The notes beneath the pieces are model-generated. The model was not told the DNA's origin, ran no database searches, and worked only from the letters and a program-made list of their open reading frames with translations. 64,000 nt of DNA from a virus: IMG/VR virus record IMGVR_UViG_3300045988_165047. One strand, written 5' to 3'. The stretch's first letter is position 1, and every line of letters starts with the position of its first letter. Made by a program: the position numbers and the translations under genes. Positions 1 to 64,000 of the stretch are shown in pieces.

Positions 1-67
1 CTCTGTCGCCGTTTTCATAGGGTGTTGGGTCTCCGTAGTACTTTTCAAGATACTCTGAGTAAGTCAT
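1..67 (-). CDS. hypothetical protein, N-terminal fragment (gene runs off the left edge)
   Basis: An ATG at 65-67 (minus strand) opens a stop-free frame, MTYSEYLEKYYGDPTPYENGDR..., that reaches position 1. It follows the stop of 90..425 by 22 nt on the common coding strand. No motif recognised. Confidence 0.3.
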   Translation of the reverse strand, partial: MTYSEYLEKYYGDPTPYENGDR

Positions 68-89
68 CAGCTCTGCGTCAATGACTTGT

Positions 90-425
90 CTAGCTTTTAG
101 TTGCAACATAGTTCAATGCTCTCTTATAAATTAGTATTGTGTTAGGGTACTTGTTCTCTTCGGAGAAGATGGCTCCCGATGCTGACCATACTATTGTAGG
201 TACACCTGAGTAAACACACTTCTCTTGTTTTACTTGCAGGACCTCTACGGTTTCATCGCCCTTCTCCCGATAGAAAGCGGACACCCAGTTCCCGTTTTCA
301 ACTCGGTTTGCAGTGCGCTGTCTCCACTCGGGGTAGTGGATGGCTGTCTCCCTAGAGGCTTCCTCTAAGAGGGTTTGCAGAGTTTTAGCAAGCTCCTCTT
401 CTACGTGATTTGTTTCTCTGTTCAT
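90..425 (-). CDS. hypothetical protein
   Basis: 111-aa ORF on the common coding strand, packed 1 nt from the next gene. No recognisable motif. Confidence 0.6.
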   Translation of the reverse strand: MNRETNHVEEELAKTLQTLLEEASRETAIHYPEWRQRTANRVENGNWVSAFYREKGDETVEVLQVKQEKCVYSGVPTIVWSASGAIFSEENKYPNTILIYKRALNYVATKS

Positions 426-426
426 A

Positions 427-687
427 CTATATCATTATGTCTACTGAATAGATTTCGTACTCGTCTAGCGTTGTTTTGTACTCTGGAGTGTGCATATCAT
501 AATACCACTCTGTGAAGAACACCTTATCCTGAGCGGAGTACTTATCACTATCCTCGGGGACGACATTAAAGTACTCCAAAGATACTTCAAATACTTCAAA
601 CTCCTTATGGTACTCAACCTCTTTCGCTGAGCACCCCATGTACTTCGCAAGGACCTCCGCCCTTCGTTCAAGTTCTACCTCGTTCAT
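427..687 (-). CDS. hypothetical protein
   Basis: The track ORF 427..717 starts at a GTG. The first ATG (685-687) overlaps the TGA of the upstream gene as ATGA, so the 86-aa version is preferred. No motif. Confidence 0.55.
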   Translation of the reverse strand: MNEVELERRAEVLAKYMGCSAKEVEYHKEFEVFEVSLEYFNVVPEDSDKYSAQDKVFFTEWYYDMHTPEYKTTLDEYEIYSVDIMI

Positions 688-962
688 TTTGCGTTTCGCC
701 GCTTTAGTAATGCCCACTTATATAGGGCGGACATATTGCCCCCGTCCAAGATTTCGTAACTCTTCACGTCACCGATTGCTTGGAACTCAAACTCGTACCT
801 ATACACCCTAAGAATGAGACTACCTCTAACATAGTCAGTGTAGAACTCATTCTTGGGTGCGGTTTTCTCTCGGAGGTGTCTCCAATACCCGATAACCATC
901 ATCAAGGCTTGCCCAAGAACGATGATTATCATAATGCCGAGACAGACTACTTCTTTACTCAT
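684..962 (-). CDS. small membrane protein
   Basis: 92 aa with an N-terminal hydrophobic helix 'VVCLGIMIIIVLGQALMMVIGYW'. Its ends overlap the neighbouring genes by 4 nt. Confidence 0.5.
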   Translation of the reverse strand: MSKEVVCLGIMIIIVLGQALMMVIGYWRHLREKTAPKNEFYTDYVRGSLILRVYRYEFEFQAIGDVKSYEILDGGNMSALYKWALLKRRNAK

Positions 963-1297
963 ATAGTTGGAATCTTGTTGTAATACTCATTTATGTGTTC
1001 ATCTATGAGCTTCATAACCACGTAAGGGTTTTGGTAGTCCTCTCCACAGATGAAGTTTTGCAAGATAGCCTCCGTGGTCCCGTAAGGCACTTGTTTAAAA
1101 GAAGTGTCCCCTTCCTTCATATAGATGATAGAGCCGTCTACGGCACGTGGGAGCGCTCTTGTTGGTTGATACTCCCCATGCCCCGTAGAGGTTGGAACAC
1201 CCATTACATCTCCAGAGGTCTCATATATGACTACCAAGGAACCTCCCTTAGCCATAACTATGTCACCCTTCCTGGCTACAACTACGTCCTCCTTCAT
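959..1297 (-). CDS. small paralogue-family protein (member 1)
   Basis: 112 aa. The N-terminal 'RKGDIVMAKGGSLVVIYETSGD' and the C-terminal '...EYYNKIPTI' are shared with neighbouring ORFs. It overlaps the next gene by 4 nt. Confidence 0.6.
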   Translation of the reverse strand: MKEDVVVARKGDIVMAKGGSLVVIYETSGDVMGVPTSTGHGEYQPTRALPRAVDGSIIYMKEGDTSFKQVPYGTTEAILQNFICGEDYQNPYVVMKLIDEHINEYYNKIPTI

Positions 1298-1638
1298 ATT
1301 GTAACAGCTCGCTCATACTCCCTAAGTAGTGCCTCGGTAGGTGCGGACCTCTTCCACCTGTACGAAATACCCTTTATAGTCGCTACCTCAGTAATGTACC
1401 GCCTCTGGTCGTCAAACACGACAGGCTTAAAATCCCCAATAGGGGTGTTACCTCTTATTGAGCGAGACACCTCAGAACCCCTTACGGGTAGCGGAGCGAT
1501 TTCATCCCCATCTATTATGTCGTCGGAGGTCTCATACATAATTTCAAGGACACCAGTCTTCACGTGAACTATGTCTCCCTTCTTAAAGAGAATGAATCTT
1601 ACCCCTTTGGGAGACTTCACAACCTTCTTCTCAATCAT
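1294..1638 (-). CDS. small paralogue-family protein (member 2)
   Basis: 114 aa with 'KKGDIVHVKTGVLEIMYETSDD' and the C-terminal 'PTEALLREYERAVTI'. Confidence 0.6.
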   Translation of the reverse strand: MIEKKVVKSPKGVRFILFKKGDIVHVKTGVLEIMYETSDDIIDGDEIAPLPVRGSEVSRSIRGNTPIGDFKPVVFDDQRRYITEVATIKGISYRWKRSAPTEALLREYERAVTI

Positions 1639-2327
1639 ACTGAACTTGCTTCTTCATACCACGTACGTTCTTCCTCTGTGGGGGAAAAGTAGTATATGGT
1701 ACTAACCCCCACAGCCTTTACCCCACTTACAAGCACTTCCTCTATATCCCCAAGGAACGAAGAAGCCTCACACCCATTTACGGGTTCACCATCCAACATA
1801 CTGAGGACCCTACCTGAGTGCTTGCTCTTCACCAATACCAAACTACCCCTTACCAAGGGGAGCTTCTCTGGGGTGTGTGGGTCTATCTTATCGTATAGTT
1901 GGAAAACTCCTCTGTACCACTCCCAAATGTCATCGGGGTTCTTTAAGTAAACCTCCACTCCGAAATGGTCATCAGCCTTAGCTACTTTGTGTGTTGTAGT
2001 CTCCGTTGGAGCACACACCTTTTTATAGGCACTAAGGGTAGCTTCTTTCCTCACAACTGAAAAGTACAGATGCTCCTCACTAAAGGTTAGATGCTCAATA
2101 AAGCGTTTAAGCAACTCGGGAGCTTTGAGCATCCCCTTTTCCGTGCTTATGACAATACTATCGGGTGATGGGATAAGAACGTGCCTCCCGTCACCAATAG
2201 TGTAGTCGCTATTTAAGGAGAACAAGACCTCCGATACTCCACTAATCCTGTGGCGGAGGACAGTCCCCTTCTTAAGAGCTGTTTCAGTGACAGAGAACCC
2301 ATTAGAAATCGAAAAGGGTAATCCCAT
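1635..2327 (-). CDS. paralogue-family protein (member 3, longer)
   Basis: 230 aa with 'LKKGTVLRH...' and 'LVRGSLVLVKSK...' segments and the family C-terminus 'PTEEERTWYEEASSV'. Confidence 0.6.
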   Translation of the reverse strand: MGLPFSISNGFSVTETALKKGTVLRHRISGVSEVLFSLNSDYTIGDGRHVLIPSPDSIVISTEKGMLKAPELLKRFIEHLTFSEEHLYFSVVRKEATLSAYKKVCAPTETTTHKVAKADDHFGVEVYLKNPDDIWEWYRGVFQLYDKIDPHTPEKLPLVRGSLVLVKSKHSGRVLSMLDGEPVNGCEASSFLGDIEEVLVSGVKAVGVSTIYYFSPTEEERTWYEEASSV

Positions 2328-2985
2328 TTACCTTGTTTTTGAAGATGTTGTACGATAGCGTGATGTTCTTGCTCTCCATTTTCAGTGGTGCGCCAAGTAC
2401 TTTGAGGAGTTTGTCTAAGGCTTCTACTACCTTGGTGCAATAGATGCAGTCCTCGGGAGAGTATTTAACCCCTTCACCTAAGTACGAGTCAATCTTACGG
2501 GCTACCTCTCTATCAAAGGTTATAACGTACCCAGCTATGTCACGTGCGGTATAAGTGATACGAGCAACGTGAGCTTCCTCCTTGGTTAGGGGTATGCGGT
2601 TTTTCAGCAAAAGCTCATCATACTGAAATTGGTGTATCATTATATCCTTCTCTATGGAGGAGAGGAACTCCGTGGCATCCCTATGTACCTTTCGGTATAG
2701 GTCCGCCTTCATAACATTGATAGAGTCCCTTTCGTGTTGTGCTATGGCTTCACGGAGTTCACGACTGATAGCTTTCGTCTTCTCTATACGGGCGTAACTA
2801 AGAGCGTCCAAAGCACTACCCAATAGTTGGAAGCACACGTCTATCAGAATTTGGGGAATGTACGTGAAGCGAACCCTCTCCTCCATCGGAACACGTTCGG
2901 CTATGATTCTGTACATTTCACTTTCAGTGAGCCTTTTTACTCCGCCACTCTGAAAAGGTAGGTTAGTTGTAGTCATCTGTTTCAT
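2302..2985 (-). CDS. hypothetical protein
   Basis: 227-aa ORF on the coding strand that interrupts the paralogue array. No motif recognised. Confidence 0.6.
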   Translation of the reverse strand: MKQMTTTNLPFQSGGVKRLTESEMYRIIAERVPMEERVRFTYIPQILIDVCFQLLGSALDALSYARIEKTKAISRELREAIAQHERDSINVMKADLYRKVHRDATEFLSSIEKDIMIHQFQYDELLLKNRIPLTKEEAHVARITYTARDIAGYVITFDREVARKIDSYLGEGVKYSPEDCIYCTKVVEALDKLLKVLGAPLKMESKNITLSYNIFKNKVNGITLFDF

Positions 2986-3254
2986 ATCGTGCAGGCTTCA
3001 TTGTAGAGTTTTAGCTGTTCCTCTGTTGGTTTTCGGGAGTTACCCAAGGTGAAGCATAGCTTCATAGCGTCAGCGTCGCTTACAACATAGACAAAAAGTC
3101 CTGTGTGCCCTATTCGGATAACTGAACCGCCAACAAAACCAATGATGGTCCTTGGGTTTGTGTCGTAGACCCCCTTGGGAACCTCAAACATATAGTCTAT
3201 GGTGTTTACTCTTGCTACGAGTATCTCACCTTTCAGTACTTCTGTTAAACTCAT
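2982..3254 (-). CDS. small paralogue-family protein (member 4)
   Basis: 90 aa with the N-terminal 'LKGEILVARV' and the C-terminal 'PTEEQLKLYNEACTI'. Confidence 0.6.
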   Translation of the reverse strand: MSLTEVLKGEILVARVNTIDYMFEVPKGVYDTNPRTIIGFVGGSVIRIGHTGLFVYVVSDADAMKLCFTLGNSRKPTEEQLKLYNEACTI

Positions 3255-3574
3255 ACTACCTTAGCTGTTTCGTTATACTTAGCGAACTCCTCTTTCGTAG
3301 GAACTCTACACTGCGATAGAATTATCCTAAGAGGGTACTCATCTGGGTACAACTTACTTCCTGATACAGATTGTAGAGACCCCTCTACGTACGTAAGCTC
3401 CTTCTCAAGAAAGTAATTTACCTTGATGCGACAACCTAACTGAAAGAATACCTCCTGTGCGAGACTACCTTCATAGATTAGGACCGACCCTTCCTCTATT
3501 ATTGCCCCTTGTAGGGAACTCAACATCAGTCTTTCACCCGTTTTTGCTACGGGGTCTGTCGTTACTGACTCCAT
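3251..3574 (-). CDS. small paralogue-family protein (member 5)
   Basis: 107 aa with the C-terminal 'PTKEEFAKYNETAKVV'. Confidence 0.6.
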   Translation of the reverse strand: MESVTTDPVAKTGERLMLSSLQGAIIEEGSVLIYEGSLAQEVFFQLGCRIKVNYFLEKELTYVEGSLQSVSGSKLYPDEYPLRIILSQCRVPTKEEFAKYNETAKVV

Positions 3575-3858
3575 TGTCGTATGATTTCTTTTAAGTAGAT
3601 GGTGTCCCCTCCCACACTAACAGCGGTGGATAGTGCTTTTAGCAGGACCTCCATCACGAGGGTTTTTTCAGTAGATGATGATGGCCTTTGAATGTTGTTG
3701 CACCCAAAGGCGTAATGTGGTGTAGTGACCTTTGCGAACATCCTCCAGCAGGTGTCTTGCTTAACACCCCTAACGGATATGCCTATGGTAGCGTTGCTCC
3801 TTTCAAAGAGGAACTCCCCAGCACCCAAGGTGTTGAGGAGTACCACTACGTCCATCAT
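3562..3858 (-). CDS. hypothetical protein
   Basis: 98-aa ORF whose start overlaps the folE stop by 4 nt. No motif. Confidence 0.5.
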   Translation of the reverse strand: MMDVVVLLNTLGAGEFLFERSNATIGISVRGVKQDTCWRMFAKVTTPHYAFGCNNIQRPSSSTEKTLVMEVLLKALSTAVSVGGDTIYLKEIIRQWSQ

Positions 3859-4523
3859 ATTTTGATAGCTTGTAAGAACTCAGCCCTAAGAGGTCCATTA
3901 AAGAATACCCCACCGAGCTTAGAGGTTAGTGTATCACCGCCCTCGTCTTCCTTACCTCTGAAACTAACACAGAAATGTTCCGCCTTGATGACAACGGCAA
4001 CATTCTCAGTCTCTAAGAGATAACTAAGCGTGTGGTAAATCTGCTCTACTAAGCGTTCTTGTACCTGGGGTCTTCGGCAAAAGAACTCCACAACCCTATT
4101 AAGTTTAGAGAGTCCAATTACCTTCCCCTCGGGAATGTACGCTACATAAGCCTGACCACGAATGGGCATCCAATGATGCTCACACATAGACTTCACACTG
4201 ATGCCTCTCTCAAGTACCATACTACCATACTCCATAGAGTTACCGATGGTCATAATCTTGGGGAAGTTTTTGTAGTCCAATCCCCAAAATAATTCAGAGT
4301 GATACATCTTAGCCAATCGGCGAGGTGTCTCCATAAGAGACTCATCTGTTAGGTCCAGACCAAGATTATGGTGCAGTAGGCTGAACAGCTTTTCAGTGTC
4401 TTCTCGTAGAGTATCCTCCTCCTTAATAAGGCGCACCATAGGTGTCTCCACTCCCATAGACTTTAAGTGTTCGTGAACCTCTCTACCTAATGCAAGGTCG
4501 GTTTTGTTTTTGTCTAATGCCAT
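3855..4523 (-). CDS. folE: GTP cyclohydrolase I (FolE)
   Basis: 222 aa. 'CEHHWMPIRGQAYVAYIPEGKVIGLSKLNRVVEFFCRRPQVQERL' matches the FolE active-site block CEHH...VAYIP...GLSK...RPQxQERL nearly residue for residue. Confidence 0.9.
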   Translation of the reverse strand: MALDKNKTDLALGREVHEHLKSMGVETPMVRLIKEEDTLREDTEKLFSLLHHNLGLDLTDESLMETPRRLAKMYHSELFWGLDYKNFPKIMTIGNSMEYGSMVLERGISVKSMCEHHWMPIRGQAYVAYIPEGKVIGLSKLNRVVEFFCRRPQVQERLVEQIYHTLSYLLETENVAVVIKAEHFCVSFRGKEDEGGDTLTSKLGGVFFNGPLRAEFLQAIKI

Positions 4524-4813
4524 TATAAGTTGTTTATTGCTTCAAGGGTTACTTTTAGCTGGTCCTCAGATAAGTGCTTGCCGAGGATAAGTTTCACCTC
4601 ACGCAGAGAGACCTCTCGGTCCTCCAAGCTCTTTCGTGTAGTAAACATTGGGTTGTTGCTACACACATCAAGAGGGTAGGAAACTGCTACCACCTTTGTG
4701 GTATCATAGAAGCGTGCTTCATTCCCGACAATGGCTGCACGAGTACCAGCCTGCACAACCCTACTCCAAGAGTCTCCGTGAATAAGCACCGAGGAGTTTA
4801 TCTGTATCTCCAT
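4523..4813 (-). CDS. hypothetical protein
   Basis: 96-aa ORF sharing 1 nt with the folE start. Its C-terminus 'SEDQLKVTLEAINNL' weakly echoes the paralogue-family tail. Confidence 0.55.
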   Translation of the reverse strand: MEIQINSSVLIHGDSWSRVVQAGTRAAIVGNEARFYDTTKVVAVSYPLDVCSNNPMFTTRKSLEDREVSLREVKLILGKHLSEDQLKVTLEAINNL

Positions 4814-5001
4814 TAGTCACGATGGATGCCTAAATCAATGAGAGCCGTTTCAAGGTCTTCCTTGAATGCTTCGGACGTTAGTTCTCTCATTCGGTTAGCT
4901 ACTCTCTTTACTAGTTTGTCACTGATAAGTTCAGAAGGAACGCCAGCCTCTAAAAGGTCATCCTCTCCGAGGGAAGTTACCACAACCTTTTCACTATTCA
5001 T
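4813..5001 (-). CDS. hypothetical protein
   Basis: 62-aa acidic ORF, translationally coupled on both sides. Confidence 0.5.
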   Translation of the reverse strand: MNSEKVVVTSLGEDDLLEAGVPSELISDKLVKRVANRMRELTSEAFKEDLETALIDLGIHRD

Positions 5002-6202
5002 AGTCTCTAATAGTTATTGCGGAGGGGAAACGAGGTATGCCATCATCGGATAGTCCTTGGTACTGAATGGTGGCTACCTTACCGATAATCTCCTCCTTGT
5101 TTGTAAAGTACTTAGTGCGCAGTTCTCTAGTCCCTTGTGGTTTCACATTGAACCTTCCACCTGCGCATTCACATACAAAGATAGCAGTTCCTTCGTCTCT
5201 ACCTGATGCCTCTACTACATCAACTATTGGGAACTCCTCAGTATCAAACCTTTTCAGCTTGATTAGGTCATTGCTTCGGAACCCAAACTCATAAAGACCT
5301 CGGGTGTTTCGGATGATTGCCCCTTCGTAACCTTGTCCTACGAATTGGTCGTGTTTGTTCTGAACCTCCTCAAGCGTATCAGCGGTATATGTGGGACTAA
5401 GGTACACGATAGAGTCCTCGGAGACCCCCTTGAAGTCCTCACACAAACTCTTCTGTCGTTCAGAGTAGTTAGCACCCTGAATAGGTTTATCATAAACTAC
5501 AAACCTAATTTTAGAGGTGAGTTCAGATACCTTCTTGACCGCAGAGATTATCTCTTGGAACGTAAGCTCCTTGTGGCAGTACAGCTCTCCGTCTAAGGGT
5601 AACTTGTCAAGGTTGTCCTTAGCCCACTTTTCAAGGTGGGGAATTTTATACGGCTTCCCATTACGTGATAGGATATGCACACCCTCGTCATCTGAGAAGA
5701 TAATACAGCGCACGCCATCATACTTGGGCTGTACGAAACAAGGGAACACAATCTTCTGCTGAGAGAAACCACAAGCAAGCATAGGCTTCATTCTCCCATT
5801 TGCGTCAGTGTTGTGTTCTCCCTTTGGAGGTTCATAAGAGAACCCTTTATCGTGCAACCTCTTTACGAGAGACTCTGCGTCAAACACCGCCTTCTCTTCG
5901 GGAGACTTATAGTTGGACTTTCCTTCGTTCACTCCCTCTGTGTAAGCATACCTATCAAAGGTGCTCTTTCCACCGATGGTCATTATCTTCTCAGTCTCCA
6001 AAATAGGAACACCTCCTTGCATATATACACGCACGTAATACGTGCGTACATTTCCATTTTTAGAGAGGGCATAAAGTGGGGGAGAAGAGTACAAGCCACC
6101 ACGGGGCAGAATGGGGTCCTTACACGTAGGCTGTTCCTCCTTGATTGTTGTTCCCTCTAGGGCATCACCCGAGGGGAAAAGTATGGGTATAAGTGTTAGC
6201 AT
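4994..6202 (-). CDS. ATP-dependent DNA ligase
   Basis: 402 aa. It carries the adenylation motif I 'QPKYDGVRC' (KxDG), 'EGAIIRN' (motif IV-like), 'DLIKLKRF' (motif V-like) and a C-terminal OB-like region. Confidence 0.9.
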   Translation of the reverse strand: MLTLIPILFPSGDALEGTTIKEEQPTCKDPILPRGGLYSSPPLYALSKNGNVRTYYVRVYMQGGVPILETEKIMTIGGKSTFDRYAYTEGVNEGKSNYKSPEEKAVFDAESLVKRLHDKGFSYEPPKGEHNTDANGRMKPMLACGFSQQKIVFPCFVQPKYDGVRCIIFSDDEGVHILSRNGKPYKIPHLEKWAKDNLDKLPLDGELYCHKELTFQEIISAVKKVSELTSKIRFVVYDKPIQGANYSERQKSLCEDFKGVSEDSIVYLSPTYTADTLEEVQNKHDQFVGQGYEGAIIRNTRGLYEFGFRSNDLIKLKRFDTEEFPIVDVVEASGRDEGTAIFVCECAGGRFNVKPQGTRELRTKYFTNKEEIIGKVATIQYQGLSDDGIPRFPSAITIRDYE

Positions 6203-6305
6203 ATTCGGTACTTATTTATACTTTAATATACGCATAACTAACGAGAAAAACAAATGGAGCTAAGATTGCTCTTAACCCCATCTGTCGTTCTACTAAAGCA
6301 AACAG

Positions 6306-6803
6306 CTACGCCAATATCGTGGCAAGCGTTAGGTACAAAGAAAGTAACACGCCTAACTCTACAAAGAGTAACCAGCATTTCGGCTTAACTACACACAAAG
6401 ATAAGCATACCCCTAGTACTATGCAAGACAGATACCAATACTCTGTGCTTAAGCACCAAGAGAAGGATGACACACAAGCAACTACTGCCGCACCAAAATG
6501 TACCTCATAGGTTAGGGGCATATTGTAGTTAGGGGCTACCGCTACGAAGATAGTCGCCGCACAAGTTAAGTAGGCAAGGAACTCTGTACCCTCCGAAGAA
6601 GCACCTAGCAGGATGGGCATAATGGTAGCCGCACATACAGCGAGTACTGCTGTGAACAACCAAGCCCCTTTACCCCGCTCTTTATGGTAGTGGTACGTGT
6701 CGGAGATACTAGGAGTTAGCTCCTTAAACACTATGAAGGAGTACACTAAGTACCCGATTAGAAGCCCTAGAGAAGCTAGGACTATGATAAGCTTTACACT
6801 CAT
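6306..6803 (-). CDS. multi-pass membrane protein
   Basis: 165 aa, almost entirely hydrophobic helices ('LIIVLASLGLLIGYLVYSFIVF', 'AWLFTAVLAVCAATIMPILLG', and others). Confidence 0.6.
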   Translation of the reverse strand: MSVKLIIVLASLGLLIGYLVYSFIVFKELTPSISDTYHYHKERGKGAWLFTAVLAVCAATIMPILLGASSEGTEFLAYLTCAATIFVAVAPNYNMPLTYEVHFGAAVVACVSSFSWCLSTEYWYLSCIVLGVCLSLCVVKPKCWLLFVELGVLLSLYLTLATILA

Positions 6804-6824
6804 AATCTCTTTAATTGAATAGAA

Positions 6825-7304
6825 TTAAACCAAATTCTCGTACTTGCTCCAATCAATGGACGCTCTAGCCTGCCACCATTTCTGATAGACCCCCTCCACA
6901 AACTTTAGTGTGGTGAGGTAGAACTCCGTGAACTCCTCAAGCGTTGTAAACTCGTGGAATTGTGGTTCCGTATCTGTACCAAACTTGATAGTCGTAGGAA
7001 GGCTTTTACCTTGGGTCTGATAGGCGATGTCGTAGAGGACCTTGTAGTTCAGTTTATCTTCGTTAGTGAGGTTCACAAACAACCCCTTCCACTCAAAACC
7101 CCGAAGGACCTCATCGTCCGTCATCGTCTTATACCAATCAACCACCACTGCCTTTATCTGGTCAATGGTAGGTTTATAAGGGAGCACCGCTTGAATTAAG
7201 TCGTTTCCGAATACCCAAGAAAGTATCCACTCACCTTTTACCTCGTTATAAGGAAGTAGAGAGGGGGTTGCCCCCTCTACTCCTTTAGTTACTAAGTATT
7301 CCAT
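6825..7304 (-). CDS. hypothetical protein (possible fibre-assembly/chaperone partner of the giant protein)
   Basis: 159 aa. Its ATG shares one nucleotide with the TAA of the giant gene (TAATG). The functional guess is positional only. Confidence 0.55.
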   Translation of the reverse strand: MEYLVTKGVEGATPSLLPYNEVKGEWILSWVFGNDLIQAVLPYKPTIDQIKAVVVDWYKTMTDDEVLRGFEWKGLFVNLTNEDKLNYKVLYDIAYQTQGKSLPTTIKFGTDTEPQFHEFTTLEEFTEFYLTTLKFVEGVYQKWWQARASIDWSKYENLV

Positions 7305-10300
7305 TATAAGAAATCTGTTATGTTAATGAACTCCTGTACACTCTTCACCTCACGGATTTCTCCAGTGAACATAGGTCTTACCGCTTGTTCGGTGTTGGAG
7401 CTTTCTAGGATTTCAAACCATATTAAGCCTTTATCGTGGTGTCTATGTCCTATATAAATAGGAGAATCTGTATCTCCAACGCTCCAAATCTTGGAACCTG
7501 TGGTATAGAACGTAGAATTAGAACCACCTGAGAATTGATATGGTGTAAGACCTATGATGTCCATGTACTTTTCGTGTCTAACTCTAAGTATGTTGGTCTC
7601 GTGGTTACGAACAAACCTCCATAAAGTGGTTTCTCCATTCTCTCTGCGAGCCTTGAAAATGGGGGCATCGCCATTCATGGACACCGAACTTCCTGTAAGA
7701 GCACCCCACCAGCCAGAGTCGAAGTACTCGTACCCCATCGTCTTTAGGGCTTGCTGACCTACCCATTCTCGGGATATACCACTAACCTTCCAGAAACCCC
7801 AATCTCCTGATGTACCATTCTTACGGACGTTATCTGACATACCACTTTCAAGGCATCTTCCCATAAAGTGTGCCCAATTACTCTCGCTCGTAAGTGACCC
7901 ATGGTCCCAGCTCGTTATTGAACCGTCCCTCACATACTTCAAGTTTACTATATTCTTGTACTCCTCATAGGATATTATTTCCATACCCCTACTCGTCATA
8001 AGTGTCTCAAAGCTCTCCCTGTTTCTACCCGTAACGTGTCTATTAGACTGAATAAAATCCTTGAGAACTCCCGAGCCTATCTTCCCATTGACAGAGCATA
8101 GTTTGAAAGCCCCTACAAGTTTCGCCTTATGGCGAACCCAATCAGTCTCTACATCTACTATATTACTCGTATTAGACACTACGGCGTATATGTCGGGAGA
8201 AGTCGCCCTAGGTGCCTGATTAGGTATGGAGAAGTAACACCATTCTGCCCCATCTGGGATGTCAAGTACTACATACATTCCCTCTTCAAAGTACGAAGAA
8301 TTGGTAGAAGGGGAGTAGGACTCTACAACCCCCCCATCTTCTCTTACTATGATTACACCTTCAGCGTTGCCAGATGTTGGAACCCTTACCTTCTTACCTC
8401 CTCGTACTTTAACCCTATAAGCTACTCTTGACGTGTCTTGAACTATGGAGTTTTTAGTAGTGCTTCCGGCCACTACCTTTTGGTTCACAAGCTCATTACC
8501 GCTACTACGAAGTTCTTCAAGAGTGAATTTAGTCGCATCTGGAGCGTCTGGTTTTACCCCGTACGCATAGCAGAAGTACTTCTTCATACTCTTTACGTCA
8601 TTTACCCCCTTGTACCAATACTCTGGCTCATATATCATCAGGTCTCCCTGTGAAAGGTCTACCGCCGCATCGGTACAATTACTCTGTATCTCGTTGTCGT
8701 CATACTTCAAGAAGGTATCTTTTCTAAGACGGCAGATACTCATAACCCCCTTAGACTTTCGCTCCTGCTTAGCTAAACAAGGGAAGCGAGCGTTAAGGAT
8801 AGCCGCAATATGCGCAGAGGGCTTATAGGCATTACCGAACTTATACCCCGTCTTGTTGTCAAGGTTGGAGAGCTTAGCTGGAGTTGCCACCGCATCGTCA
8901 AGCTCAACAACTGTGTACTGAGGCTGACGAATGTTAAGCTCATCAAAGCGTTCTCTGTACTTCTCAAACACAGCTTCGTCAAGGTACTTAGTGAGCTGGT
9001 AATTACCTAGGAGCTTACACTTAGAAACGTTCTCCGTTCCATCAGCGTTGATACCTCCAAGACCCTTAGCATACCAAGCCTCAAGTTCAGACCCGTCACC
9101 CGTAATAGAGCCGATATTGATACGGACATACTTCAAGGAGTTATTACCCGAAAGTATTTCCTTGAGGAGGTCCGTCCCCGATAGCTTGGGGCAATTTTCA
9201 ACTCTAAGACCAACAAGGCGACTAACGTCCCCAAATACAATACCCGCTCTCGTGATGTTTGGTAACGACACAAGAGACAGAGTCTGGTAGTTATTAGGGA
9301 GTTTCACCACCTTGACAGCGGAACTTTCTCCAAAGAGAATAGACGAAAGAGAGTTACACCCACGTGCATCAACCTCTTCAAGTCTAGAGCACCCTGTTAA
9401 GCTAAGTGAAGGAAGGTTCTCATACCCATTAAGAGCGAGCTTTCTGAGCATAGGCAGGTTATCTCTAATGGCGAACTCTGTCAGACCATAGGACTTTCCT
9501 TCCTTACCCATAATCAGTTCCTCAAGAACGGGCATATTGGGGATGTCCAAATTCGTGAAGCCACCCCAATCAGAGAGGTCAAGTTTCGTTATCCACTGCC
9601 CACCATATAGATGGAAGATGGTACCGATATTAGCCACCTGAGTGTAGCGGTACACGAACTCTTCTCCCTTCTGTACCTTCTTATGAACCATAGAGGTTCC
9701 CTCTCTCTTGAACTCAAGATAGAAGTCTCTACCCGTTACGGCACGAATAGTAGCACCTGCTTCGGAGTTACCCTTCCAAGCGATGTCCGTTGCAGTGTAC
9801 TGACCCGTAGCCGCCCAAGCATCAAACAGAGCCATTCGGTTATAGATGAACCACTCTCTGTGCGACTTTCTGTTCCCCTGCATACTTTCAAGGTAGGAGT
9901 ACGTCTGCGTAGTAACTCTCCCGTCACGGATAACAGAGACACCCTTAGTCTTGGGGTCAATGTACTTTCTAAGAGAGTCCACATTGAATACTCGCTCACA
10001 GAAACGCTCACTCTGTTCGTCATTAAACATACGAAGGATGTCCGCATTAGAGAGTTTTGCTCTGATACGGAGATATGCCTTCTTGATTTCATCGGGGAAC
10101 TGCTCACGCAGGTTCTTCCACAGAACACTATCGTGCCCAGCGAAAGCATAGACGGTCTTTCCTCCTACGGACAGCTCTGTGTCAATAGTCTCCTCGTTAA
10201 TGTCCCAATGATAACGAAGTCTCCCGTCATTTCGGACACCTAGGATAGTATCGTTATCATAGAAAATCATATAGGCGAGTACCTTGTCACGCTTAGGCTC

Positions 10301-13300
10301 GTAGAAGAAACTCATCATCATATTCTTCACACGCTGGTCACAGCAAGCGAACATATCCGTGAACACATAGTAGTCACAGAGGTAGTCTATATCAAAGTAG
10401 TCACCAAGCTCTCTCTTAAACTTAGTTTTTCTCTGAGTAATTGCACTTGCAGAAAGCCCACTAGCGAGAGTGTCCGTAGAGTGTACCCACTTGACAAGAG
10501 GCTCAAGATACTTAGGTTTCAGCGTCCCATCAGCATACTTAGCGTTTATCCCCTTGTCATCGGGGAAGCGTGCTTCAAACACCTTCATCCAATTAGGAGT
10601 ACCATCAGATGCCTTAGCGTCAAAGTCAGAGTCCTTAAAGCTACCCATTGGGTAGTCGTTATTAAGGAACTCCCAACATTCAGTAGGGTTCTTACCGCCA
10701 AACTTAGTCGTTACCCAAGTAGCATCGTGGTATCCAGGAATACCTAAGAACCCGAAGACATCCTCGGTGCTCTTGTCGTTGTTAAAGTTGAACTTCCCTA
10801 GGAACTTAGGAGTCTCATCTACTGAACCACGATAGAAGAGCAAGCAAGGCTCTCCGTCCACGGTGGTACGCACATCCTTATCGTAGCGTTTTCTATCTAC
10901 GTGCTTCTGAGGAGGAGTAAGTTCCCCTGCCTTAATGAGAGTGTTGTGGACAAGGCGAGCCATCCCCGTATTATGGGAGCTGGAGCTTTCAGCAAAGTCC
11001 GCTTTAAGACAGAAGCAATTTACGTCTGCACCAGCAGGCATACCATCCTTAGCAATTCGGAACGTCCACTTACCACTTTCTCTGAGAGTACCACCTGCAC
11101 CATTCTCATCACAACCTACAAACAACTGCCCCAACTTTTTCTCCTTAGAGCTATCGTAGGTGTAGATGCGGTAGTTCTTAGTGGGGTAAGCAAGAGACGA
11201 AGTTCCTTGAAGAGCTATACTCCCACCAATAAGACGGAAGTTCTGTTCGGGGACACCACCCTTCACAAAGGTGAAAATCTCAGATACGTCAAACTTCGTC
11301 TTCTTGTTATTATTCACTGCCGCATAAAGAGCGGTAGGCATCCCACTTGAGTGAGTGCCTGTAATGATTACAACACGAAGTCCAGCAGGAGCACTTTCAA
11401 CGCTAATGTCCCCTTCGGAGTTAAGGACATCATTCTGCTTGTACTCTGCGATAAGGTCGTCCACCTTGGGCTGACCAAGAATGTACAAGGAGAGTACCTG
11501 GTCATCAGTTAGGAACGTATTGTACGCTCTAATAGAATTAACATCTATCGTAGCCTTCGTTGAACCTATCTTAATAGGCATAGGAGTGGCTTGATAGACA
11601 CTATCAGTAGGACCTCTCTGCACCCCTGCGCACATTACCCCATTGATATAGAGGTAAACCATTTCAGAGTTATTCTTCTCGTACTCTGAAGACTCTGACT
11701 TACTTTGTGGGAACGACACAAACGTAACCTCGTAGGGAACGTCTGAAGCCATCTTCATAGCGAGTTTGCTATTACCGCTCGTGATTAGCCTAGCTTCACT
11801 AGGAGTGATTTCAAACCCCGTTCCTCTAGAGTCTACGCAAGACACAACTACTGCATCGTGGTCTACTACCTCACTACACTTGTATCTGATAGAGAACGCA
11901 AACGCATTAGTTGTTGGGAGTACCTGCTGAAGAGGCTTGTAGTTTACTACTGATATAGCGTCCCCCTTGTGACGGAGTGCTCCGTTAATCCAACCATCAC
12001 CACCAAAGTTGAAGCCTCTAAAGTCAGTAGTTACTCCGTTGTACGTCCAAGAGTCTCTCTTAACATCAGAGTTGCTTCTACCTTGTGCGGATAAGTGTAG
12101 CTTCAAACCATCGGTGGGTTCCGTAAGGTTAAGGTCCGTCTTACCTACCTGTAAGGTATAGGTGTACGTGGTATCGCCACAAGCAATTTTGCAGGAGCGT
12201 TCCCCTTCCCTATTACTACGTAACTGAAGCTCATTGTCCACGAAGGAAACCTTAGCAGAAGCAACTACCTCGTCACCCTCATATACCGCAACAGCCGTTG
12301 GAGTCTCAAGAGGGTTGTACACAGCATAGCTTAACGTATAGGTGTCAAACTGCTTAGTGACCAATTCAGGTCTCTGTCCAGCGGTGTAAACTCTCCCGTC
12401 CGCATAGTCAAAACGGGTACAAACAATAGGTCTGTTAATACCCTTAGTGACTACGGCTACATCAAAGTAGATGCTGTTTGACTTAATAGTCCCACCGCCT
12501 AGAACTTCAAGCTCCGCAACTAATTGTACAGAGTTAGAGCCGTGAGACATTCTGCTTGTGTCAATCGTAAACGCCCCGTTAGCCGAGGATGCGGTAATAG
12601 TTCTGTCTTCGGTGGGTGCGCCATTGACGTAGCAACGAAGAACCTTACTACCACTACCCGACAAAGCATAGGGAATGGACAAGGACTGACCTCTCTCCGT
12701 GAGAGTGGAGATAGAGTATGAGCTGGTAAGTTTCAGCTGAATTACATTCACCGTCCACGAAGCCGAAGCAACCTGTCTATCACTACCCGAGCCAACCTCT
12801 AAGCGCACTCGGATATTATTAGCACCGACACCCACAAACTTAGTAGCGTCAATCTTCTGTGTGCTCCCAGCAGGTACGTTTGATTCAAAAGAGTACGAAG
12901 TAGCCCCTCTAGTAATAGTTACGACAGCCTTAGCAGGGTTACCCGTAGTGTCCTTGGTCTCCGTATTGATTTGGTCATAGGAGTAGACAAGTGCAACCTC
13001 ATCCCCAGCCTTTACATTAAGGTTGGGAGTTACACGAGTAAGGACAATCTTGGTTGCACTTTGAGAACCTCCACCGCCACCTGTGATGGGACCTTCGGTA
13101 GAGATTTCTTCCCCAAGCATATTGTTCACTACAATTCGGTAGACCTTATCAGCGCCTTCCCCTTCTTCCTCAACCTTGATACCACCAACGGCTTCCTTCT
13201 TGAGCTGTTGGATAGCGGAATGAACCGCCCCACTCTGAACCGCATTGGTAGAGTTAGGAGTTACACTATTCTCCACAGCAACCTCGGGGATAGAGATAGT

Positions 13301-14905
13301 AACCTCACCGCTAGCGTTTGGAAGTTTCTTCTCAGCAGGTCTAGTACCTACATTAAAGCTGATAGAGCGCACAGCACCCTTAGCACCATACTTTTCCCAA
13401 GAGCTTTCTACGAAGAAGCTAGTAAGAGAAGTACCTGCGAAGCGATAATCTTCCCATACACCACTCTTAGTTTCAAAGGTTATGATTGCGCCCTTCTTTC
13501 TGTCATCGGGGTACTCGGCATCCTGCATAGCTTGGAGAGCTGTCGCTAAGGTGTAGAAACCGCTACCAAGAGGAATTTCCGTGGTGACGTTATAGAAACC
13601 GCTACCACTACCATCCCCCGAACCACCCTTAGACGCACCAAGGAGGTCAAGATGGGACCCGTTAAAAGCATAGAACTCTTGCCCTACTTGATAGAGTACT
13701 CCCTTTTTAGGTGAAGCAACAGAAGTAGAACCTGTCTCCATCGTGACGACCTCAGAGACTTTACCGCCTGCGTTCTTTCGGAGATACACACCATCAGACG
13801 AAGGAGGAACACCTGCCTCAAGCACCGACTTACACCCTATGATAGGAGCGGTCTTACTCTTGAGTGCCTCCATAGAGGTTAGTCTCTCATCAAGAGCGGT
13901 AAGAAGTTCCTTCGTGTTTTTGCCCACAAGGGTGAACACCCCAACAGAGTTAAACACATAGAGGTCCTCACCCATCCCATAGATAGCTTCTCTATTGGGG
14001 CGGTTGTTGTCCATATAGAAGAGGGCAGTGTCCCACTTAGCGTAGTAGTTACTATCCTTTTTAGCCGCAAATGCGTCAAGGTCTTTTAGGTAAACTACTA
14101 AGTGCCCCGAGGGAGCTTCACTCTGTAAGATATTGGGGTACCCTCCCTCTAGAGCGGAGAAGGTATTAAACACTCTCTTGGAGGTAGTAGCAAGAAGCGA
14201 AGAGGTCTTTCCAAGAGTTTTAGTCGTCTCTTCGTGTCCCTTAGTTACGTCCTCTAAGCCCTTCTTAACCTTCTTAATCTCCTCACCCTGCCCAGACTTT
14301 AAGGTATCTACTGCCTGTGTTACTTGGTCAGTCAGTTCTCTAAGAGCTGTCGTAACAGCCGCCTGAGACATTACCGAGGACGTAGATGTTCCCTTCGTCT
14401 GAGAGATTGTAATGTTAGAAGCCGCAACGGGAATTTCCTTATGTGACCAATAAGTAGCCCCAGCTTCTCGGTACATAATGATGAGAGCCGAAGCATCCGT
14501 AATGGTTATAGGCCTACCATCAACCCCGATGAAGTTCTTATAGGTCCCAGCACCTGCCGCAAGAAGAGTTACAGATTTATTGCTGGGGAAATTTGGTTCG
14601 TAATTAACGTCCGTAGCAAACCCCGATACACCACCTGATACAGAGTTCACGTAGCGTACCATATTAGCGACCTCTCGGTCAATCTTATCCATCAGAGCGA
14701 TATTGTTATCTCTCTGAGTATCTCTAACCTGTTGTGCGAGAGTAGTGGCGTTATCCACATTGGTGGAACTCTCAGTAAGAGCTTCCCACAATTTCAACAG
14801 CCCCTTGTCCCCCTTAATAATGGCGAAGAGCATTTCATTGATTTTCGTCCTCGCCTCTAATCCAGAGTCTCCCTGCTGTATTCTCTTTATATCTTGTATA
14901 TCCAT
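7304..14905 (-). CDS. giant multidomain protein (fibre-like N-terminus, Ig-like repeats, LamG-like, CotH-like and LRR blocks); probably virion/host-interaction
   Basis: Uninterrupted ORF of more than 2,500 codons. The track start (14944) is a TTG inside a terminator hairpin, so the first ATG at 14903-14905 ('MDIQDIKRIQQG') is preferred. Recognisable blocks: 'NAVQSGAVHSAIQQLK' (fibre-like); a LamG/ConA-like region at about 11480-12110; a CotH-like region at about 9900-11050 ('KNMMMSFFYEPKRDKVLAYMIFYDNDTILG'); and leucine-rich repeats at about 9100-9600 ('LPMLRKLALNGYENLPSLSLTGCSRLEEVDARGCNSLSSI'). Confidence 0.85.
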   Translation of the reverse strand: MDIQDIKRIQQGDSGLEARTKINEMLFAIIKGDKGLLKLWEALTESSTNVDNATTLAQQVRDTQRDNNIALMDKIDREVANMVRYVNSVSGGVSGFATDVNYEPNFPSNKSVTLLAAGAGTYKNFIGVDGRPITITDASALIIMYREAGATYWSHKEIPVAASNITISQTKGTSTSSVMSQAAVTTALRELTDQVTQAVDTLKSGQGEEIKKVKKGLEDVTKGHEETTKTLGKTSSLLATTSKRVFNTFSALEGGYPNILQSEAPSGHLVVYLKDLDAFAAKKDSNYYAKWDTALFYMDNNRPNREAIYGMGEDLYVFNSVGVFTLVGKNTKELLTALDERLTSMEALKSKTAPIIGCKSVLEAGVPPSSDGVYLRKNAGGKVSEVVTMETGSTSVASPKKGVLYQVGQEFYAFNGSHLDLLGASKGGSGDGSGSGFYNVTTEIPLGSGFYTLATALQAMQDAEYPDDRKKGAIITFETKSGVWEDYRFAGTSLTSFFVESSWEKYGAKGAVRSISFNVGTRPAEKKLPNASGEVTISIPEVAVENSVTPNSTNAVQSGAVHSAIQQLKKEAVGGIKVEEEGEGADKVYRIVVNNMLGEEISTEGPITGGGGGSQSATKIVLTRVTPNLNVKAGDEVALVYSYDQINTETKDTTGNPAKAVVTITRGATSYSFESNVPAGSTQKIDATKFVGVGANNIRVRLEVGSGSDRQVASASWTVNVIQLKLTSSYSISTLTERGQSLSIPYALSGSGSKVLRCYVNGAPTEDRTITASSANGAFTIDTSRMSHGSNSVQLVAELEVLGGGTIKSNSIYFDVAVVTKGINRPIVCTRFDYADGRVYTAGQRPELVTKQFDTYTLSYAVYNPLETPTAVAVYEGDEVVASAKVSFVDNELQLRSNREGERSCKIACGDTTYTYTLQVGKTDLNLTEPTDGLKLHLSAQGRSNSDVKRDSWTYNGVTTDFRGFNFGGDGWINGALRHKGDAISVVNYKPLQQVLPTTNAFAFSIRYKCSEVVDHDAVVVSCVDSRGTGFEITPSEARLITSGNSKLAMKMASDVPYEVTFVSFPQSKSESSEYEKNNSEMVYLYINGVMCAGVQRGPTDSVYQATPMPIKIGSTKATIDVNSIRAYNTFLTDDQVLSLYILGQPKVDDLIAEYKQNDVLNSEGDISVESAPAGLRVVIITGTHSSGMPTALYAAVNNNKKTKFDVSEIFTFVKGGVPEQNFRLIGGSIALQGTSSLAYPTKNYRIYTYDSSKEKKLGQLFVGCDENGAGGTLRESGKWTFRIAKDGMPAGADVNCFCLKADFAESSSSHNTGMARLVHNTLIKAGELTPPQKHVDRKRYDKDVRTTVDGEPCLLFYRGSVDETPKFLGKFNFNNDKSTEDVFGFLGIPGYHDATWVTTKFGGKNPTECWEFLNNDYPMGSFKDSDFDAKASDGTPNWMKVFEARFPDDKGINAKYADGTLKPKYLEPLVKWVHSTDTLASGLSASAITQRKTKFKRELGDYFDIDYLCDYYVFTDMFACCDQRVKNMMMSFFYEPKRDKVLAYMIFYDNDTILGVRNDGRLRYHWDINEETIDTELSVGGKTVYAFAGHDSVLWKNLREQFPDEIKKAYLRIRAKLSNADILRMFNDEQSERFCERVFNVDSLRKYIDPKTKGVSVIRDGRVTTQTYSYLESMQGNRKSHREWFIYNRMALFDAWAATGQYTATDIAWKGNSEAGATIRAVTGRDFYLEFKREGTSMVHKKVQKGEEFVYRYTQVANIGTIFHLYGGQWITKLDLSDWGGFTNLDIPNMPVLEELIMGKEGKSYGLTEFAIRDNLPMLRKLALNGYENLPSLSLTGCSRLEEVDARGCNSLSSILFGESSAVKVVKLPNNYQTLSLVSLPNITRAGIVFGDVSRLVGLRVENCPKLSGTDLLKEILSGNNSLKYVRINIGSITGDGSELEAWYAKGLGGINADGTENVSKCKLLGNYQLTKYLDEAVFEKYRERFDELNIRQPQYTVVELDDAVATPAKLSNLDNKTGYKFGNAYKPSAHIAAILNARFPCLAKQERKSKGVMSICRLRKDTFLKYDDNEIQSNCTDAAVDLSQGDLMIYEPEYWYKGVNDVKSMKKYFCYAYGVKPDAPDATKFTLEELRSSGNELVNQKVVAGSTTKNSIVQDTSRVAYRVKVRGGKKVRVPTSGNAEGVIIVREDGGVVESYSPSTNSSYFEEGMYVVLDIPDGAEWCYFSIPNQAPRATSPDIYAVVSNTSNIVDVETDWVRHKAKLVGAFKLCSVNGKIGSGVLKDFIQSNRHVTGRNRESFETLMTSRGMEIISYEEYKNIVNLKYVRDGSITSWDHGSLTSESNWAHFMGRCLESGMSDNVRKNGTSGDWGFWKVSGISREWVGQQALKTMGYEYFDSGWWGALTGSSVSMNGDAPIFKARRENGETTLWRFVRNHETNILRVRHEKYMDIIGLTPYQFSGGSNSTFYTTGSKIWSVGDTDSPIYIGHRHHDKGLIWFEILESSNTEQAVRPMFTGEIREVKSVQEFINITDFL

Positions 14906-14920
14906 ATTCTCAAAACAAAT

Positions 14921-14954
14921 AAAGGGCAACCTACATTTCTGCAAGTTACCCTTT
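14921..14954 (-). terminator. rho-independent-type hairpin after the 73-aa gene
   Basis: On the minus strand, AAAGGGTAAC-(14 nt)-GTTGCCCTTT forms a 10-bp stem (one G:U) followed by ATTTGTTTTG. It sits between the stop at 14972 and the ATG at 14905. Confidence 0.55.
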
Positions 14955-14971
14955 CTTTGACATATTCAGAT

Positions 14972-15193
14972 TTAGTTCAGTGCCGTCCAGTCAGCTACGG
15001 CCTTATCAGCTGCAGTGCGAACGTAGAACTTCTTACCCGTGGTGTCAGTGTACTGAGAGCCGATAGGGAACTTTTTGATATCCTGTACAAGCTCATCGGT
15101 TGCATCACTGATTGCGCCTTCACCCGTGACTACGGAGTAGTGGCGAACCTTGTCCGCAGAGTTAAGCACTCGGAGGTTTTTTACCTTTGCCAT
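14972..15193 (-). CDS. hypothetical small protein (autonomous, apparently strongly expressed cistron)
   Basis: 73-aa ORF with its own TATCTTTG box, a conserved leader hairpin and a downstream terminator. No motif recognised. Confidence 0.65.
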   Translation of the reverse strand: MAKVKNLRVLNSADKVRHYSVVTGEGAISDATDELVQDIKKFPIGSQYTDTTGKKFYVRTAADKAVADWTALN

Positions 15194-15211
15194 TGTTTAT
15201 ACGTTTATATT

Positions 15212-15247
15212 GTTTGTTTCAATTCACGCTCCTACGAGAGGAGCGAC
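15212..15247 (-). promoter_or_regulatory. conserved 5' leader element, copy A
   Basis: Plus strand: GTTTGTTTCAATTCACGC + TCCTACGAGAGGAGCGAC. The first 18 nt are identical to 41135-41152. The second half forms a 7-bp hairpin (CGCTCCT/AGGAGCG). Confidence 0.5.
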
Positions 15248-15263
15248 AAAAGGTTGTCCGTAG

Positions 15264-15271
15264 CAAAGATA
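15264..15271 (-). promoter_or_regulatory. Bacteroidota-type -7 promoter box TATCTTTG
   Basis: The minus strand reads TATCTTTG (consensus TAnnTTTG), 71 nt upstream of the ATG at 15193 and just after the queE stop. Confidence 0.5.
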
Positions 15272-15280
15272 CGACTTATT

Positions 15281-16006
15281 TTATAATTCCCGTGGGACAA
15301 CTAGTTTAGTAGCTTCCTCCTTGTACTTATCATACATAACCGCCATCTTATGCGTCTGCATGTTTAAGTACGCCTTAATCCCGAGGGAAGAGAGAACCTC
15401 ATCAGTGTGCATATATTGCATAAGAGCTTGGTAGGTAATTGCGGACCCCCAAAATACCCCAACGGCAAGATTAGTCTTGCTGTATTTAAGGTAGCTTTCT
15501 GCAAACTCCTTAAGGCTAGTTAAGTCGTCTTCGTCATCTACCACAACTTTCACGAAGTCGTCCTCATTAAGCAGGTGGTAGTTGTTGTATTTCATTCGTA
15601 GGTTCTCCCCCGTGCTGGGAAGTTTGTAGTCTACGATGAATGATACATTACGGAAGTGTCTGTAAGGGAGAATATCCACACAACCACTAGTCTCAATGGC
15701 TACGTGATACCCCTTAAGAGTAGCGATTCTAAGGAACTCGGAAACATCTTGGAGTAGCGGTTCCCCTCCTGTAAGACAGATAAGGTTATACCCATAAGAG
15801 TCTACTGACTCTAGAATATCCCACTCATCCATTGGGTGTCCGCTTTTACCTTCAAGTGCTTCGGGTGTATCACACAGAATACCCTTAGTTTTTAGGTAGC
15901 ACCGAAGAGGGCACTTACTAAGTCTAACGAACACACAAGGCGCTCCAATCCCGAACTTGTTTACCTCGCCCATAAAGGCTGGGTAGATAGTTTGTACGTT
16001 TAGCAT
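15281..16006 (-). CDS. queE: 7-carboxy-7-deazaguanine synthase (QueE-like radical SAM enzyme)
   Basis: 241 aa. 'FVRLSKCPLRCYLKTKGILCDTPE' aligns with QueE 'F(I/V)R..GC...C..CDT'. The 'LTGGEPLLQ' SAM motif is present, and the C-terminal 'LNMQTHKMAV' matches E. coli QueE 'MQTHKYLNIA'. Confidence 0.85.
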   Translation of the reverse strand: MLNVQTIYPAFMGEVNKFGIGAPCVFVRLSKCPLRCYLKTKGILCDTPEALEGKSGHPMDEWDILESVDSYGYNLICLTGGEPLLQDVSEFLRIATLKGYHVAIETSGCVDILPYRHFRNVSFIVDYKLPSTGENLRMKYNNYHLLNEDDFVKVVVDDEDDLTSLKEFAESYLKYSKTNLAVGVFWGSAITYQALMQYMHTDEVLSSLGIKAYLNMQTHKMAVMYDKYKEEATKLVVPREL

Positions 16007-16434
16007 ACGGCTCTATATTGTTCTCTTGTTAAGTACTTCTTGAAGTTAAGAACTCTACTCTTATACACTCCCAAGAAGCACTTAACAGCTGTAATAGTAG
16101 AGTTATTATCCCCCTTCTTTAAGAGGGAGATTAGGTTCTGTTGTCTTCCGTCTATGTCGGTGGTGTCTAGGTATGCAACGATTTTACTACGTAGTCGCCC
16201 GAGGGAGAAGGCTCCCCTAATGGCTGGGTAGAAAACCTGCTTTCTGTAATAAGACATAACCTCAGCGAGTACAACAACTGCGTCCTTCTCTGATAAGCTA
16301 CGTGCTCTAGTACAGATTGTGTCAATGGCTTCTCTTTCTGTCTGGAGAGTTTCATTAGCGGAACCCTCAATGACGTATTTTCCTGACTTGAACTCAACAC
16401 AAGTTCCAACCAAATGTTTGGCTAAGTTATTCAT
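16000..16434 (-). CDS. hypothetical protein embedded in the deazaguanine island
   Basis: 144-aa ORF that overlaps the queE start by 7 nt and the upstream stop by 4 nt (ATGA). No confident motif. Confidence 0.6.
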   Translation of the reverse strand: MNNLAKHLVGTCVEFKSGKYVIEGSANETLQTEREAIDTICTRARSLSEKDAVVVLAEVMSYYRKQVFYPAIRGAFSLGRLRSKIVAYLDTTDIDGRQQNLISLLKKGDNNSTITAVKCFLGVYKSRVLNFKKYLTREQYRAVC

Positions 16435-17159
16435 CGTTTCTCTTTTATTGGTTCTTTCACCTCTTCAAAGTCAGCGATTTCTGCTGAGCCTTCAAGAGAC
16501 TTACTTCGTTCTGGTAATTCTGTTACCGATGGTTGGGGTAAGGAAGAAGGTCCTCCTCCGAAGAGTTTCGCTAAGATGCCTCCACCTCCCGAACTTGCAG
16601 AACCTTCTGCCTCTACACTAATACTAAGACGCTCTCTTGAGAGATTAGCCTTAGCCGCTGTTAGTCCGTTTAGGCGGTCCATTTCACTTGAGAGGTTAGC
16701 ATCTGGAACACCACCATCTAGTTTTTCGTGTAGTGACGCACGCTGAACTCTTGTGTACTGCATCTTGATGAGGTAGTCCATCATATCCTGCGGAGAGGTC
16801 GGATAACCTTCCTCCCAATCAATAGAGCAAGCACTACCTTCTTCGTAGAATGGACACTTATCTGCCACATAACAGCTGTCGCAAGACATCCCTCCAGATA
16901 TACTCTCAAGAGAAACCTTATCTCGTTTTTTCGGCAGGGGAGCCGCTTCAAAGGAGGGTTCCCATACGTCCATAGGTTTCTTAAGGATGGCAGAAAGGTA
17001 ATCCATCTTACACTCCTCAAAGTCATCCTCTTGTCGTAAGCAAGTTAAACACCTGGGGGCTGACCCTTTCTCATAAAAGGGGCAGAGGTGTTTGGACAAC
17101 TTCTCTGGAGTGTCCGCTTCAGTAATGCTTCTAATCCTTTTTAGGATGCTTTCTTTCAT
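16431..17159 (-). CDS. Cys-rich protein with a duplicated CPFYE(K/E)GSA..C motif
   Basis: 242 aa with two four-Cys clusters: C26-x10-C37-x2-C40-x9-C50 and C93-x2-C96-x5-C102-x8-C111. It also has a Gly/Ser-rich linker and an acidic tail. Confidence 0.6.
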   Translation of the reverse strand: MKESILKRIRSITEADTPEKLSKHLCPFYEKGSAPRCLTCLRQEDDFEECKMDYLSAILKKPMDVWEPSFEAAPLPKKRDKVSLESISGGMSCDSCYVADKCPFYEEGSACSIDWEEGYPTSPQDMMDYLIKMQYTRVQRASLHEKLDGGVPDANLSSEMDRLNGLTAAKANLSRERLSISVEAEGSASSGGGGILAKLFGGGPSSLPQPSVTELPERSKSLEGSAEIADFEEVKEPIKEKR

Positions 17160-18132
17160 ATCTACTTACGTACTTGTTCTTGAGTTTCAGGTTTGCCATC
17201 TTTATGAACTCCTTTCGGAATCCGAGCCACCCCGTCAAGTTCATATTATTGACAGCGTATCGGTCTTCTTTCTTACCGATTACTCCTTCATAATCAACTC
17301 CTGCCGCAATAAGTTTCACTTTACGCTGTTTACGGATGCGCTCCTTCTTCTTGTAATCTAAGGTACGGAAATTCTTCCCATCGTAGTCGTAGGTAGTACC
17401 ATAACGAGTACCACCAAGCCACGTTGTGGAGTCCACCGAAAAGAATGGGTATCTCTTACACAACTCAAATGCTGTCCAAGCAAATCCGTGTATTCGTGTC
17501 CCGTACTTATTCGCAATGGTGGCTACTTTATGAGCGTACTCTTTGTCACGTTGGTTTACTCCTACGTACTTATACCGCTTACAATAGTACTCTAGGTTGG
17601 TAAACTTCAAGTCGTCATTAGTTCTATGTGCAACATAGACTATTTGCAACCCTTCGGCTTCAAGAGGTTCAAAGTATTTCTTATTCCACTTTCGTACTAT
17701 CTCCTCCCCAACCACTTTATCAAGGTCAAGGTTAGCGGCTACGAATATGTACTCCTTGTGTTTGCGCAACCAAGCTACATACTCCTCAAGGTAAGGTAGC
17801 CAAAACTCTTCCGATGTGAGTTTATCGTACTCGGGGTGGTCCTCATGAAACTGACCCATAAAGGAGAACGCTCCAGAGTCCGTCATAAAGATACCATCCT
17901 GTTCGTACACCTCTTTAAGTAACTCCTCAAAAGAGCGAAGAGACTTTCTCAGATAGTGGTAAGATACGAGGATTTCTTTTATGCCGAAGCGTCTAAGAGT
18001 TCTAGCGTCCTCAATAGAAGAAGCAGAGAAAAACACAACCGCTTTACTCCGCCTCTTATCGTATTCTAAATTCTTAGGTATCAAGGAGAGTCTGCATTTC
18101 GTTAGTGAATACCTCAGTAGAAATAGTCCCAT
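17131..18132 (-). CDS. dpdA: DpdA-like DNA (7-deazaguanine) transglycosylase, TGT superfamily
   Basis: 333 aa. 'IFMTDSGAFSFMGQ' resembles the TGT catalytic 'TDSGGFQ' block. There is a second 'FFSVDSTTW' Asp block. The gene lies between queE and the queC-like gene. Confidence 0.65.
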   Translation of the reverse strand: MGLFLLRYSLTKCRLSLIPKNLEYDKRRSKAVVFFSASSIEDARTLRRFGIKEILVSYHYLRKSLRSFEELLKEVYEQDGIFMTDSGAFSFMGQFHEDHPEYDKLTSEEFWLPYLEEYVAWLRKHKEYIFVAANLDLDKVVGEEIVRKWNKKYFEPLEAEGLQIVYVAHRTNDDLKFTNLEYYCKRYKYVGVNQRDKEYAHKVATIANKYGTRIHGFAWTAFELCKRYPFFSVDSTTWLGGTRYGTTYDYDGKNFRTLDYKKKERIRKQRKVKLIAAGVDYEGVIGKKEDRYAVNNMNLTGWLGFRKEFIKMANLKLKNKYVSRYERKHPKKD

Positions 18133-18793
18133 CAGAGATTTCTAAGAACTCTGCTAACCATTCCTTACCAGCAATTCTAGGGTCCTCGTCAAATAGCTTA
18201 GGGTCAAACATCCCGTTTACTGCGAGTGCGATGGCTTTCTGTACACACGATTTGCACTTCCCACACCCCTTAATACTATGTGCGTCATAGCATGTTCTTA
18301 GAGTTGGGATATGTGATACGTCTATGTCTCTTGAGATTGCTTCTGCGAGCATTTCCCCCTTAGTGTAGTCACGATAAGGAGTTAGGACCTTTGGGTGTAC
18401 ACTATCCCACGTGTCGGGAATATCTCTAAAGTAGTAGTAGTTCTGAATGAACGAAGTTAGTCCATTAAGAACATCCTCCTGCTTATCATAGTGCAGGTCA
18501 TAGTGTGTCACTCCCAACAATACCTCATTAGAGAACTCAAAGGCTCTAAGTAGGTAAAAGATATTTCTCATAGGAACAATAGCATTAGCCTGTTCCAGAG
18601 ATTTGAAATTGAGAGTGTGGTCCACTATAATGGAGTGTCCATTAAGAAGACCCATACCTTTGAACTTTTCAAGTTGCTCAAGCTCTCTCTGTTCATAGCG
18701 TGCGCCCGATGCGAACATTAAGAGAGTATCTGGGGCTTCCAAGAGCCTATATAATTCAGAGTCCAACCCCGTGGAGTATAGTAGTACGCTCAT
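18074..18793 (-). CDS. queC: QueC-family protein (7-cyano-7-deazaguanine synthase-like)
   Basis: 239 aa. The N-terminal PP-loop variant is 'LLYSTGLDS' (canonical SGGxDS). 'VPMRNIFYL' aligns with QueC 'VPGRNILFL', and 'TCYDAHSIKGCGKCKSCVQKA' with the QueC zinc motif 'TCY...GCGxCxxC'. Confidence 0.8.
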   Translation of the reverse strand: MSVLLYSTGLDSELYRLLEAPDTLLMFASGARYEQRELEQLEKFKGMGLLNGHSIIVDHTLNFKSLEQANAIVPMRNIFYLLRAFEFSNEVLLGVTHYDLHYDKQEDVLNGLTSFIQNYYYFRDIPDTWDSVHPKVLTPYRDYTKGEMLAEAISRDIDVSHIPTLRTCYDAHSIKGCGKCKSCVQKAIALAVNGMFDPKLFDEDPRIAGKEWLAEFLEISDGTISTEVFTNEMQTLLDT

Positions 18794-18817
18794 ATTATTG
18801 TTTCCTATTTACGCAGA

Positions 18818-18841
18818 GAGGGTGGCTTTTACACCACCCTC
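18818..18841 (-). terminator. hairpin after the 40-aa peptide gene
   Basis: GAGGGTGG-(8 nt)-CCACCCTC forms a perfect 8-bp stem, 25 nt downstream of the stop at 18867 and before the queC start. Confidence 0.5.
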
Positions 18842-18866
18842 CCTAAAATAACACATCCTGTTAGGT

Positions 18867-18989
18867 TTAGCTATTAGAGCCCGTGCCCTTAGCCTTAGCG
18901 CCCTTAGCACCCTTACCTGCTGCCTTCTTAGAGGTCTTAGCAGGCTTGGTAGCCTTCTTAGGAGCGGCTGCCTTGATCTTCTTAGCCAT
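18867..18989 (-). CDS. 40-aa Lys/Ala-rich basic peptide (below the ORF-track length cutoff)
   Basis: I translated it by hand: MAKKIKAAAPKKATKPAKTSKKAAGKGAKGAKAKGTGSNS*. It has its own TATCTTTG box upstream and a hairpin downstream. Its composition is histone-H1/HU-tail-like. Confidence 0.5.
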   Translation of the reverse strand: MAKKIKAAAPKKATKPAKTSKKAAGKGAKGAKAKGTGSNS

Positions 18990-19055
18990 AATCGTATAAG
19001 ATTTTTATGAACAGCGTATTATTTTATTAGCCGATTAGCTGTTAAACCGACACTA

Positions 19056-19063
19056 CAAAGATA
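19056..19063 (-). promoter_or_regulatory. Bacteroidota-type -7 promoter box TATCTTTG
   Basis: The minus strand reads GGTTG-N19-TATCTTTG, 67 nt upstream of the ATG at 18989. Confidence 0.5.
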
Positions 19064-19078
19064 GCAGTTTTCTTTTAC

Positions 19079-19351
19079 TTAGCAACCTCGGACAATAATT
19101 TTCAGCACCACCGCTGTAATCCCGTCAGCATCCGTAAATGATGGTCTAACATCAGATACAAGACCCTTCTTTGAAAAGTAGGTGTTACTAATAATCACTC
19201 CCTTGATTGCCTGATTGAGCGCCCCAGCCCCTACAACTCTAAGATGGATTACCCTATCGGGGTCCTCTTGGTAAATAGAATAAATGCTGGCACCCAACTT
19301 ATTGGGGTCGGTAGACGACTTACACCGAATTTCCTTGTGAACTACGTCCAT
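19079..19351 (-). CDS. SpoVS-like protein
   Basis: 90 aa. 'LRVVGAGALNQAIKGVIISNTYF' aligns with B. subtilis SpoVS 'IQAIGAGALNQAVKAIAIARGF', and 'PSFTD...ITAVVLKIIV' with 'PAFTD...RTAIKLIV'. Confidence 0.8.
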   Translation of the reverse strand: MDVVHKEIRCKSSTDPNKLGASIYSIYQEDPDRVIHLRVVGAGALNQAIKGVIISNTYFSKKGLVSDVRPSFTDADGITAVVLKIIVRGC

Positions 19352-19394
19352 ACTTCTTTCATAGTTTAATCGCCAACCAAGTAACTTTGCCTAG

Positions 19395-19402
19395 CAAAGA
19401 TA
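19395..19402 (-). promoter_or_regulatory. Bacteroidota-type -7 promoter box TATCTTTG
   Basis: The minus strand reads ATTG-N21-TATCTTTG, 44 nt upstream of the ATG at 19351. Confidence 0.5.
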
Positions 19403-19412
19403 GGTAAAATAT

Positions 19413-20135
19413 CTAAGCTATTACAATTTTACCGACTACTTCCCCAGCTACCATCACGTAGTAAGTGCCGCTTTTTACTTTGTAGCCTACCTTCTGTACT
19501 TTAGCAATACCAGCCTCTACTTTAAGTAGGTCAAAGTAATAAGGAAGGTAATCTTTCAGTGAAGGTTCATATACACCCTCTTCGGGAATTTCAGTACGAG
19601 TGCTATCCAAAAGTTTCCAACCAATATAGTTCATTTGGAACTCTCGGTTAGAAGTGTTCTCCACTCTCATTGTAAGAACGAGATTTGAGAACCCGTCGGG
19701 AATAGCGTAGCTAGCGAGATTTTGGAACTGAATGTTTACCTTCCCATTTCCGTAGGTGAATGAGAGTTCGTCATCAACCCCGATTAGTTTCTCGGCAGAG
19801 ATTGAGTCTTTGGATGTTGTTGTACCCTTATCGTAGGGGTCTTCTCCTAGAGGTACTGAACAACACTCCGAGGTGTCTCCTCCCCAAAGTGGGGAAACCT
19901 CATTTACGAGAATGCCTACCCAGATTAAGGTAGAGAACGCAAAAAGCGTTGTGAGAAGTGCGCTCGCTTTTTTCCCGAGGGCATAACCCAGAAGGATAGC
20001 GAACAGAATAGCCAAGATGAGGCTAACGAAGATAAATGACATAGCTATTATCGTTATTAAAGTTAGTATTGTCTGCACCAATATAGGCATCACCCATATC
20101 AGTACAAAGGGCTTGTTAGTTTTCGGAGAAGCCAT
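19413..20135 (-). CDS. membrane protein with a C-terminal beta-rich ectodomain
   Basis: 240 aa with three N-terminal hydrophobic helices followed by a soluble domain ('FQMNYIGWKLLDSTRTEIPEEGVYEP...'). Confidence 0.6.
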   Translation of the reverse strand: MASPKTNKPFVLIWVMPILVQTILTLITIIAMSFIFVSLILAILFAILLGYALGKKASALLTTLFAFSTLIWVGILVNEVSPLWGGDTSECCSVPLGEDPYDKGTTTSKDSISAEKLIGVDDELSFTYGNGKVNIQFQNLASYAIPDGFSNLVLTMRVENTSNREFQMNYIGWKLLDSTRTEIPEEGVYEPSLKDYLPYYFDLLKVEAGIAKVQKVGYKVKSGTYYVMVAGEVVGKIVIA

Positions 20136-20572
20136 TACTTATCAGTTTCAGCTTCCATTTCATGTACGAGGAGTTTCATATCCTCTGGAGCGATTAAGAA
20201 CAGACACCCCTTAGCGCCTTTCTTTTTGATAGCGACTATGGGGACCTTCTTTTCTACCTTAGCCTTAGCCTTGGTGTCTTCGTAGAGTTCCCATAGAGAG
20301 AAGCTGGCACGGACCTTGCACTCAATATACACTCTCTCGTGTAAGGAGTCGCTATTAGTTCCGTGACCGCTATTACTTCCTGATAGTGGTACTCTTCTAG
20401 TAGAGAACATTGAAGCAACTTTGCGCTCAAAGGCTTTCCACGTACTTTTACTAGTAGGGTTCTTAACCACCACATTATTGGAGCGTATTTGCTCCTTGGT
20501 CTTTCGTTTTCGTTTCGTTAGTGTGGGCATAGGCTTGTAGTTGAGAAGCCCAAAAACTTCAAAAGCATCCAA
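20135..20572 (-). CDS. PD-(D/E)xK nuclease, Hjc-like Holliday-junction resolvase candidate
   Basis: 145 aa. 'FERKVASMF...RRVPLSGSNSGHGTNSDSLHERVYIECKV' fits the E...SG...D...E.K pattern. It is a paralogue of 28308..28664. Confidence 0.55.
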   Translation of the reverse strand: MDAFEVFGLLNYKPMPTLTKRKRKTKEQIRSNNVVVKNPTSKSTWKAFERKVASMFSTRRVPLSGSNSGHGTNSDSLHERVYIECKVRASFSLWELYEDTKAKAKVEKKVPIVAIKKKGAKGCLFLIAPEDMKLLVHEMEAETDK

Positions 20573-20604
20573 AATTTTGGAGTTTCGTAGTTCTTGGGCT
20601 GTTC

Positions 20605-20835
20605 CTAATCCTTAGAGGGCGTTTCCTCTATGAGAGGGTTGTTTCGGTCTCGTAGTTCTTCCAACTGTCCAGAGTCACCTGAACAGCAAGAAGAACTATA
20701 CTCTTCTCTCTGCGCTTTCAACTCTGAGAGGATGCTCCTTCGGATAGCCTCTAACTTACGAGTGACCGCAAATATAACAAATACCCACACTAGAACACTA
20801 AGTGTCCATAGCGCCAATAGAGTTGCTAATGACAT
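20605..20835 (-). CDS. small membrane protein
   Basis: 76 aa with an N-terminal helix 'LATLLALWTLSVLVWVFVIFAV'. Confidence 0.5.
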   Translation of the reverse strand: MSLATLLALWTLSVLVWVFVIFAVTRKLEAIRRSILSELKAQREEYSSSCCSGDSGQLEELRDRNNPLIEETPSKD

Positions 20836-20837
20836 AT

Positions 20838-20957
20838 CTATTCTTTACTACATAAGTGAATTACAGCTATCACAAGAAAGATTACAGATACAATGATTAT
20901 GCCGAGGCAAATATCTTGTATCAGCGCATCCTCTTGGAGTTGGTCGTAAGGTAACAT
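20838..20957 (-). CDS. 39-aa membrane peptide (below the track cutoff)
   Basis: Hand translation: MLPYDQLQEDALIQDICLGIIIVSVIFLVIAVIHLCSKE*. The stop lies 2 nt before the next ATG. Confidence 0.35.
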   Translation of the reverse strand: MLPYDQLQEDALIQDICLGIIIVSVIFLVIAVIHLCSKE

Positions 20958-20974
20958 ACTTCTATATCCCTCAG

Positions 20975-21553
20975 TTAGTAGGTCTTCCCGTGAAGGGGAG
21001 GACGTGTCTTGTTGTAGCGCATCTTCAATTCAATATGACCCATAAGGTCTATACCCATAGAATCTGCGATGGAGAATATGCTGGCTATCGTTGTAGTTAC
21101 TTCCTGTCCCTTTATAGGGTAGCCCTTAGTTAGGTCAAGAGTGACTACCCAAAGAAGGTGTGCAAGAGTAGGTCCTGCTAAGAACTCCTTACGGGTATCC
21201 ATTGCCTCATTGATGTCAGCAACGTTTTCCGCTCCGTAGACCTCGATAAAGTAACCATAAAGGTCAAGAAGTCTAATAACAGCATCAGCAAGTTCATCTT
21301 CCACGGAATCCTTAACACCCCAAAGGAAAGCCTGAATAAACTTGGACCCCGTAAGAGGGTAGATGTCTACTAGTGGCGTTCTAGAGCGTTTCTTAATTCG
21401 GTCGGAAGCAATAGCCTCACTAAGCTCTGTTACTACGAGCATATAATAGTGGGCTAAGTGTTGGGGAGGAGTCCAGAACCCTTTAGCGACTGAGTCTGCG
21501 TGGGCGATTATGGCTACCTCCTTTAGGTTATCCCTCTTAAATGGAGTCTCCAT
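20975..21553 (-). CDS. mazG: MazG-like nucleoside triphosphate pyrophosphohydrolase
   Basis: 'MLVVTELSEAIAS' and 'VEDELADAVIRLLDLYGYF' match the all-alpha MazG EExx(E/D) helices. The start is set at the ATG 21551-21553 ('METPFKRD'), 1 nt after the upstream stop. Confidence 0.7.
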   Translation of the reverse strand: METPFKRDNLKEVAIIAHADSVAKGFWTPPQHLAHYYMLVVTELSEAIASDRIKKRSRTPLVDIYPLTGSKFIQAFLWGVKDSVEDELADAVIRLLDLYGYFIEVYGAENVADINEAMDTRKEFLAGPTLAHLLWVVTLDLTKGYPIKGQEVTTTIASIFSIADSMGIDLMGHIELKMRYNKTRPPLHGKTY

Positions 21554-21554
21554 A

Positions 21555-21767
21555 CTATTTGTGGTGGTACGTTGGGTCTTCCTCTGTGTATGCAAGGTAC
21601 ACACCCAGCAGTAGGAAAACTGCCTGTAATACTAAGAGCAGAAGACCTACAAGGCGTAGGTAGTAATAGTGGAAGAGTTCCGCCATAGCTATGAATGCTA
21701 CCCCTAAAGAGAGGAAAAACAAGAATAGCACAAGAAGAACTATTGAGAAGTTAAGTCTGTTGTTCAT
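21555..21767 (-). CDS. small membrane protein
   Basis: Two hydrophobic helices. The start is set at the internal ATG 21765-21767 ('MNNRLNFSIVLLVLF'), which removes a 65-nt overlap. Confidence 0.5.
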   Translation of the reverse strand: MNNRLNFSIVLLVLFLFFLSLGVAFIAMAELFHYYYLRLVGLLLLVLQAVFLLLGVYLAYTEEDPTYHHK

Positions 21768-21768
21768 C

Positions 21769-22218
21769 CTATTGTGAGATATAAACACCTCTACGAGTAA
21801 GCTCTCTACTAAGAATAGCGAGAACGTTCCCAAAGGAGGTGAGTTTCTGTGAGAGTAGAGATTGGTATATCTCCGCCTCGGTTAGTTCTTTTGATAGTCG
21901 TTGTACCTCGGGGTTGGACCTTGCACTTGCTTTACGCTCGGTAACGGTGTCCCCCGTTGCATTGAGGAGACTTCTATCCTCTGCGTTGTCGTACTCAGAC
22001 TTAATCTGAGCATAAACAGCGCACGCTTCTAGATGCCTATCTTCTGTGTATTCTCTCCAAGCGGAGTACCTACACATCATATCACCCAAAGCATCAGAGG
22101 GAAGCTCTGAGATACGTGTGGGCATTGTAGGAAGACCTCCTTTCGGAGGCTCTACTGCTGTAAAGACACTTCTGAAAGACTCAAGAGGTGTCTTAGTTGG
22201 AATTTTTTTAGTGGGCAT
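21769..22218 (-). CDS. hypothetical protein
   Basis: 149-aa ORF on the coding strand. No motif recognised. Confidence 0.6.
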   Translation of the reverse strand: MPTKKIPTKTPLESFRSVFTAVEPPKGGLPTMPTRISELPSDALGDMMCRYSAWREYTEDRHLEACAVYAQIKSEYDNAEDRSLLNATGDTVTERKASARSNPEVQRLSKELTEAEIYQSLLSQKLTSFGNVLAILSRELTRRGVYISQ

Positions 22219-22227
22219 AGTTACTTG

Positions 22228-22794
22228 TTACTTATAGTGGTCTACACTCCGATACTTTACTAACCGCTCTTTGTAGTGGTCAGTGCTATCATAACCACAG
22301 CATTTTTCCTCGGGGCAAAAGCCTCGGTAAATACACTCTGGTACGCACTTCTCAGCGAGGATGGGGTCTTGTTTACCTATCTCCTTGACTACCATTTTCC
22401 ACGTCTTTCGTGTTTCCTTAGAAGAGAGGTAGCAAAGTCTCTTACGAGATATGTTAATGAGAGCTTGAGCATTGCAGGTCATTTCCATATCGTTCAGACT
22501 TCCTTGTGGGAGTTCGTCTCTCGGAACTTCAAGAGTAGTTCTATCCTCTCTCTGAGTGCGGACAAACTTCTCTACTCCGATATGGTGACGAACAAGATGT
22601 ACCGACACCCATTGACGAATATCCTCAATAGAAATGTCGTACTCTATCAAACGTATGGGGCTATGTTCGGATAGGAGCATTCGTGCCCTCCATCGGTCAC
22701 TTGGTTCCTTCCCAATATCACCCTTTCCGACCGTCTTACGAGCCATACGTAAGGCACGTCTCCAAGGTGTTACCTGCTCAACACTAACTTTCAT
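22228..22794 (-). CDS. divergent ThyX-like (flavin-dependent thymidylate synthase fold) protein
   Basis: 188 aa. 'SEHSPIRLIEYDISIEDIRQWVSVHLVRHHIGVEKFVRTQRE' parallels ThyX 'gHeSplEh..ftF.i.gvSR....ql.RHR(x)7S'. The signature, however, reads RHH(x)7R. Confidence 0.6.
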   Translation of the reverse strand: MKVSVEQVTPWRRALRMARKTVGKGDIGKEPSDRWRARMLLSEHSPIRLIEYDISIEDIRQWVSVHLVRHHIGVEKFVRTQREDRTTLEVPRDELPQGSLNDMEMTCNAQALINISRKRLCYLSSKETRKTWKMVVKEIGKQDPILAEKCVPECIYRGFCPEEKCCGYDSTDHYKERLVKYRSVDHYK

Positions 22795-23146
22795 ATTCTT
22801 CTTTTATGATTTCTTTCAGAACTGCTTCCACTCTCCACCACATACGATGTACTACAAAGCGGATAACAGAGGTTTGCTTCTCGGAGAAGTTATTCTGCGT
22901 AGTAAATTCCTCCACTACGTCATAGAGTTCTTTACGTACTGATAACCCTTTAGTGAGTTGCTCTCCGAGTTGGGCGTAATGTACTGCCTTCTCAAGGTCA
23001 ATTCTACCGCCCTTGTTCTTGTACCGACTTACATACTTGACTATGCTCCCTTGCACAAAGTCAAGGTTAGTCTCGGTTATGAACTTTATAGGTTCGTAGG
23101 GGAGCTTATAGTGGCTTCCCCCAACTTGTTTATCTAAAGCGCTCAT
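22784..23146 (-). CDS. DUF3310-family phage protein
   Basis: 'KQVGGSHYKLPYEPIKFI...GSIVKYVSRYKNKGGRIDLEKAVHYAQL' matches the DUF3310 pattern QVGG.HY...KY..R...K....DL.KA. Confidence 0.7.
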   Translation of the reverse strand: MSALDKQVGGSHYKLPYEPIKFITETNLDFVQGSIVKYVSRYKNKGGRIDLEKAVHYAQLGEQLTKGLSVRKELYDVVEEFTTQNNFSEKQTSVIRFVVHRMWWRVEAVLKEIIKEEYES

Positions 23147-24009
23147 TCCTTAAAGCATAAATCACGGAAGATACAGCTAAAGGCTCTATCACACCTAGGG
23201 GTATCACAAGAGCGTTTAGGCAAAGTACCCTCCTTGATATGGTTAATCACGTTGTCCATCTTTTTGTCCGCCACAGCGAGTTCTTCCTCATTGATAGGCA
23301 TAAGGAACTCTTTTATTTCAGAGGTGTCCTTATTGATGTACAGATAGAGGACCTTCTTAATACCGAGTTCTCTAGCATATAGAGAGGCTTGAAACTCGTG
23401 CTTCTTAAAGGGGCGGAAAACGGCTCGTTGGTAAGACCAACTATTCATAGTCTTAATCTCTAAGACCACACGTTCACCATACACGCTCTCCTTAATAACT
23501 CCGTCCGCTTTACCATTGATATAGCGTTCCTTGTTAATCACGGGAACCTCCGCTTGTTCAAGCACCCCCTTTGCATACAAGATATTCTGTATGTAGATGT
23601 GATACCACGTTCCCGTATCAAAGATACGTTGTAAGGAGGGGCTTATCGTAGAGAGCACCTTATTACTAGGAGGTGTTCCACCAAGCTCATAAGCAAAAGC
23701 ACGCTCACACCCATCAAGAAGTTGGGAGGGGTGAAATACCCCGTAGCTTCTTTTATCGGGAGCCATCACTAAGGAGTATAGCTTACTGAACTCAGCGAAG
23801 AACTCTTCTCGTTTGAAGTCGCCCTCCTCCAATGTTCGGAGCATCTTCTTCATAGCCCTTCGTACACCGATAAGAGAGAAAGCTCCAACAGCGGTAACCC
23901 CTTCAACGCAGGCAGAGTCTATGGTGTCTACTATCGTTGGTTTCTTTCCTTCGGTCTTTTCAGATATTCTCCGTAGGACTTTTCCCAACCCCTTTCGTGA
24001 ACTACTCAT
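23143..24009 (-). CDS. Cas4/RecB-like PD-(D/E)xK exonuclease
   Basis: It has 'VVLEIKTMN' (ExK), a 'QASLYA' QxxxY motif, an N-terminal Cys ('LDGCERAF') and C-terminal 'CDTPRCDRAFSC' cysteines typical of the Cas4 Fe-S cluster. The first ATG is at 24007-24009; the track start is a TTG. Confidence 0.7.
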   Translation of the reverse strand: MSSSRKGLGKVLRRISEKTEGKKPTIVDTIDSACVEGVTAVGAFSLIGVRRAMKKMLRTLEEGDFKREEFFAEFSKLYSLVMAPDKRSYGVFHPSQLLDGCERAFAYELGGTPPSNKVLSTISPSLQRIFDTGTWYHIYIQNILYAKGVLEQAEVPVINKERYINGKADGVIKESVYGERVVLEIKTMNSWSYQRAVFRPFKKHEFQASLYARELGIKKVLYLYINKDTSEIKEFLMPINEEELAVADKKMDNVINHIKEGTLPKRSCDTPRCDRAFSCIFRDLCFKE

Positions 24010-24274
24010 TGCCAACCACCTCGTAGATTTTGTAAGAGCTGATTTGGGGATGCTTCTTACGATAGCACTTTACAAAATCACGCATACACTCTCTAGCGGT
24101 AAAGGAGCCTCCGTACGTAGGGTTCTTAGGCTCACCATTAAGCAGGATTCTGTAACCATCGTTAAGAGGTTCTGTTGTGATATTTTCTTTACGGATGATG
24201 AAGTCAAATACAGAAGCGAGGTCCTCGGCTTCCATCTGGACTATATTGAATCTGATAAGGAGATATTTTCTCAT
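24002..24274 (-). CDS. hypothetical protein
   Basis: 90-aa ORF, the first gene downstream of the tRNA island. No motif. Confidence 0.55.
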   Translation of the reverse strand: MRKYLLIRFNIVQMEAEDLASVFDFIIRKENITTEPLNDGYRILLNGEPKNPTYGGSFTARECMRDFVKCYRKKHPQISSYKIYEVVGNE

Positions 24275-24390
24275 AAGATTTCTAAGCTAGTATTTAGGTA
24301 GGGTGGTTGGAGTTGCACCAACACAGCCTATTGGCACCCACTTTAAGTAGGCTCGCTTACTACGTGCGCCACACCCTACACATTAGGCAA

Positions 24391-24455
24391 CCCCATAGAG
24401 GACTTGAACCTCAATCTTTCCCGTCGGACTGCTCTAGCCATTGAGCTAATGGGGG
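24391..24455 (-). pseudogene. truncated tRNA-like element (canonical D and T arms, no foldable anticodon arm)
   Basis: The minus strand reads CCCCCAT-TA-GCTC-AATGGCTA-GAGC-A-GTCCGACGGGAAAGATT-GAGG-TTCAAGT-CCTC-T-ATGGGG. The acceptor, D and T arms are recognisable. The central 17 nt cannot form a 5-bp stem with a 7-nt loop, and the whole element is only about 65 nt. Confidence 0.3.
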
Positions 24456-24619
24456 TAACGTAGGTACTTAGGAATTTGTTCGGTAACCTACTTGGTTGAG
24501 TATTAAAGTGACCCGAGTACTAACATATAGCTAATACAATCTCAACACCGACTATCTACTTAACCCTCCTATGGGTCGTAGACCAGCAACCTTTAATAGG
24601 AATTATGTTGCATATTTTG

Positions 24620-24692
24620 TCACCTCAGCAGGACTTGAACCTGCGACCCACGGGTTAAAAGCCCGTTGCTCTACCGACTGAGCTATAAGGTG
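24620..24692 (-). tRNA. tRNA-Lys (anticodon UUU)
   Basis: Hand-folded cloverleaf: CACCTTA/TGAGGTG acceptor, GCTC-AGTCGGTA-GAGC D arm, ACGGG-CTTTTAA-CCCGT anticodon arm, GGGTC variable loop, GCAGG-TTCAAGT-CCTGC T arm and discriminator A. Total 73 nt. Confidence 0.9.
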
Positions 24693-24790
24693 AAGTGGTG
24701 GTTTGAATTTTGACCCAACTCCTCCCAACCACCAAAGAGGAAGGTCCTACCAACTTAGCTTGATAGTGCTTGGCGACTGACAACCGCTCG

Positions 24791-24864
24791 TTTAGGAGGT
24801 GGGACTCGAACCCACGACCGATAGCTTAGAAGGCTATTGCTCTATCCAACTGAGCTACTCCTAA
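24791..24864 (-). tRNA. tRNA-Arg (anticodon UCU)
   Basis: Hand-folded cloverleaf: TTAGGAG/CTCCTAA acceptor, GCTC-AGTTGGATA-GAGC D arm, ATAGC-CTTCTAA-GCTAT anticodon arm, CGGTC variable loop, GTGGG-TTCGAGT-CCCAC T arm and discriminator A. Total 74 nt. Confidence 0.9.
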
Positions 24865-24957
24865 ATAATAGGTGGCAGAACTAACTCTGTAATTGTATAT
24901 CTGCACCTCCCAGCAGGCTTCCAAAATGCTGGGCGTTCTAATTAAACTACACCTAAC

Positions 24958-25020
24958 AGCGTGGGAAATCCCAAAACCCACGCTACTCACTCAAGCAACG
25001 TAGCACCCAGACGGCTACGT
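24958..25020 (-). terminator. two tandem hairpins downstream of the VWA gene
   Basis: ACGTAGC-(9 nt)-GCTACGT lies at 24998-25020 and AGCGTGGG-(11 nt)-CCCACGCT at 24958-24984. The first starts 9 nt after the stop at 25029. Confidence 0.45.
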
Positions 25021-25028
25021 GTGCAAAG

Positions 25029-26837
25029 TTAGGAAATTCTTACCGAAGCGTTATCAACCACAGCCTTTTTAATTATCCTTCCGAGGTCTATCGCAAGCGT
25101 AGACATATTCTCTAGGATAACATAATGCTTGAACATCTTAGCTGGGTCGTAAACGTGGTTAATACAAACCTGAATAACGCTAAAGTTCATCTTCTCCACA
25201 AGAGAGACCTTATTACGAACGTCTCTTACAGCTTCGTCCCCACCATAACCTCCAGCGCAAGGAGCACCATCTGAGATTACGAACATTATTACGGGGGTCT
25301 TAGTCATAGAGCGTACTCGCTTTGCAGTCTCATATATGGCAGTTCCGTCTCTATTCTGATAACGTTCACGAGAAGTTCCCAAAGAGTACTTAGGGCGATA
25401 GCGTCCCTCTCGGTAGATGAATATCTCTGTTGTTCTATCACGTAAATCGTCTCCCGAGTGCCCATAGATGAATAACTCAACTTGTGGAACACCTCCTACG
25501 GCTTCATTGATTAGCACAGCAGTATCTCGTGCACTTTGTATTCTACTACCACACATAGAACCACTCTCGTCAATAAGAACGCAGATGGCTATCTTGTCGG
25601 TTTTCACCTCGCCCTCTCTGATGTAGACACTAGGAACTCCTTGTACCGCCTCAGCGAGTTTGTTAGTATCAAGAACACCGCTTCGCATAGACCTATGTAT
25701 CAGCTTATACTCTTTGCAGTGTCCCTTGATTACTTTAGCTATGGCAGGAATATACCTTTTCACTCTATCAAGAGAGACTAGATAAGTGGAGGCATCTTCG
25801 GGAGCCTTAATGAACACAACGTCCTTTGTAGTCTCCTCCATAGTCCCCTCAATGATGTGAGAGGAAACCGCATCACGAAGTGCCCCACACTTATCAACGT
25901 CCTTAGAGGACTTAGTGGGCTTAATCTCTCGTAAGATTTCACGGAAGGTTTCTTCGGACGCATCCATATCCTCCGACATACGTTCCTCCGCACGGGCGAT
26001 TTCTTCTTCGGTGGGTTCTCCTTCTCCCGAAGCACCACCACTCTTCTCCCTTTCATCCTCAATGTAGAGGTCACGAATAATCTCAAAGATGTCTCTTGCC
26101 AATTCAAGGCAGTCATCATTATTCGTGGGGTAAGGTAACGTTACCTCCTTAATCCGCACCATATAGTCATAGAACTCTATGATGTCCTTTTCCTCTATGT
26201 ACTTTGGATAACGGATAATCTTTAGTAGGAGATTTACCGCCTTTTCGTAGAGGTTCAACTCTCTCTTCATTGACTCCAGAGTGTCTATGTAAACGTGGTC
26301 AAACACGTAGTACTTAACCTTCTCTAGGAAGTTTGCGAGACCTGGTTTTTCCTCTCCGATTAGTCGCTCAATTCGTTCATCTTCTACGATGTTCCAAATC
26401 GTGTGGATAGGTTTAGGAAGAGTACCTAAAGAGGAGAGGTCTGTGTAAAGTAGATGTGCCGCTTCGTGTACCGCAATACCAATAAACACGTCTACCTTTT
26501 CTCCCAAGGATAACTCTGGTTCGTCAAACACCTTAGTGGAGCAATGTAGTAGCTTCCCGTCAGTATAGCTATCAGAAGAGGAGGACACCTTAATAGATAC
26601 CTTAAAAGGAATGTCCATACTGATGACAGTCTCACTCGCTAATGAGTAGGCACGTTTGAGAACGTCCATTTCACTAAGCGTGGTATCTAAGAAGTAAGAG
26701 GAGTAAGAAGTACCCTCTAGGCGTTCCTCCCAACCAAGTCTTCCAGTAGTTCTCTTATGAACGTAGGTCTCACCATCTCGGTCAAACCAATCGTCCATAA
26801 GAGCGTCTACCATTTCATCGGTGATTATCTTGCTCAT
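25029..26837 (-). CDS. VWA-domain protein, CobT-like, with an N-terminal HExxH region
   Basis: 602 aa with a MIDAS motif 'VLIDESGSM', and upstream 'AVHEAAHLLYT' and 'WNIVEDERIERL'. It is coupled by a 4-nt overlap to the AAA+ gene. Confidence 0.85.
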   Translation of the reverse strand: MSKIITDEMVDALMDDWFDRDGETYVHKRTTGRLGWEERLEGTSYSSYFLDTTLSEMDVLKRAYSLASETVISMDIPFKVSIKVSSSSDSYTDGKLLHCSTKVFDEPELSLGEKVDVFIGIAVHEAAHLLYTDLSSLGTLPKPIHTIWNIVEDERIERLIGEEKPGLANFLEKVKYYVFDHVYIDTLESMKRELNLYEKAVNLLLKIIRYPKYIEEKDIIEFYDYMVRIKEVTLPYPTNNDDCLELARDIFEIIRDLYIEDEREKSGGASGEGEPTEEEIARAEERMSEDMDASEETFREILREIKPTKSSKDVDKCGALRDAVSSHIIEGTMEETTKDVVFIKAPEDASTYLVSLDRVKRYIPAIAKVIKGHCKEYKLIHRSMRSGVLDTNKLAEAVQGVPSVYIREGEVKTDKIAICVLIDESGSMCGSRIQSARDTAVLINEAVGGVPQVELFIYGHSGDDLRDRTTEIFIYREGRYRPKYSLGTSRERYQNRDGTAIYETAKRVRSMTKTPVIMFVISDGAPCAGGYGGDEAVRDVRNKVSLVEKMNFSVIQVCINHVYDPAKMFKHYVILENMSTLAIDLGRIIKKAVVDNASVRIS

Positions 26838-28057
26838 CGGCTCATAATGATTTTATTGACGATACCTCGTTCTCCTTCAGCCTTTGAACCTTCAAACATA
26901 GGCAGTATGCACAGGTCCATAGCGGTTATCGTGTCCCACCCATCAGAGATTAGCTGAGCGGTCATCAAGGTCTCTCTCGTGGAGATTGTTGTGGAGAGTT
27001 CTCCCTTTCGGAACAGACTTCTTATTGAGGTAGCCACCTTAACGATATGTTCCGCATTTTCAAAGGGGATGCGAGCACGCTGGACTAGAACCTTCTCCTC
27101 TTCCTTGGGGGGTAGGTAGTCTAACTCAATAGGGAAGAACCTACCAACGAGTGCTCGGTCAAGGGACATAGTTCCTGAGTACTCACTACCCACGTTAGCG
27201 GTAGCTATAAACACACACTCCTTATGGACCTTGACACTTCGTAGGTCATCACCACCTGCGAGTTCCACGGGAAGCGTTCGCCGACTATCCAAGCAGGGGA
27301 ATAAGATGTTATTAGTAGTTACGGGCGCACGGCTAAGTTCGTCCAGAATGATGACGCAGGGCTTCTGAATATCCTGTGTAAACTTTGCGTAGTCAAACAC
27401 ACTCTCTCCACCCTTCTTCAAGCGGTGAACACCTAAGAGACCTGCGATTGGGTCGTACATACTACCCATATCGTACACACAGCACTCCTTCTCCAGCTTT
27501 TCACAAGCGAGCATCACAAGCTCCGTTTTACCAGACCCCGTAGGTCCAACCATTAGAGTGTTCGTACCTGTTATGATGTTTCGGAGAAGAAGCTGCCAAT
27601 CGTTTTTACTTACGAAGAACCCATCATCTAAGATAGTAGGCCTATGGTACTTCAGCGAACTGAGCGTTTCTCTTACGGGGGTGCGCTTTCTTGGGCGGTA
27701 GATAACCTCCTCACCAACCTCCATAACAGAGGCTTCCTCAGAAGAGGAAACAGATGATACTCCGATGTATGCTTCATAAGCACGTATCATATCAGAAGGA
27801 GGTCTGTGCATTTCTTCCTTGTACTCGGTAACGTTCATAGGGTAAATCCTATCACTCGTTCCGTAGTACCCAGAGTGTACTTGCAGTCCTTCACCACCGA
27901 AGATGGTTCCGATAGGGTAAGCTATGCGAACGCTCTTATCTGCCTGCACATTGAGTGTAGTGTTTACAGCAGAGCCGTCCTCAAGGGTCTGTCCAGACAA
28001 GGCTCTAAGTCTTGTTCTGGCTCCGTCATTGACGGTCTTGAAAAAGTAGTACTTCAT
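26834..28057 (-). CDS. AAA+ ATPase, MoxR/CobS-like
   Basis: 407 aa with Walker A 'VGPTGSGKTELV' and Walker B 'CVIILDELSRA'. It is the classic partner of a VWA protein. Confidence 0.85.
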   Translation of the reverse strand: MKYYFFKTVNDGARTRLRALSGQTLEDGSAVNTTLNVQADKSVRIAYPIGTIFGGEGLQVHSGYYGTSDRIYPMNVTEYKEEMHRPPSDMIRAYEAYIGVSSVSSSEEASVMEVGEEVIYRPRKRTPVRETLSSLKYHRPTILDDGFFVSKNDWQLLLRNIITGTNTLMVGPTGSGKTELVMLACEKLEKECCVYDMGSMYDPIAGLLGVHRLKKGGESVFDYAKFTQDIQKPCVIILDELSRAPVTTNNILFPCLDSRRTLPVELAGGDDLRSVKVHKECVFIATANVGSEYSGTMSLDRALVGRFFPIELDYLPPKEEEKVLVQRARIPFENAEHIVKVATSIRSLFRKGELSTTISTRETLMTAQLISDGWDTITAMDLCILPMFEGSKAEGERGIVNKIIMSR

Positions 28058-28078
28058 TGCTTGGGATTTCTTTAGATG

Positions 28079-28258
28079 TTATTTCTTGAAGCCTTTCTCT
28101 AAGCGGTAGACTAAGTCCTCAGCTTCATTATGAAGGAGGTCCTTATAAAGAGTACGTTTTCGGACGAAGTCTCCCACCTGATAGAACTCCTCTATTTTAT
28201 ACCGCCCGTGTAGTTGTTTACGTATGCGGTAGTAGAGGACTTTTCGGTTTTTGTTCAT
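28079..28258 (-). CDS. 59-aa basic protein (below the track cutoff)
   Basis: Hand translation: MNKNRKVLYYRIRKQLHGRYKIEEFYQVGDFVRKRTLYKDLLHNEAEDLVYRLEKGFKK*. It fills the 28058-28307 gap on the coding strand. Confidence 0.4.
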   Translation of the reverse strand: MNKNRKVLYYRIRKQLHGRYKIEEFYQVGDFVRKRTLYKDLLHNEAEDLVYRLEKGFKK

Positions 28259-28261
28259 ACA

Positions 28262-28293
28262 CTAATATAGGGGTAACTAATGAGACTTCCAAA
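28262..28293 (-). promoter_or_regulatory. TTTG-N20-TATATTAG promoter-like element (family copy i)
   Basis: The minus strand reads CATTTGGAAGTCTCATTAGTTACCCCTATATTAG. The -7-like box ends 3 nt before the ATG at 28258. Confidence 0.4.
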
Positions 28294-28307
28294 TGGCTTA
28301 TTATGAG

Positions 28308-28664
28308 CTACTTGTCACTCTCAATGAGCCTTAGAAGGTGCTCAAAGTCATCGTTAGTCATTATCACGAGGGTGTCCTTAGACTTTTCAAAGTCCAGCAT
28401 AAAGATGGGCATCTTCCTGCGGTCACACTTTTTTCGTAGCATACGCCAATCAGCGAGCTTCAACGTGTACGATTCTTTAGAAGTGGTTTTAGCTTCCACC
28501 TCACAAAAATCAGAGATTACATCGTTCTGTCCAAGAGTAGCACCCGAGTTAATCGTAGCGTACCCTTTTAGCGATTTAGCGATACGGCTCTCTTGACGCT
28601 TTGACCTAGCACGTGTAGTTTCGCCATCAAGTTTAGCGAGGTACCCATAAGTTTTACCCTTCAT
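28308..28664 (-). CDS. PD-(D/E)xK nuclease, Hjc-like (paralogue of 20135..20572)
   Basis: 'ESRIAKSLKGYATINSGATLGQNDVISDFCEVEAKT' fits the E...SG...D...E.K pattern. The first ATG is at 28662-28664; the track start is a TTG. Confidence 0.55.
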   Translation of the reverse strand: MKGKTYGYLAKLDGETTRARSKRQESRIAKSLKGYATINSGATLGQNDVISDFCEVEAKTTSKESYTLKLADWRMLRKKCDRRKMPIFMLDFEKSKDTLVIMTNDDFEHLLRLIESDK

Positions 28665-29052
28665 AACCAAACTCCTTTAGTAGTTCATCTTCCCGAAGGT
28701 TCATAAGGTGGTCTTTCCACTTAGTGACCTTCTTAACTAAGGACGGCTCACTATGTCGGGTCATTTGGTCCAAGGCTAAATCTATCTCACGTTCCACAGC
28801 CTTGTGAATTGTTGGATAGACGAAAGAACCTCTCCATACCCCGTGACTAAGTCCCCAATTTTTGCAGGCTAGGGAAGACCCCGACCCCCAAACACCTTGT
28901 TTACGTGCGACACGTATTTCAAGGTGGAGGTCTCTACTACGTATTTCAGTAGTTATGGGAGATAGTAAAACCCCGTAGGGGTTAAACTCTCCTCCAATAT
29001 CCTTGGGGGTAAGTAAAACCACTACGGGGAACTCCGTGTTGTATGCGTTCAT
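28654..29052 (-). CDS. hypothetical protein
   Basis: 132-aa ORF on the coding strand. No motif. Confidence 0.55.
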   Translation of the reverse strand: MNAYNTEFPVVVLLTPKDIGGEFNPYGVLLSPITTEIRSRDLHLEIRVARKQGVWGSGSSLACKNWGLSHGVWRGSFVYPTIHKAVEREIDLALDQMTRHSEPSLVKKVTKWKDHLMNLREDELLKEFGYEG

Positions 29053-29053
29053 C

Positions 29054-29275
29054 TTATTCAGTTACATCGGGTCCACGAAAACCTAGATAGTAGCGAGCGT
29101 CTTGTAGAGTTCTAAAGGCTCTACCTTCTCGGTAAAACTTAGCGTCTACTAAGGGAGTTTCTCCCCAAGAGAGTTTAAGGATGGTCATACCATCATCGTC
29201 AATCCCCCAATAGGTTTCTCCGTTAGCAGGAAACTCTTGTAGAGGGGTTCCTATCTTTTCCTTGTCTAGTTCCAT
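29054..29275 (-). CDS. hypothetical protein
   Basis: 73-aa ORF, 1 nt from the next gene. Confidence 0.55.
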   Translation of the reverse strand: MELDKEKIGTPLQEFPANGETYWGIDDDGMTILKLSWGETPLVDAKFYREGRAFRTLQDARYYLGFRGPDVTE

Positions 29276-29283
29276 AGTTATTA

Positions 29284-30447
29284 CTAGTCTACGTCCGAAT
29301 CCTCTAGGAGGGCATATACCTCCTCTTCAATATCCTTAATCTGTTTGGTAGAGACAACCTCGGAAACGAAGTTTTCAATACCACTGACCTTGGTGTCCTT
29401 GTAGTAGTACCAAGCGCCTTTTCTCTCTACGATACCGAAGCGCATTGCTAGGTCAATTACCTGACCCTCTGCATCGGTAGTGTACGCCTTAGTAGCTCCG
29501 TAGTCAGTGAAGGCGTAGAAGAAGTTTGACCTTCTACCTGGACGACCACACTTGTTCTTGATACAATGGATAGAGATATTCTTCCCAACAGCGATGTCTC
29601 CTTCATCAGTCTTACCGACAATCTCCTTCAAGGGCTTGAACTTTACAGATACCGACTTAGTGCGTTTCAGCTGTTCCCCGTTTCGTATCACCTCGGGGTC
29701 TCCGTAAGCAATACCCGTCTTTTGATAAGCGGAATTGATTACGATAAGAGTAGCCTGCCCGTGAGGGTTTCTATTCATTGCAGACTGAAACTTTCGGAAG
29801 GCTTTGTTCCAGAAGCGAGCACCGCTAGCCATCTGTTGTTCCTCCATTGACTTTTCAACCTCGTCATCAGTACCGACTGCTGAGAGACTATCAAACACTA
29901 CAAGCCCGATATTCTCATCACAGAGTAGTGCCTGCACAATGTCTACCGCTTCAGTTAAGAGAGAGGTGCGGATGAGAATTAGCCCATCGTTGTCAATCCC
30001 GAAGCGTTCACCCCAATCGGGAGTGTAAGTACTCTCCAAGTCTACTAGAGCTACTCGGCGATATTCAGGCTCGTTCTCTGGTTTGTACCCCTTACGAAGA
30101 GTGTACCCGATAATCTCCTTGAAGCCTTCATCATCGTCATCGGAGTACTCAAACTTAGAGAAAGCGTTAGGCTCGTTATTCGCCCAATCGTACCGCTGAA
30201 ACCTTGCTATGGCATCGTAGGATAGATAGCTCTTAAGCGAACCATTCTCTCCGTAATGCTCAATAACTCTACCAACGGGGAAGCCCCCATCAGTTACGTA
30301 GTTATAGGCAGGGACAGAGCTTCGTACCTTAATGCAGTCTGGGGTATGTGAGGCTGTGTGAATAACACCCTCCCCCATTACATCACGGAACTTCTTGAGT
30401 ATTGCGCCGAGGCTAGTACCCTCAGCAGATTTCTTTTTCTTTGCCAT
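29284..30447 (-). CDS. RecA-family recombinase-like protein with an atypical P-loop
   Basis: 'GGFPVGRVIEHYGENGSLKS' aligns with RecA '[20 protein letters not shown]', 'LVVFDSLSA' with 'VIVVDSVAA', and 'MASGARFWNKAFRKF' with 'MGLAARMMSQAMRKL'. Confidence 0.8.
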   Translation of the reverse strand: MAKKKKSAEGTSLGAILKKFRDVMGEGVIHTASHTPDCIKVRSSVPAYNYVTDGGFPVGRVIEHYGENGSLKSYLSYDAIARFQRYDWANNEPNAFSKFEYSDDDDEGFKEIIGYTLRKGYKPENEPEYRRVALVDLESTYTPDWGERFGIDNDGLILIRTSLLTEAVDIVQALLCDENIGLVVFDSLSAVGTDDEVEKSMEEQQMASGARFWNKAFRKFQSAMNRNPHGQATLIVINSAYQKTGIAYGDPEVIRNGEQLKRTKSVSVKFKPLKEIVGKTDEGDIAVGKNISIHCIKNKCGRPGRRSNFFYAFTDYGATKAYTTDAEGQVIDLAMRFGIVERKGAWYYYKDTKVSGIENFVSEVVSTKQIKDIEEEVYALLEDSDVD

Positions 30448-32294
30448 TACAGAATTAGTATGAGTGGGTCAAAAACTCTCTTAGAGTAGGAGGGTACATC
30501 ATCTAGCTTAGCCTCCCACCAATTTTTAAGTATCTTCCCGTCTACGTCAAGAGGTACTTCTAACTTGATGGTGTTGCTCATCGCATCAATGATTATCTCT
30601 TCAGCGAGTAACATCTGGTCCTCCCTACATTCAAAGAGGAGTTCATCGTGAACCTGTAATAGGAAGTGACAATCAAGCCCCTCCTTTTTCAGTCGTTCAA
30701 CTGCTCGGATAGTAGACACCTTTACGATGTCAGCACCCGTGCCTTGCACTTTCGTGTTCACAGCCTGACGCATAGCCGCATAGTACTTTCCCTTGTTCGT
30801 TGGTTTAAGTGCTTCGGGGAGTCTTCGCATTCTACCGAACAGCGTGCGCACATATCCCTTAGCGGAAGCATCTTCTTCGGTAAAGTGCTTCCATTCAGCG
30901 AACCCCTTATAAGTGGTCATATAGTCCACCTGAATGATTTTGTTAGCGGTGGCTTCATCAACGTCAATGGTCTTGGCTAACTTACCACCGCCCATCCCGT
31001 ACAGAACACCGAAGTTTACCACCTTAGCACCCTTACGAGTTATACCCAATCGTTCAGCTACGTCAGAGTGGGGGTCTCCTCCCGAACGGAACACCTCCAA
31101 GAAGTGGGGGTCCTTACTAAGGTGCGCCATAACACGAAGCTCTAGCTGAGAGTAGTCGTAGTTAATAAACACGTAACCTGGACGAGGGATGAATGCTTGA
31201 CGAATAGGAAGGTCCTTGTTATTAGGCTGGTTCTGGAGGTTAGGGTTAGAACTACTTGCTCTACCCGTTTCAGTACCGCAACTATTGATGTCACCTCTAA
31301 GTACTGCGTGTTCGTCACACATACGAGGGATAGCCGTGATATATCCGCTTAGGAGTTTATTAAGCGTAGAGAACTCTTGCAGGCGTTCACCAATTTCGTA
31401 CCCCATTTCAGCCCACGCTTCGTAGGTAGCTGCATCAGTACTCGGCTCTCCCTTCTTAGTCTGCGATATTACGGGCAAACCCATCTTATCAAAGAACACC
31501 TCTTTCTTCTGTTTCGGGGAGTTCAGATTAAACACGCACCCTGTGGTCTCGTAGATGGAGTTCAGAGTTTCCTCTAGAAGTTGGTTTGCACGTTCCTCCA
31601 TTTCACTAAGGAGGGGGATGTCTATGAGAACTCCTCTAATCTTCGCATCACGTAAGATGGGTATCATAGGGAGTTCAATCCTATCGTGTATCTTCCACGC
31701 ATAGGAATCCATAAGCGCAGAGTACTTCTTGAAGAGTTCGGTAGTCCAACGAGTATCTTCACCAGCATACCCAGCGAGTATCTCTAGAAGTTCGTCACCC
31801 TTAACACTCCAATTCACTTTGTCCCACGAGAGTCCCGTCAATTCCTTGAACGTGGACTTCTCATAACCGAAGTCAGCCTTTACTCTTTGCTCTAGGTTTT
31901 TGTTTAGGCTAGGGTCGTACAGATGTATCATAACGAGGGTATCTGCATACAGCGTATAAGAGCTGTCCTCAATACCATTCATTAGGTTTATCATCGTGTC
32001 AAACTTTGCATTGTGCGCAATCATTCTAAAGCGGTGAAGCTCTTCGTTGCACACATTAGCAATCTCGGTGATGGGAACACCCTTAGAGAAGAAAAAGTCT
32101 GTGGGGCAAAACACGCTATCGTGTCCATCAGAGTGTACCGACAGACCTAAAGGTAGAGCATCGTAGCTAAGACCTGTTGTTTCCCAGTCAAAAGACACGA
32201 TACTATCCGCCTTAATTCCTTTAAGGTAGTCACGAAGTTCAGACGAACTCTCAAGAAGTCTAACGACCCCTTTATAAACAGGTAGCTTTTTCAT
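30447..32294 (-). CDS. polA: family A DNA polymerase with a 3'-5' exonuclease domain
   Basis: Exo motifs 'SFDWETTGL' and 'AHNAKFD'. Pol motif A is 'DYSQLELRVMAHLS', motif B is 'RKGAKVVNFGVLYGMG' and motif C is 'LLQVHDELLFE'. Confidence 0.95.
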   Translation of the reverse strand: MKKLPVYKGVVRLLESSSELRDYLKGIKADSIVSFDWETTGLSYDALPLGLSVHSDGHDSVFCPTDFFFSKGVPITEIANVCNEELHRFRMIAHNAKFDTMINLMNGIEDSSYTLYADTLVMIHLYDPSLNKNLEQRVKADFGYEKSTFKELTGLSWDKVNWSVKGDELLEILAGYAGEDTRWTTELFKKYSALMDSYAWKIHDRIELPMIPILRDAKIRGVLIDIPLLSEMEERANQLLEETLNSIYETTGCVFNLNSPKQKKEVFFDKMGLPVISQTKKGEPSTDAATYEAWAEMGYEIGERLQEFSTLNKLLSGYITAIPRMCDEHAVLRGDINSCGTETGRASSSNPNLQNQPNNKDLPIRQAFIPRPGYVFINYDYSQLELRVMAHLSKDPHFLEVFRSGGDPHSDVAERLGITRKGAKVVNFGVLYGMGGGKLAKTIDVDEATANKIIQVDYMTTYKGFAEWKHFTEEDASAKGYVRTLFGRMRRLPEALKPTNKGKYYAAMRQAVNTKVQGTGADIVKVSTIRAVERLKKEGLDCHFLLQVHDELLFECREDQMLLAEEIIIDAMSNTIKLEVPLDVDGKILKNWWEAKLDDVPSYSKRVFDPLILIL

Positions 32295-32310
32295 ATAGTA
32301 GTTTTACGAA

Positions 32311-32341
32311 GATAGGGGAAGCGTCTTAAGCCTCCCCTATC
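32311..32341 (-). terminator. hairpin between the SSB and polymerase genes
   Basis: GATAGGGGA-(13 nt)-TCCCCTATC forms a perfect 9-bp stem, 10 nt after the SSB stop. It may be an attenuator rather than a full terminator. Confidence 0.4.
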
Positions 32342-32350
32342 CATTAGTGG

Positions 32351-33055
32351 TTAGTCCTCGGTTTCGTAACCACGTTCATCTATCTCGTCATCGGAAGGTG
32401 GCTGACAGAGTTCTTCGCAGTCGGGGTACTTCTCCTTCCAACGAACAGGCTTCATTGGGGAGTCGTCCTCCTCGGCACGCTCAAAGTTGTAGGTACTATC
32501 CTTCCCCGAACCCGAGCGAGTAACCTCAAGAACTAACTCGGAGAGGTCCTTACCCTTCTTGTCTACGTACTGCTTGAGAGCGTTTGCGATGACCGTCCCG
32601 ACCTTCCAGATTTTTTCGTGAGGTTCATCGTTCTTGAAGCGCTTCTTATCCTTGTCCCAATTACCACGATAGTCAAGGAGTTTGAATGCCGCTCTCCACG
32701 TTTGTTTCACACCCTGCGAACACAGAGTGCAATGTCTTGACGTGTTAAGCTGGCAGGGAACTACTTGCCAATTACCTCGCTTGTCCTTGACCTGATGTGC
32801 GTCAAAGCAATAAGGCTCGTCTTGAAGGAACTGAATAACTGCCGATTCACCTGGCTTCAACCAAAATTCTCGGCACTGATTTTCAAGTTCGCTCTTGCGC
32901 TCTTCCATCTCCGTTTGTCTTCGTGCAACGGCTCCCCACCCTTGTGAAGAACCACGCTTTTCTGACTTCGCACTGCGACGAGGAGTTACCTCTTCATCGT
33001 CATCGTCAAGGTCTGCGGAGCGACCTAACTTCTTACTCTTGAATTTACTAGGCAT
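32351..33055 (-). CDS. gp32-like single-stranded DNA-binding protein
   Basis: 234 aa with a basic N-terminus 'KFKSKKLGR', a His...C-x8-C-x2-C zinc site ('FDAHQ...VVPCQLNTSRHCTLC') similar to T4 gp32, and an acidic C-terminal tail 'PPSDDEIDERGYETED'. Confidence 0.6.
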   Translation of the reverse strand: MPSKFKSKKLGRSADLDDDDEEVTPRRSAKSEKRGSSQGWGAVARRQTEMEERKSELENQCREFWLKPGESAVIQFLQDEPYCFDAHQVKDKRGNWQVVPCQLNTSRHCTLCSQGVKQTWRAAFKLLDYRGNWDKDKKRFKNDEPHEKIWKVGTVIANALKQYVDKKGKDLSELVLEVTRSGSGKDSTYNFERAEEDDSPMKPVRWKEKYPDCEELCQPPSDDEIDERGYETED

Positions 33056-33110
33056 ACTATTTTTTTGTTTAGTGTCATTGTATTGACATTATGAATATAC
33101 GGAGAGCTAA

Positions 33111-34067
33111 CTAATAATCCAAATCGGTCTTGCGTGCTCGTACTTCTCGTAGAACCTCCTCTTTCATATCAAGGTACTCATCCCACTCTGTGGTCATAGT
33201 TAGCGAGTACTCAAGGTAGTCCGAGTAGTTGCTGAAAGCACTTTCCCATTCAGATTTTTCTATGCAGTCTCCTGGGTCTTTAGTAGTATAAGGGACAAGA
33301 CGAATCTCGGTGTGATTACGTAATAGCTCATACACAATCTCCGTGGCTCGTCTTCCTGCTAAGTCATTATCAAGGGCGAGATACACCCTTTCAAATTGAG
33401 CGAGTTGTTCTACCTGCCACGGACTAATATCTGCACCCATTAGAGCGCACGCATTATATCCGTGTTGGTAAAGTCTCCACACATCAGACTGACCCTCCAC
33501 AACCACTACGTAAGAGTAAGAGGTGTCCAAATTGTAGAGGTATTCCTTTTTGTTGAACCCTCTGCTATTTCGGACACCTCTCTCTGGGTAGTACCATCTT
33601 CGCTGGTAGCCTAATAGAGTTATGGGGGAATTGAAGTCCTTGTAGTAAGGTATCAATATCTCCCCATCATCAGTAAGCCCCACACGAAAATGTTTTAGTG
33701 TCTCCTTAGAGAAACCTTTCTTGAGAAACTCCTTCGGTAGTTTGTTAATGCTCCAAGAAATATCTAACTCAAACTCCTCCGATTTTTTGGTGTAGTCTCC
33801 AAGGCGAACCATACCGACCGCCTCAAAGTAGTTCACGTCAAATCTTCTTGTCAAAAGGGGAATTAGAGACCCCTTAGCACCACAGCTAAAGCAATGATAA
33901 GCGTTTATGCTGGGTGTAGCAAAGAATGACATCATACCGCTTCCGTCCTCGTGGTTTTCTCTAAATGGGCATTGCATTCTTATCTGCCCATTAGACATCA
34001 AGCGAGGAGAAAGCTCGGAGAAAATCTCTGTCAAGGTTCTCTCCGACTCTTTCCTCTTGGTAGGCAT
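33111..34067 (-). CDS. DnaG-like DNA primase (zinc finger + TOPRIM)
   Basis: Zinc finger 'CPFRENHEDGSGMMSF...YHCFSCGAKG' (CHC2 type). TOPRIM 'VVVVEGQSDVW' and 'LALDNDLAGRRA'. Confidence 0.9.
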   Translation of the reverse strand: MPTKRKESERTLTEIFSELSPRLMSNGQIRMQCPFRENHEDGSGMMSFFATPSINAYHCFSCGAKGSLIPLLTRRFDVNYFEAVGMVRLGDYTKKSEEFELDISWSINKLPKEFLKKGFSKETLKHFRVGLTDDGEILIPYYKDFNSPITLLGYQRRWYYPERGVRNSRGFNKKEYLYNLDTSYSYVVVVEGQSDVWRLYQHGYNACALMGADISPWQVEQLAQFERVYLALDNDLAGRRATEIVYELLRNHTEIRLVPYTTKDPGDCIEKSEWESAFSNYSDYLEYSLTMTTEWDEYLDMKEEVLREVRARKTDLDY

Positions 34068-34069
34068 CG

Positions 34070-34318
34070 TTACTTGTCTCCTTCGTGTTCGGTGCTTTCA
34101 GGCTTTTCGTCCTGTTCGTCATCCTCCTTGGGAGCTTCGGGACCCTGTGCGGAGAACTTAATGCAGTGCATAGTGTGCTGTTTCTCAATAAGCTCTTGGA
34201 TAGCTCTACCGAGAGTTACAGCAGGGGAGAACCCCATAGTCTGTACACTGATACGTGTGGCGAACTTGGTGGCTTCCTCAAAAGCCGACACCTCCATTGT
34301 TAGGTCATACTTGAGCAT
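34070..34318 (-). CDS. hypothetical protein
   Basis: 82-aa ORF with an acidic C-terminus, 2 nt from the primase start. Confidence 0.5.
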   Translation of the reverse strand: MLKYDLTMEVSAFEEATKFATRISVQTMGFSPAVTLGRAIQELIEKQHTMHCIKFSAQGPEAPKEDDEQDEKPESTEHEGDK

Positions 34319-34321
34319 AAT

Positions 34322-34675
34322 CTACTTAGTTTTATCGTTTGACTTCTTGACCTCTGCGGTCATTTTTTCGGTTGCACTAACATTACGTGAAAGCCCTCTA
34401 TACAGAGAAGCTCCCACTTGTTGCATCTTGGGCATAGAGCGTAAGAGTTCTTTAAGACCTCCGACAGCTCTGATTAGATACCCGCTATTTGCTACCACCG
34501 CATTGTACAATCTCAGTAAAGAGAACGTACAGATAGCGAGCAATAACAAGGCTACTCTACAATAGAAGTGGAATAGCTTGCCCTCAAAGTAGGGGAGGAC
34601 CACCCACGTTAGTACTGAAAGGGCAACTGCAACAGCTCCTGCGATAGCCCATTTATAGCTACGACTACTTTCCAT
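34322..34675 (-). CDS. membrane protein
   Basis: 117 aa with two hydrophobic helices ('WAIAGAVAVALSVLTWVVL', 'VALLLLAICTFSLLRL'). It overlaps the upstream ORF by 67 nt, so its start is uncertain. Confidence 0.5.
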   Translation of the reverse strand: MESSRSYKWAIAGAVAVALSVLTWVVLPYFEGKLFHFYCRVALLLLAICTFSLLRLYNAVVANSGYLIRAVGGLKELLRSMPKMQQVGASLYRGLSRNVSATEKMTAEVKKSNDKTK

Positions 34676-35028
34676 AGGTTGTTTCTTGAGTACATATTAT
34701 GTGTCTTAGCGTCTAGCCTATGGTTATCAGCGATAACCTCTGCTATGGGCTTCTTAGCCTTCTCTATCCTATCAAGAAGAGTTTCCACCCAAGTTTCCAC
34801 CGAGCGAGACTTCTTGATAAGTTGGTGTTCCTGCACCGCATTTACCCGAGTTGATAACTCAATTATGCGGTCCATCTTGCCCTTTTCAAAAGAGCCGAGG
34901 ACGAAAAACGAACCATCCACCTCAATCAACCTCTTTGAGTAAAAGGTACAGAGTGAGACAACGCCGTTTATTATCCTCTCAAAGGTGTACTCCGACTTAT
35001 CTTGTCGGACAGAATAGTTAGAACTCAT
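34609..35028 (-). CDS. hypothetical protein
   Basis: 139-aa ORF on the coding strand. No motif. Confidence 0.55.
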   Translation of the reverse strand: MSSNYSVRQDKSEYTFERIINGVVSLCTFYSKRLIEVDGSFFVLGSFEKGKMDRIIELSTRVNAVQEHQLIKKSRSVETWVETLLDRIEKAKKPIAEVIADNHRLDAKTHNMYSRNNLWKVVVAINGLSQELLQLPFQY

Positions 35029-36298
35029 CTAATACCTCCTCAGTTATCTCGGGTTTATGTTTCTCCACGGGCTTCGTTATGGAGTGCACCATATTGGTAA
35101 GGTCGTTCTGGAAGGTAAGCGTTGTTCCTGCTGGAGCACGTCTACCTTTAACCACTTCAAGACCTACCAATTCGTTGTACTTCATATCAGCCGTTTGGAA
35201 CATTCGTATAGCGATGTCCGAATCTTGTACGAACGAACTACCATAAGCAAAGTCATCCTGACCATCAAGAGCGAATTTACTACCCGTTTTACCACTACCT
35301 CTACGGAGCTGTGTGGTGTTTATGATAGGTGTCTTAAAGCTCTTGGCAATTCGTTTCAAGTTTCGTGTGATGTAGGCTATCTTCTCCCACCCTTCGGTTT
35401 GTCGGCTTTCCATAAGGTAGGACCCGTCCAAGAACACTGCGCTCGGTTGGTAGATGCCTAAGAGTGTTGTAAGCTCATCAATAGACTGACAGCTGGGGAC
35501 TATTCTAATCTTGGATGGGGTCTTCTCCAACCCTTCAAGACCAGCATAGTAGCGTTTCTTCTCTCTAGAGGTTAATGAACCTCCGTTGAAACGTTCAAAG
35601 GGTAGGGAGAACCTTATGCAGTCCATCCGCTCCTTGATTTCGTCATCCGACATTTCGTTAGTGACGAACAGAATATCTCCATAGGTTTCACCCGTCTCCT
35701 TCTCCTTAGCAAGGACAACACGTTCCAATTCAAGAGCGAGGAACACGATACACCAAGTTTTACCTTGACCACTCTTACCACCTATGGTGATTAGGTCCTC
35801 CCTTCGGTACCCAAAGAAAACACTATCAAGGTCGTCCTGTCCCATACTAAGGTAGACAACACCGCCTGTTTTCTCTCGGTCCTCATACTCCGTCTTTCGC
35901 TTTTCAGTGTTTTCAGAGTAAAGGGTATCTCGTGACCCCGTAGTGTCACCACTGAGAGAAGATACTAACTCTTGTAAGTCAGAGAGTCTCTTGCGAGGTT
36001 CATCCCTAACGCCCTTTAGAAGTCGGGGAACCTCCTCCGAAATGGTGGCAAAGATGTAACGCTCTTGTAGTTTGGTGAGGTAGTGGGCTGGTTTAGCATC
36101 CACCTCAGAGGAGGACACCTTGAACTCTCTACAAAAGGTTCTTATACCTACGTGTTCACCAAACTCTTTGTAGTAGTCAAGAATAAACTTATGCTGTTTC
36201 AGCTCTACACCATCAAGCCACTTCTTGTTTATCGCAGAGAGTGTGCGACTATCTCTAGTTTTTAAGCACGCTATAAGTAGTTGTTCTCCGATTGTCAT
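35018..36298 (-). CDS. DnaB-like replicative DNA helicase
   Basis: 426 aa with Walker A 'GGKSGQGKTW', a Walker B-like 'AVFLDGSYLM' and the RecA-fold C-terminal domain typical of DnaB-family helicases. Confidence 0.85.
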   Translation of the reverse strand: MTIGEQLLIACLKTRDSRTLSAINKKWLDGVELKQHKFILDYYKEFGEHVGIRTFCREFKVSSSEVDAKPAHYLTKLQERYIFATISEEVPRLLKGVRDEPRKRLSDLQELVSSLSGDTTGSRDTLYSENTEKRKTEYEDREKTGGVVYLSMGQDDLDSVFFGYRREDLITIGGKSGQGKTWCIVFLALELERVVLAKEKETGETYGDILFVTNEMSDDEIKERMDCIRFSLPFERFNGGSLTSREKKRYYAGLEGLEKTPSKIRIVPSCQSIDELTTLLGIYQPSAVFLDGSYLMESRQTEGWEKIAYITRNLKRIAKSFKTPIINTTQLRRGSGKTGSKFALDGQDDFAYGSSFVQDSDIAIRMFQTADMKYNELVGLEVVKGRRAPAGTTLTFQNDLTNMVHSITKPVEKHKPEITEEVLDEF

Positions 36299-36957
36299 AG
36301 TATCTTCTTCTTGTTTCTTTCCTGAATAGCCCTACGATAATCCTTTCCCCGAACGGGAACGGCAACAACCGCCTCTCGGAGAAGTGAAGCAACATCCTCA
36401 GTGAAAACCTTAGTGACGTTCTCGGGTGCAGTATTAGAAGCTATCCATATTGGTAGCTTCATCTGAACTCGGTAGCGAATGATTGACTCTATGGCACGCT
36501 TTACAACGTCTGGAAGGTAATTAGGCTCTCCCTCACGGGAAAGGTCCTTACCAAATTCATCAATACCCAAAAAGTCCACCGCTCTCAGAATATCGTAGAA
36601 CTCCTTACGCTGTTCATCAGAGTACCAGCTAGCAGTAAACTTATCTACTATCTCGTCAAGGGTGTAGTTTTGTACACTATACCCGAGAGAAAGTAGTGCC
36701 TTAAAAGAGCAGTTCAGTAGGTGCGACTTACCCGTCCCATTTGCTCCATAAAGGTACAGCCCTATCCCGTCCTCTTTGTTATCAGTAGCGTTAAGGAGAT
36801 ACTTCTTGACAACCTTGAGAGCTTGTGGGTCGTTTGTGTACTCATTCAGACGCTTATCGTGCCATCCAGATTTGATACCACAGCTGAGTAAGTATTCCGT
36901 CTTAGAAATCTCCTTGCTCATATTCTTCTTCTCGCATATACTCCTTACTACCGCCAT
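36295..36957 (-). CDS. DnaC/IstB-like AAA+ helicase loader
   Basis: Walker A 'YGANGTGKSHLL' and Walker B 'FLGIDEFGKD'. An alternative ATG at 36921 would shorten the 56-nt overlap with the upstream gene. Confidence 0.8.
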   Translation of the reverse strand: MAVVRSICEKKNMSKEISKTEYLLSCGIKSGWHDKRLNEYTNDPQALKVVKKYLLNATDNKEDGIGLYLYGANGTGKSHLLNCSFKALLSLGYSVQNYTLDEIVDKFTASWYSDEQRKEFYDILRAVDFLGIDEFGKDLSREGEPNYLPDVVKRAIESIIRYRVQMKLPIWIASNTAPENVTKVFTEDVASLLREAVVAVPVRGKDYRRAIQERNKKKIL

Positions 36958-37663
36958 TACTCTTTAGACCACGAAGAACCTCGTCCTTCATTGTGGCGAC
37001 ATTGGTAATAGTAGGCAGTCCTTTTTTCCTGTATGTGTCGTAGTTTAGGGTTCCCTCAACTAGTAAACAGAAGGTGGTAGCTCTATCGTACGCCTTAAGC
37101 ATATTGTTGGTCTGAAACGCCTCCACTTTATTGCGCAGGTTATAGACCTCACCACCTGTGTAAACTTCATAGAGGTACCCGTGAACCTCTGTTAGTTCAG
37201 AAGCTGTGATATTGTTGATACCTCTGTCAATGAGTTCCCCTATGCGCTCCTTGATAAAGCGACTACGAGATTTGACCTTTGCAGACTTTGACCTACCGAA
37301 AAGGTCAAGGGCGGTTTTAAGCACCCCTAAGCACTTATCAAGAAGGGAGCACTCACCCTCAAACGGGAAGAACTTCCTACCACGATACTCACCTACGTAG
37401 ATACTATCTTCATCGGTAAATATCAACCCGTCATCGGTTAGTTCCTCTAAAGCTAGACGGACCTTACACCTATTAGGGTTCCTGTGGGCGAAGTCCTCAA
37501 AGGTTTCACATAAAGAGGCTATTGTGTAAGTGGACACCCCATACTTAGTATCGTCCGTCCACTTAGGGGAAACATCGGAGAGGAGAACAACGTATAGGAA
37601 TGTCTTAAAGTCCATAAGGTCCAGAAGGGAAGCACCCTCCTTAACCCTTAGTAAGGCGTTCAT
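36902..37663 (-). CDS. hypothetical protein (possible replication organiser, positional guess)
   Basis: 253-aa ORF directly upstream of the loader-helicase-primase genes. No motif recognised. Confidence 0.55.
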   Translation of the reverse strand: MNALLRVKEGASLLDLMDFKTFLYVVLLSDVSPKWTDDTKYGVSTYTIASLCETFEDFAHRNPNRCKVRLALEELTDDGLIFTDEDSIYVGEYRGRKFFPFEGECSLLDKCLGVLKTALDLFGRSKSAKVKSRSRFIKERIGELIDRGINNITASELTEVHGYLYEVYTGGEVYNLRNKVEAFQTNNMLKAYDRATTFCLLVEGTLNYDTYRKKGLPTITNVATMKDEVLRGLKSNGGSKEYMREEEYEQGDF

Positions 37664-37664
37664 A

Positions 37665-37925
37665 TTACTTGTCCTCTAACAGCTCTTTTACTTGCAGTTC
37701 AAGCTCCTCTGTGGTTATTCTATCAGCGATTTCTATGGTCTTGTTAATAGCGTCCACTTCCTCGGAGGTAGGGTTAATCGGAAGAGTAACCCCAACGGTA
37801 ATCTTGGCACTTTCGTAGTTGCCGAGGTTCTTGGTAAGTGACTTCTCGTAGTAAACCACGCACCCCTTATCTCGGAGTTCGGCAACAACCGCTGGGGAAG
37901 AACTTTTAGATTTGGGCTTAGGCAT
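37665..37925 (-). CDS. hypothetical protein
   Basis: 86-aa ORF on the coding strand. Confidence 0.55.
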   Translation of the reverse strand: MPKPKSKSSSPAVVAELRDKGCVVYYEKSLTKNLGNYESAKITVGVTLPINPTSEEVDAINKTIEIADRITTEELELQVKELLEDK

Positions 37926-38232
37926 ATTTGTTTATCTCTTCGTTAAAGACCCGAGTTATCTCTACAAGAAGCTCGGGGTCTGGTTTTGTATGACGGGGTA
38001 ATCTCGCTATAAGTGGCTTTAACTTTTCAGCAAGAGAAAGGGGGTAGTAGCGGTAGTTCTCTATCTTAAGAAACGCAGGAGGAATTACTCCATTGCGCTC
38101 GTATCTTAGAAGAGTATCTCTGGACTTACCGACAATGTCAGCTAACCCAGAAATGGTAACTACACTTACTACTACCCCCTTAATCTTTACCTTTCGTTGT
38201 TTGCGAGAGTTCCCCTTAGTGGGGGTCTTCAT
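37918..38232 (-). CDS. helix-turn-helix DNA-binding protein (MerR/excisionase-like HTH)
   Basis: 'ISGLADIVGKSRDTLLRYERNGVIPP' is a typical HTH followed by a wing. Confidence 0.6.
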   Translation of the reverse strand: MKTPTKGNSRKQRKVKIKGVVVSVVTISGLADIVGKSRDTLLRYERNGVIPPAFLKIENYRYYPLSLAEKLKPLIARLPRHTKPDPELLVEITRVFNEEINKYA

Positions 38233-38671
38233 CAGAGAAACGTTGTTTTACGTCTACGGAGAAAGCATTGCTAACCTTCTCCTCATATAAGCGTTGGACC
38301 ACCTCATCGGGGAGTTCCCCTCGTAGTATCATTTCTGAAAGGATGTCGTCTCGTACCACCTCAACAGATTCAATGCAGTCCTTAAGACCCATTTCCTTAA
38401 GAATGTCTAAGGCTTCTGGGCGGAGAATAGCAGTGGACCTGCGAGTACGTTTAAGATGAACGTCCTTATCAGCGTAAGGAACTACTACGAGTTTGTGTCC
38501 TTGTGGGGTGTCCATTCCCTCAGCGTCAAGGTACGCTTCTAAAGGCTTTCGTGTTTCCTTAAGGGACTTTTCAATCTCGGAGATTTGTTGCTTCCCTTGG
38601 TAGTACTGAAAACCCTTTAGGGCGATTTCCTCGGCATTCTGAGGGAACTCGGAAGCCTTCTTCTTAGGCAT
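38216..38671 (-). CDS. hypothetical protein
   Basis: 151-aa ORF on the coding strand. No motif. Confidence 0.55.
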   Translation of the reverse strand: MPKKKASEFPQNAEEIALKGFQYYQGKQQISEIEKSLKETRKPLEAYLDAEGMDTPQGHKLVVVPYADKDVHLKRTRRSTAILRPEALDILKEMGLKDCIESVEVVRDDILSEMILRGELPDEVVQRLYEEKVSNAFSVDVKQRFSDEDPH

Positions 38672-38948
38672 TGAGTTCTTCCTTTACGCTGGCAGACTCC
38701 TTGAAGGAGAGAGCCACAGATGCAGGAATTTCAATAGCCTGCTTAGTAAGAGGGTTGAACCCCTTACGTGCGGTACGCTGGCGTGGTGCGAACTTACCGA
38801 GCTGGGGGATGGACACGCTTTCCCCTTCCTTAGCGGCTGTGAGGATAGCAGAGGAGAACCCCTTGAGTACTTCCTTTACGACATTCTGTGATTGACCGCT
38901 TCTCTCAGCGATGAGACGGACAAAGTCCGCATAAGACATCTTATTCAT
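38664..38948 (-). CDS. HU/IHF-family DNA-binding protein
   Basis: 'VSIPQLGKFAPRQRTARKGFNPLTKQAIEIPASVALSFKESASVKE' matches the HU arm consensus (GxF..R.aR.grNP.T...i.i......F). Confidence 0.9.
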   Translation of the reverse strand: MNKMSYADFVRLIAERSGQSQNVVKEVLKGFSSAILTAAKEGESVSIPQLGKFAPRQRTARKGFNPLTKQAIEIPASVALSFKESASVKEELNA

Positions 38949-38973
38949 AACGTTATATAGTTTTTATTAGTAA

Positions 38974-39010
38974 GGGGGAACACCTCAACACGTGGTCTAA
39001 ATGTTCCCCC
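38974..39010 (-). terminator. hairpin between the acidic-protein and HU genes
   Basis: GGGGGAACA-(19 nt)-TGTTCCCCC forms a perfect 9-bp stem, 15 nt after the stop at 39025. Confidence 0.4.
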
Positions 39011-39024
39011 ACACCGACAATCGG

Positions 39025-39951
39025 TTACTTGATTACCTTTACTGCCTGTTCAGCGTCAAGGGCTTCTTCGGTGCCATCATCGTAGGTGATAACTACCTTG
39101 CCCTTCTTGGTGGACTTGACAACGCCCTTGAACCAACCTTCGGGGTCCTCCCACTGAACGGCAACCTTGTCACCCTTCTGGAGGTCTTCGTGGTCTACCT
39201 TCTTACCCTTGGGTTCGGAGGTGTCCTCGTCGTCATCATCGTCTTCGTCATCGTCCTCTTCGTCATCAGACAGCTCACCCCCGTTAAGGAGCGTAGAGAA
39301 CTTTTCTGCGTAGTCATCGAAGTCGCCTTCTTCGTCATCCTCAAACGTGGTGAGGAGTTCGGAGACAGCGTCCTCGTCAGCGTCCTTGTTGAGAGCAAGG
39401 ATAGCCTTCAGTGCCTTCTTGGAGGAGAGCTTTCCTTCGTCAAGTTTTTCAAGGATGCTCTTTACCTCGTCAGAGTAGTCGGTTTCGTCACCTTCTTCGT
39501 CCTCGTCACCTTCTTCATCGTCCCCACCTTCCTGAGCTTCAAGGATAAGGTTACGGAGCTTCTTGTTGGTGTTCTTGCCGTCCGTAGCGTCTGGGTCAAT
39601 GCCCATCTTCTTACAGAGAGCGAGGAGGTCCTTGGTGCTCATTTCACTGAGTTCTTCCTCAGTGTAGAGACCGCCCTCTTCTTCGTTGTCGTCATCGTCG
39701 TCCTCGTCAGCAGGTTCCTGCTTCTTTGCCTTCTTAGAAGGTGCAGGTTCTGGAGCAGGTTCGGACTTCTTCTCCTTCTTAGGTGAGGGAGCTGTTTCCG
39801 TAGGAGTTTCACCCGAGACACCGATACCGAAGTCTGCGATGTTGATTACGGGGAGGAAGACCTTACCATCGTGGTTGATGGCTTCTACTTCTACTCCTGC
39901 GAAGAACTGAGCGATGAGCTGAGTTGTTGGTTTAATCTTTCCGATTGTCAT
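39025..39951 (-). CDS. highly acidic protein with an HeH/SAP-like motif and a C-terminal Tudor/SH3-like barrel
   Basis: 308 aa. It has long D/E runs ('DDEEDDDEDDDDDED'), 'LSEMSTKDLLALCKKMGIDPD...KKLRNLILEAQ' (HeH/Rho-N-like) and the C-terminal 'LQKGDKVAVQWEDPEGWFKGVVKSTKKGKVVITYDDG'. Confidence 0.75.
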   Translation of the reverse strand: MTIGKIKPTTQLIAQFFAGVEVEAINHDGKVFLPVINIADFGIGVSGETPTETAPSPKKEKKSEPAPEPAPSKKAKKQEPADEDDDDDNEEEGGLYTEEELSEMSTKDLLALCKKMGIDPDATDGKNTNKKLRNLILEAQEGGDDEEGDEDEEGDETDYSDEVKSILEKLDEGKLSSKKALKAILALNKDADEDAVSELLTTFEDDEEGDFDDYAEKFSTLLNGGELSDDEEDDDEDDDDDEDTSEPKGKKVDHEDLQKGDKVAVQWEDPEGWFKGVVKSTKKGKVVITYDDGTEEALDAEQAVKVIK

Positions 39952-40019
39952 AGCGATTTACTATTAGTAGTTAATATGATTTGATTTGTACTTACTATGT
40001 TCGTTTGTAAGTTCAAGGG

Positions 40020-40051
40020 TAAATATAATAGGAGTTAATTAAACTTCCAAA
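40020..40051 (-). promoter_or_regulatory. TTTG-N20-TATATTTA promoter-like element (family copy ii)
   Basis: The minus strand reads GATTTGGAAGTTTAATTAACTCCTATTATATTTA. Twenty-one nt (40033-40053) are identical to 41211-41231. It lies about 70 nt upstream of the ATG at 39951. Confidence 0.5.
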
Positions 40052-40069
40052 TCGTTCTGTTAGAGCCGT

Positions 40070-40300
40070 TTACTTTTCGTTTTTGGTTACAACGATATGA
40101 TTAGGCCCGTAGGTAGTAAAGAGTTTAGTACCTGGAGTGATTTCGGTAGTTTCAAACCCCTCGGGTGCACCCTCGTTAAGGAGACGAATTACTCGCTCAT
40201 ACTCGGGGGAGTCCACTTTGATGATAGTACCCTTTGGTGAAACGTAGACCTCTTTGAGTTGTTCGGGGCTACTTTCGTGTGTTAGCTTAACTAGCGTCAT
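40070..40300 (-). CDS. hypothetical protein
   Basis: 76-aa ORF on the coding strand. Confidence 0.55.
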   Translation of the reverse strand: MTLVKLTHESSPEQLKEVYVSPKGTIIKVDSPEYERVIRLLNEGAPEGFETTEITPGTKLFTTYGPNHIVVTKNEK

Positions 40301-40922
40301 ATTTATTGAAGCATTTTATACCCGTGTATGCAAGCACCGCCCAAAACTTTCGGGTGGCTATGTACTCGGTGTTATTCTGATGAGAGTTTGCCTCCAGCTC
40401 AAAGCAGGTAAGTTTGCGTACCTCATTGAAAGTTACCTTCGGCAGTAGTTTGTCCTTGTAGGGACTACGCATTGCTCTGATGAACACCCTAAGCATATCC
40501 AGCCCGTAGAGGAGCGTAGGGATAAAGGGTATCATAAGGAGGTAGGGGAGGGGGTTAAACTCACCCGTCAGCTCAAGGATAAGGCAGAGCACCAAGAGAG
40601 GTAAGCTGATGGTGAGGTGAATATCCCGTTGCTGTCTGATGTGGATGCGCTCGTGATTGAGCATTGGAATTACCCCCTTGCTTGGTAGTGTCGCCTTCAC
40701 GAAGAAGAACGGATAAAACGCCCAAGCGTTATACCACAGCCGTTTTAAGGTCACGGGGAACCCATTTCGGAAACACCCATTAACGATGTTCACAAAGGAG
40801 GACAGCTGTGCAACACGCTTGTATCGGTACTCATTACCGAGGTTGTCTGCGTAGAGTTGTTCCTTCCACTTCGTTTCCCCCTTTCGTAGGAGGTATCTTC
40901 TTTCTCGTCTACTTTCGCTCAT
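40287..40922 (-). CDS. membrane protein with an HExxH motif
   Basis: 'MLNHERIHIRQQRD' (HExxH) is followed by hydrophobic helices. The start is set at the ATG 40920-40922 ('MSESRRERRY'); the Cys-rich 37-aa N-terminal extension in the track looks non-coding. Confidence 0.5.
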   Translation of the reverse strand: MSESRRERRYLLRKGETKWKEQLYADNLGNEYRYKRVAQLSSFVNIVNGCFRNGFPVTLKRLWYNAWAFYPFFFVKATLPSKGVIPMLNHERIHIRQQRDIHLTISLPLLVLCLILELTGEFNPLPYLLMIPFIPTLLYGLDMLRVFIRAMRSPYKDKLLPKVTFNEVRKLTCFELEANSHQNNTEYIATRKFWAVLAYTGIKCFNKYDAS

Positions 40923-41127
40923 AGTCTGTAAGTATTCTCCACAGGGCTTGATAGTGTCCCCACAAAACGATTGAGGTATATAAGCTCCCAAGCAGGAGCA
41001 GGAGATACCACATATTGTCCGTATAGCGTGCAACGCACAAGGGGATAGCCCAAATGATTATGAATTGAATTGCCTTCACGATTTCCATTACCACGGATAT
41101 GAGGGCTATATAGTTTCGCACTTGCAT
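40909..41127 (-). CDS. small membrane protein
   Basis: Two hydrophobic helices. The first ATG is at 41125-41127 ('MQVRNYIALISVV'). The track's GTG start would lie inside the conserved leader element. Confidence 0.5.
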   Translation of the reverse strand: MQVRNYIALISVVMEIVKAIQFIIIWAIPLCVARYTDNMWYLLLLLGSLYTSIVLWGHYQALWRILTDYERK

Positions 41128-41134
41128 AAAGTTC

Positions 41135-41170
41135 GTTTGTTTCAATTCACGCACCCTAGGAAGGGGCGAC
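41135..41170 (-). promoter_or_regulatory. conserved 5' leader element, copy B
   Basis: Plus strand: GTTTGTTTCAATTCACGC + ACCCTAGGAAGGGGCGAC. The first 18 nt are identical to copy A. The second half again folds (CGC+CCC / GGG+GCG with one bulge) even though its sequence differs. Confidence 0.5.
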
Positions 41171-41197
41171 TAAGTTCGTTTATGATTGGAACGGGAG

Positions 41198-41229
41198 TAA
41201 ATATGGGGATAGTTAATTAAACTTCCAAA
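41198..41229 (-). promoter_or_regulatory. TTTG-N20-CATATTTA promoter-like element (family copy iii)
   Basis: The minus strand reads GATTTGGAAGTTTAATTAACTATCCCCATATTTA. It abuts the helicase stop codon and lies upstream of leader copy B. Confidence 0.5.
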
Positions 41230-42783
41230 TCACATTTCCTCCAAAGCGTCTGCCAAGGATAAAACCCCCTTAAAGTCCCCATTGATTTTTAGGAACTTCT
41301 TAGCATTGGTAAATACCGCCTGCGTAATAGGGAAGTTATCCAAGAGGTAAAACGCCTTCGGTTGCTTCTTCGTGGGGTGCAGGCGAGCGATACGCCCGAT
41401 AGCCTGCTCGGTATCCTTCATAGGAAGGTGGATAATCAGCGTATCCAATCGGTCAATGTCAAGACCCTCCTTAGCGAGTTGCGTAACCCCAAGGACCAGC
41501 CTACATTCGTTTTGCAGGTAGTAGTCTTCCTCCTCCGTACGTTTAGCAGTTTCGGAGACAATGACCATAGGCTTGTACTTATGAAAGTACTTAGCCAGAG
41601 TATGTAGGACCTCCTTTCGCTTACTAAGGAACAAGATTGTTCTCCCCTCTTTTAGAGCTTCCTCAATTAAGCGCACCACCATTTTACGGCGCTTTGAATG
41701 TTCGTTGAGGTAGGAGTCTAGCGTTGCGTATGGGCAGTCCTTGAGTTTGCGAGCCACCGCAAGGAGTTTGTTCCCCTCGGTTTTGGTTATCACACCTGCA
41801 CCCATATCAGAGGTAATGGCATTGCAGATAGTCTTATTCAGACTTTCATTCATCGTAGCCGCCATAACCTTCTCCGTAGTGTGGTAGTGAACACCGACCC
41901 TATCTAGGTAGCTCTGAAAGGTAGGCGTAATAAGCTCCGAAGAGCATACAGAGTTTCCACTAATGTTCGTGCGCACAGCATACACGTAGGGAGGAGGGAA
42001 CACCTGTGGCATCTTAGCAACCTTCCCAAAGTGGTATGCAAGTATCTTATGCACGTTGTCAGTTCTTCGGAAAGTAGCAGTAAGAGCAATACGCCAACGG
42101 GCAGGTATCTCGTCAAGGATAGGGAGGTACGTCTCTGCGCCTATACGATGAGCTTCATCAAGGATAACCAACCCGATGTTGTTTACAAGCTCCTCGGGGA
42201 GCACCCTACACGTGAAGAGGTCAGTAACGACAATGGTGAAATCCGTATCAAGCATCACCTTAGAATCGCTTGACGACAAGATAGCAACAGATGCCGTAGT
42301 AGTTTCAGAAATTCTCGTAGCCCATTGCTTAGCGAGGTAATAGGTTGGTACTACTACGAGTGCCTGCCTACCAACTTTGTGCGCTTGGTAGATACCAAGG
42401 ATAGTTTTACCACCACCGCAAGGGGCTTCAATGAGGTACCCCTCCGAAGAGAGTTCCTCCTTATGCTCGGCAAGATATTTCTTCTGATAGTCACGTAGCG
42501 TTATAAGGCATTCATAAGAAGTCTTACGCCCGTCAATGCGCAAGTCCTTATCAAAGCCCGCTAGTTTGTCAGAATAGTATCTTGGTATTTCATACACACC
42601 ATCCTTCTCCTTCAAGTAACAGATAGTGGGTTCTACCTTTCGGTAAAACTTACCCCTCCCAAATCTAAGTATGTTTTGATACTCGGGGTTTGGGAGAGAT
42701 AAGTCCTTTATGAGTTCACTAAGAGAAATACCTAGTTTGTCAAGTTCCCTCTTAGTTACTTTTATGTTGCTTCCGATTTCCAT
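41230..42783 (-). CDS. superfamily 2 DEAH-box DNA helicase
   Basis: Motif I 'APCGGGKT', motif II 'LVILDEAHR', motif III 'LTATFRR' and motif VI 'QAIGRIARL'. Confidence 0.9.
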   Translation of the reverse strand: MEIGSNIKVTKRELDKLGISLSELIKDLSLPNPEYQNILRFGRGKFYRKVEPTICYLKEKDGVYEIPRYYSDKLAGFDKDLRIDGRKTSYECLITLRDYQKKYLAEHKEELSSEGYLIEAPCGGGKTILGIYQAHKVGRQALVVVPTYYLAKQWATRISETTTASVAILSSSDSKVMLDTDFTIVVTDLFTCRVLPEELVNNIGLVILDEAHRIGAETYLPILDEIPARWRIALTATFRRTDNVHKILAYHFGKVAKMPQVFPPPYVYAVRTNISGNSVCSSELITPTFQSYLDRVGVHYHTTEKVMAATMNESLNKTICNAITSDMGAGVITKTEGNKLLAVARKLKDCPYATLDSYLNEHSKRRKMVVRLIEEALKEGRTILFLSKRKEVLHTLAKYFHKYKPMVIVSETAKRTEEEDYYLQNECRLVLGVTQLAKEGLDIDRLDTLIIHLPMKDTEQAIGRIARLHPTKKQPKAFYLLDNFPITQAVFTNAKKFLKINGDFKGVLSLADALEEM

Positions 42784-42813
42784 CTTGCAGTTAGTTTAGT
42801 TTTTGTTCTCCCT

Positions 42814-42865
42814 CACGCGCACGCGCGCTTTATATATTATATATATATATTATTATAATACTATA
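42814..42865. repeat. alternating purine-pyrimidine tract: CACGCGCACGCGCGC followed by a (TA)-rich run
   Basis: Read directly: cacgcgcacgcgcgc (42814-42828), then tttatatattatatatatatattattataatactat. It lies 30 nt upstream of the helicase ATG. Confidence 0.8.
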
Positions 42866-42880
42866 AGACTATTCTAAATG

Positions 42881-42897
42881 AACTATCAAAGATAGTT
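42881..42897 (-). promoter_or_regulatory. 17-bp perfect palindrome AACTATC-AAA-GATAGTT containing a TATCTTTG box
   Basis: The minus strand reads AACTATCTTTGATAGTT. The -7-type box occupies 42887-42894. This is a candidate promoter/operator for the replication module. Confidence 0.45.
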
Positions 42898-42966
42898 CTT
42901 GTGTGCAGTCACTTTAGAAAAACTGACAATTTGATAGTCGTTTTTGCCCGAGTACTGCTCAGATAT

Positions 42967-42986
42967 TTCAAGGCTAAAGCCTTGAA
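42967..42986 (-). terminator. hairpin TTCAAGGC-TAAA-GCCTTGAA downstream of the tail operon
   Basis: Perfect 8-bp stem with a 4-nt loop in the non-coding boundary, 100 nt after the stop at 43086. Confidence 0.45.
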
Positions 42987-43020
42987 AATCTTCGACAGTC
43001 CTACGGGCGAGGGAGAGAGT

Positions 43021-43046
43021 TTAATCTTATATACTAATAAGATTAA
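43021..43046 (-). terminator. AT-rich hairpin TTAATCTTAT-ATACTA-ATAAGATTAA
   Basis: Perfect 10-bp stem, 40 nt after the stop at 43086. It overlaps the -7-like box of promoter copy iv. Confidence 0.35.
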
Positions 43047-43074
43047 GATAATAAAAGCTAACTACAATTCCAAA
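43043..43074 (-). promoter_or_regulatory. TTTG-N20-TATCTTAA promoter-like element (family copy iv)
   Basis: The minus strand reads GATTTGGAATTGTAGTTAGCTTTTATTATCTTAA, with the same 20-nt spacer as copies i-iii. Confidence 0.4.
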
Positions 43075-43085
43075 TCGTCCTAGAA

Positions 43086-44420
43086 TTAGTAGGGGTCAGT
43101 AGCCGCACTAGCTTTTCGGAGAGGGAGAATAAATTGGAAACCTGGAAGTAAAATTCTAACATCGGGGTTACCTATGTTCTCCCAAAATTTGGTAAAGCTT
43201 ACTCCGAGGAAACTCATCTTATATGAAATATCAAAGTCCACGAAGAACCCTCCAATGGCATAGTGAGTGGTTGGTAGCCCCTTATGGTCGGTTTCTCTAA
43301 AGGGGTTTACAATCCTGATAATTCCATAGGAGAACGTCCCATAGATGGTTTCACCCTTAGAAACCCCTGTAATTTCCTTATTTACTTTTACCGGAACTCT
43401 TATGTTGTGGAGGGGTACTACCATCTGAGCACTCCAGTCTAACGACAGACCAATAGAACTAAGAGGAGCATACTCTCTGCTGTTGATACCCTTAAAGAAG
43501 TTCCACACCTGTGGGGTTGCATCAGACGTATTAGGCTTGTACATTTCATCAAGGAGACCCCCAATAAATGCCCCATTGGTCCAGTTATCATTACCAACAT
43601 CAGTTGTTTCAGCCATACCCAAAACGTACAGAATATCTGCATAGCGTCTTATGTAGTAGTCAAACAATCTTGAAGAGACAGTTATCCCATCAAGAGAGTC
43701 AGAGCCACTTGGTACTGCAAAGGTGGTTCCAAGTCTTCTCCAGTCTTCCTCAATAGCGAGGAGATCCTTAATAGACTTCTTAGTGAACTTGAGGTCTTTC
43801 TCAAGTTCACCTTGCTTCTGTTGTATAGGGGAGAACCCTTCATAGCTTACAGCGTCACTACTGAACGCCCCCTTCCACGCCCCATAGTTGTACACTCTAG
43901 GGGCCTTCTTACCCTCAAAGAACACACGGAACAGCGTCACCTTATTGGGGTCTTCCTCTGCGGATGCACTGATAGTAACCACGTTGTCAAACACTATGTG
44001 CGTAGCCGCAGGTTTAGAGGTCCCGTCCTCAAAGAACGCTCCAGAGATTTCGCTGGTATTATCTAAGTCCCCATAGTCCACAGAATGCTCCACAAGAGCG
44101 CCTTGGACATAGAGGTCTCCCGTGTACTCTGCGGAGTCTAGAGTGACCTCCAAGGAGGCATCCTTGACATCAAACTCGCTCCCAAAGCAATGGAGTTTAC
44201 CCCCACTAACGGTAAGGGTAGCTTTTGCGTCTTTAAGCACCGCAGAGAGTGTGCAGGTGTGGGGGAACCCCATACGTCTCTCCAAGGAGGACATTTGCTC
44301 TTGAAGAGCCTCTATCTGTCTGTTAAGGTCAGCGGTCGTGAACAGGCTTGGAGCACCCTTAAAGAGCGCACGCTTAATGCGGTTCTTAGGGTGGTAAGTC
44401 TTCTTCTTAATTGCGCTCAT
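43086..44420 (-). CDS. tail fibre / receptor-binding-like protein (positional)
   Basis: 444 aa. It is the last gene of the baseplate operon, with an N-terminal coiled coil 'ADLNRQIEALQEQMSSLERR' followed by a beta-rich region. Confidence 0.45.
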   Translation of the reverse strand: MSAIKKKTYHPKNRIKRALFKGAPSLFTTADLNRQIEALQEQMSSLERRMGFPHTCTLSAVLKDAKATLTVSGGKLHCFGSEFDVKDASLEVTLDSAEYTGDLYVQGALVEHSVDYGDLDNTSEISGAFFEDGTSKPAATHIVFDNVVTISASAEEDPNKVTLFRVFFEGKKAPRVYNYGAWKGAFSSDAVSYEGFSPIQQKQGELEKDLKFTKKSIKDLLAIEEDWRRLGTTFAVPSGSDSLDGITVSSRLFDYYIRRYADILYVLGMAETTDVGNDNWTNGAFIGGLLDEMYKPNTSDATPQVWNFFKGINSREYAPLSSIGLSLDWSAQMVVPLHNIRVPVKVNKEITGVSKGETIYGTFSYGIIRIVNPFRETDHKGLPTTHYAIGGFFVDFDISYKMSFLGVSFTKFWENIGNPDVRILLPGFQFILPLRKASAATDPY

Positions 44421-45049
44421 ACGAATCGTCTATTTAGTTTTCTATGAATGAATTTGTCTGTTGATTTTGTGTAGTTGATTACTACCTCGGTGTCCCCGAA
44501 TGGAATAAACCCTCTAACCATCCTCTTTATCGTGGGGGCATAGTCATCCCAAAAAGGTTCGTCCAAAAGTGGCGTAGCCACCTCAATGACTATCTTAGAG
44601 GTGTTGATAAGTTGTTGATTATCAGAGATTAAGAACAACTCTCTATCCGCTGTGTTATCAAGAACATACCCGTTTGACCTTGAGTCTGGTATCACAATCT
44701 TGAGAGGTGCAAAGAACTTAGAGGTGTCTATTTCACTTTTACCTAGCACAAGAATGCTGAGTAGAATCTCTAGTCCAACAACACTACCACGTGCCGATAG
44801 CAACGTCTCTGCGTTAAGGAGGAGCTGTTGTAATGACCACAGAGGAGTTATATAAGGTAGGTTAAACCCGAGGTCTCTCAGCATATCTATAAGGCGGTGT
44901 TTGTTGGTAAGTACTGCCGCATTATAGCACCTGAGAGACGCTCCGATAACCTCCTTCTTCCAATCGTATGCGCCCTGCAACACCTGGATAAACTTCCAAG
45001 TGTTTGGGGACTGCATAGCGGTTTCTGGGATGTGTTTACTAAATTGCAT
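44417..45049 (-). CDS. baseplate protein (P2 gpI / Mu gp48 position)
   Basis: 210 aa, directly after the J-like gene with an ATGA overlap. Assignment is by synteny only. Confidence 0.45.
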   Translation of the reverse strand: MQFSKHIPETAMQSPNTWKFIQVLQGAYDWKKEVIGASLRCYNAAVLTNKHRLIDMLRDLGFNLPYITPLWSLQQLLLNAETLLSARGSVVGLEILLSILVLGKSEIDTSKFFAPLKIVIPDSRSNGYVLDNTADRELFLISDNQQLINTSKIVIEVATPLLDEPFWDDYAPTIKRMVRGFIPFGDTEVVINYTKSTDKFIHRKLNRRFV

Positions 45050-46550
45050 TGACTCTAATTGTTAGTTCGGAGTCCTTGATAGTTCTGAAAATCTCAGATT
45101 TGTCAAGGGCAATATCTGGCATAACTACATATCTACCTCCCATATCAAGGAGGAAAGAAACAGCCTGAACTCCTCGCACCTGAGTACGGAGGATAATGTC
45201 AAGGTCCTGTTTCTTGAAACCACCACCATAGGAGGCTTTAACTCTAGGGTTGGTGTAGTCTTTAAGGGCCTGCGCAACGGCACTACGTGTGACCTCCTGA
45301 TTAGTACCAAGGGACACAACCACGTCCACCACCAAAGATTTCGCTTCGTAGTTAGCCTTAGTCAGCAGACTACGATAGTTATTAGCTTGGTATCTTCCCG
45401 TGTACCCCACAATAAGATATGGGTGGAACTCCTCTGCAAGAATTTGAAGCTCCTTAGCATTGAGTTCAAAGGTGTCCTCCGTAGGGATAACGTTATACAC
45501 GACCTCCTGCCCCTCAAAGTGTACAGAAGATTTGTGTACAAAGGGGAAGCTGTTAAGAAGATGCTCCGCAGACTCCTCATTGATAGCCGCACGTCTGTTC
45601 TGATACGACATAGGGGCTTTAGCCTTGATAGAAGCGAGACTCTCGGGGTCACTACCTCCCGTGGCATTAGACAGCATACGAACCTCTGTAACGGCTCTAG
45701 CAGGCAAGGAAGCCCCCACAGAGGCATCACCCTTATGGATGTTCCCGTTCGCCCCCTTACAGCGTCTGTATTCAATTCGTATGGACTTATCAAGAGAGGG
45801 CTTATTACCAAACCCATCTTCACCGAAGAACACCGAGCAGGACCCGTTCTCTTCGGGTAGTACCATAAAGTGGTTACTCCCCCTAGTGGAGTCCCCAAAG
45901 TTCTTTACCTGCTCATAACGGATGTTGTCAATGATTACCTGAAGGCTATCAATGTCCACCATCGTCTTCCCTATGTACACGTTGTACCCGTTAAAGGGGA
46001 TAAGTTCGGCAAGCTGATTCCCCTCTCTAAGGGTGATAACCATAGAGGTAGTAGTGTCGCTTCTGTCTAAGCGAATATCCTCATCGTTGGAGAACTTGGT
46101 CCCATTAACCTCTACGATTAAGTCACCTCTTCGGTAAGTGATAGCGTCCCCCTTGTCAAAGATTACCTCAAAGGAAGAGGAAGCACCCTTACACGATTGC
46201 GGATAGTAGCCTATCGTAGAAGCCAAGCTAACCGCATTACTATACGAGCGCATCTTTCTTAGGATGCCCTCATTAGCAAACGCATTGATATACCAAAAGT
46301 CCTTCTCAGAAAAGAGCGCAAACAGCTCCAAAAGGAACTCTCCGAAGTCCGACTTGCTTCTATCTGTCCACTCGGGGAACACAGCGTCAGCAATAGAGTG
46401 CGCCTTAGTTACCATCTGCGCCATATTGGCGTTGGTGAGGAGGTCTTCCTCGGGGATAATCAAGAGCTGTGAGTACTTTTGGAGCTTTTGAAGCGTGGGG
46501 ACATCCAAGTCCGAAAAGTATTTTAGGAGTTGTTCTTTAGTCTGTGTCAT
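45039..46550 (-). CDS. baseplate wedge protein (gpJ / gp6-like, positional)
   Basis: 503 aa. Its size and its position after the gp25-sized ORF fit the conserved contractile-tail baseplate order. Confidence 0.5.
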   Translation of the reverse strand: MTQTKEQLLKYFSDLDVPTLQKLQKYSQLLIIPEEDLLTNANMAQMVTKAHSIADAVFPEWTDRSKSDFGEFLLELFALFSEKDFWYINAFANEGILRKMRSYSNAVSLASTIGYYPQSCKGASSSFEVIFDKGDAITYRRGDLIVEVNGTKFSNDEDIRLDRSDTTTSMVITLREGNQLAELIPFNGYNVYIGKTMVDIDSLQVIIDNIRYEQVKNFGDSTRGSNHFMVLPEENGSCSVFFGEDGFGNKPSLDKSIRIEYRRCKGANGNIHKGDASVGASLPARAVTEVRMLSNATGGSDPESLASIKAKAPMSYQNRRAAINEESAEHLLNSFPFVHKSSVHFEGQEVVYNVIPTEDTFELNAKELQILAEEFHPYLIVGYTGRYQANNYRSLLTKANYEAKSLVVDVVVSLGTNQEVTRSAVAQALKDYTNPRVKASYGGGFKKQDLDIILRTQVRGVQAVSFLLDMGGRYVVMPDIALDKSEIFRTIKDSELTIRVNAI

Positions 46551-46909
46551 ACAAAAATAACGTCTGATGTTAATGTGTTGTCTTCATTGAGGACCTCATA
46601 AGATACTTTCAGTGTGAGGTTCTTTCGGTCGCTTCCAACGTAACCAACGTCAATATCCTTTACCTTGACAGAGGGGACGTACTTCTTGATACCTCTTTGT
46701 AGAGTACCAAGAAGAATTACCTTGTTTGATACCACGTAAGAGACGGGTCTCTGTACAAGGGTAATGAAGTTAGCCCCAAAGTTAGGGGTGTATATCCTAT
46801 TCCTATCAAAGGAGCAATAGAAGTACATAGCGTCTCTTCCCCTCACAGCACCCTCTGAAAGGGAGATTTTCCCATTCACAAGGGGCAAATCAGTGTTTAA
46901 TCCACGCAT
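46547..46909 (-). CDS. baseplate wedge protein (gpW / gp25-sized, positional)
   Basis: 120 aa, lying between the spike and the J-like gene. No clear gp25 motif seen by eye. Confidence 0.4.
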   Translation of the reverse strand: MRGLNTDLPLVNGKISLSEGAVRGRDAMYFYCSFDRNRIYTPNFGANFITLVQRPVSYVVSNKVILLGTLQRGIKKYVPSVKVKDIDVGYVGSDRKNLTLKVSYEVLNEDNTLTSDVIFV

Positions 46910-46911
46910 AG

Positions 46912-47190
46912 CTAAACGATTTTAGAGGGTTTAAGAGGAGCTACAATAGCTGGTGTTGTGGGTGTCGTGCTAGTGACCGACACGTTCTGAGGTCCGACTA
47001 TTATGTCACCACTACGAACAAAAGCGTCCACAGAGGACGCAATAGTCTTAGCAAGCTCCCCAGCTACTCGGTCAATGACTGCGCTGGGGTCCTCTTGTTC
47101 ATCCCCATTAAGGGCGTTATCACTTTGTTTCAAGAGAGCTTCTTTGATACCCGATTTAAGGGAACTCTCTAAAGATAGTTTATTCAGCAT
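46912..47190 (-). CDS. hypothetical baseplate-module protein
   Basis: 92-aa ORF in the baseplate operon. Confidence 0.5.
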   Translation of the reverse strand: MLNKLSLESSLKSGIKEALLKQSDNALNGDEQEDPSAVIDRVAGELAKTIASSVDAFVRSGDIIVGPQNVSVTSTTPTTPAIVAPLKPSKIV

Positions 47191-47605
47191 CGCCTACTTT
47201 GTTAATCAGCTTGTTAATATCCTCTAGCTTGGTAGTTATCTCAGAGAACTTCTTAATAGAGTCTGGCATAAAAGGCTGAGGACCAATGTTAGTATTGACC
47301 TTAGCCTTGCCCAGCTGTTTCAAGAGTTCAGTAAGACACTCAAGAATTTGCTCCACCACATCGTACTTCTTAGACTTCGCCGAGTTGGTAGGGAAGAACC
47401 CAATAATCATAGGGTTCTCTAAGATGTCCTTTTCAAAAGCAACTACTGCCAAAAAGTCATCTTTGTACTCCTTAATCCACTCTTCGGAGGGAGCAACAAT
47501 ACCACTACCTACCATAATAGGCACAAGGAGTGTCTCTCCCGTTCTAAACTTAACTCGGTAGCTGTGGTCCTTTACTTCACCAAGTATCTTAGCAAATTCA
47601 ATCAT
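47180..47605 (-). CDS. baseplate spike protein (gpV / gp5 OB-fold-like)
   Basis: 'GEVKDHSYRVKFRTGETLLVPI...FLAVVAFEKDILENPMIIGFFP' resembles the Phage_base_V pattern (G.V....v.V...g..s.w....Gd.V.v.F..gd...P.I.G). Confidence 0.5.
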   Translation of the reverse strand: MIEFAKILGEVKDHSYRVKFRTGETLLVPIMVGSGIVAPSEEWIKEYKDDFLAVVAFEKDILENPMIIGFFPTNSAKSKKYDVVEQILECLTELLKQLGKAKVNTNIGPQPFMPDSIKKFSEITTKLEDINKLINKVGDAE

Positions 47606-48936
47606 CGTATAAACTCTAGTTCAGTCCAAGTACCATCAGAGTCCCAAATGTGTTTGAGACCTCTTAGGAAGAAATGGGTGTCCAAATTCTTGGTGTGGTA
47701 ACTAAGAATACCTCTAACGGGGTAAGACCTCTGAGAACGAATATCAAGGTCCTGATTTGTCTTAGCCGACAAGGTAATACCAAAGAACGCCTTATCAAAC
47801 ATAGCGGTGCGCTCATCAAGTATTTGCGTACGCTTGTAGTAATAAGCCGCATTATCGGGGTTATCCTTACTACCCCACTCCATACCCGTTGGGGAGGACT
47901 CTCGTATTCTCTTAGCTCTTTCGGGGTCCGTTCTATGGATGAAGGCTACCTTCTCCTCATCAAGTTCGTAGAACACCATATAACGCTTCCCGTCCTTCTC
48001 TTCAATTTCGGAGATAGTGGACTTTTCCTCCCCCGTAGTTTTATCAAAGTAGACCGCAGACCTAGACACTGCATGCGCCGCAGAAATGTCCTCGTCAATG
48101 GAGACGCTTCTAAGCATACGGATGCGACTAGGAGCGTCTGGGAATTGTTGTATCTCGTTCTCTCTTGGAGAGGTTATGCGCCCTTGTAAGGGGTATAAGA
48201 ACCCAATCTCAGACTGCTTAGAGAACGCCTTACGCTTGTTTACGAAGTTAAGTTTCTCCACCCCATTCTCATTAGACACCCATACAGAGCAACCAAAGTC
48301 TTGGGCAAGCATATTGAGGTACTTCCAATCGGTCATCCCCTTTTGGTAAGACACCTTAATAGCGTTGAAGTCTCGCTTAACTGAGACAACGTCCTCATTA
48401 GGTGCATCAAGGTCAATAACCCCCAACTCAAAGTTGTTCTCTTCGGCAATACCCCTAATGATGTCCATAGCACTAAGGGTTTTAGCTTGGGCGAACTTAC
48501 GGCTACTATGGGGGTCGGGGTACACAAAGTGTTTGAAGTCCTTGCCCAGCTTAGTAAACCCGAAGTTCATACACTCTACGCTGAAAGTAATACTCCCGTC
48601 ATCCTCAAAGCGAGTTCTTAGGCGAGTGACCGTCCCCGAGAACACGTGCTTCATACTTCTCTGGCTGTCGGAGTAGTAACCGCCCATAAGGGCAATAGCT
48701 TGTCCGATATGGAAGTAGTAAAGCAAAATATCAGCGTGCCTCGTTATGGTGAAGTTGAGAGTATTGAGCAATTCAGCCTTCTCCTCGTACACAACGGGGT
48801 AACTGACGAAAGGCTCAATGTCAATGAAGTCCCCGTCAGTATTGAAAACAACCCCCGACCCTTTAAGGTCGTCAAGGTTCTTTCTTCGCCCGTTGAATAG
48901 GCGAATCTTAAAGCTAGGTTGAATAGAATTACCCAT
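47602..48936 (-). CDS. baseplate hub protein (gpD / gp27-like, positional)
   Basis: 444 aa, lying between the LysM protein and the spike. Confidence 0.5.
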   Translation of the reverse strand: MGNSIQPSFKIRLFNGRRKNLDDLKGSGVVFNTDGDFIDIEPFVSYPVVYEEKAELLNTLNFTITRHADILLYYFHIGQAIALMGGYYSDSQRSMKHVFSGTVTRLRTRFEDDGSITFSVECMNFGFTKLGKDFKHFVYPDPHSSRKFAQAKTLSAMDIIRGIAEENNFELGVIDLDAPNEDVVSVKRDFNAIKVSYQKGMTDWKYLNMLAQDFGCSVWVSNENGVEKLNFVNKRKAFSKQSEIGFLYPLQGRITSPRENEIQQFPDAPSRIRMLRSVSIDEDISAAHAVSRSAVYFDKTTGEEKSTISEIEEKDGKRYMVFYELDEEKVAFIHRTDPERAKRIRESSPTGMEWGSKDNPDNAAYYYKRTQILDERTAMFDKAFFGITLSAKTNQDLDIRSQRSYPVRGILSYHTKNLDTHFFLRGLKHIWDSDGTWTELEFIR

Positions 48937-49252
48937 TGGTGCTGTATATGTTTCGTTGAGTATCGGAGTCTCTGATGATTATCCTCGGGAGCTTGAGAAC
49001 GTCCCCAGCCTGCCAATCATCGGGCATTCTAGGAGGGTTGTTGTCCGCTATAAGCGTCCACAAGTGTTCAAGACCTTCCCCAAAAATGCGCTCCGCAATA
49101 GAATAGAGTGTCTCCCCATCCTTTACGATGTACTCATACCAAGAGTACGTAACCGAAGCGTCCTTAATAGGATAATGGGAAACCTTACCGCCCAAAAACT
49201 GAGCGATAAGGTTCTTCTTGTTGTAAAAAGCGTTACTAATCATCTTTCCCAC
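48929..49252 (-). CDS. LysM-domain tail protein (P2 gpX-like)
   Basis: 'YIVKDGETLYSIAERIFGEGLEHLWTLIADNN...GDVLKLP' matches the LysM consensus. Confidence 0.75.
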   Translation of the reverse strand: MGKMISNAFYNKKNLIAQFLGGKVSHYPIKDASVTYSWYEYIVKDGETLYSIAERIFGEGLEHLWTLIADNNPPRMPDDWQAGDVLKLPRIIIRDSDTQRNIYSTNG

Positions 49253-50151
49253 TTAACTCGTCGCTCAAGGGTCTCGTACTCGTGAACGACAAATTCTACA
49301 TTTACATTAGCTCTGATAGGGGTTAAATCTCTATCAAAAAGAGTGTACTCTACGGGGCAACTCCTCAAGAACCCTTCTAAGTAGATAGGTCCAAGAGCGA
49401 GGACAGCCGTTGCAGGGGGTCGGAATTGGTTTTCCGATACTACCCCACCCTCTGCAAATCTTGGGGTCTCCTCACCAACGAGTTTAGCAGGGTACAGAAA
49501 GCTCTGTAAGAACTCTACCTCTGGGAGAACTCCCCTTTCGTGCACTCTAGAGACCGAGTAAGCATCCCCAACAAAGTCAAACCTATCAGGTCCAGCATTG
49601 GGAGATTTAAGGGGGTTCAAGTCTCTAAGATACCCCTCTACACGAGACTTTATCGTGTGTCTAGGGACTTCGTACTTTTGGGTCTCCTCATTGTAGGGGA
49701 ACCCTTTACCCTTATCATCAATCTCCATAGCTCTTGCAGAACCATAGCTCTCTGGACGGAGCTGGCGGTACTTAGACCCTGGGGTATTATCTAGAAAGAG
49801 CTGGAACGTTATTACACGTTCACCTCCACCACTCCAAGAATAGTCCTCATAATGAAGACCTGCGTAGTTTCGGTTAGCGTACGTTGTGTTCTTAGTGTCA
49901 GAGACGGTCTGTGGGTTAAACTGAAACTGATAACCTTTGTTTAGGTCAATAGTGTTAGCTGAACGCACATACTCTCTGTCAATAATAATCCCTCGGGTAG
50001 GTGTGTACCCACCTGAAAACCTGCTTGGGTCTTCACCAAAAGCTCCAGAGGGGTTTCTTCGTAGTACCGAAGCAAACTCACTCAGAGCAATGTCAGCCGC
50101 CGTAGAAACGGCTCCTGCTAAAGCAAAGTTAGTAATTCCCTTAATATCCAT
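49240..50151 (-). CDS. tube-like / tube-initiator protein (positional)
   Basis: 303 aa directly after the tape measure. 'GYQFQFNPQTVSDTKNTTY...GGGERVITFQLFLD' resembles the contractile-system tube-family N-terminus. Confidence 0.4.
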   Translation of the reverse strand: MDIKGITNFALAGAVSTAADIALSEFASVLRRNPSGAFGEDPSRFSGGYTPTRGIIIDREYVRSANTIDLNKGYQFQFNPQTVSDTKNTTYANRNYAGLHYEDYSWSGGGERVITFQLFLDNTPGSKYRQLRPESYGSARAMEIDDKGKGFPYNEETQKYEVPRHTIKSRVEGYLRDLNPLKSPNAGPDRFDFVGDAYSVSRVHERGVLPEVEFLQSFLYPAKLVGEETPRFAEGGVVSENQFRPPATAVLALGPIYLEGFLRSCPVEYTLFDRDLTPIRANVNVEFVVHEYETLERRVKWER

Positions 50152-52433
50152 TAGCCCATTCCTCCTCTTAAGCTGTTAGTTCTCTCCATATCCATAATGG
50201 TCTCTCTGACAAGATTTGCGAGCTTTCTTTCATCAAACCCACTATCCTTACCAACGACAATCTGAATTGCGCCGTTTGCAAAGGATAGGTTGTTGGTAGT
50301 ACCCGAGCCTGTGTCAAGAGACTTAGCAGAAGCTGTGGCTTTGGCATCCATAATGGGGTTTCTGTCCTTTTTACCACCGCCACCAAAGATGTCACCGAAG
50401 TTCTCAGAGAGATTTTGGAAACCATCTTCTAGTTGCTGGTTGTTAAGGACTGTCCCCTTACCGCCAGAGTTCCAACTAAGGTCTACAACCCCGAATTGTT
50501 TTGCCTCCTCACTTGTGGACTGAGCAATACTATCAGAAGCCATACCAAGGAACTTAGCCGCCTTACCGATAATCTCGGAGATTTTCTGCCAGATGTTTTT
50601 AATCCACTCAAATGCCTTTTTGATAGGCTGAATGAGTGTTTCATCAATCCATTTACCGACAGAGGAGTCCTTGAAGTATGCCCACATACGTTTGATACCT
50701 GATACGATGTTGGACCCAATCTTCTTAATACCTCTCCACAGCCTTATGCAACTAGTCATCACCTTGGTAATTACCCAAGCAACGATGTTCCACAAGAACC
50801 TCCACCATTCTACGAGGAAGACTACGGCTGAATGTACGAGGTCTCTGAACTTCTCACACTTGATATAAAGCGCAATGAATAGAGCAATAGCTATGGTAAT
50901 CCACCCAACGGGGTTAGTCGCCATAATCGCCTGAGAAGCCGCCGCAAACGACCTAAGTGCGCCCATAAACAAGCTAGGAAGACTAAGGAGGAAAGACCCT
51001 GCGGACTTAAACCCGTTACCAATAGCTTGTGACGCTCCCTTTATTGACGTGAAGTTCTTGAGAACACCAGCTGTTGCAGAGTACACACTACGAGCCGAAG
51101 CCTTCATAATGTTACCAGCGTTCACAAAGAGGCTCTTAGTCATAGTACCTGCATTCTTCATCGCAGAGACAAGCGCAGAGGGGATACCCTTAATAGACTT
51201 GACTAAGCGAGGAATATGCACGTACCTAACGTCACGGAAGAAGATGTTTACAGGATAGAGTGCTCTAGTAATCCCGAGGTACACCTTTCTGAACGTCTTA
51301 GGTAAGAACACCCCGAGTGCACGCACCTCATTCAGTATGCGCATTTCACCTCCCGTACGACTATACAGAAGGTTTCTAAACATTCGGTACTTTCGTGTTA
51401 CGTCCTTTAGATTCTTGGCGTACTTTAGAACACCAATGCTTGCAACATCCCACAGCGCAAACACCTTTTTAAGCACAAGCCACGACAGAAGGAGTTTCCC
51501 TATGAACATAATTTCCTTCTTGTACTCCTTGAAGAAGTCAAGAATGGCGAGCTTCCAGAACTCTAACCAAACAATCATAGACCTAGCTTGGTCCTTGAAG
51601 TTGTCAGTAACCTTCCAAATACTATCAAGGGCGGCTTTAAGTTTTCCTCCAAGCCACTTAATGGTATGACCGATATTACGGACTATCCACCCCATAACCT
51701 GACCAATCACAAAACCACGAGCCTTAATCTGGTCAATGTTATTGGCGAAGCTCTCCGCAATCATCTTCATAGAGGACACAATCTGCCCATACAAACTACC
51801 TGGGTCATTAGGTTTCCCAATAATAGCTTGCGCAAAAGAGGTCCACACAGCTTTAAGCCTTCGTGTTTGGTCTTGGATGGTTTCAAAGTCCTGAGCAATC
51901 GCCGTCATAAGACCCTTATGGTTCTTAAGGAAGCTCATAATAGCTCCCTGCATCATACGGGTGTTGCCTTGGTACTTTTCAAACATCTTGACGGAGCGTG
52001 CAGTCATAAGACCTGCCTCAACGAGGGCACCCGTGTTCCCTTGAATAGCACTAGCAACCATTCCAGAGAACTCGGCATAGGACTTCCCCGTGGCGTGCGC
52101 CGCCTTATTGATGAAGTCCATATTCTTCTTAACGTCCAAGCCAACTGACATTAGCTTGTTCATACCAGCAAGCTGGTCATCCATATCAAAGTAGGACTGC
52201 CCCTTAACAAGTCGGTCCTGTGCTTGCTCCATAGCCCTAATAGTAGATACCATCCCACCAAAGCGGAGGGTGTTCTCTCTTAGGGTGTTTACGTACTTTT
52301 CGGACACCTGTTGCAAGGAGTAAAAAGCGGAAGCCAAGGTAAGAGATACCCCAGCTAACCTCGCTACCTTATTGACTGTGCTTTGGGCGATAGCAATCCC
52401 AAAGTCATAGGTAAATTGAGCGTCCCTTGCCAT
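50151..52433 (-). CDS. tail tape measure protein
   Basis: 760 aa, the largest tail-module ORF. It lies immediately downstream of the frameshifting chaperone pair and has long helical and hydrophobic segments. Confidence 0.8.
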   Translation of the reverse strand: MARDAQFTYDFGIAIAQSTVNKVARLAGVSLTLASAFYSLQQVSEKYVNTLRENTLRFGGMVSTIRAMEQAQDRLVKGQSYFDMDDQLAGMNKLMSVGLDVKKNMDFINKAAHATGKSYAEFSGMVASAIQGNTGALVEAGLMTARSVKMFEKYQGNTRMMQGAIMSFLKNHKGLMTAIAQDFETIQDQTRRLKAVWTSFAQAIIGKPNDPGSLYGQIVSSMKMIAESFANNIDQIKARGFVIGQVMGWIVRNIGHTIKWLGGKLKAALDSIWKVTDNFKDQARSMIVWLEFWKLAILDFFKEYKKEIMFIGKLLLSWLVLKKVFALWDVASIGVLKYAKNLKDVTRKYRMFRNLLYSRTGGEMRILNEVRALGVFLPKTFRKVYLGITRALYPVNIFFRDVRYVHIPRLVKSIKGIPSALVSAMKNAGTMTKSLFVNAGNIMKASARSVYSATAGVLKNFTSIKGASQAIGNGFKSAGSFLLSLPSLFMGALRSFAAASQAIMATNPVGWITIAIALFIALYIKCEKFRDLVHSAVVFLVEWWRFLWNIVAWVITKVMTSCIRLWRGIKKIGSNIVSGIKRMWAYFKDSSVGKWIDETLIQPIKKAFEWIKNIWQKISEIIGKAAKFLGMASDSIAQSTSEEAKQFGVVDLSWNSGGKGTVLNNQQLEDGFQNLSENFGDIFGGGGKKDRNPIMDAKATASAKSLDTGSGTTNNLSFANGAIQIVVGKDSGFDERKLANLVRETIMDMERTNSLRGGMG

Positions 52434-52436
52434 AGT

Positions 52437-52739
52437 TTACTTATTGCGTTTGGCTTCCTCAGCGTCTTCTGCTTCCTTTTTGATAAGGCGCATTTCCATA
52501 GAGAAGAAGCGGTTTAAGTCATCCTCATCCATAAGGAGAACTTCTCTATACGACTGATGAAGCCTTTTCATCATAATATACGCTTTGGACACTAAGTCGT
52601 AGTTTTCATCGCTGTCCTCAAGCCCTTCTATACTCTTTTGGGGTCTCGGAGAAAAAAGGAGACCCCTTATCTCCCCACATAGGGTTAATAAGGGGTACTC
52701 TCTTTGTATTAAATGAAATCTCTCTGGACTTAGTGTCAT
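52437..52739 (-). CDS. tail assembly chaperone, -1 frame extension ORF
   Basis: 100-aa ORF in the -1 frame relative to 52736..53608. It is reachable from the T_TTT_TTC slippery site 6 nt upstream of its ATG. Confidence 0.6.
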   Translation of the reverse strand: MTLSPERFHLIQREYPLLTLCGEIRGLLFSPRPQKSIEGLEDSDENYDLVSKAYIMMKRLHQSYREVLLMDEDDLNRFFSMEMRLIKKEAEDAEEAKRNK

Positions 52740-53608
52740 TCCGAGAAAAAACTACTCGCTTCCATAATGAAAGGAGTCTCCCTCTCGCAGTGAGGACAAG
52801 TATCTTCGTAGGCAAACGGGAGGGTTGGAAGAGCCTCAATGAGGGAGTTCCTGATATTCTTGAGGTCTCTCACAGAGAGGTACTCAAGGAAAATCTTAAG
52901 CCCGTAGAAGGTGTGGAACTCGCTAGGAAGGATGTCCCCATTCTCCGTTTCAATGCTGATTAAGCAGTTAAGCGCAACTCTTCGCCAAAAGTCAATGGCA
53001 TCCGAGTAGTATCTTTCGTTCTCAATAGCATCACGGAGCGTGGGGTATCTGAACGTGAAACGGGTAAACACAGAGGAAGTAATCCAAGAGTACTCGGGCT
53101 TCTCTGTAATCTTACCAATAGGCGTAGGTTCAAACCCATCCTTGAGTTCCACCACGATAGGGGAGGGACCCATCATTTGGAGGTTTTCAATCTCTCGCTT
53201 GCTCTCTTCCGAGTAGTCAATTCTATCAAGGTCAATATCCACGACCATCTTTCTACCGCAGTGTTTGCAGAACACTTCCTGTTTGGGGAGTTCGTTCTGC
53301 CACACTCTTCTGTGGATTTCCACAATGAGAGTATTAACCTCCGCCATAGTGAGGTCTAAGATGATGGAAGGGATGGTAACTACACCATCCTCAAGGTACT
53401 TTTTACGCACCTCCGCACCAATCTCAATACCTCCGATAGACTTAATAGCCGCAGACAAGATATTACCTTGCCACGTGTAAGGCTTGTCAGAGACTTTCTT
53501 TGTGAAAATCTTTTCAGCCACACCATTGGACTTCATCAGTTCTACGACCTTATGAGTTTCACCACCGAGAGTTACCCCAATAGGAAGCTCAAACTTGTTA
53601 CTTTCCAT
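52736..53608 (-). CDS. tail assembly chaperone (zero-frame product) with a Zn-ribbon-like CxxC pair
   Basis: 290 aa, lying between the tube and tape-measure genes. Two CxxC pairs are present: 'CKHCGRKMVV' and 'CPHCERETPF'. Confidence 0.6.
   Translation of the reverse strand: MESNKFELPIGVTLGGETHKVVELMKSNGVAEKIFTKKVSDKPYTWQGNILSAAIKSIGGIEIGAEVRKKYLEDGVVTIPSIILDLTMAEVNTLIVEIHRRVWQNELPKQEVFCKHCGRKMVVDIDLDRIDYSEESKREIENLQMMGPSPIVVELKDGFEPTPIGKITEKPEYSWITSSVFTRFTFRYPTLRDAIENERYYSDAIDFWRRVALNCLISIETENGDILPSEFHTFYGLKIFLEYLSVRDLKNIRNSLIEALPTLPFAYEDTCPHCERETPFIMEASSFFSE
52745..52751 (-). promoter_or_regulatory. -1 programmed ribosomal frameshift slippery heptamer T_TTT_TTC
   Basis: The minus strand reads AGT TTT TTC TCG GAA TGA in the zero frame of the 290-aa ORF, which gives X_XXY_YYZ in the correct register. 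A -1 slip reads ...F F L G M T L S P E, continuing into the 100-aa ORF. Confidence 0.6.
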
Positions 53609-53629
53609 ACTTCTTTATGTTAGATTTGA

Positions 53630-54091
53630 CTATACACCTACGGGGATAATATCCCAATCGTCGCAGGTAGCAGAATAAGAGACAACGTACTTGTCTGTAC
53701 CAGCTACATCCCAGCTAGGGTGAGCTTCACTGACGATACGGAAACCTTCAAAGGCGACCGAGAATACCTCAGCGCCATTGTGCATCTTGACAGCAACAAC
53801 GGGGAGTTTAGTCCCGTTGGCAATCATAGTCTTACAGAGGGTTTCCATAGCTCTATCAGCCGCACTACCATCGTAGGTTCTCGTAAGCGTCATATCACCA
53901 AACTCAGTAATCTGGTTGGCGAACTTGTACACCTTATTAGTCCCTGCGTCTACGGTCTGTACAGAGCCTGACTGTCTACTGAGACCTTCAAGGGTCTCAA
54001 ATCTCGCATTAGAGCCAAGACCTGGTACGGGGATAGTCAGATACCAGCCATTGGTTACGTAAGCGTCCTGTGGTTTTTGAGGTCTTGCCAT
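53630..54091 (-). CDS. tail tube protein
   Basis: 153 aa directly after the sheath gene. 'FETLEGLSRQSGSVQTVDAGTNKVYKF...FGDMTLTRTY' fits the contractile-tail tube pattern. Confidence 0.75.
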   Translation of the reverse strand: MARPQKPQDAYVTNGWYLTIPVPGLGSNARFETLEGLSRQSGSVQTVDAGTNKVYKFANQITEFGDMTLTRTYDGSAADRAMETLCKTMIANGTKLPVVAVKMHNGAEVFSVAFEGFRIVSEAHPSWDVAGTDKYVVSYSATCDDWDIIPVGV

Positions 54092-54092
54092 A

Positions 54093-55805
54093 TTACTTTT
54101 CAGTTGCAGTTAATACTCCATCGTTTCGGAGCAACGAGATTCTGATGCTCTCCGTACACTCTGTGGGAATCCACTCGCAGTCAATGTTCAGAACCTTTCT
54201 ATCCTGACCAACGGGGTTGTTGCTTGCGTCACAGATACCTCTGTAAGCAACATCAAATGGTACAGAACGTTCTAGTGCGCCGTTGTTGTACTCGTTCTTG
54301 AAGAACTGAAGCAGACTAACGAGAGCTTCTCTCTTAAGCTCGGGAGTGTTAGGCTTCTGTTCCAAGAAGCGCATAAGCGAGTTAAGAGAGCGCAGATAGA
54401 ACGAAGTCTGGAGTCTGACGTGAATACTCGTGTACAGCGAGTTTCGTGAGTGCGTTCTTGAAGTCCCTACGTAGAACCCGAGGTTCTCTACATTCTGAAT
54501 AACGTTGCAGTGGTAGTGTTGTACCAGCTTGTTAATCATAGCCTGTCCAAGTCTGTTCGGTTCCATCTTAGTGACGGTCTTAAACAGAGAGTCAATCCCA
54601 GCAGGTGGAATATGGACAAAGTCTCCTTGAATGTAGGGAGTGCGGATAAGAGCCGCACCAATGACGGGTCCAATAACGGGAAGTCTACGAGGGTTGCCCT
54701 GCATATCGGGTACGTAGCACCAACCCATATAGCTGGCGATGAAGCTCTGTTCGTTTGAGCCAAGCTCAATGTCGTAGAGTTCAGCCATACCCTCATCAGC
54801 AAGCTCTGGGAGATTAACAATACCGATAGCTGACTTAGTCTCGTGGCAATACTGCTTCAAGATTTTAGCCATTCGGATATTGTGGAACTCCGTAGTAGCG
54901 AGATACTGAATATCAAAGCCGTCAAAACTTGACAGACCGCCACCCATAGCGTTAGGTGCGTAGTCGTCAATAGTGACAGCATCACCATCAGTACCACCTG
55001 ACAGCACAATCTTCCACACTACATCCTTTCTATGGGAGAGTGAGGAAGACTCTGGAACCTCAATGAAGGCTTTACCCGTGAGAGTTACTTGGTTGTCGCT
55101 ATCCACAGAAGAGACCGTCCCTACCAGCTTGTCATTGTAGTAGAGAGCACTACCACTCTTGAGGGTGCTCTTAAATGAAGTACCGACACCCGTAATAATT
55201 GGAGAGGAAGTGGATGCAGAGACAGTCCCCGAGAGCTGTTCCATAGTGACCTTGTTCTCTTCGGGAATTTCCTGAGAGAAGTTCACAACAGCGAAACGGC
55301 TAATCTTGGTAACTGCCTGCTGAATCTCGGAGAGAGTTTCACCGATGATGGTTTCCTCTTTGTCCTTATAGGAGATTTTGAGCACATAGTTCCCACGACT
55401 TGCCGAATCAAAAGAGTAAAGTTCAAGAGTAACCCCGTTACCCCAAGCACCTACATCCTCTGCTCCTCTTTGACCAGCCTTAGCTGTCATAATAGCTCCC
55501 CCAAGGAGGGAAGCCTCTCCCGTAGCCGCCTTAGCATTCTTACCCGTAACACGGGAGATATAGAGCGATACGGGAGCGCCATCAGCTTCATCAAAGATAG
55601 CCTTGACAATAGCGGGTCCAAAAAGAGCATTGCTCTGCCCGCCAAAGAATGTACCGAAGTCTTCAAGAGAAGAAACCTTGATAGGTTTCAAGCTCTCCCC
55701 ACGGACAAACTGCCCAAGGAGACCTACGTTTCTCTTAGAAGGCTCACGATACGCAGAAGCACCCCTAGAGAGTCCTTCTACAATGGATAATCCTACATCT
55801 GCCAT
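54093..55805 (-). CDS. tail sheath protein
   Basis: 570 aa. The N-terminal 'GLSIVEG...NVGLLGQFVRGE' is sheath-like, and the gene sits upstream of the tube gene. Confidence 0.8.
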   Translation of the reverse strand: MADVGLSIVEGLSRGASAYREPSKRNVGLLGQFVRGESLKPIKVSSLEDFGTFFGGQSNALFGPAIVKAIFDEADGAPVSLYISRVTGKNAKAATGEASLLGGAIMTAKAGQRGAEDVGAWGNGVTLELYSFDSASRGNYVLKISYKDKEETIIGETLSEIQQAVTKISRFAVVNFSQEIPEENKVTMEQLSGTVSASTSSPIITGVGTSFKSTLKSGSALYYNDKLVGTVSSVDSDNQVTLTGKAFIEVPESSSLSHRKDVVWKIVLSGGTDGDAVTIDDYAPNAMGGGLSSFDGFDIQYLATTEFHNIRMAKILKQYCHETKSAIGIVNLPELADEGMAELYDIELGSNEQSFIASYMGWCYVPDMQGNPRRLPVIGPVIGAALIRTPYIQGDFVHIPPAGIDSLFKTVTKMEPNRLGQAMINKLVQHYHCNVIQNVENLGFYVGTSRTHSRNSLYTSIHVRLQTSFYLRSLNSLMRFLEQKPNTPELKREALVSLLQFFKNEYNNGALERSVPFDVAYRGICDASNNPVGQDRKVLNIDCEWIPTECTESIRISLLRNDGVLTATEK

Positions 55806-55824
55806 TCTTAGTTTTGTTTAATTG

Positions 55825-56247
55825 TTATTTAGCTAACAGAACACCAAGGATGGCTCCGATGAGTGTTCCGCCAATGCCTACACTAATTACACGCTTCAAA
55901 TTACGTCTACGCTCCTCCAAGAGTTCCTGTTTTAAGGACTCTTGAAAGAGCATAGCTTCGTTGAATTTTTGTGACTCTTTTGCACTAATGGTCTTCTGAG
56001 TCTCAAAAGAGAGTCTCCAATAGTTACTAATGGAGTCGCTCAGTTTAAGCTCCTGCAAGGTTATTGCGTGGATAGCTCGTAGCTGGGCGAAATTATTTAG
56101 CTTTATGTTTAGCTTTATCAGCTGTGGCTTTGTTAGGCAAACTATCGTATCCCCCTTGTAGACCATCTTCATTGGATAGCTCTCTTGAGAGAAAGTCAAT
56201 GTTTTCATCCCAACCGCCAGTAGTAAGCTCATTATTAGTCTTCCCAT
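55825..56247 (-). CDS. membrane/coiled-coil protein, spanin-like candidate 2
   Basis: 140 aa with a hydrophobic N-terminus 'MSLLLAVG', a coiled-coil centre and a C-terminal helix 'ISVGIGGTLIGAILGVLLA'. It overlaps the upstream ORF by 155 nt in another frame. Confidence 0.45.
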   Translation of the reverse strand: MGRLIMSLLLAVGMKTLTFSQESYPMKMVYKGDTIVCLTKPQLIKLNIKLNNFAQLRAIHAITLQELKLSDSISNYWRLSFETQKTISAKESQKFNEAMLFQESLKQELLEERRRNLKRVISVGIGGTLIGAILGVLLAK

Positions 56248-56509
56248 AATGCTTAATAATTAAGTGAAGCTCTTTCCTGAACTTCTCCCTCTCAAGACCA
56301 ATTCGGTCTATTTCTGTCTCATATTTCTTGAGGTCTACTTTAAGTTCAGCAATAGTGTCAGTGAGCTGTCTAATGCGTTCGTTAAATTCCTCTTCGTTGG
56401 TTCTGTGCTGTTTTACCGAACTAAGCCCATAGAGTGCAAATATAGCTATAATCGTTGTTACGATGGCTATTGCACCTAACAGCAAGTTCACTTTATTAGC
56501 CTTTCCCAT
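56093..56509 (-). CDS. membrane/coiled-coil protein, spanin-like candidate 1
   Basis: 138 aa with an N-terminal TM helix 'VNLLLGAIAIVTTIIAIFALYGL' followed by a coiled coil. It lies 3 nt downstream of the amidase gene. Confidence 0.5.
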   Translation of the reverse strand: MGKANKVNLLLGAIAIVTTIIAIFALYGLSSVKQHRTNEEEFNERIRQLTDTIAELKVDLKKYETEIDRIGLEREKFRKELHLIIKHYGKTNNELTTGGWDENIDFLSRELSNEDGLQGGYDSLPNKATADKAKHKAK

Positions 56510-56512
56510 TTC

Positions 56513-57109
56513 TTAGTTAAACACCTCGTTGATTCTCTCCACTGCCTTGACAATAGAGGCTTCGTATCGTGAGTTCAGTTCAGCATCCTTGAGTAGTACG
56601 AGGTCCTCTTGGTTGTCTTGGAAAAGCCACTCAATGAGTACCCCCATATAGTCAGCACCACGGATAACCGCAAAGTCTGCTTCAAAGTCTCTATGAGGCT
56701 GTGTGGGTGAGAATACACGCTTCTTAATCTCGGGGAAGTCCTTTTCAAACTGCTGGAGAATAATCTCCGCACATTCGTCAGACTTAGTGACACCTCGGGT
56801 AGTCCATACAGAGTACCCTCTTGCCTTACCCCATCCTGTATTGGCGCTCGCATCGTTGTGGAGAGACAGAAGAAGTTTCTTCTGTCCCTTCTTATAGTTG
56901 GTAGCGAAGTTTCTTCGCTTGTCTAGTCCTATTTCTCGGTCAGTTGTGTTGGTAAGTACAACTTCGTACCCAAGTCTCTCAAGAGACTCCTTGATGACTT
57001 TGATGCGCTCTCTACTCCATCGGTACTCTCTGTGAGTTCCATCTGGTGAACGCTTACCTGGTACTTCTTCCCCATGCGCTGGGTCCAAAATGATAATCAA
57101 ATTCTTCAT
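56513..57109 (-). CDS. N-acetylmuramoyl-L-alanine amidase (Amidase_3 endolysin)
   Basis: 'IILDPAHGEEVPGKRSPDG', 'LLLSLHNDA' and 'GVLIEWLFQDNQED' match the Amidase_3 pattern 'vIDpGHGG.dpG', 'SiHaNa' and 'LvE.gF.sN..e'. Confidence 0.85.
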   Translation of the reverse strand: MKNLIIILDPAHGEEVPGKRSPDGTHREYRWSRERIKVIKESLERLGYEVVLTNTTDREIGLDKRRNFATNYKKGQKKLLLSLHNDASANTGWGKARGYSVWTTRGVTKSDECAEIILQQFEKDFPEIKKRVFSPTQPHRDFEADFAVIRGADYMGVLIEWLFQDNQEDLVLLKDAELNSRYEASIVKAVERINEVFN

Positions 57110-57112
57110 ACT

Positions 57113-57484
57113 CTATAATATAAACTTAAGCCAGTTAATGAGGTCCTTGCTATACGTCCCGAGTAGGAGTGCAAGGACACCCAGAAGTACAAAAACTGTG
57201 AGCTTAGGGTAGCTCAACAGAACGGACAAGAAGGCGAAGCCCTCACGATTAGCCTCATTGATAAGGCAGTTTTCTTTGTGAGCCTTCTGCTGTTCCTCAA
57301 AGAGGTCCAAAATCTTGTCCAACTTTGCGTCAGTAGCTTTAATGCTCTGCTTCATCTCCTCTTGGTTTTTAGCCATTTCGGAGTATTTCGTGTCTACGAG
57401 TTCCGCAAGCAGTAAGAGCTTTTTGTCCTGCGGATTGTCGTCGGCACACATAAGTTTAAGTGTTCTAACAATACTAGTGCTCAT
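57113..57484 (-). CDS. holin-like membrane protein (positional)
   Basis: 123 aa with C-terminal hydrophobic helices 'FAFLSVLLSYPKLTVFVLLGVLALLLG'. It lies immediately upstream of the amidase gene. Confidence 0.4.
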   Translation of the reverse strand: MSTSIVRTLKLMCADDNPQDKKLLLLAELVDTKYSEMAKNQEEMKQSIKATDAKLDKILDLFEEQQKAHKENCLINEANREGFAFLSVLLSYPKLTVFVLLGVLALLLGTYSKDLINWLKFIL

Positions 57485-57948
57485 CTATCAATCCAGCTTT
57501 GAGAGTCAATCCACACCCCTTCATCATTCCATGCTCCAGTTGAGAGAATCCAAAAGTTGCCTCCATAGGCACCCCCTGTATCGGGGTAGACTCTCAGTAA
57601 CCTTCGTTTTACGAGGGGAGCTACCTGCGAGAGGTCGCTTCCTTCAATAACAAAGTATTGAGTGGGTAGTAACCTAACGCTGTTACCATTGAAAATGAAC
57701 TCTATGTTAAAGTTTACCGCTGATGCTACAAGGAGTTTACCATCCTCAACAGCAATAGGGGCGCACTTAAAAGGCTGTGCAGAGAGGAGGTCAGCATCTA
57801 CGTTAGGAGTAAATACATTGACACCTGCTCCCAAAGCCACGATGTTTTTGGCAACCTCGGGGCTTTCTAGAAGGCAGTATCGTTGTATGAACTTAACAGC
57901 TTGCTCCTGTCTTCCCTTGTAATCAAGTATGGTAAATCCAACTATCAT
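57481..57948 (-). CDS. hypothetical structural-module protein
   Basis: 155-aa ORF with ATGA coupling on both sides. Confidence 0.55.
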   Translation of the reverse strand: MIVGFTILDYKGRQEQAVKFIQRYCLLESPEVAKNIVALGAGVNVFTPNVDADLLSAQPFKCAPIAVEDGKLLVASAVNFNIEFIFNGNSVRLLPTQYFVIEGSDLSQVAPLVKRRLLRVYPDTGGAYGGNFWILSTGAWNDEGVWIDSQSWIDR

Positions 57949-58118
57949 CGCAGTTCTACGCCTAAAATATCGGGCAGGATGAAGTCCTTAGATACTTCAA
58001 CCATCCCTCTTGGTGGGATGAGGAGCGAGTCCTCCCCCATAGGAACCTCCACGCAGTAGAGGTTTGTATTGAAGAGGTATTTCTTAACCTCTTTAGATGT
58101 TTCAGTCTTCTTAGCCAT
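57945..58118 (-). CDS. 57-aa hypothetical protein (below the track cutoff)
   Basis: Hand translation: MAKKTETSKEVKKYLFNTNLYCVEVPMGEDSLLIPPRGMVEVSKDFILPDILGVELR*. Its TGA overlaps the next ATG (ATGA). I prefer it over the Arg/Ser-rich track ORF 57962..58189. Confidence 0.45.
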   Translation of the reverse strand: MAKKTETSKEVKKYLFNTNLYCVEVPMGEDSLLIPPRGMVEVSKDFILPDILGVELR

Positions 58119-58145
58119 AATTCAGTTTCTTTATTGTCAAAGATA

Positions 58146-58733
58146 CTACTTTTGACTGACGGGAGAGCCATTAACGATGATGCTCTCAATGATACCCACC
58201 TCTTTAGGTTCTTGGAAGTACACCCAAGGGTTTAGGGTAAACTCATAGTTTCTCTCGTGCACTCCGTCAGTTCTCGGAACATCGGTAACTCTGGTAGAAT
58301 AAGTGACTACGTCTCCGACAAGAGACCCGTCAATATCCGTGGCGTTAAATATGAATCCCGAGGCATACACGAACCTCTTATCAAAGTAGTCCGCAAGGTC
58401 AAGGAACTCCTTGTACCCCTTAGAAGCAACACTAACATCAAAGCGAGCTTCAAGCCAAACGGGGTTCTTACCGAGGTAGCCGATTTTCTTATCGGGAGAT
58501 AACCCTAGGAACACCTCTCTATGGTCTACATACCACCCCATATGGATAGTTGGAGCAAAGTCCTGAATAGACACGCACGGGTACTTTTGGTCCGTACTCT
58601 CCGTGTAGTCGTAACTTGACTGCTTATAATACCGAGCGGACAGCTCCAACTTAGAGCCATCCGACATAGGTATCTGCATCTTATGGAATTGTTTGAAGAA
58701 CTCCTTGTTTAGGTTACGAATTCCCGTTATCAT
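58146..58733 (-). CDS. hypothetical structural-module protein
   Basis: The first ATG is at 58731-58733 ('MITGIRNLNKEFF'); the track start is a TTG. It is sized for a neck or tail-completion protein. Confidence 0.55.
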   Translation of the reverse strand: MITGIRNLNKEFFKQFHKMQIPMSDGSKLELSARYYKQSSYDYTESTDQKYPCVSIQDFAPTIHMGWYVDHREVFLGLSPDKKIGYLGKNPVWLEARFDVSVASKGYKEFLDLADYFDKRFVYASGFIFNATDIDGSLVGDVVTYSTRVTDVPRTDGVHERNYEFTLNPWVYFQEPKEVGIIESIIVNGSPVSQK

Positions 58734-59016
58734 TCTTCTTCTCGTTTTTCTCTCCGAAGTACTTAGTAGCACCAGCTGTCCCGAAGATTGTGGTGATGCT
58801 CCCAATGACTAAGGAGAGTCCGTTAAGGTCGGTCTTAATAGTACCGCTATGCAAGACCTCCCAAATGAGGACAAACCCAACCACAGCAAGCAAGATACAC
58901 CCAAGCAGTGTAATAAGAACAAGGAAAAAGCTCTTAGAGCTTAAACCGCTGTTGTTCTTAATGAGGTCTCTAAAGAAACCAATAAAGCTAGAATTGTTTT
59001 TTGTAGGTTCCCCCAT
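58714..59016 (-). CDS. two-helix membrane protein inside the morphogenesis module
   Basis: 100 aa with helices 'FFLVLITLLGCILLAVVGFVLIW' and 'LSLVIGSITTIFGTAGA'. Confidence 0.5.
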   Translation of the reverse strand: MGEPTKNNSSFIGFFRDLIKNNSGLSSKSFFLVLITLLGCILLAVVGFVLIWEVLHSGTIKTDLNGLSLVIGSITTIFGTAGATKYFGEKNEKKNDNGNS

Positions 59017-59461
59017 TTTTCTCTACGAATTTTGCTAATCTCTCTTCTAGACGGGCGAAGTAACCCTTCCTGAGTTTCTCCATACGTGTTGGTTTAGGAG
59101 GACTCTTAGGTTGTATGGGAGCAGACCTAGAGCCGTACATAGAACTCCTTGGAGCAGGTCGGTACTCCTCCTTGGGTTTCATTTGTTTGGCTTTCTGTTG
59201 TCGTTGCCACTCCATAGCCTCCTCACGTGACCGAAGGACAACTCCGTCCCCTACATCAATAGGAGTCCAATCGGGTAACTTAGGTTGTAGGTCTTGTGGA
59301 GCTTCTTTCTGCATCATAGCTTGTTTCAGCTCCTCGCCCGCCGCTTTACTACCTGGCTTAGGTTTGTTTTTGGCGAGTTTATCTCCCTTTCGGTGGTACT
59401 CCTTAACCTTGATAATTTTCCCTTTGCGACTTCTACGTGAGTACCCTTTTACTCTGGTCAT
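58988..59461 (-). CDS. very basic Lys/Arg/Pro-rich protein
   Basis: 157 aa, for example 'RVKGYSRRSRKGKIIKVKEYHRKGDKLAKNKPKPGSK' and 'KSPPKPTRMEKLRKGYF'. Confidence 0.55.
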   Translation of the reverse strand: MTRVKGYSRRSRKGKIIKVKEYHRKGDKLAKNKPKPGSKAAGEELKQAMMQKEAPQDLQPKLPDWTPIDVGDGVVLRSREEAMEWQRQQKAKQMKPKEEYRPAPRSSMYGSRSAPIQPKSPPKPTRMEKLRKGYFARLEERLAKFVEKNGGTYKKQF

Positions 59462-59462
59462 A

Positions 59463-59924
59463 CTACTTCTTTAGTTTGTGTTGTTTGAGGAAGGTTCTAA
59501 CTCGCTTCTCGGCTACGGGGCGGAACTCTTCAAAAGTTTTACGCCACACGGGGCGAGCAGGAATACCTTTATCCTTTACACCATACTCGTGTACAATAGC
59601 GAGCTGTTTGTTAGTAAGGTCGCTGTCGCTTCGTTGAGTCTCTTCAACAGACACCTCCGTACCTTCTTGGTAGATTGCATCAATAAGTTCTCCTGTGTCT
59701 ATAAGAGGTATGTCGTGTCCTTTCTTCTGAATGGTGGTATCGGATAGGGTGAACCCATACTTATTTTCCCGTATGTTGCTCTCAATTTTGTCTCTGAACT
59801 CCTCGGCTATTTCTTCACCAAGGGCGGTCAGGTCTTTTTTGAGGTCAGCTACATTAACACGTTTAACTCCTCTAGGGACTCTTAGAAGCGACCTAGGGAG
59901 TTTCGGTAGGTTCTTAAACCTCAT
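59463..59924 (-). CDS. head-tail adaptor-like protein (HK97 gp10 / Mu G-like)
   Basis: 'LAIVHEYGVKDKGIPARPVWRKTFEE' resembles the gp10-family block 'ya..vEfG.....paRPf...a'. Confidence 0.45.
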   Translation of the reverse strand: MRFKNLPKLPRSLLRVPRGVKRVNVADLKKDLTALGEEIAEEFRDKIESNIRENKYGFTLSDTTIQKKGHDIPLIDTGELIDAIYQEGTEVSVEETQRSDSDLTNKQLAIVHEYGVKDKGIPARPVWRKTFEEFRPVAEKRVRTFLKQHKLKK

Positions 59925-60066
59925 TGCTTTGGAAATAAGAGCAAACTTCTGCGTACCAACTTCGGGTACTCTTAGATGGGAACTCTCCTACTTGTTCATA
60001 AGCAGAACGAACCTCATCCTTCTCACGGAACCCTTTCTCGGGCTTATATCGTTTAATCACACTCAT
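59914..60066 (-). CDS. 50-aa hypothetical protein (below the track cutoff)
   Basis: Hand translation: MSVIKRYKPEKGFREKDEVRSAYEQVGEFPSKSTRSWYAEVCSYFQSNEV*. It fills the gap between 60068 and 59924. Confidence 0.35.
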   Translation of the reverse strand: MSVIKRYKPEKGFREKDEVRSAYEQVGEFPSKSTRSWYAEVCSYFQSNEV

Positions 60067-60067
60067 A

Positions 60068-60508
60068 CTAACCTCCTCTTACATCATCCTTGACAAAGAT
60101 TTGAATACCTACGCAACTACCATACATTTCTTCAAGGTAGATAATCTTATCAATTACTTGTGTGCTCCCATTAAAATGGACCTTGGTCTTGTTCCAATCT
60201 AGTTGGTAACTCCCTAATTTTGGTTCAAGCTGTTTCGGAGATAGGTAGATGATGCCGTTTACTTCTTTACTAAGTCCGTACTTGTCTCGCATTCTGTTTG
60301 AGATTTCCTTCTCATATAAGGCAGGGAACTCAAACATTTGAGAGGTTCTGGAGCTATCACCAACAAACTCCTCAAGGGAAAACTCGTCTTCGGGGTGTTC
60401 TACTTTATGCACAGATACTACTTCCAGCGTAACCTTATAAGGTGTGGCCAGTAGCTTCTTATAGAATATGTTCTGATACCTAAGAAAAGCCGCTTTAGTA
60501 ACTAGCAT
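60068..60508 (-). CDS. hypothetical head/neck protein
   Basis: 146-aa ORF in the head-tail joining region. Confidence 0.55.
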   Translation of the reverse strand: MLVTKAAFLRYQNIFYKKLLATPYKVTLEVVSVHKVEHPEDEFSLEEFVGDSSRTSQMFEFPALYEKEISNRMRDKYGLSKEVNGIIYLSPKQLEPKLGSYQLDWNKTKVHFNGSTQVIDKIIYLEEMYGSCVGIQIFVKDDVRGG

Positions 60509-60529
60509 ATTACTTCTTTCGTTTTACTA

Positions 60530-61477
60530 TTAGGGAACTTTGGACAAAATACCTCTTGCTAATGGGGACAACGTAAATGGATAGCTATCAAAGTAGCTTC
60601 TAAAGTCTAGAGCACGCTCCAGCTCAATAGTTCCTTGCATAATGTTGTCCTTTCTCAGTGAGAAGTCACCGAACTCACTTTCAAGAAGTCCACGCAGGTA
60701 AAGCATCAGCTTATACCAAAAACTATATCTGTCACCCCAAACGTTATCAGAGCCTATTCTATTGAAGTCCTCATAGAAGTAACCTCCCGTGGGGTCTTCA
60801 GTAATAGAGAACACCGAGCCTATCTGAACAGAGGTATGGGTACTTGCCCCAATACTTGCTTCGGAGGACCCTGCGTAGTCTGAGCCGTCTGTGAATGATT
60901 GCCCAATAGAGGATGCCGCATTTTCATACAGCCTCCGTTTATCAACTAGGTGGTAAGCCACCCAAATGGCAAGGTGTTGTTCAGAAGGTCTCTTGAGTTG
61001 TGAGATTACCTCGTCAGTAATTTCTCCACGAATCCCGAGAACCCTTTCGTAGTAGCGAACTACTACGTGCATAATCTCCTCATCAGAGAAGAAATACTTT
61101 CTAAACGCCGTAAAGTCTTCGTCAAGCTCCTTAGTAACCTTGATTAGGGTAGTGCCCTTTTCGGCTCCTCTGAAATAGGGGGTATAAGCAACTACAATAC
61201 CTTCTTCAATAAGTCGTTCCATCACCTCTTCAAGCGTGCGCTCTTGGAGGTCTATTTCAATGATGTTGTTCTGTTCTTCTCCTTGCTTCTCCCATAACGT
61301 CAGATAAGAACCTCGCTTTACCAAGGTGGTTTCCGTTTCGTCTATGAGCTTGGGTTGGATAGACACACCAAATCCTGCCTTCGCCTTTATGGCAAAAGCA
61401 GGAATAATGAAGCGGTCGAAAGTAAGCTCCCGAACCGCTGTCATTATTTCCTTCAAAGTTACTTTAGATTGAGACAC
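60530..61477 (-). CDS. hypothetical head-module protein
   Basis: 315-aa ORF downstream of the capsid gene. No motif recognised. Confidence 0.6.
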   Translation of the reverse strand: MSQSKVTLKEIMTAVRELTFDRFIIPAFAIKAKAGFGVSIQPKLIDETETTLVKRGSYLTLWEKQGEEQNNIIEIDLQERTLEEVMERLIEEGIVVAYTPYFRGAEKGTTLIKVTKELDEDFTAFRKYFFSDEEIMHVVVRYYERVLGIRGEITDEVISQLKRPSEQHLAIWVAYHLVDKRRLYENAASSIGQSFTDGSDYAGSSEASIGASTHTSVQIGSVFSITEDPTGGYFYEDFNRIGSDNVWGDRYSFWYKLMLYLRGLLESEFGDFSLRKDNIMQGTIELERALDFRSYFDSYPFTLSPLARGILSKVP

Positions 61478-61485
61478 TCTCTACG

Positions 61486-61785
61486 TTAGTTACGATATGC
61501 CTTTCGGCCCGTTGTTAGGATTGCCGCAACATCCGAGGGAACAGCCATCTGTTTCTTATCTCGGATTACGTAATGTACGCCTCCGACCCAGCAGTCAATA
61601 TCACAGAGCGCTGTAATAGTGACCTTCTTAATGGTCGTGGTAATAGCTACCTCTGCGACTTCTTCGGCGTTTCCACCGACAGGAGCTACTTCGGGAGCTT
61701 CCTCATTGGGCTGGTTAGGAGTTTCGTTAAACTCCTGTTCGTTCAGTTCTTCTTCGGGGGATGCCCCCTTCTTAGTTTTTGCCAT
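61486..61785 (-). CDS. hypothetical head-module protein (decoration-sized)
   Basis: 99 aa with an acidic, low-complexity N-terminus. It lies directly after the capsid gene. Confidence 0.55.
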   Translation of the reverse strand: MAKTKKGASPEEELNEQEFNETPNQPNEEAPEVAPVGGNAEEVAEVAITTTIKKVTITALCDIDCWVGGVHYVIRDKKQMAVPSDVAAILTTGRKAYRN

Positions 61786-61810
61786 TATGTACTACGTTAG
61801 AGGTTAGAGA

Positions 61811-62803
61811 TTAGGCAGTAAGTGCCTTGACTATATTCTTCTCTTCAATGATACCCGTACCCCAGATACCATACCAACCGAGAGTGTGCTTACGGCCCAT
61901 TTCTACTACGCCGTCATCACGAAGCTCAACATCAAGAGCTACTGCCCAACCATAGGCATTCTCACCGAAGAATACGGCTTCATAACCCGTAGAAATAGAG
62001 TTCGTAGAGTACTTAGCCTGAAGTTCAGCCGCTGAAAGAACGGGCATCTGCGTGGTCTCAATGAAGATACAGCCTTCATACATACCAACTTCACCAATGT
62101 AAAGCTGTCTGCGACCCATATAAGTGTTGGCGTTAATCCAATCCTTATCATCACGAAGCGTTCTAAGCTGGTGAGGGTGGGCGAAGCACACGTAATAATC
62201 CCCATCAATTCTAGGAGCGTTGTTCGTAGCCAGAGTTTCAATAGCGTCCTTAACTGTCTTAGTCGTAAATACAGAGGTAGCACTAAGTGCCGTAGCACTC
62301 GTAGCCGTACCGCCATAAATAACATTCGTCGTGCCGAGGACCGTGTCTCTGAACTGCGTATCCAGAACTACTGCCATATTATTGGCAAGGAGCTTGGAAG
62401 CGTCTCCAAGAACATCGTGAAGCGAGGTGCGCAGGAGGAACTCCGTTACCTGAATAGCGTTAGCCTGCTCCGAAACGGGAATAACAACCTCAGAGGTCGT
62501 CATACCTTCTGGAGTAAGGACATCCGATTCAGAGAGTGCGCCACCGCCTTGAAGATTACCATACTTGGTGAACACGATACTTTTACCCTTTACAGCCTGA
62601 AGGTCACGTTTTACCTTAGCAAACTGCAAGAAGCGAAGTCTTGGCTGTGCTTGGAAGAGGACATCCTTAGAGTAGAAGTCTCTTACCGCCTGTGGAATAG
62701 TGGAGTAGCCACCGCCATTAGCGGAGGCAGACGTGGTCTCCCCGAAGAAGAGACCCGAAAGTGGGAGCATAAGTCCCACGAGCATCATAATAATAGTAAG
62801 CAT
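61811..62803 (-). CDS. major capsid protein (HK97-fold type, by synteny and general pattern)
   Basis: 330 aa, immediately after a coiled-coil scaffold-like ORF. No unique signature was verified by eye. Confidence 0.65.
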   Translation of the reverse strand: MLTIIMMLVGLMLPLSGLFFGETTSASANGGGYSTIPQAVRDFYSKDVLFQAQPRLRFLQFAKVKRDLQAVKGKSIVFTKYGNLQGGGALSESDVLTPEGMTTSEVVIPVSEQANAIQVTEFLLRTSLHDVLGDASKLLANNMAVVLDTQFRDTVLGTTNVIYGGTATSATALSATSVFTTKTVKDAIETLATNNAPRIDGDYYVCFAHPHQLRTLRDDKDWINANTYMGRRQLYIGEVGMYEGCIFIETTQMPVLSAAELQAKYSTNSISTGYEAVFFGENAYGWAVALDVELRDDGVVEMGRKHTLGWYGIWGTGIIEEKNIVKALTA

Positions 62804-62813
62804 CTGTTTTTAT

Positions 62814-63536
62814 TTAGCTGAGTTGTTGTACTTGTCGGATAAGCTCCTCACGTCTCTTAGCGAACTCTTCGTGAGACATCTTACCGATTTCGGTAGTGAC
62901 ATCCGTAGGAGCTGGACTAGGATAACCGCCCATAGTGGGCATCTGAGGGGCTTTAGGTTGTGCAGGTGCAGGAGCGTTCGTAGGAGCGTTCTGCTGTTTT
63001 GCCTGCTGTTCAAGTAGCGGGTCCGTAACGTGGACACCCTGCTGACCGATAGTGCTGGGGGTTGGATAAGCCGAGCGAAGTCGGATAGACTCCTTGAGGC
63101 TAGCGTCCAATTCCTCCTTAGTAGAGCCTTTCACAAGGTCGGGAATGCAGGTAGCAGAGTTCTCAGCAATGAGCTTTTCTCTGTATGCATTAAGTTCTGC
63201 TTCGGCACTCTTCTTAGACTCTTCAAGAAGCGGCTGGACAACCTTTTGGACAGACGAAGCAACCACACTTTCCATGTCGGCCTTCGTCACGAATGCTTCT
63301 TTGAGTTCTTCAATGATTGATTTAGCAGAGATACTTTCCTCCTTGGGAAGTTCTACCTTACTAAGCTCAGCGATGCCTGCTTTAAGGCGGTCAATAGTAG
63401 AGTGAACCTTGTTCTTCTCAACTTTAGCGACTGCCTGCATAAAAGCGACAAGCTCGGGAGTGTCCTTTACTGAGTAAGTGACCCCATTGAGCGTCAAACT
63501 TTCTGGCAACTTTACTTCCTTGATTTCTTCTTCCAT
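62814..63536 (-). CDS. scaffolding-like protein
   Basis: 240 aa, Glu/Lys/Ala-rich and helical ('LKAGIAELSKVELPKEE', 'AEAELNAYREKLIAE'). It lies directly upstream of the capsid gene. Confidence 0.6.
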   Translation of the reverse strand: MEEEIKEVKLPESLTLNGVTYSVKDTPELVAFMQAVAKVEKNKVHSTIDRLKAGIAELSKVELPKEESISAKSIIEELKEAFVTKADMESVVASSVQKVVQPLLEESKKSAEAELNAYREKLIAENSATCIPDLVKGSTKEELDASLKESIRLRSAYPTPSTIGQQGVHVTDPLLEQQAKQQNAPTNAPAPAQPKAPQMPTMGGYPSPAPTDVTTEIGKMSHEEFAKRREELIRQVQQLS

Positions 63537-63571
63537 TGTTCTACGATAAAATTTGAGTTCTTAGGTTGTGA

Positions 63572-63748
63572 CTACTTGATGAGAGACTTCTTGAGGTCCT
63601 CAGAAGCACCCTTAATGGTAGAGCGAGTCATCTGGTCTTCTCTAACAAGGGGAGCTTCTGGCGTACCTGGGTTTACGAAACCCTCACCAACTTTCTGCGT
63701 CTTGTCTTGCCCTACATCGTGAAGGGCTTCTGGATTGTTTCTGTCCAT
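63572..63748 (-). CDS. 58-aa hypothetical protein (below the track cutoff)
   Basis: Hand translation: MDRNNPEALHDVGQDKTQKVGEGFVNPGTPEAPLVREDQMTRSTIKGASEDLKKSLIK*. It is preceded by a TACTTTTG box. Confidence 0.4.
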   Translation of the reverse strand: MDRNNPEALHDVGQDKTQKVGEGFVNPGTPEAPLVREDQMTRSTIKGASEDLKKSLIK

Positions 63749-63816
63749 CGTGTTAATAATTAAAGATTACTGATTTGTCCACTTATGTGTCTATGCTCTA
63801 TTGAGCATCTGTTACA

Positions 63817-63824
63817 CAAAAGTA
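63817..63824 (-). promoter_or_regulatory. Bacteroidota-type -7 promoter box TACTTTTG
   Basis: The minus strand reads TACTTTTG (TAnnTTTG), 69 nt upstream of the ATG at 63748. It is positioned to drive the small ORF, scaffold and capsid genes. Confidence 0.45.
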
Positions 63825-63827
63825 AAA

Positions 63828-64000
63828 CTAATTTTCTACATCCGTGATATTGTCGTCTTCGGTGGCTTCGTCATCAAGCTCATCTTCGTCCAACTCTGAA
63901 CCATCTTCCTCGGGTGGCATAGCCTCTGGGTTTTGAGGATTTCCACCCATCATCAGCTGTTGCATAAACGAGCCGTTAAGAGCGTCCTGCATCTTTTCGT
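63828..64000 (-). CDS. C-terminal fragment of a head-module protein with an acidic tail (gene starts beyond the right edge)
   Basis: A stop-free frame runs from the window edge: ...EKMQDALNGSFMQQLMMGGNPQNPEAMPPEEDGSELDEDELDDEATEDDNITDVEN*, with the TAG at 63828-63830. Identity (portal, protease or other) cannot be determined. Confidence 0.4.
   Translation of the reverse strand, partial: EKMQDALNGSFMQQLMMGGNPQNPEAMPPEEDGSELDEDELDDEATEDDNITDVEN

Follow-up and report, generated by a model that had tools for sequence, protein, structure and literature searches.

A probable 7-deazaguanine DNA-modification island in a gut Bacteroides-type phage, with a predicted transglycosylase encoded as two separate proteins

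We analysed a 64,000-nucleotide stretch of viral DNA (IMG/VR record IMGVR_UViG_3300045988_165047, hereafter the window) from a gut, Bacteroides-type phage, which is described as a lytic myophage. The minus strand between positions 15281 and 18793 carries five genes, in the order QueC-like protein, N-terminal part of a predicted DNA guanine transglycosylase of the DpdA type (DpdA-N), its C-terminal part (DpdA-C), a 144-aa protein (unk144) and QueE. These genes overlap or abut, indicating a tight operon, and their order was found again in 24 related loci, which argues that the island did not arise by chance. The pathway genes are spread over three loci: the island, FolE 11 kb away, and QueD beside the terminase. 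An earlier sequence-only reading had named FolE, QueE, a protein with a TDSGAF motif (DpdA-N) and a QueC-like protein, and all four lie on the minus strand where it had placed them; the two ORFs between QueE and the TDSGAF protein (16000-16434 and 16431-17159) are also real.

FolE (3855..4523, minus strand), the GTP cyclohydrolase I of step 1, scores 260.7 bits against NCBIfam NF006824 (cut-off 202) and matches Pfam PF01227 (GTP_cyclohydroI) with an E-value of 2.4e-54; copies with 57-62% identity are present in Bacteroides phage BS162P1 and in the related loci L017 and L020. As previously reported for this stretch, no QueD was found in the window, either by Pfam scans of the called minus-strand ORFs joined into strings (other than a 2,546-aa ORF at 7304-14944 and the pair at 50151-52739), by a six-frame motif scan, or by tblastn with the E. 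coli and BCD7 QueD proteins. The sequence-only reading had offered host supply, a gene outside the window or an unrecognised ORF as explanations, and had proposed a search of the rest of the genome. QueD was located at 10581-11108 of a contig (L037) that is 100% identical to window positions 1-2590 over the shared 2,590 bp, which places the gene, adjoining the terminase, some 8 kb outside the window on the side of position 1. It scores 110.7 bits against Pfam PTPS (PF01242) and carries the CxxxHGH motif as CYNLHGH; QueD is also present in a ~96%-identical IMG/VR contig and in BS162P1. The second explanation is thus the one that stood, and neither of the other two is needed.

QueE (15281..16006, minus strand), a radical-SAM 7-carboxy-7-deazaguanine synthase, was recognised by TIGR03963 (E 3.4e-32), TIGR04349 (E 4.6e-31) and phrog_2076 (E 1.3e-27), with scores below the NCBIfam equivalog cut-offs. 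Its cluster motif is unusual, CX3CX8C (C32, C36, C45), with a six-residue insert between the second and third cysteines relative to the BCD7 and CAjan enzymes; the three cysteines and a GGEP motif are invariant (alignment A6).

The fourth enzyme is a divergent homologue of the QueC (7-cyano-7-deazaguanine synthase) family (18074..18793, minus strand), which reaches 39.8 bits against Pfam QueC (cut-off 22) and only 26.8 bits against TIGR00364, far under the equivalog score (cut-off 150.3). A family profile built from the window protein and its relatives nevertheless aligned end to end with the canonical QueC structures 2PG3 of Pectobacterium (E 4.2e-14) and 3BL5 of B. subtilis (E 5.9e-11), with which the homologue shares the CX8CX2CX2C zinc motif (C168, C177, C180, C183), an RN motif and conserved aspartates; the zinc-binding cysteines, [Y/M]RN, D99 and D103 are kept throughout the family (alignment A4). 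It differs from these enzymes in its PP-loop, which in the type found in the window is STGLDS in place of SGGxDS, and in a C-terminal extension of about 40 aa. Two QueC types with ~30% identity to each other alternate among otherwise syntenic relatives, and one relative with flanking genes of 97-100% identity has a QueC that is 64% identical, a pattern that points to rapid turnover. With FolE, QueD, QueE and QueC all found, the phage is predicted to encode all four steps to preQ0.

DpdA-N (17131..18132, minus strand) is predicted to be the TIM-barrel part of the transglycosylase. It matches positions 7-270 of the 509 of phrog_887 ('queuine tRNA-ribosyltransferase') with an E-value of 5.2e-34, and tblastn against a phage collection linked it to the DpdA proteins of BCD7 (E 6e-33), Iggy (E 3e-4) and CAjan (E 5e-4); the Pfam TGT model gave no match. 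Translation probably begins 15-25 codons further in than the ATG at 18132: homologues begin aligning at residue ~17-24, and residues 1-15 have a pLDDT below 50. The AlphaFold2 model is a (beta/alpha)8 barrel (pLDDT 87.3, pTM 0.86) for which Foldseek against BFVD returned phage models named 'queuine tRNA-ribosyltransferase' from nt-1 (R9TGF0, E 3.8e-5) and phiST (M4SLA5, E 1.1e-3). Against the PDB, the model returned only generic TIM barrels (TM 0.3-0.45), with no TGT and no Salmonella DpdA, and profile searches of PDB sequences found nothing, so that the link of DpdA-N to TGT runs only through intermediate phage DpdAs. The proposal that this ORF encodes a TGT/DpdA barrel is borne out by its likeness to predicted phage DpdAs, but not by the PDB.

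The putative catalytic residues of DpdA-N are D85 in TDSGAF, H215, and D234 in FFSVDSTTW; in Salmonella DpdA, the corresponding roles fall to Asp95, His181 and Asp256 (PMC10164549). D85-S86-G87 and H215 are invariant in the window protein, BS162P1, L017, BCD7, BRock, CAjan and Iggy, and D234 is kept in all of these except BRock. In the relatives L018-L024 and L020, a LAGLIDADG intein (Pfam Intein_splicing, 84.5 bits) sits directly after D234-S235, marking this site as functionally critical. The CXCX2CX22H zinc site, a conserved feature of TGT and bacterial DpdA, is missing from DpdA-N.

Of the two ORFs that the sequence-only reading had called unknown, one can now be assigned. Long phage DpdAs end in a Cys-rich domain of which DpdA-C (16431..17159, minus strand) is a stand-alone homologue: it matches positions 363-478 of the 509 of phrog_887 (E 7.4e-19), and its ORF was hit in tblastn by the fused proteins BRock gp36 (residues 357-485, E 7e-15) and BCD7 gp21 (residues 601-696, E 5e-6). 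An invariant CX2CX5CX8C motif (C93, C96, C102, C111; alignment A7) is accompanied, in stand-alone forms only, by a second Cys4 set (C26, C37, C40, C50), and the protein ends in a GGILAKLFG tail. Of the family's 575 representative clusters, the ~80 at the top contain stand-alone proteins with lengths of 240-280 aa, and weaker matches are mostly C-termini of proteins of 450-520 aa. In Bacillus phage BCD7 and Streptomyces phage BRock the module is part of a fused DpdA, whereas here it forms a separate cistron, and the DNA-inserting enzyme, as judged from homology, is encoded as two separate proteins.

The other ORF, unk144 (16000..16434, minus strand), still has no match in Pfam, PHROG, NCBIfam or sequence searches, nor in a PDB fold search (best E 1.7) with its AlphaFold2 model, which consists of eight helices (pLDDT 82). 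By Pfam, neither unk144 nor DpdA-C has ATPase motifs. Among 5.8 billion proteins searched with a profile, only 16 clusters were recovered, which places unk144 as restricted to this phage group. Nearly all related loci have it in the same place, with DpdA-C on one side and QueE on the other, and its probable role is that of an accessory factor in this operon; since it is missing in one relative (L008), it may be dispensable or unrelated to the pathway.

The same FolE, QueD, QueE, QueC and DpdA set occurs in the DpdA1-type phages, namely Escherichia phage CAjan, Pseudomonas phage Iggy and Bacillus phage BCD7, whose DpdAs share with DpdA-N the DSG aspartate, the conserved histidine and the DSxxW aspartate. 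As far as PMC7544227 and PMC10484667 describe them, the CAjan and Iggy enzymes are experimentally required for dPreQ0 in DNA, and the BCD7 protein is given as a DpdA in the supplementary data of Hutinet 2019. In BCD7 the cluster lies beside an SpoVS-like gene, as in the window. Unlike in these phages, the window genes occupy three loci, QueC is much more divergent, and the operon includes the group-specific 144-aa protein. Moreover, the Cys-rich module is wholly absent from the CAjan and Iggy DpdAs (306 and 312 aa) and fused in those of BCD7 (757 aa) and BRock (500 aa), whereas the window has it as a separate protein. DpdA2 (Vibrio phage nt-1), DpdA3 (Cellulophaga phage phiST, Campylobacter phages) and DpdA4 (archaeal viruses) have a similar predicted barrel, but their likeness to DpdA-N is much weaker than that of DpdA1-like proteins; DpdA2 lacks the conserved histidine that DpdA-N retains (PMC6884629), and the DpdA3 phages with dDG use a DpdL variant (LxxxHRHxF) whereas this phage has a true QueD and a QueC homologue. 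The predicted chemistry is also that of Salmonella Montevideo DpdA/DpdB/DpdC. Bacterial DpdA is a TIM-barrel enzyme that replaces G by preQ0 in DNA, with one Asp serving as general acid/base and another as nucleophile (PMC10164549). However, the window protein has no detectable sequence or PDB fold match with it, and no ParB-like ATPase DpdB, DpdC or restriction genes dpdD-K were recognised in the phage.

We consider it probable that the phage makes its own base with four enzymes and uses a two-subunit DpdA to modify its DNA, most likely to dPreQ0, against restriction; the core of the sequence-only reading, an island for 7-deazaguanine DNA modification around a DpdA-type transglycosylase, is retained here. 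Within this explanation we infer that DNA is the substrate, that the N- and C-parts form a complex, which base is finally inserted, and that the modification counters restriction. FolE, QueD, QueE and the divergent QueC would convert GTP to a 7-deazaguanine base, which the two-subunit DpdA would exchange for guanine in double-stranded phage DNA after replication, and the modification would shield this DNA from host restriction. DpdA-N would work as TGT and bacterial DpdA do, with D234 attacking C1' and displacing guanine, D85 of the DSG motif serving as general acid/base when the deazaguanine enters, and H215 aiding base reading. DpdA-C would bind DpdA-N and give in trans what the fused domain gives in BCD7- and BRock-type DpdAs, probably as a metal-stabilised DNA-binding or targeting module.

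For the inserted base, preQ0 is the most likely candidate, since QueF, ArcS, amidotransferase (Gat-QueC) and methyl- or formyl-transferase genes were not found at the Pfam level in the window and 10 kb beyond its start, as had been stated earlier for the window, and no DpdL-, DpdM- or DpdN-type gene is present. ADG is a known intermediate of the QueC reaction, and dADG is a possible alternative product given the divergence of QueC. The same machinery could yield another base, leaving dADG, dCDG or an undescribed derivative in the DNA, through a QueC homologue that releases ADG or a different compound, or a DpdA that inserts CDG or ADG; the low TIGR00364 score, the altered PP-loop and the alternation of QueC types speak for this, and dADG and dCDG are known from phage and viral DNA (PMC10516641). 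We nevertheless regard it as unlikely, because the family retains its zinc cysteines, [Y/M]RN, D99 and D103 and aligns end to end with QueC structures, and because the phages known with only FolE, QueD, QueE, QueC and DpdA (CAjan, Iggy and Rosebush; PMC8306585 and further papers) have so far had dPreQ0.

The classical substrate of TGT-superfamily enzymes is tRNA, PHROG and GenBank name the homologues 'queuine tRNA-ribosyltransferase', and the phage carries tRNA genes; the island could accordingly hold auxiliary metabolic genes that raise queuosine or preQ0 for host or phage tRNA, with the TGT-like protein working on tRNA instead of DNA. This is very unlikely: the three ARAGORN-named window tRNAs, Leu(TAA), Lys(TTT) and Arg(TCT), beside which a fourth match comes from Rfam only, include no queuosine (GUN-anticodon) substrate, QueF, QueA and QueG/H for finishing queuosine are absent from the window and 10 kb past its start, the Pfam TGT model does not match DpdA-N, and its closest characterised homologues, the CAjan and Iggy DpdAs, act on DNA. 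It is more improbable still that the QueC-like and TGT-like proteins together attach a deazaguanine to a protein instead of modifying DNA, possibly in counter-defence, as in type IV CBASS (Cap9/Cap10) or Qat (QatC): the family profile does match Cap9 (9NTO, E 1e-3) and QatC (E 0.012), as does NCBIfam QatC the window protein (E 3.6e-4), but true QueC matches better by at least 10 orders of magnitude and over full length, and the full complement of FolE, QueD and QueE alongside them in a lytic myophage fits the DNA-modification pattern. Finally, although the 29-nt overlap of the DpdA-N and DpdA-C ORFs in different frames resembles a single frameshift, a decayed gene, whether pseudogene or assembly error, is effectively refuted by conservation, with two cistrons in 14 of 14 genomes (the window and 13 related loci) down to ~45-55% amino-acid identity, an ATG of its own for each DpdA-C, junctions from a 29-nt overlap to a 49-nt gap in both frame offsets (+1 or +2), ~80 stand-alone DpdA-C and more than 230 ~310-aa DpdA-N clusters, invariant catalytic residues and inteins maintained in frame.

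Swapping 7-deazaguanine into their own DNA is a known anti-restriction trick of phages. On the reading that we prefer, DNA modification by the phage's own enzymes, the island would represent a variant of this known system in which the transglycosylase is made as two proteins.

Family models matched each of the four genes recognised in the sequence-only reading, FolE (3855-4523), QueE (15281-16006), the TDSGAF protein (17131-18132, here DpdA-N) and the protein with the GCGKCKSC motif (18074-18793, QueC-like). Apart from FolE, these lie in a minus-strand island (15281-18793) running QueC-like, DpdA-N, DpdA-C (16431-17159), unk144 (16000-16434, 144 aa) and QueE. Since adjacent genes overlap or abut (59, 29, 4 and 7 nt), the five appear to form one operon. 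Replacement of guanine by 7-deazaguanines in DNA is an established anti-restriction strategy of phages, and we consider it probable that this phage modifies its DNA in such a way, with dPreQ0 as the favoured product. FolE, QueD, QueE and the QueC homologue would convert GTP through H2NTP, CPH4 and CDG to preQ0, and DpdA-N together with DpdA-C would exchange G in the phage DNA for the deazaguanine base. The type of system is already known (PMC6884629, PMC10516641).

Concerning the supply of the base, the established pathway leads from GTP to H2NTP (FolE), CPH4 (QueD), CDG (QueE) and finally preQ0 (QueC). FolE exceeds the curated equivalog cut-offs of both NF006824 (260.7 bits, cut-off 202) and TIGR00063 (205.2 bits, cut-off 181.6). 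QueE matches TIGR03963 (E 3.4e-32, 111.9 bits, below the equivalog cut-off of 260.1) and phrog_2076 (E 1.3e-27). Its cluster motif (CX3CX8C, CPLRCYLKTKGILC; window 15872-15913, residues 32-45) has three cysteines that are invariant in the whole phage group, whereas the QueE proteins of phages BCD7 and CAjan carry CX3CX2C.

No QueD had been recognised in the window from sequence, and none emerged from a Pfam scan of the concatenated minus-strand ORF calls (all except a 2,546-aa ORF and the pair at 50151-52739), from a six-frame regular-expression search for CxxxH[GRAS]H and HGH, or from tblastn of the window with BCD7 QueD and an approximate E. coli QueD sequence. As all three were empty, a QueD substitute within the window was rejected. 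Among the three options offered in the sequence-only reading, namely supply by the host, an unrecognised ORF or a gene beyond the window, the last is borne out by L037, a metagenome contig from ENA with 100% identity to window positions 1-2590 (2,590 bp). It encodes a 175-aa QueD (PF01242, 110.7 bits, E 5.5e-32; motif CYNLHGH) at 7.99-8.52 kb beyond window position 1, followed by two basic proteins and the terminase. In the closest cultured relative, Bacteroides phage BS162P1 (OP172706), QueD (CFNLHGH) likewise lies directly upstream of the large terminase, and a 75,973-bp IMG/VR contig with ~96% DNA identity to the window has QueD at its extreme end, ~7.5 kb to the left of where window position 1 aligns. 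In the close relative L029, QueD is absent from the syntenic site upstream of TerL because the contig is broken there; it is found at the other end of that contig. With QueD in L037 and FolE, QueE and the QueC-like protein in the window, the phage is predicted to encode every enzyme from GTP to preQ0, at three separate loci, the QueD of the window phage itself being read from L037. Pfam records just two families in the 10 kb lying outside the window start, this PTPS and a type IB topoisomerase, and no downstream tailoring enzyme is recognisable by Pfam in the window or in these 10 kb. Type IB topoisomerases are uncommon in phages; the one here (PF01028) lies at L037 7088-7855, ~4.5-5.3 kb beyond position 1, and BS162P1 also has one annotated (top1E).

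By its sequence, the QueC homologue is very divergent. It scores 39.8 bits against Pfam QueC (gathering threshold 22) and 26.8 bits against TIGR00364 (equivalog cut-off 150.3), and where canonical QueC has a PP-loop of the form SGGxDS it reads STGLDS. The zinc-binding cysteines are kept (C168, C177, C180, C183), and the family profile aligns end-to-end with QueC crystal structures (2PG3, E 4e-14). Two QueC types, ~30% identical to each other, alternate among syntenic relatives, STGLDS marking the window type and SGG[LF]DS that of BS162P1. In the related locus L003, QueC shares only 64% identity with its window counterpart, while the neighbouring genes are 97-100% identical; a mosaic break at window 18577-18943 leaves the 5' part of QueC and the upstream spacer unalignable with L003 at the DNA level.

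This atypical QueC favours the main rival to dPreQ0, that is, dADG or another derivative in the DNA, which we nevertheless regard as unlikely. It is also unlikely that these are auxiliary genes directed at tRNA. Protein deazaguanylation would be a further role for a QueC-like protein, by comparison with Cap9/Cap10 of type IV CBASS and QatC of the Qat system; the family profile of the window protein is nearer to QueC (E 4e-14) than to Cap9 (E 1e-3) or QatC (E 0.012), and neither a CD-NTase nor any other defence gene was seen in the window ORFs scanned with Pfam, which makes this unlikely as well.

The favoured reading, modification of DNA, calls upon DpdA-N as the transglycosylase. In tblastn against 50,697 GenBank phage records, DpdA-N matched the DpdA of BCD7 (E 6e-33), those of Mycobacterium phages (E 1e-11), and those of Iggy (E 3e-4) and CAjan (E 5e-4), two phages for which dPreQ0 is documented (PMC7544227, PMC10484667). 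It also matches phrog_887, 'queuine tRNA-ribosyltransferase' (E 5.2e-34). When the window group is aligned with CAjan, Iggy, BCD7 and BRock, all 7 sequences share D85-S86-G87 and H215, and D234 is kept in all except BRock (6/7); across 33 family members all of these residues are invariant. No residue was confidently matched to Asp130. D85, H215 and D234 correspond to Asp95, His181 and Asp256 of Salmonella DpdA, whose roles were set by mutagenesis (PMC10164549). Based on homology and these active-site residues, we file DpdA-N as a predicted DpdA1-like phage DpdA of atypical architecture.

The AF2 model of DpdA-N is a confident (beta/alpha)8 TIM barrel (pLDDT 87.3, pTM 0.86). Its matches in BFVD are predicted phage DpdA models (E 1e-18 to 1e-3), including 'queuine tRNA-ribosyltransferases' of Arthrobacter and Microbacterium phages and proteins of nt-1 and phiST. 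In the PDB, the model retrieved generic TIM barrels only, with no TGT or DpdA among the top 50, and profiles recovered no PDB sequence either. Of the earlier assignment to a TGT/DpdA barrel, the model bears out the barrel and a likeness to predicted phage DpdA structures, and it has no specific counterpart in the PDB. TGT and bacterial DpdA carry a structural zinc site, CXCX2CX22H, in the barrel protein; DpdA-N lacks this motif and has no Cys after strand 8, and a different Cys motif (CX2CX5CX8C) is found on a separate protein, DpdA-C.

In seven relatives, DpdA-N is interrupted by a LAGLIDADG intein inserted exactly between FFSSDS and TTWLGG, after the predicted nucleophile (L018 10658-11914; also L019, L021-L024, L020; GenBank MT835482). 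The insertion is in-frame, ~420 aa long, and matches Pfam Intein_splicing (84.5 bits) and LAGLIDADG_3 (39.2 bits); a group I intron was rejected as explanation for these 1.26 kb, as Rfam was empty. DpdA-N of the window is intein-free. The position of the intein supports the D234-S235 site as the putative active centre.

The two island genes previously left as unknowns have fared differently: DpdA-C can now be assigned, and unk144 remains without a PDB fold or sequence match. The 509 positions of phrog_887 are divided between two ORFs, 7-270 matching DpdA-N and 363-478 matching DpdA-C. In gp36 of Streptomyces phage BRock (500 aa) and gp21 of Bacillus phage BCD7 (757 aa), barrel and Cys-rich part form one protein, whereas the window group has two cistrons. 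These are separate in 14/14 genomes, each DpdA-C having its own ATG, with a junction anywhere between a 29-nt overlap and a 49-nt gap, and a frame offset of +1 or +2. Such variable junctions and own start codons led us to reject a programmed frameshift or a sequencing error joining the two, and a decayed gene, which the split might also suggest, is an unlikely account of it.

Among 1.84 billion representative proteins searched, 575 clusters were related to DpdA-C. Stand-alone proteins of 240-280 aa, aligned over their whole length, make up the best ~80, and weaker matches are mostly the C-termini of 450-520 aa proteins, aligned only to residues ~89-210. Stand-alone and fused forms share a core with the invariant CX2CX5CX8C, an E..DGG..D.NLS motif and a GGILAxLFG tail, while a second Cys4 (C26, C37, C40, C50) is limited to stand-alone forms. 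Sequence and profile searches of DpdA-C against the PDB gave no meaningful match. The tail, GGILAKLFG in the window (16560-16586, residues ~192-200), has an invariant Phe and an equivalent in BCD7 (GGILSRLF) and also in BRock, and looks like a short linear docking motif. The dpdA genes of CAjan and Iggy adjoin those for the sliding clamp and the polymerase. A role of the tail in tethering to the clamp or replisome would be pure speculation.

The position of unk144 is conserved in nearly all relatives, and its family comprises just 16 clusters in a database of 5.8 billion proteins. The model (pLDDT 82) has eight helices. A role as QueD replacement was rejected, since the protein consists of helices only, has one His and lacks a T-fold, and a true QueD is present in the genome. 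DpdA-C, unk144 and the barrel might together constitute a multi-subunit DNA transglycosylase that differs from DpdA1-4 in targeting or extent of replacement and, with the atypical QueC, yields an undescribed derivative or pattern; we hold this to be quite improbable. If true, human-gut Bacteroides phages of a widespread group would carry it.

In 24 related loci the common order is Rus-like, SpoVS-like, QueC-like, DpdA-N, DpdA-C, a variable position, unk144, QueE and a 73-aa ORF. The SpoVS-like gene just upstream of the island (19079-19351; Pfam SpoVS 38.5 bits) is found in all relatives, and in BCD7 a 'sporulation protein' gene lies a few genes away from the QueD-QueE-QueC-FolE-DpdA cluster. 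Many relatives have a very basic ORF of ~105 aa (…FWKHDDYPNAPK…LLTRRIRKINR…) after DpdA-C, absent from the window (L001 10741-11061; equivalents in L006, L008, L010, L012, L014 and L018). In single loci, MazG (Pfam 42.6 bits) lies between unk144 and QueE (L005), and an N6/N4 DNA methylase (29.7 bits) follows DpdA-C (L020).

Every long ORF of the window is on the minus strand. Pfam scans indicate a contractile-tailed phage (CIS tube, T4-type baseplate, capsid, amidase) with a family A DNA polymerase, DnaB/primase, RecA and ligase. The window ends within the portal gene, so that of the ~77-kb genome only the terminase and the portal N-terminus are unseen. DpdA-N is ~56% identical at the amino acid level to that of BS162P1, and the island had no megablast match among GenBank phages. 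The phage group is abundant in metagenomes, its barrel subunit forming over 230 clusters at 90% identity.

Several other features of these genomes deserve mention. Between FolE and the island lies the 2,546-aa ORF (7304-14944), presumably a tail fibre or host-recognition protein, with no detectable homologue in BS162P1 (best tblastn E 0.92). A tRNA cluster (24297-24864) comprises Leu(TAA), Lys(TTT) and Arg(TCT) according to ARAGORN, none of these three being a queuosine-family tRNA; in Rfam the Leu gene is missing, and a fourth, weak tRNA-like match is placed at 24389-24455. A CobT-like VWA protein (602 aa) is paired with a CobS/MoxR-like AAA+ protein (407 aa; AAA_5, CbbQ_C) at 25029-28057. 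At 22228-22794 / 22784-23146, a ThyX (Thy1) match limited to the C-terminal end of the model (135-190/191) lies beside a DUF3310 protein. The large terminase has 907 aa in BS162P1 (9334-12057 of locus L027) and 558 aa in L029 (726-2402); residues ~215-545 of the former have no counterpart by tblastn, and this extra stretch is probably another intein or insertion.

Full-text literature searches retrieved no paper on deazaguanine DNA modification in Bacteroides or gut phages, and searches on BS162P1 and split DpdA no relevant paper. In the literature searched, the obligate split of DpdA into barrel and Cys4 subunits, the orphan operon partner unk144, and the occurrence of the system in a large group of gut Bacteroides phages thus appear to be undescribed. 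In the obligate two-gene DpdA, the long DpdA architecture comes naturally dissected, so that one can ask what the conserved Cys-rich C-terminal module contributes, DNA binding, targeting or metal dependence being examples. The cultured member BS162P1 makes the prediction directly testable, and modified DNA in gut phages matters for sequencing bias in viromes, for restriction-based cloning, and for the host range of Bacteroides phages.
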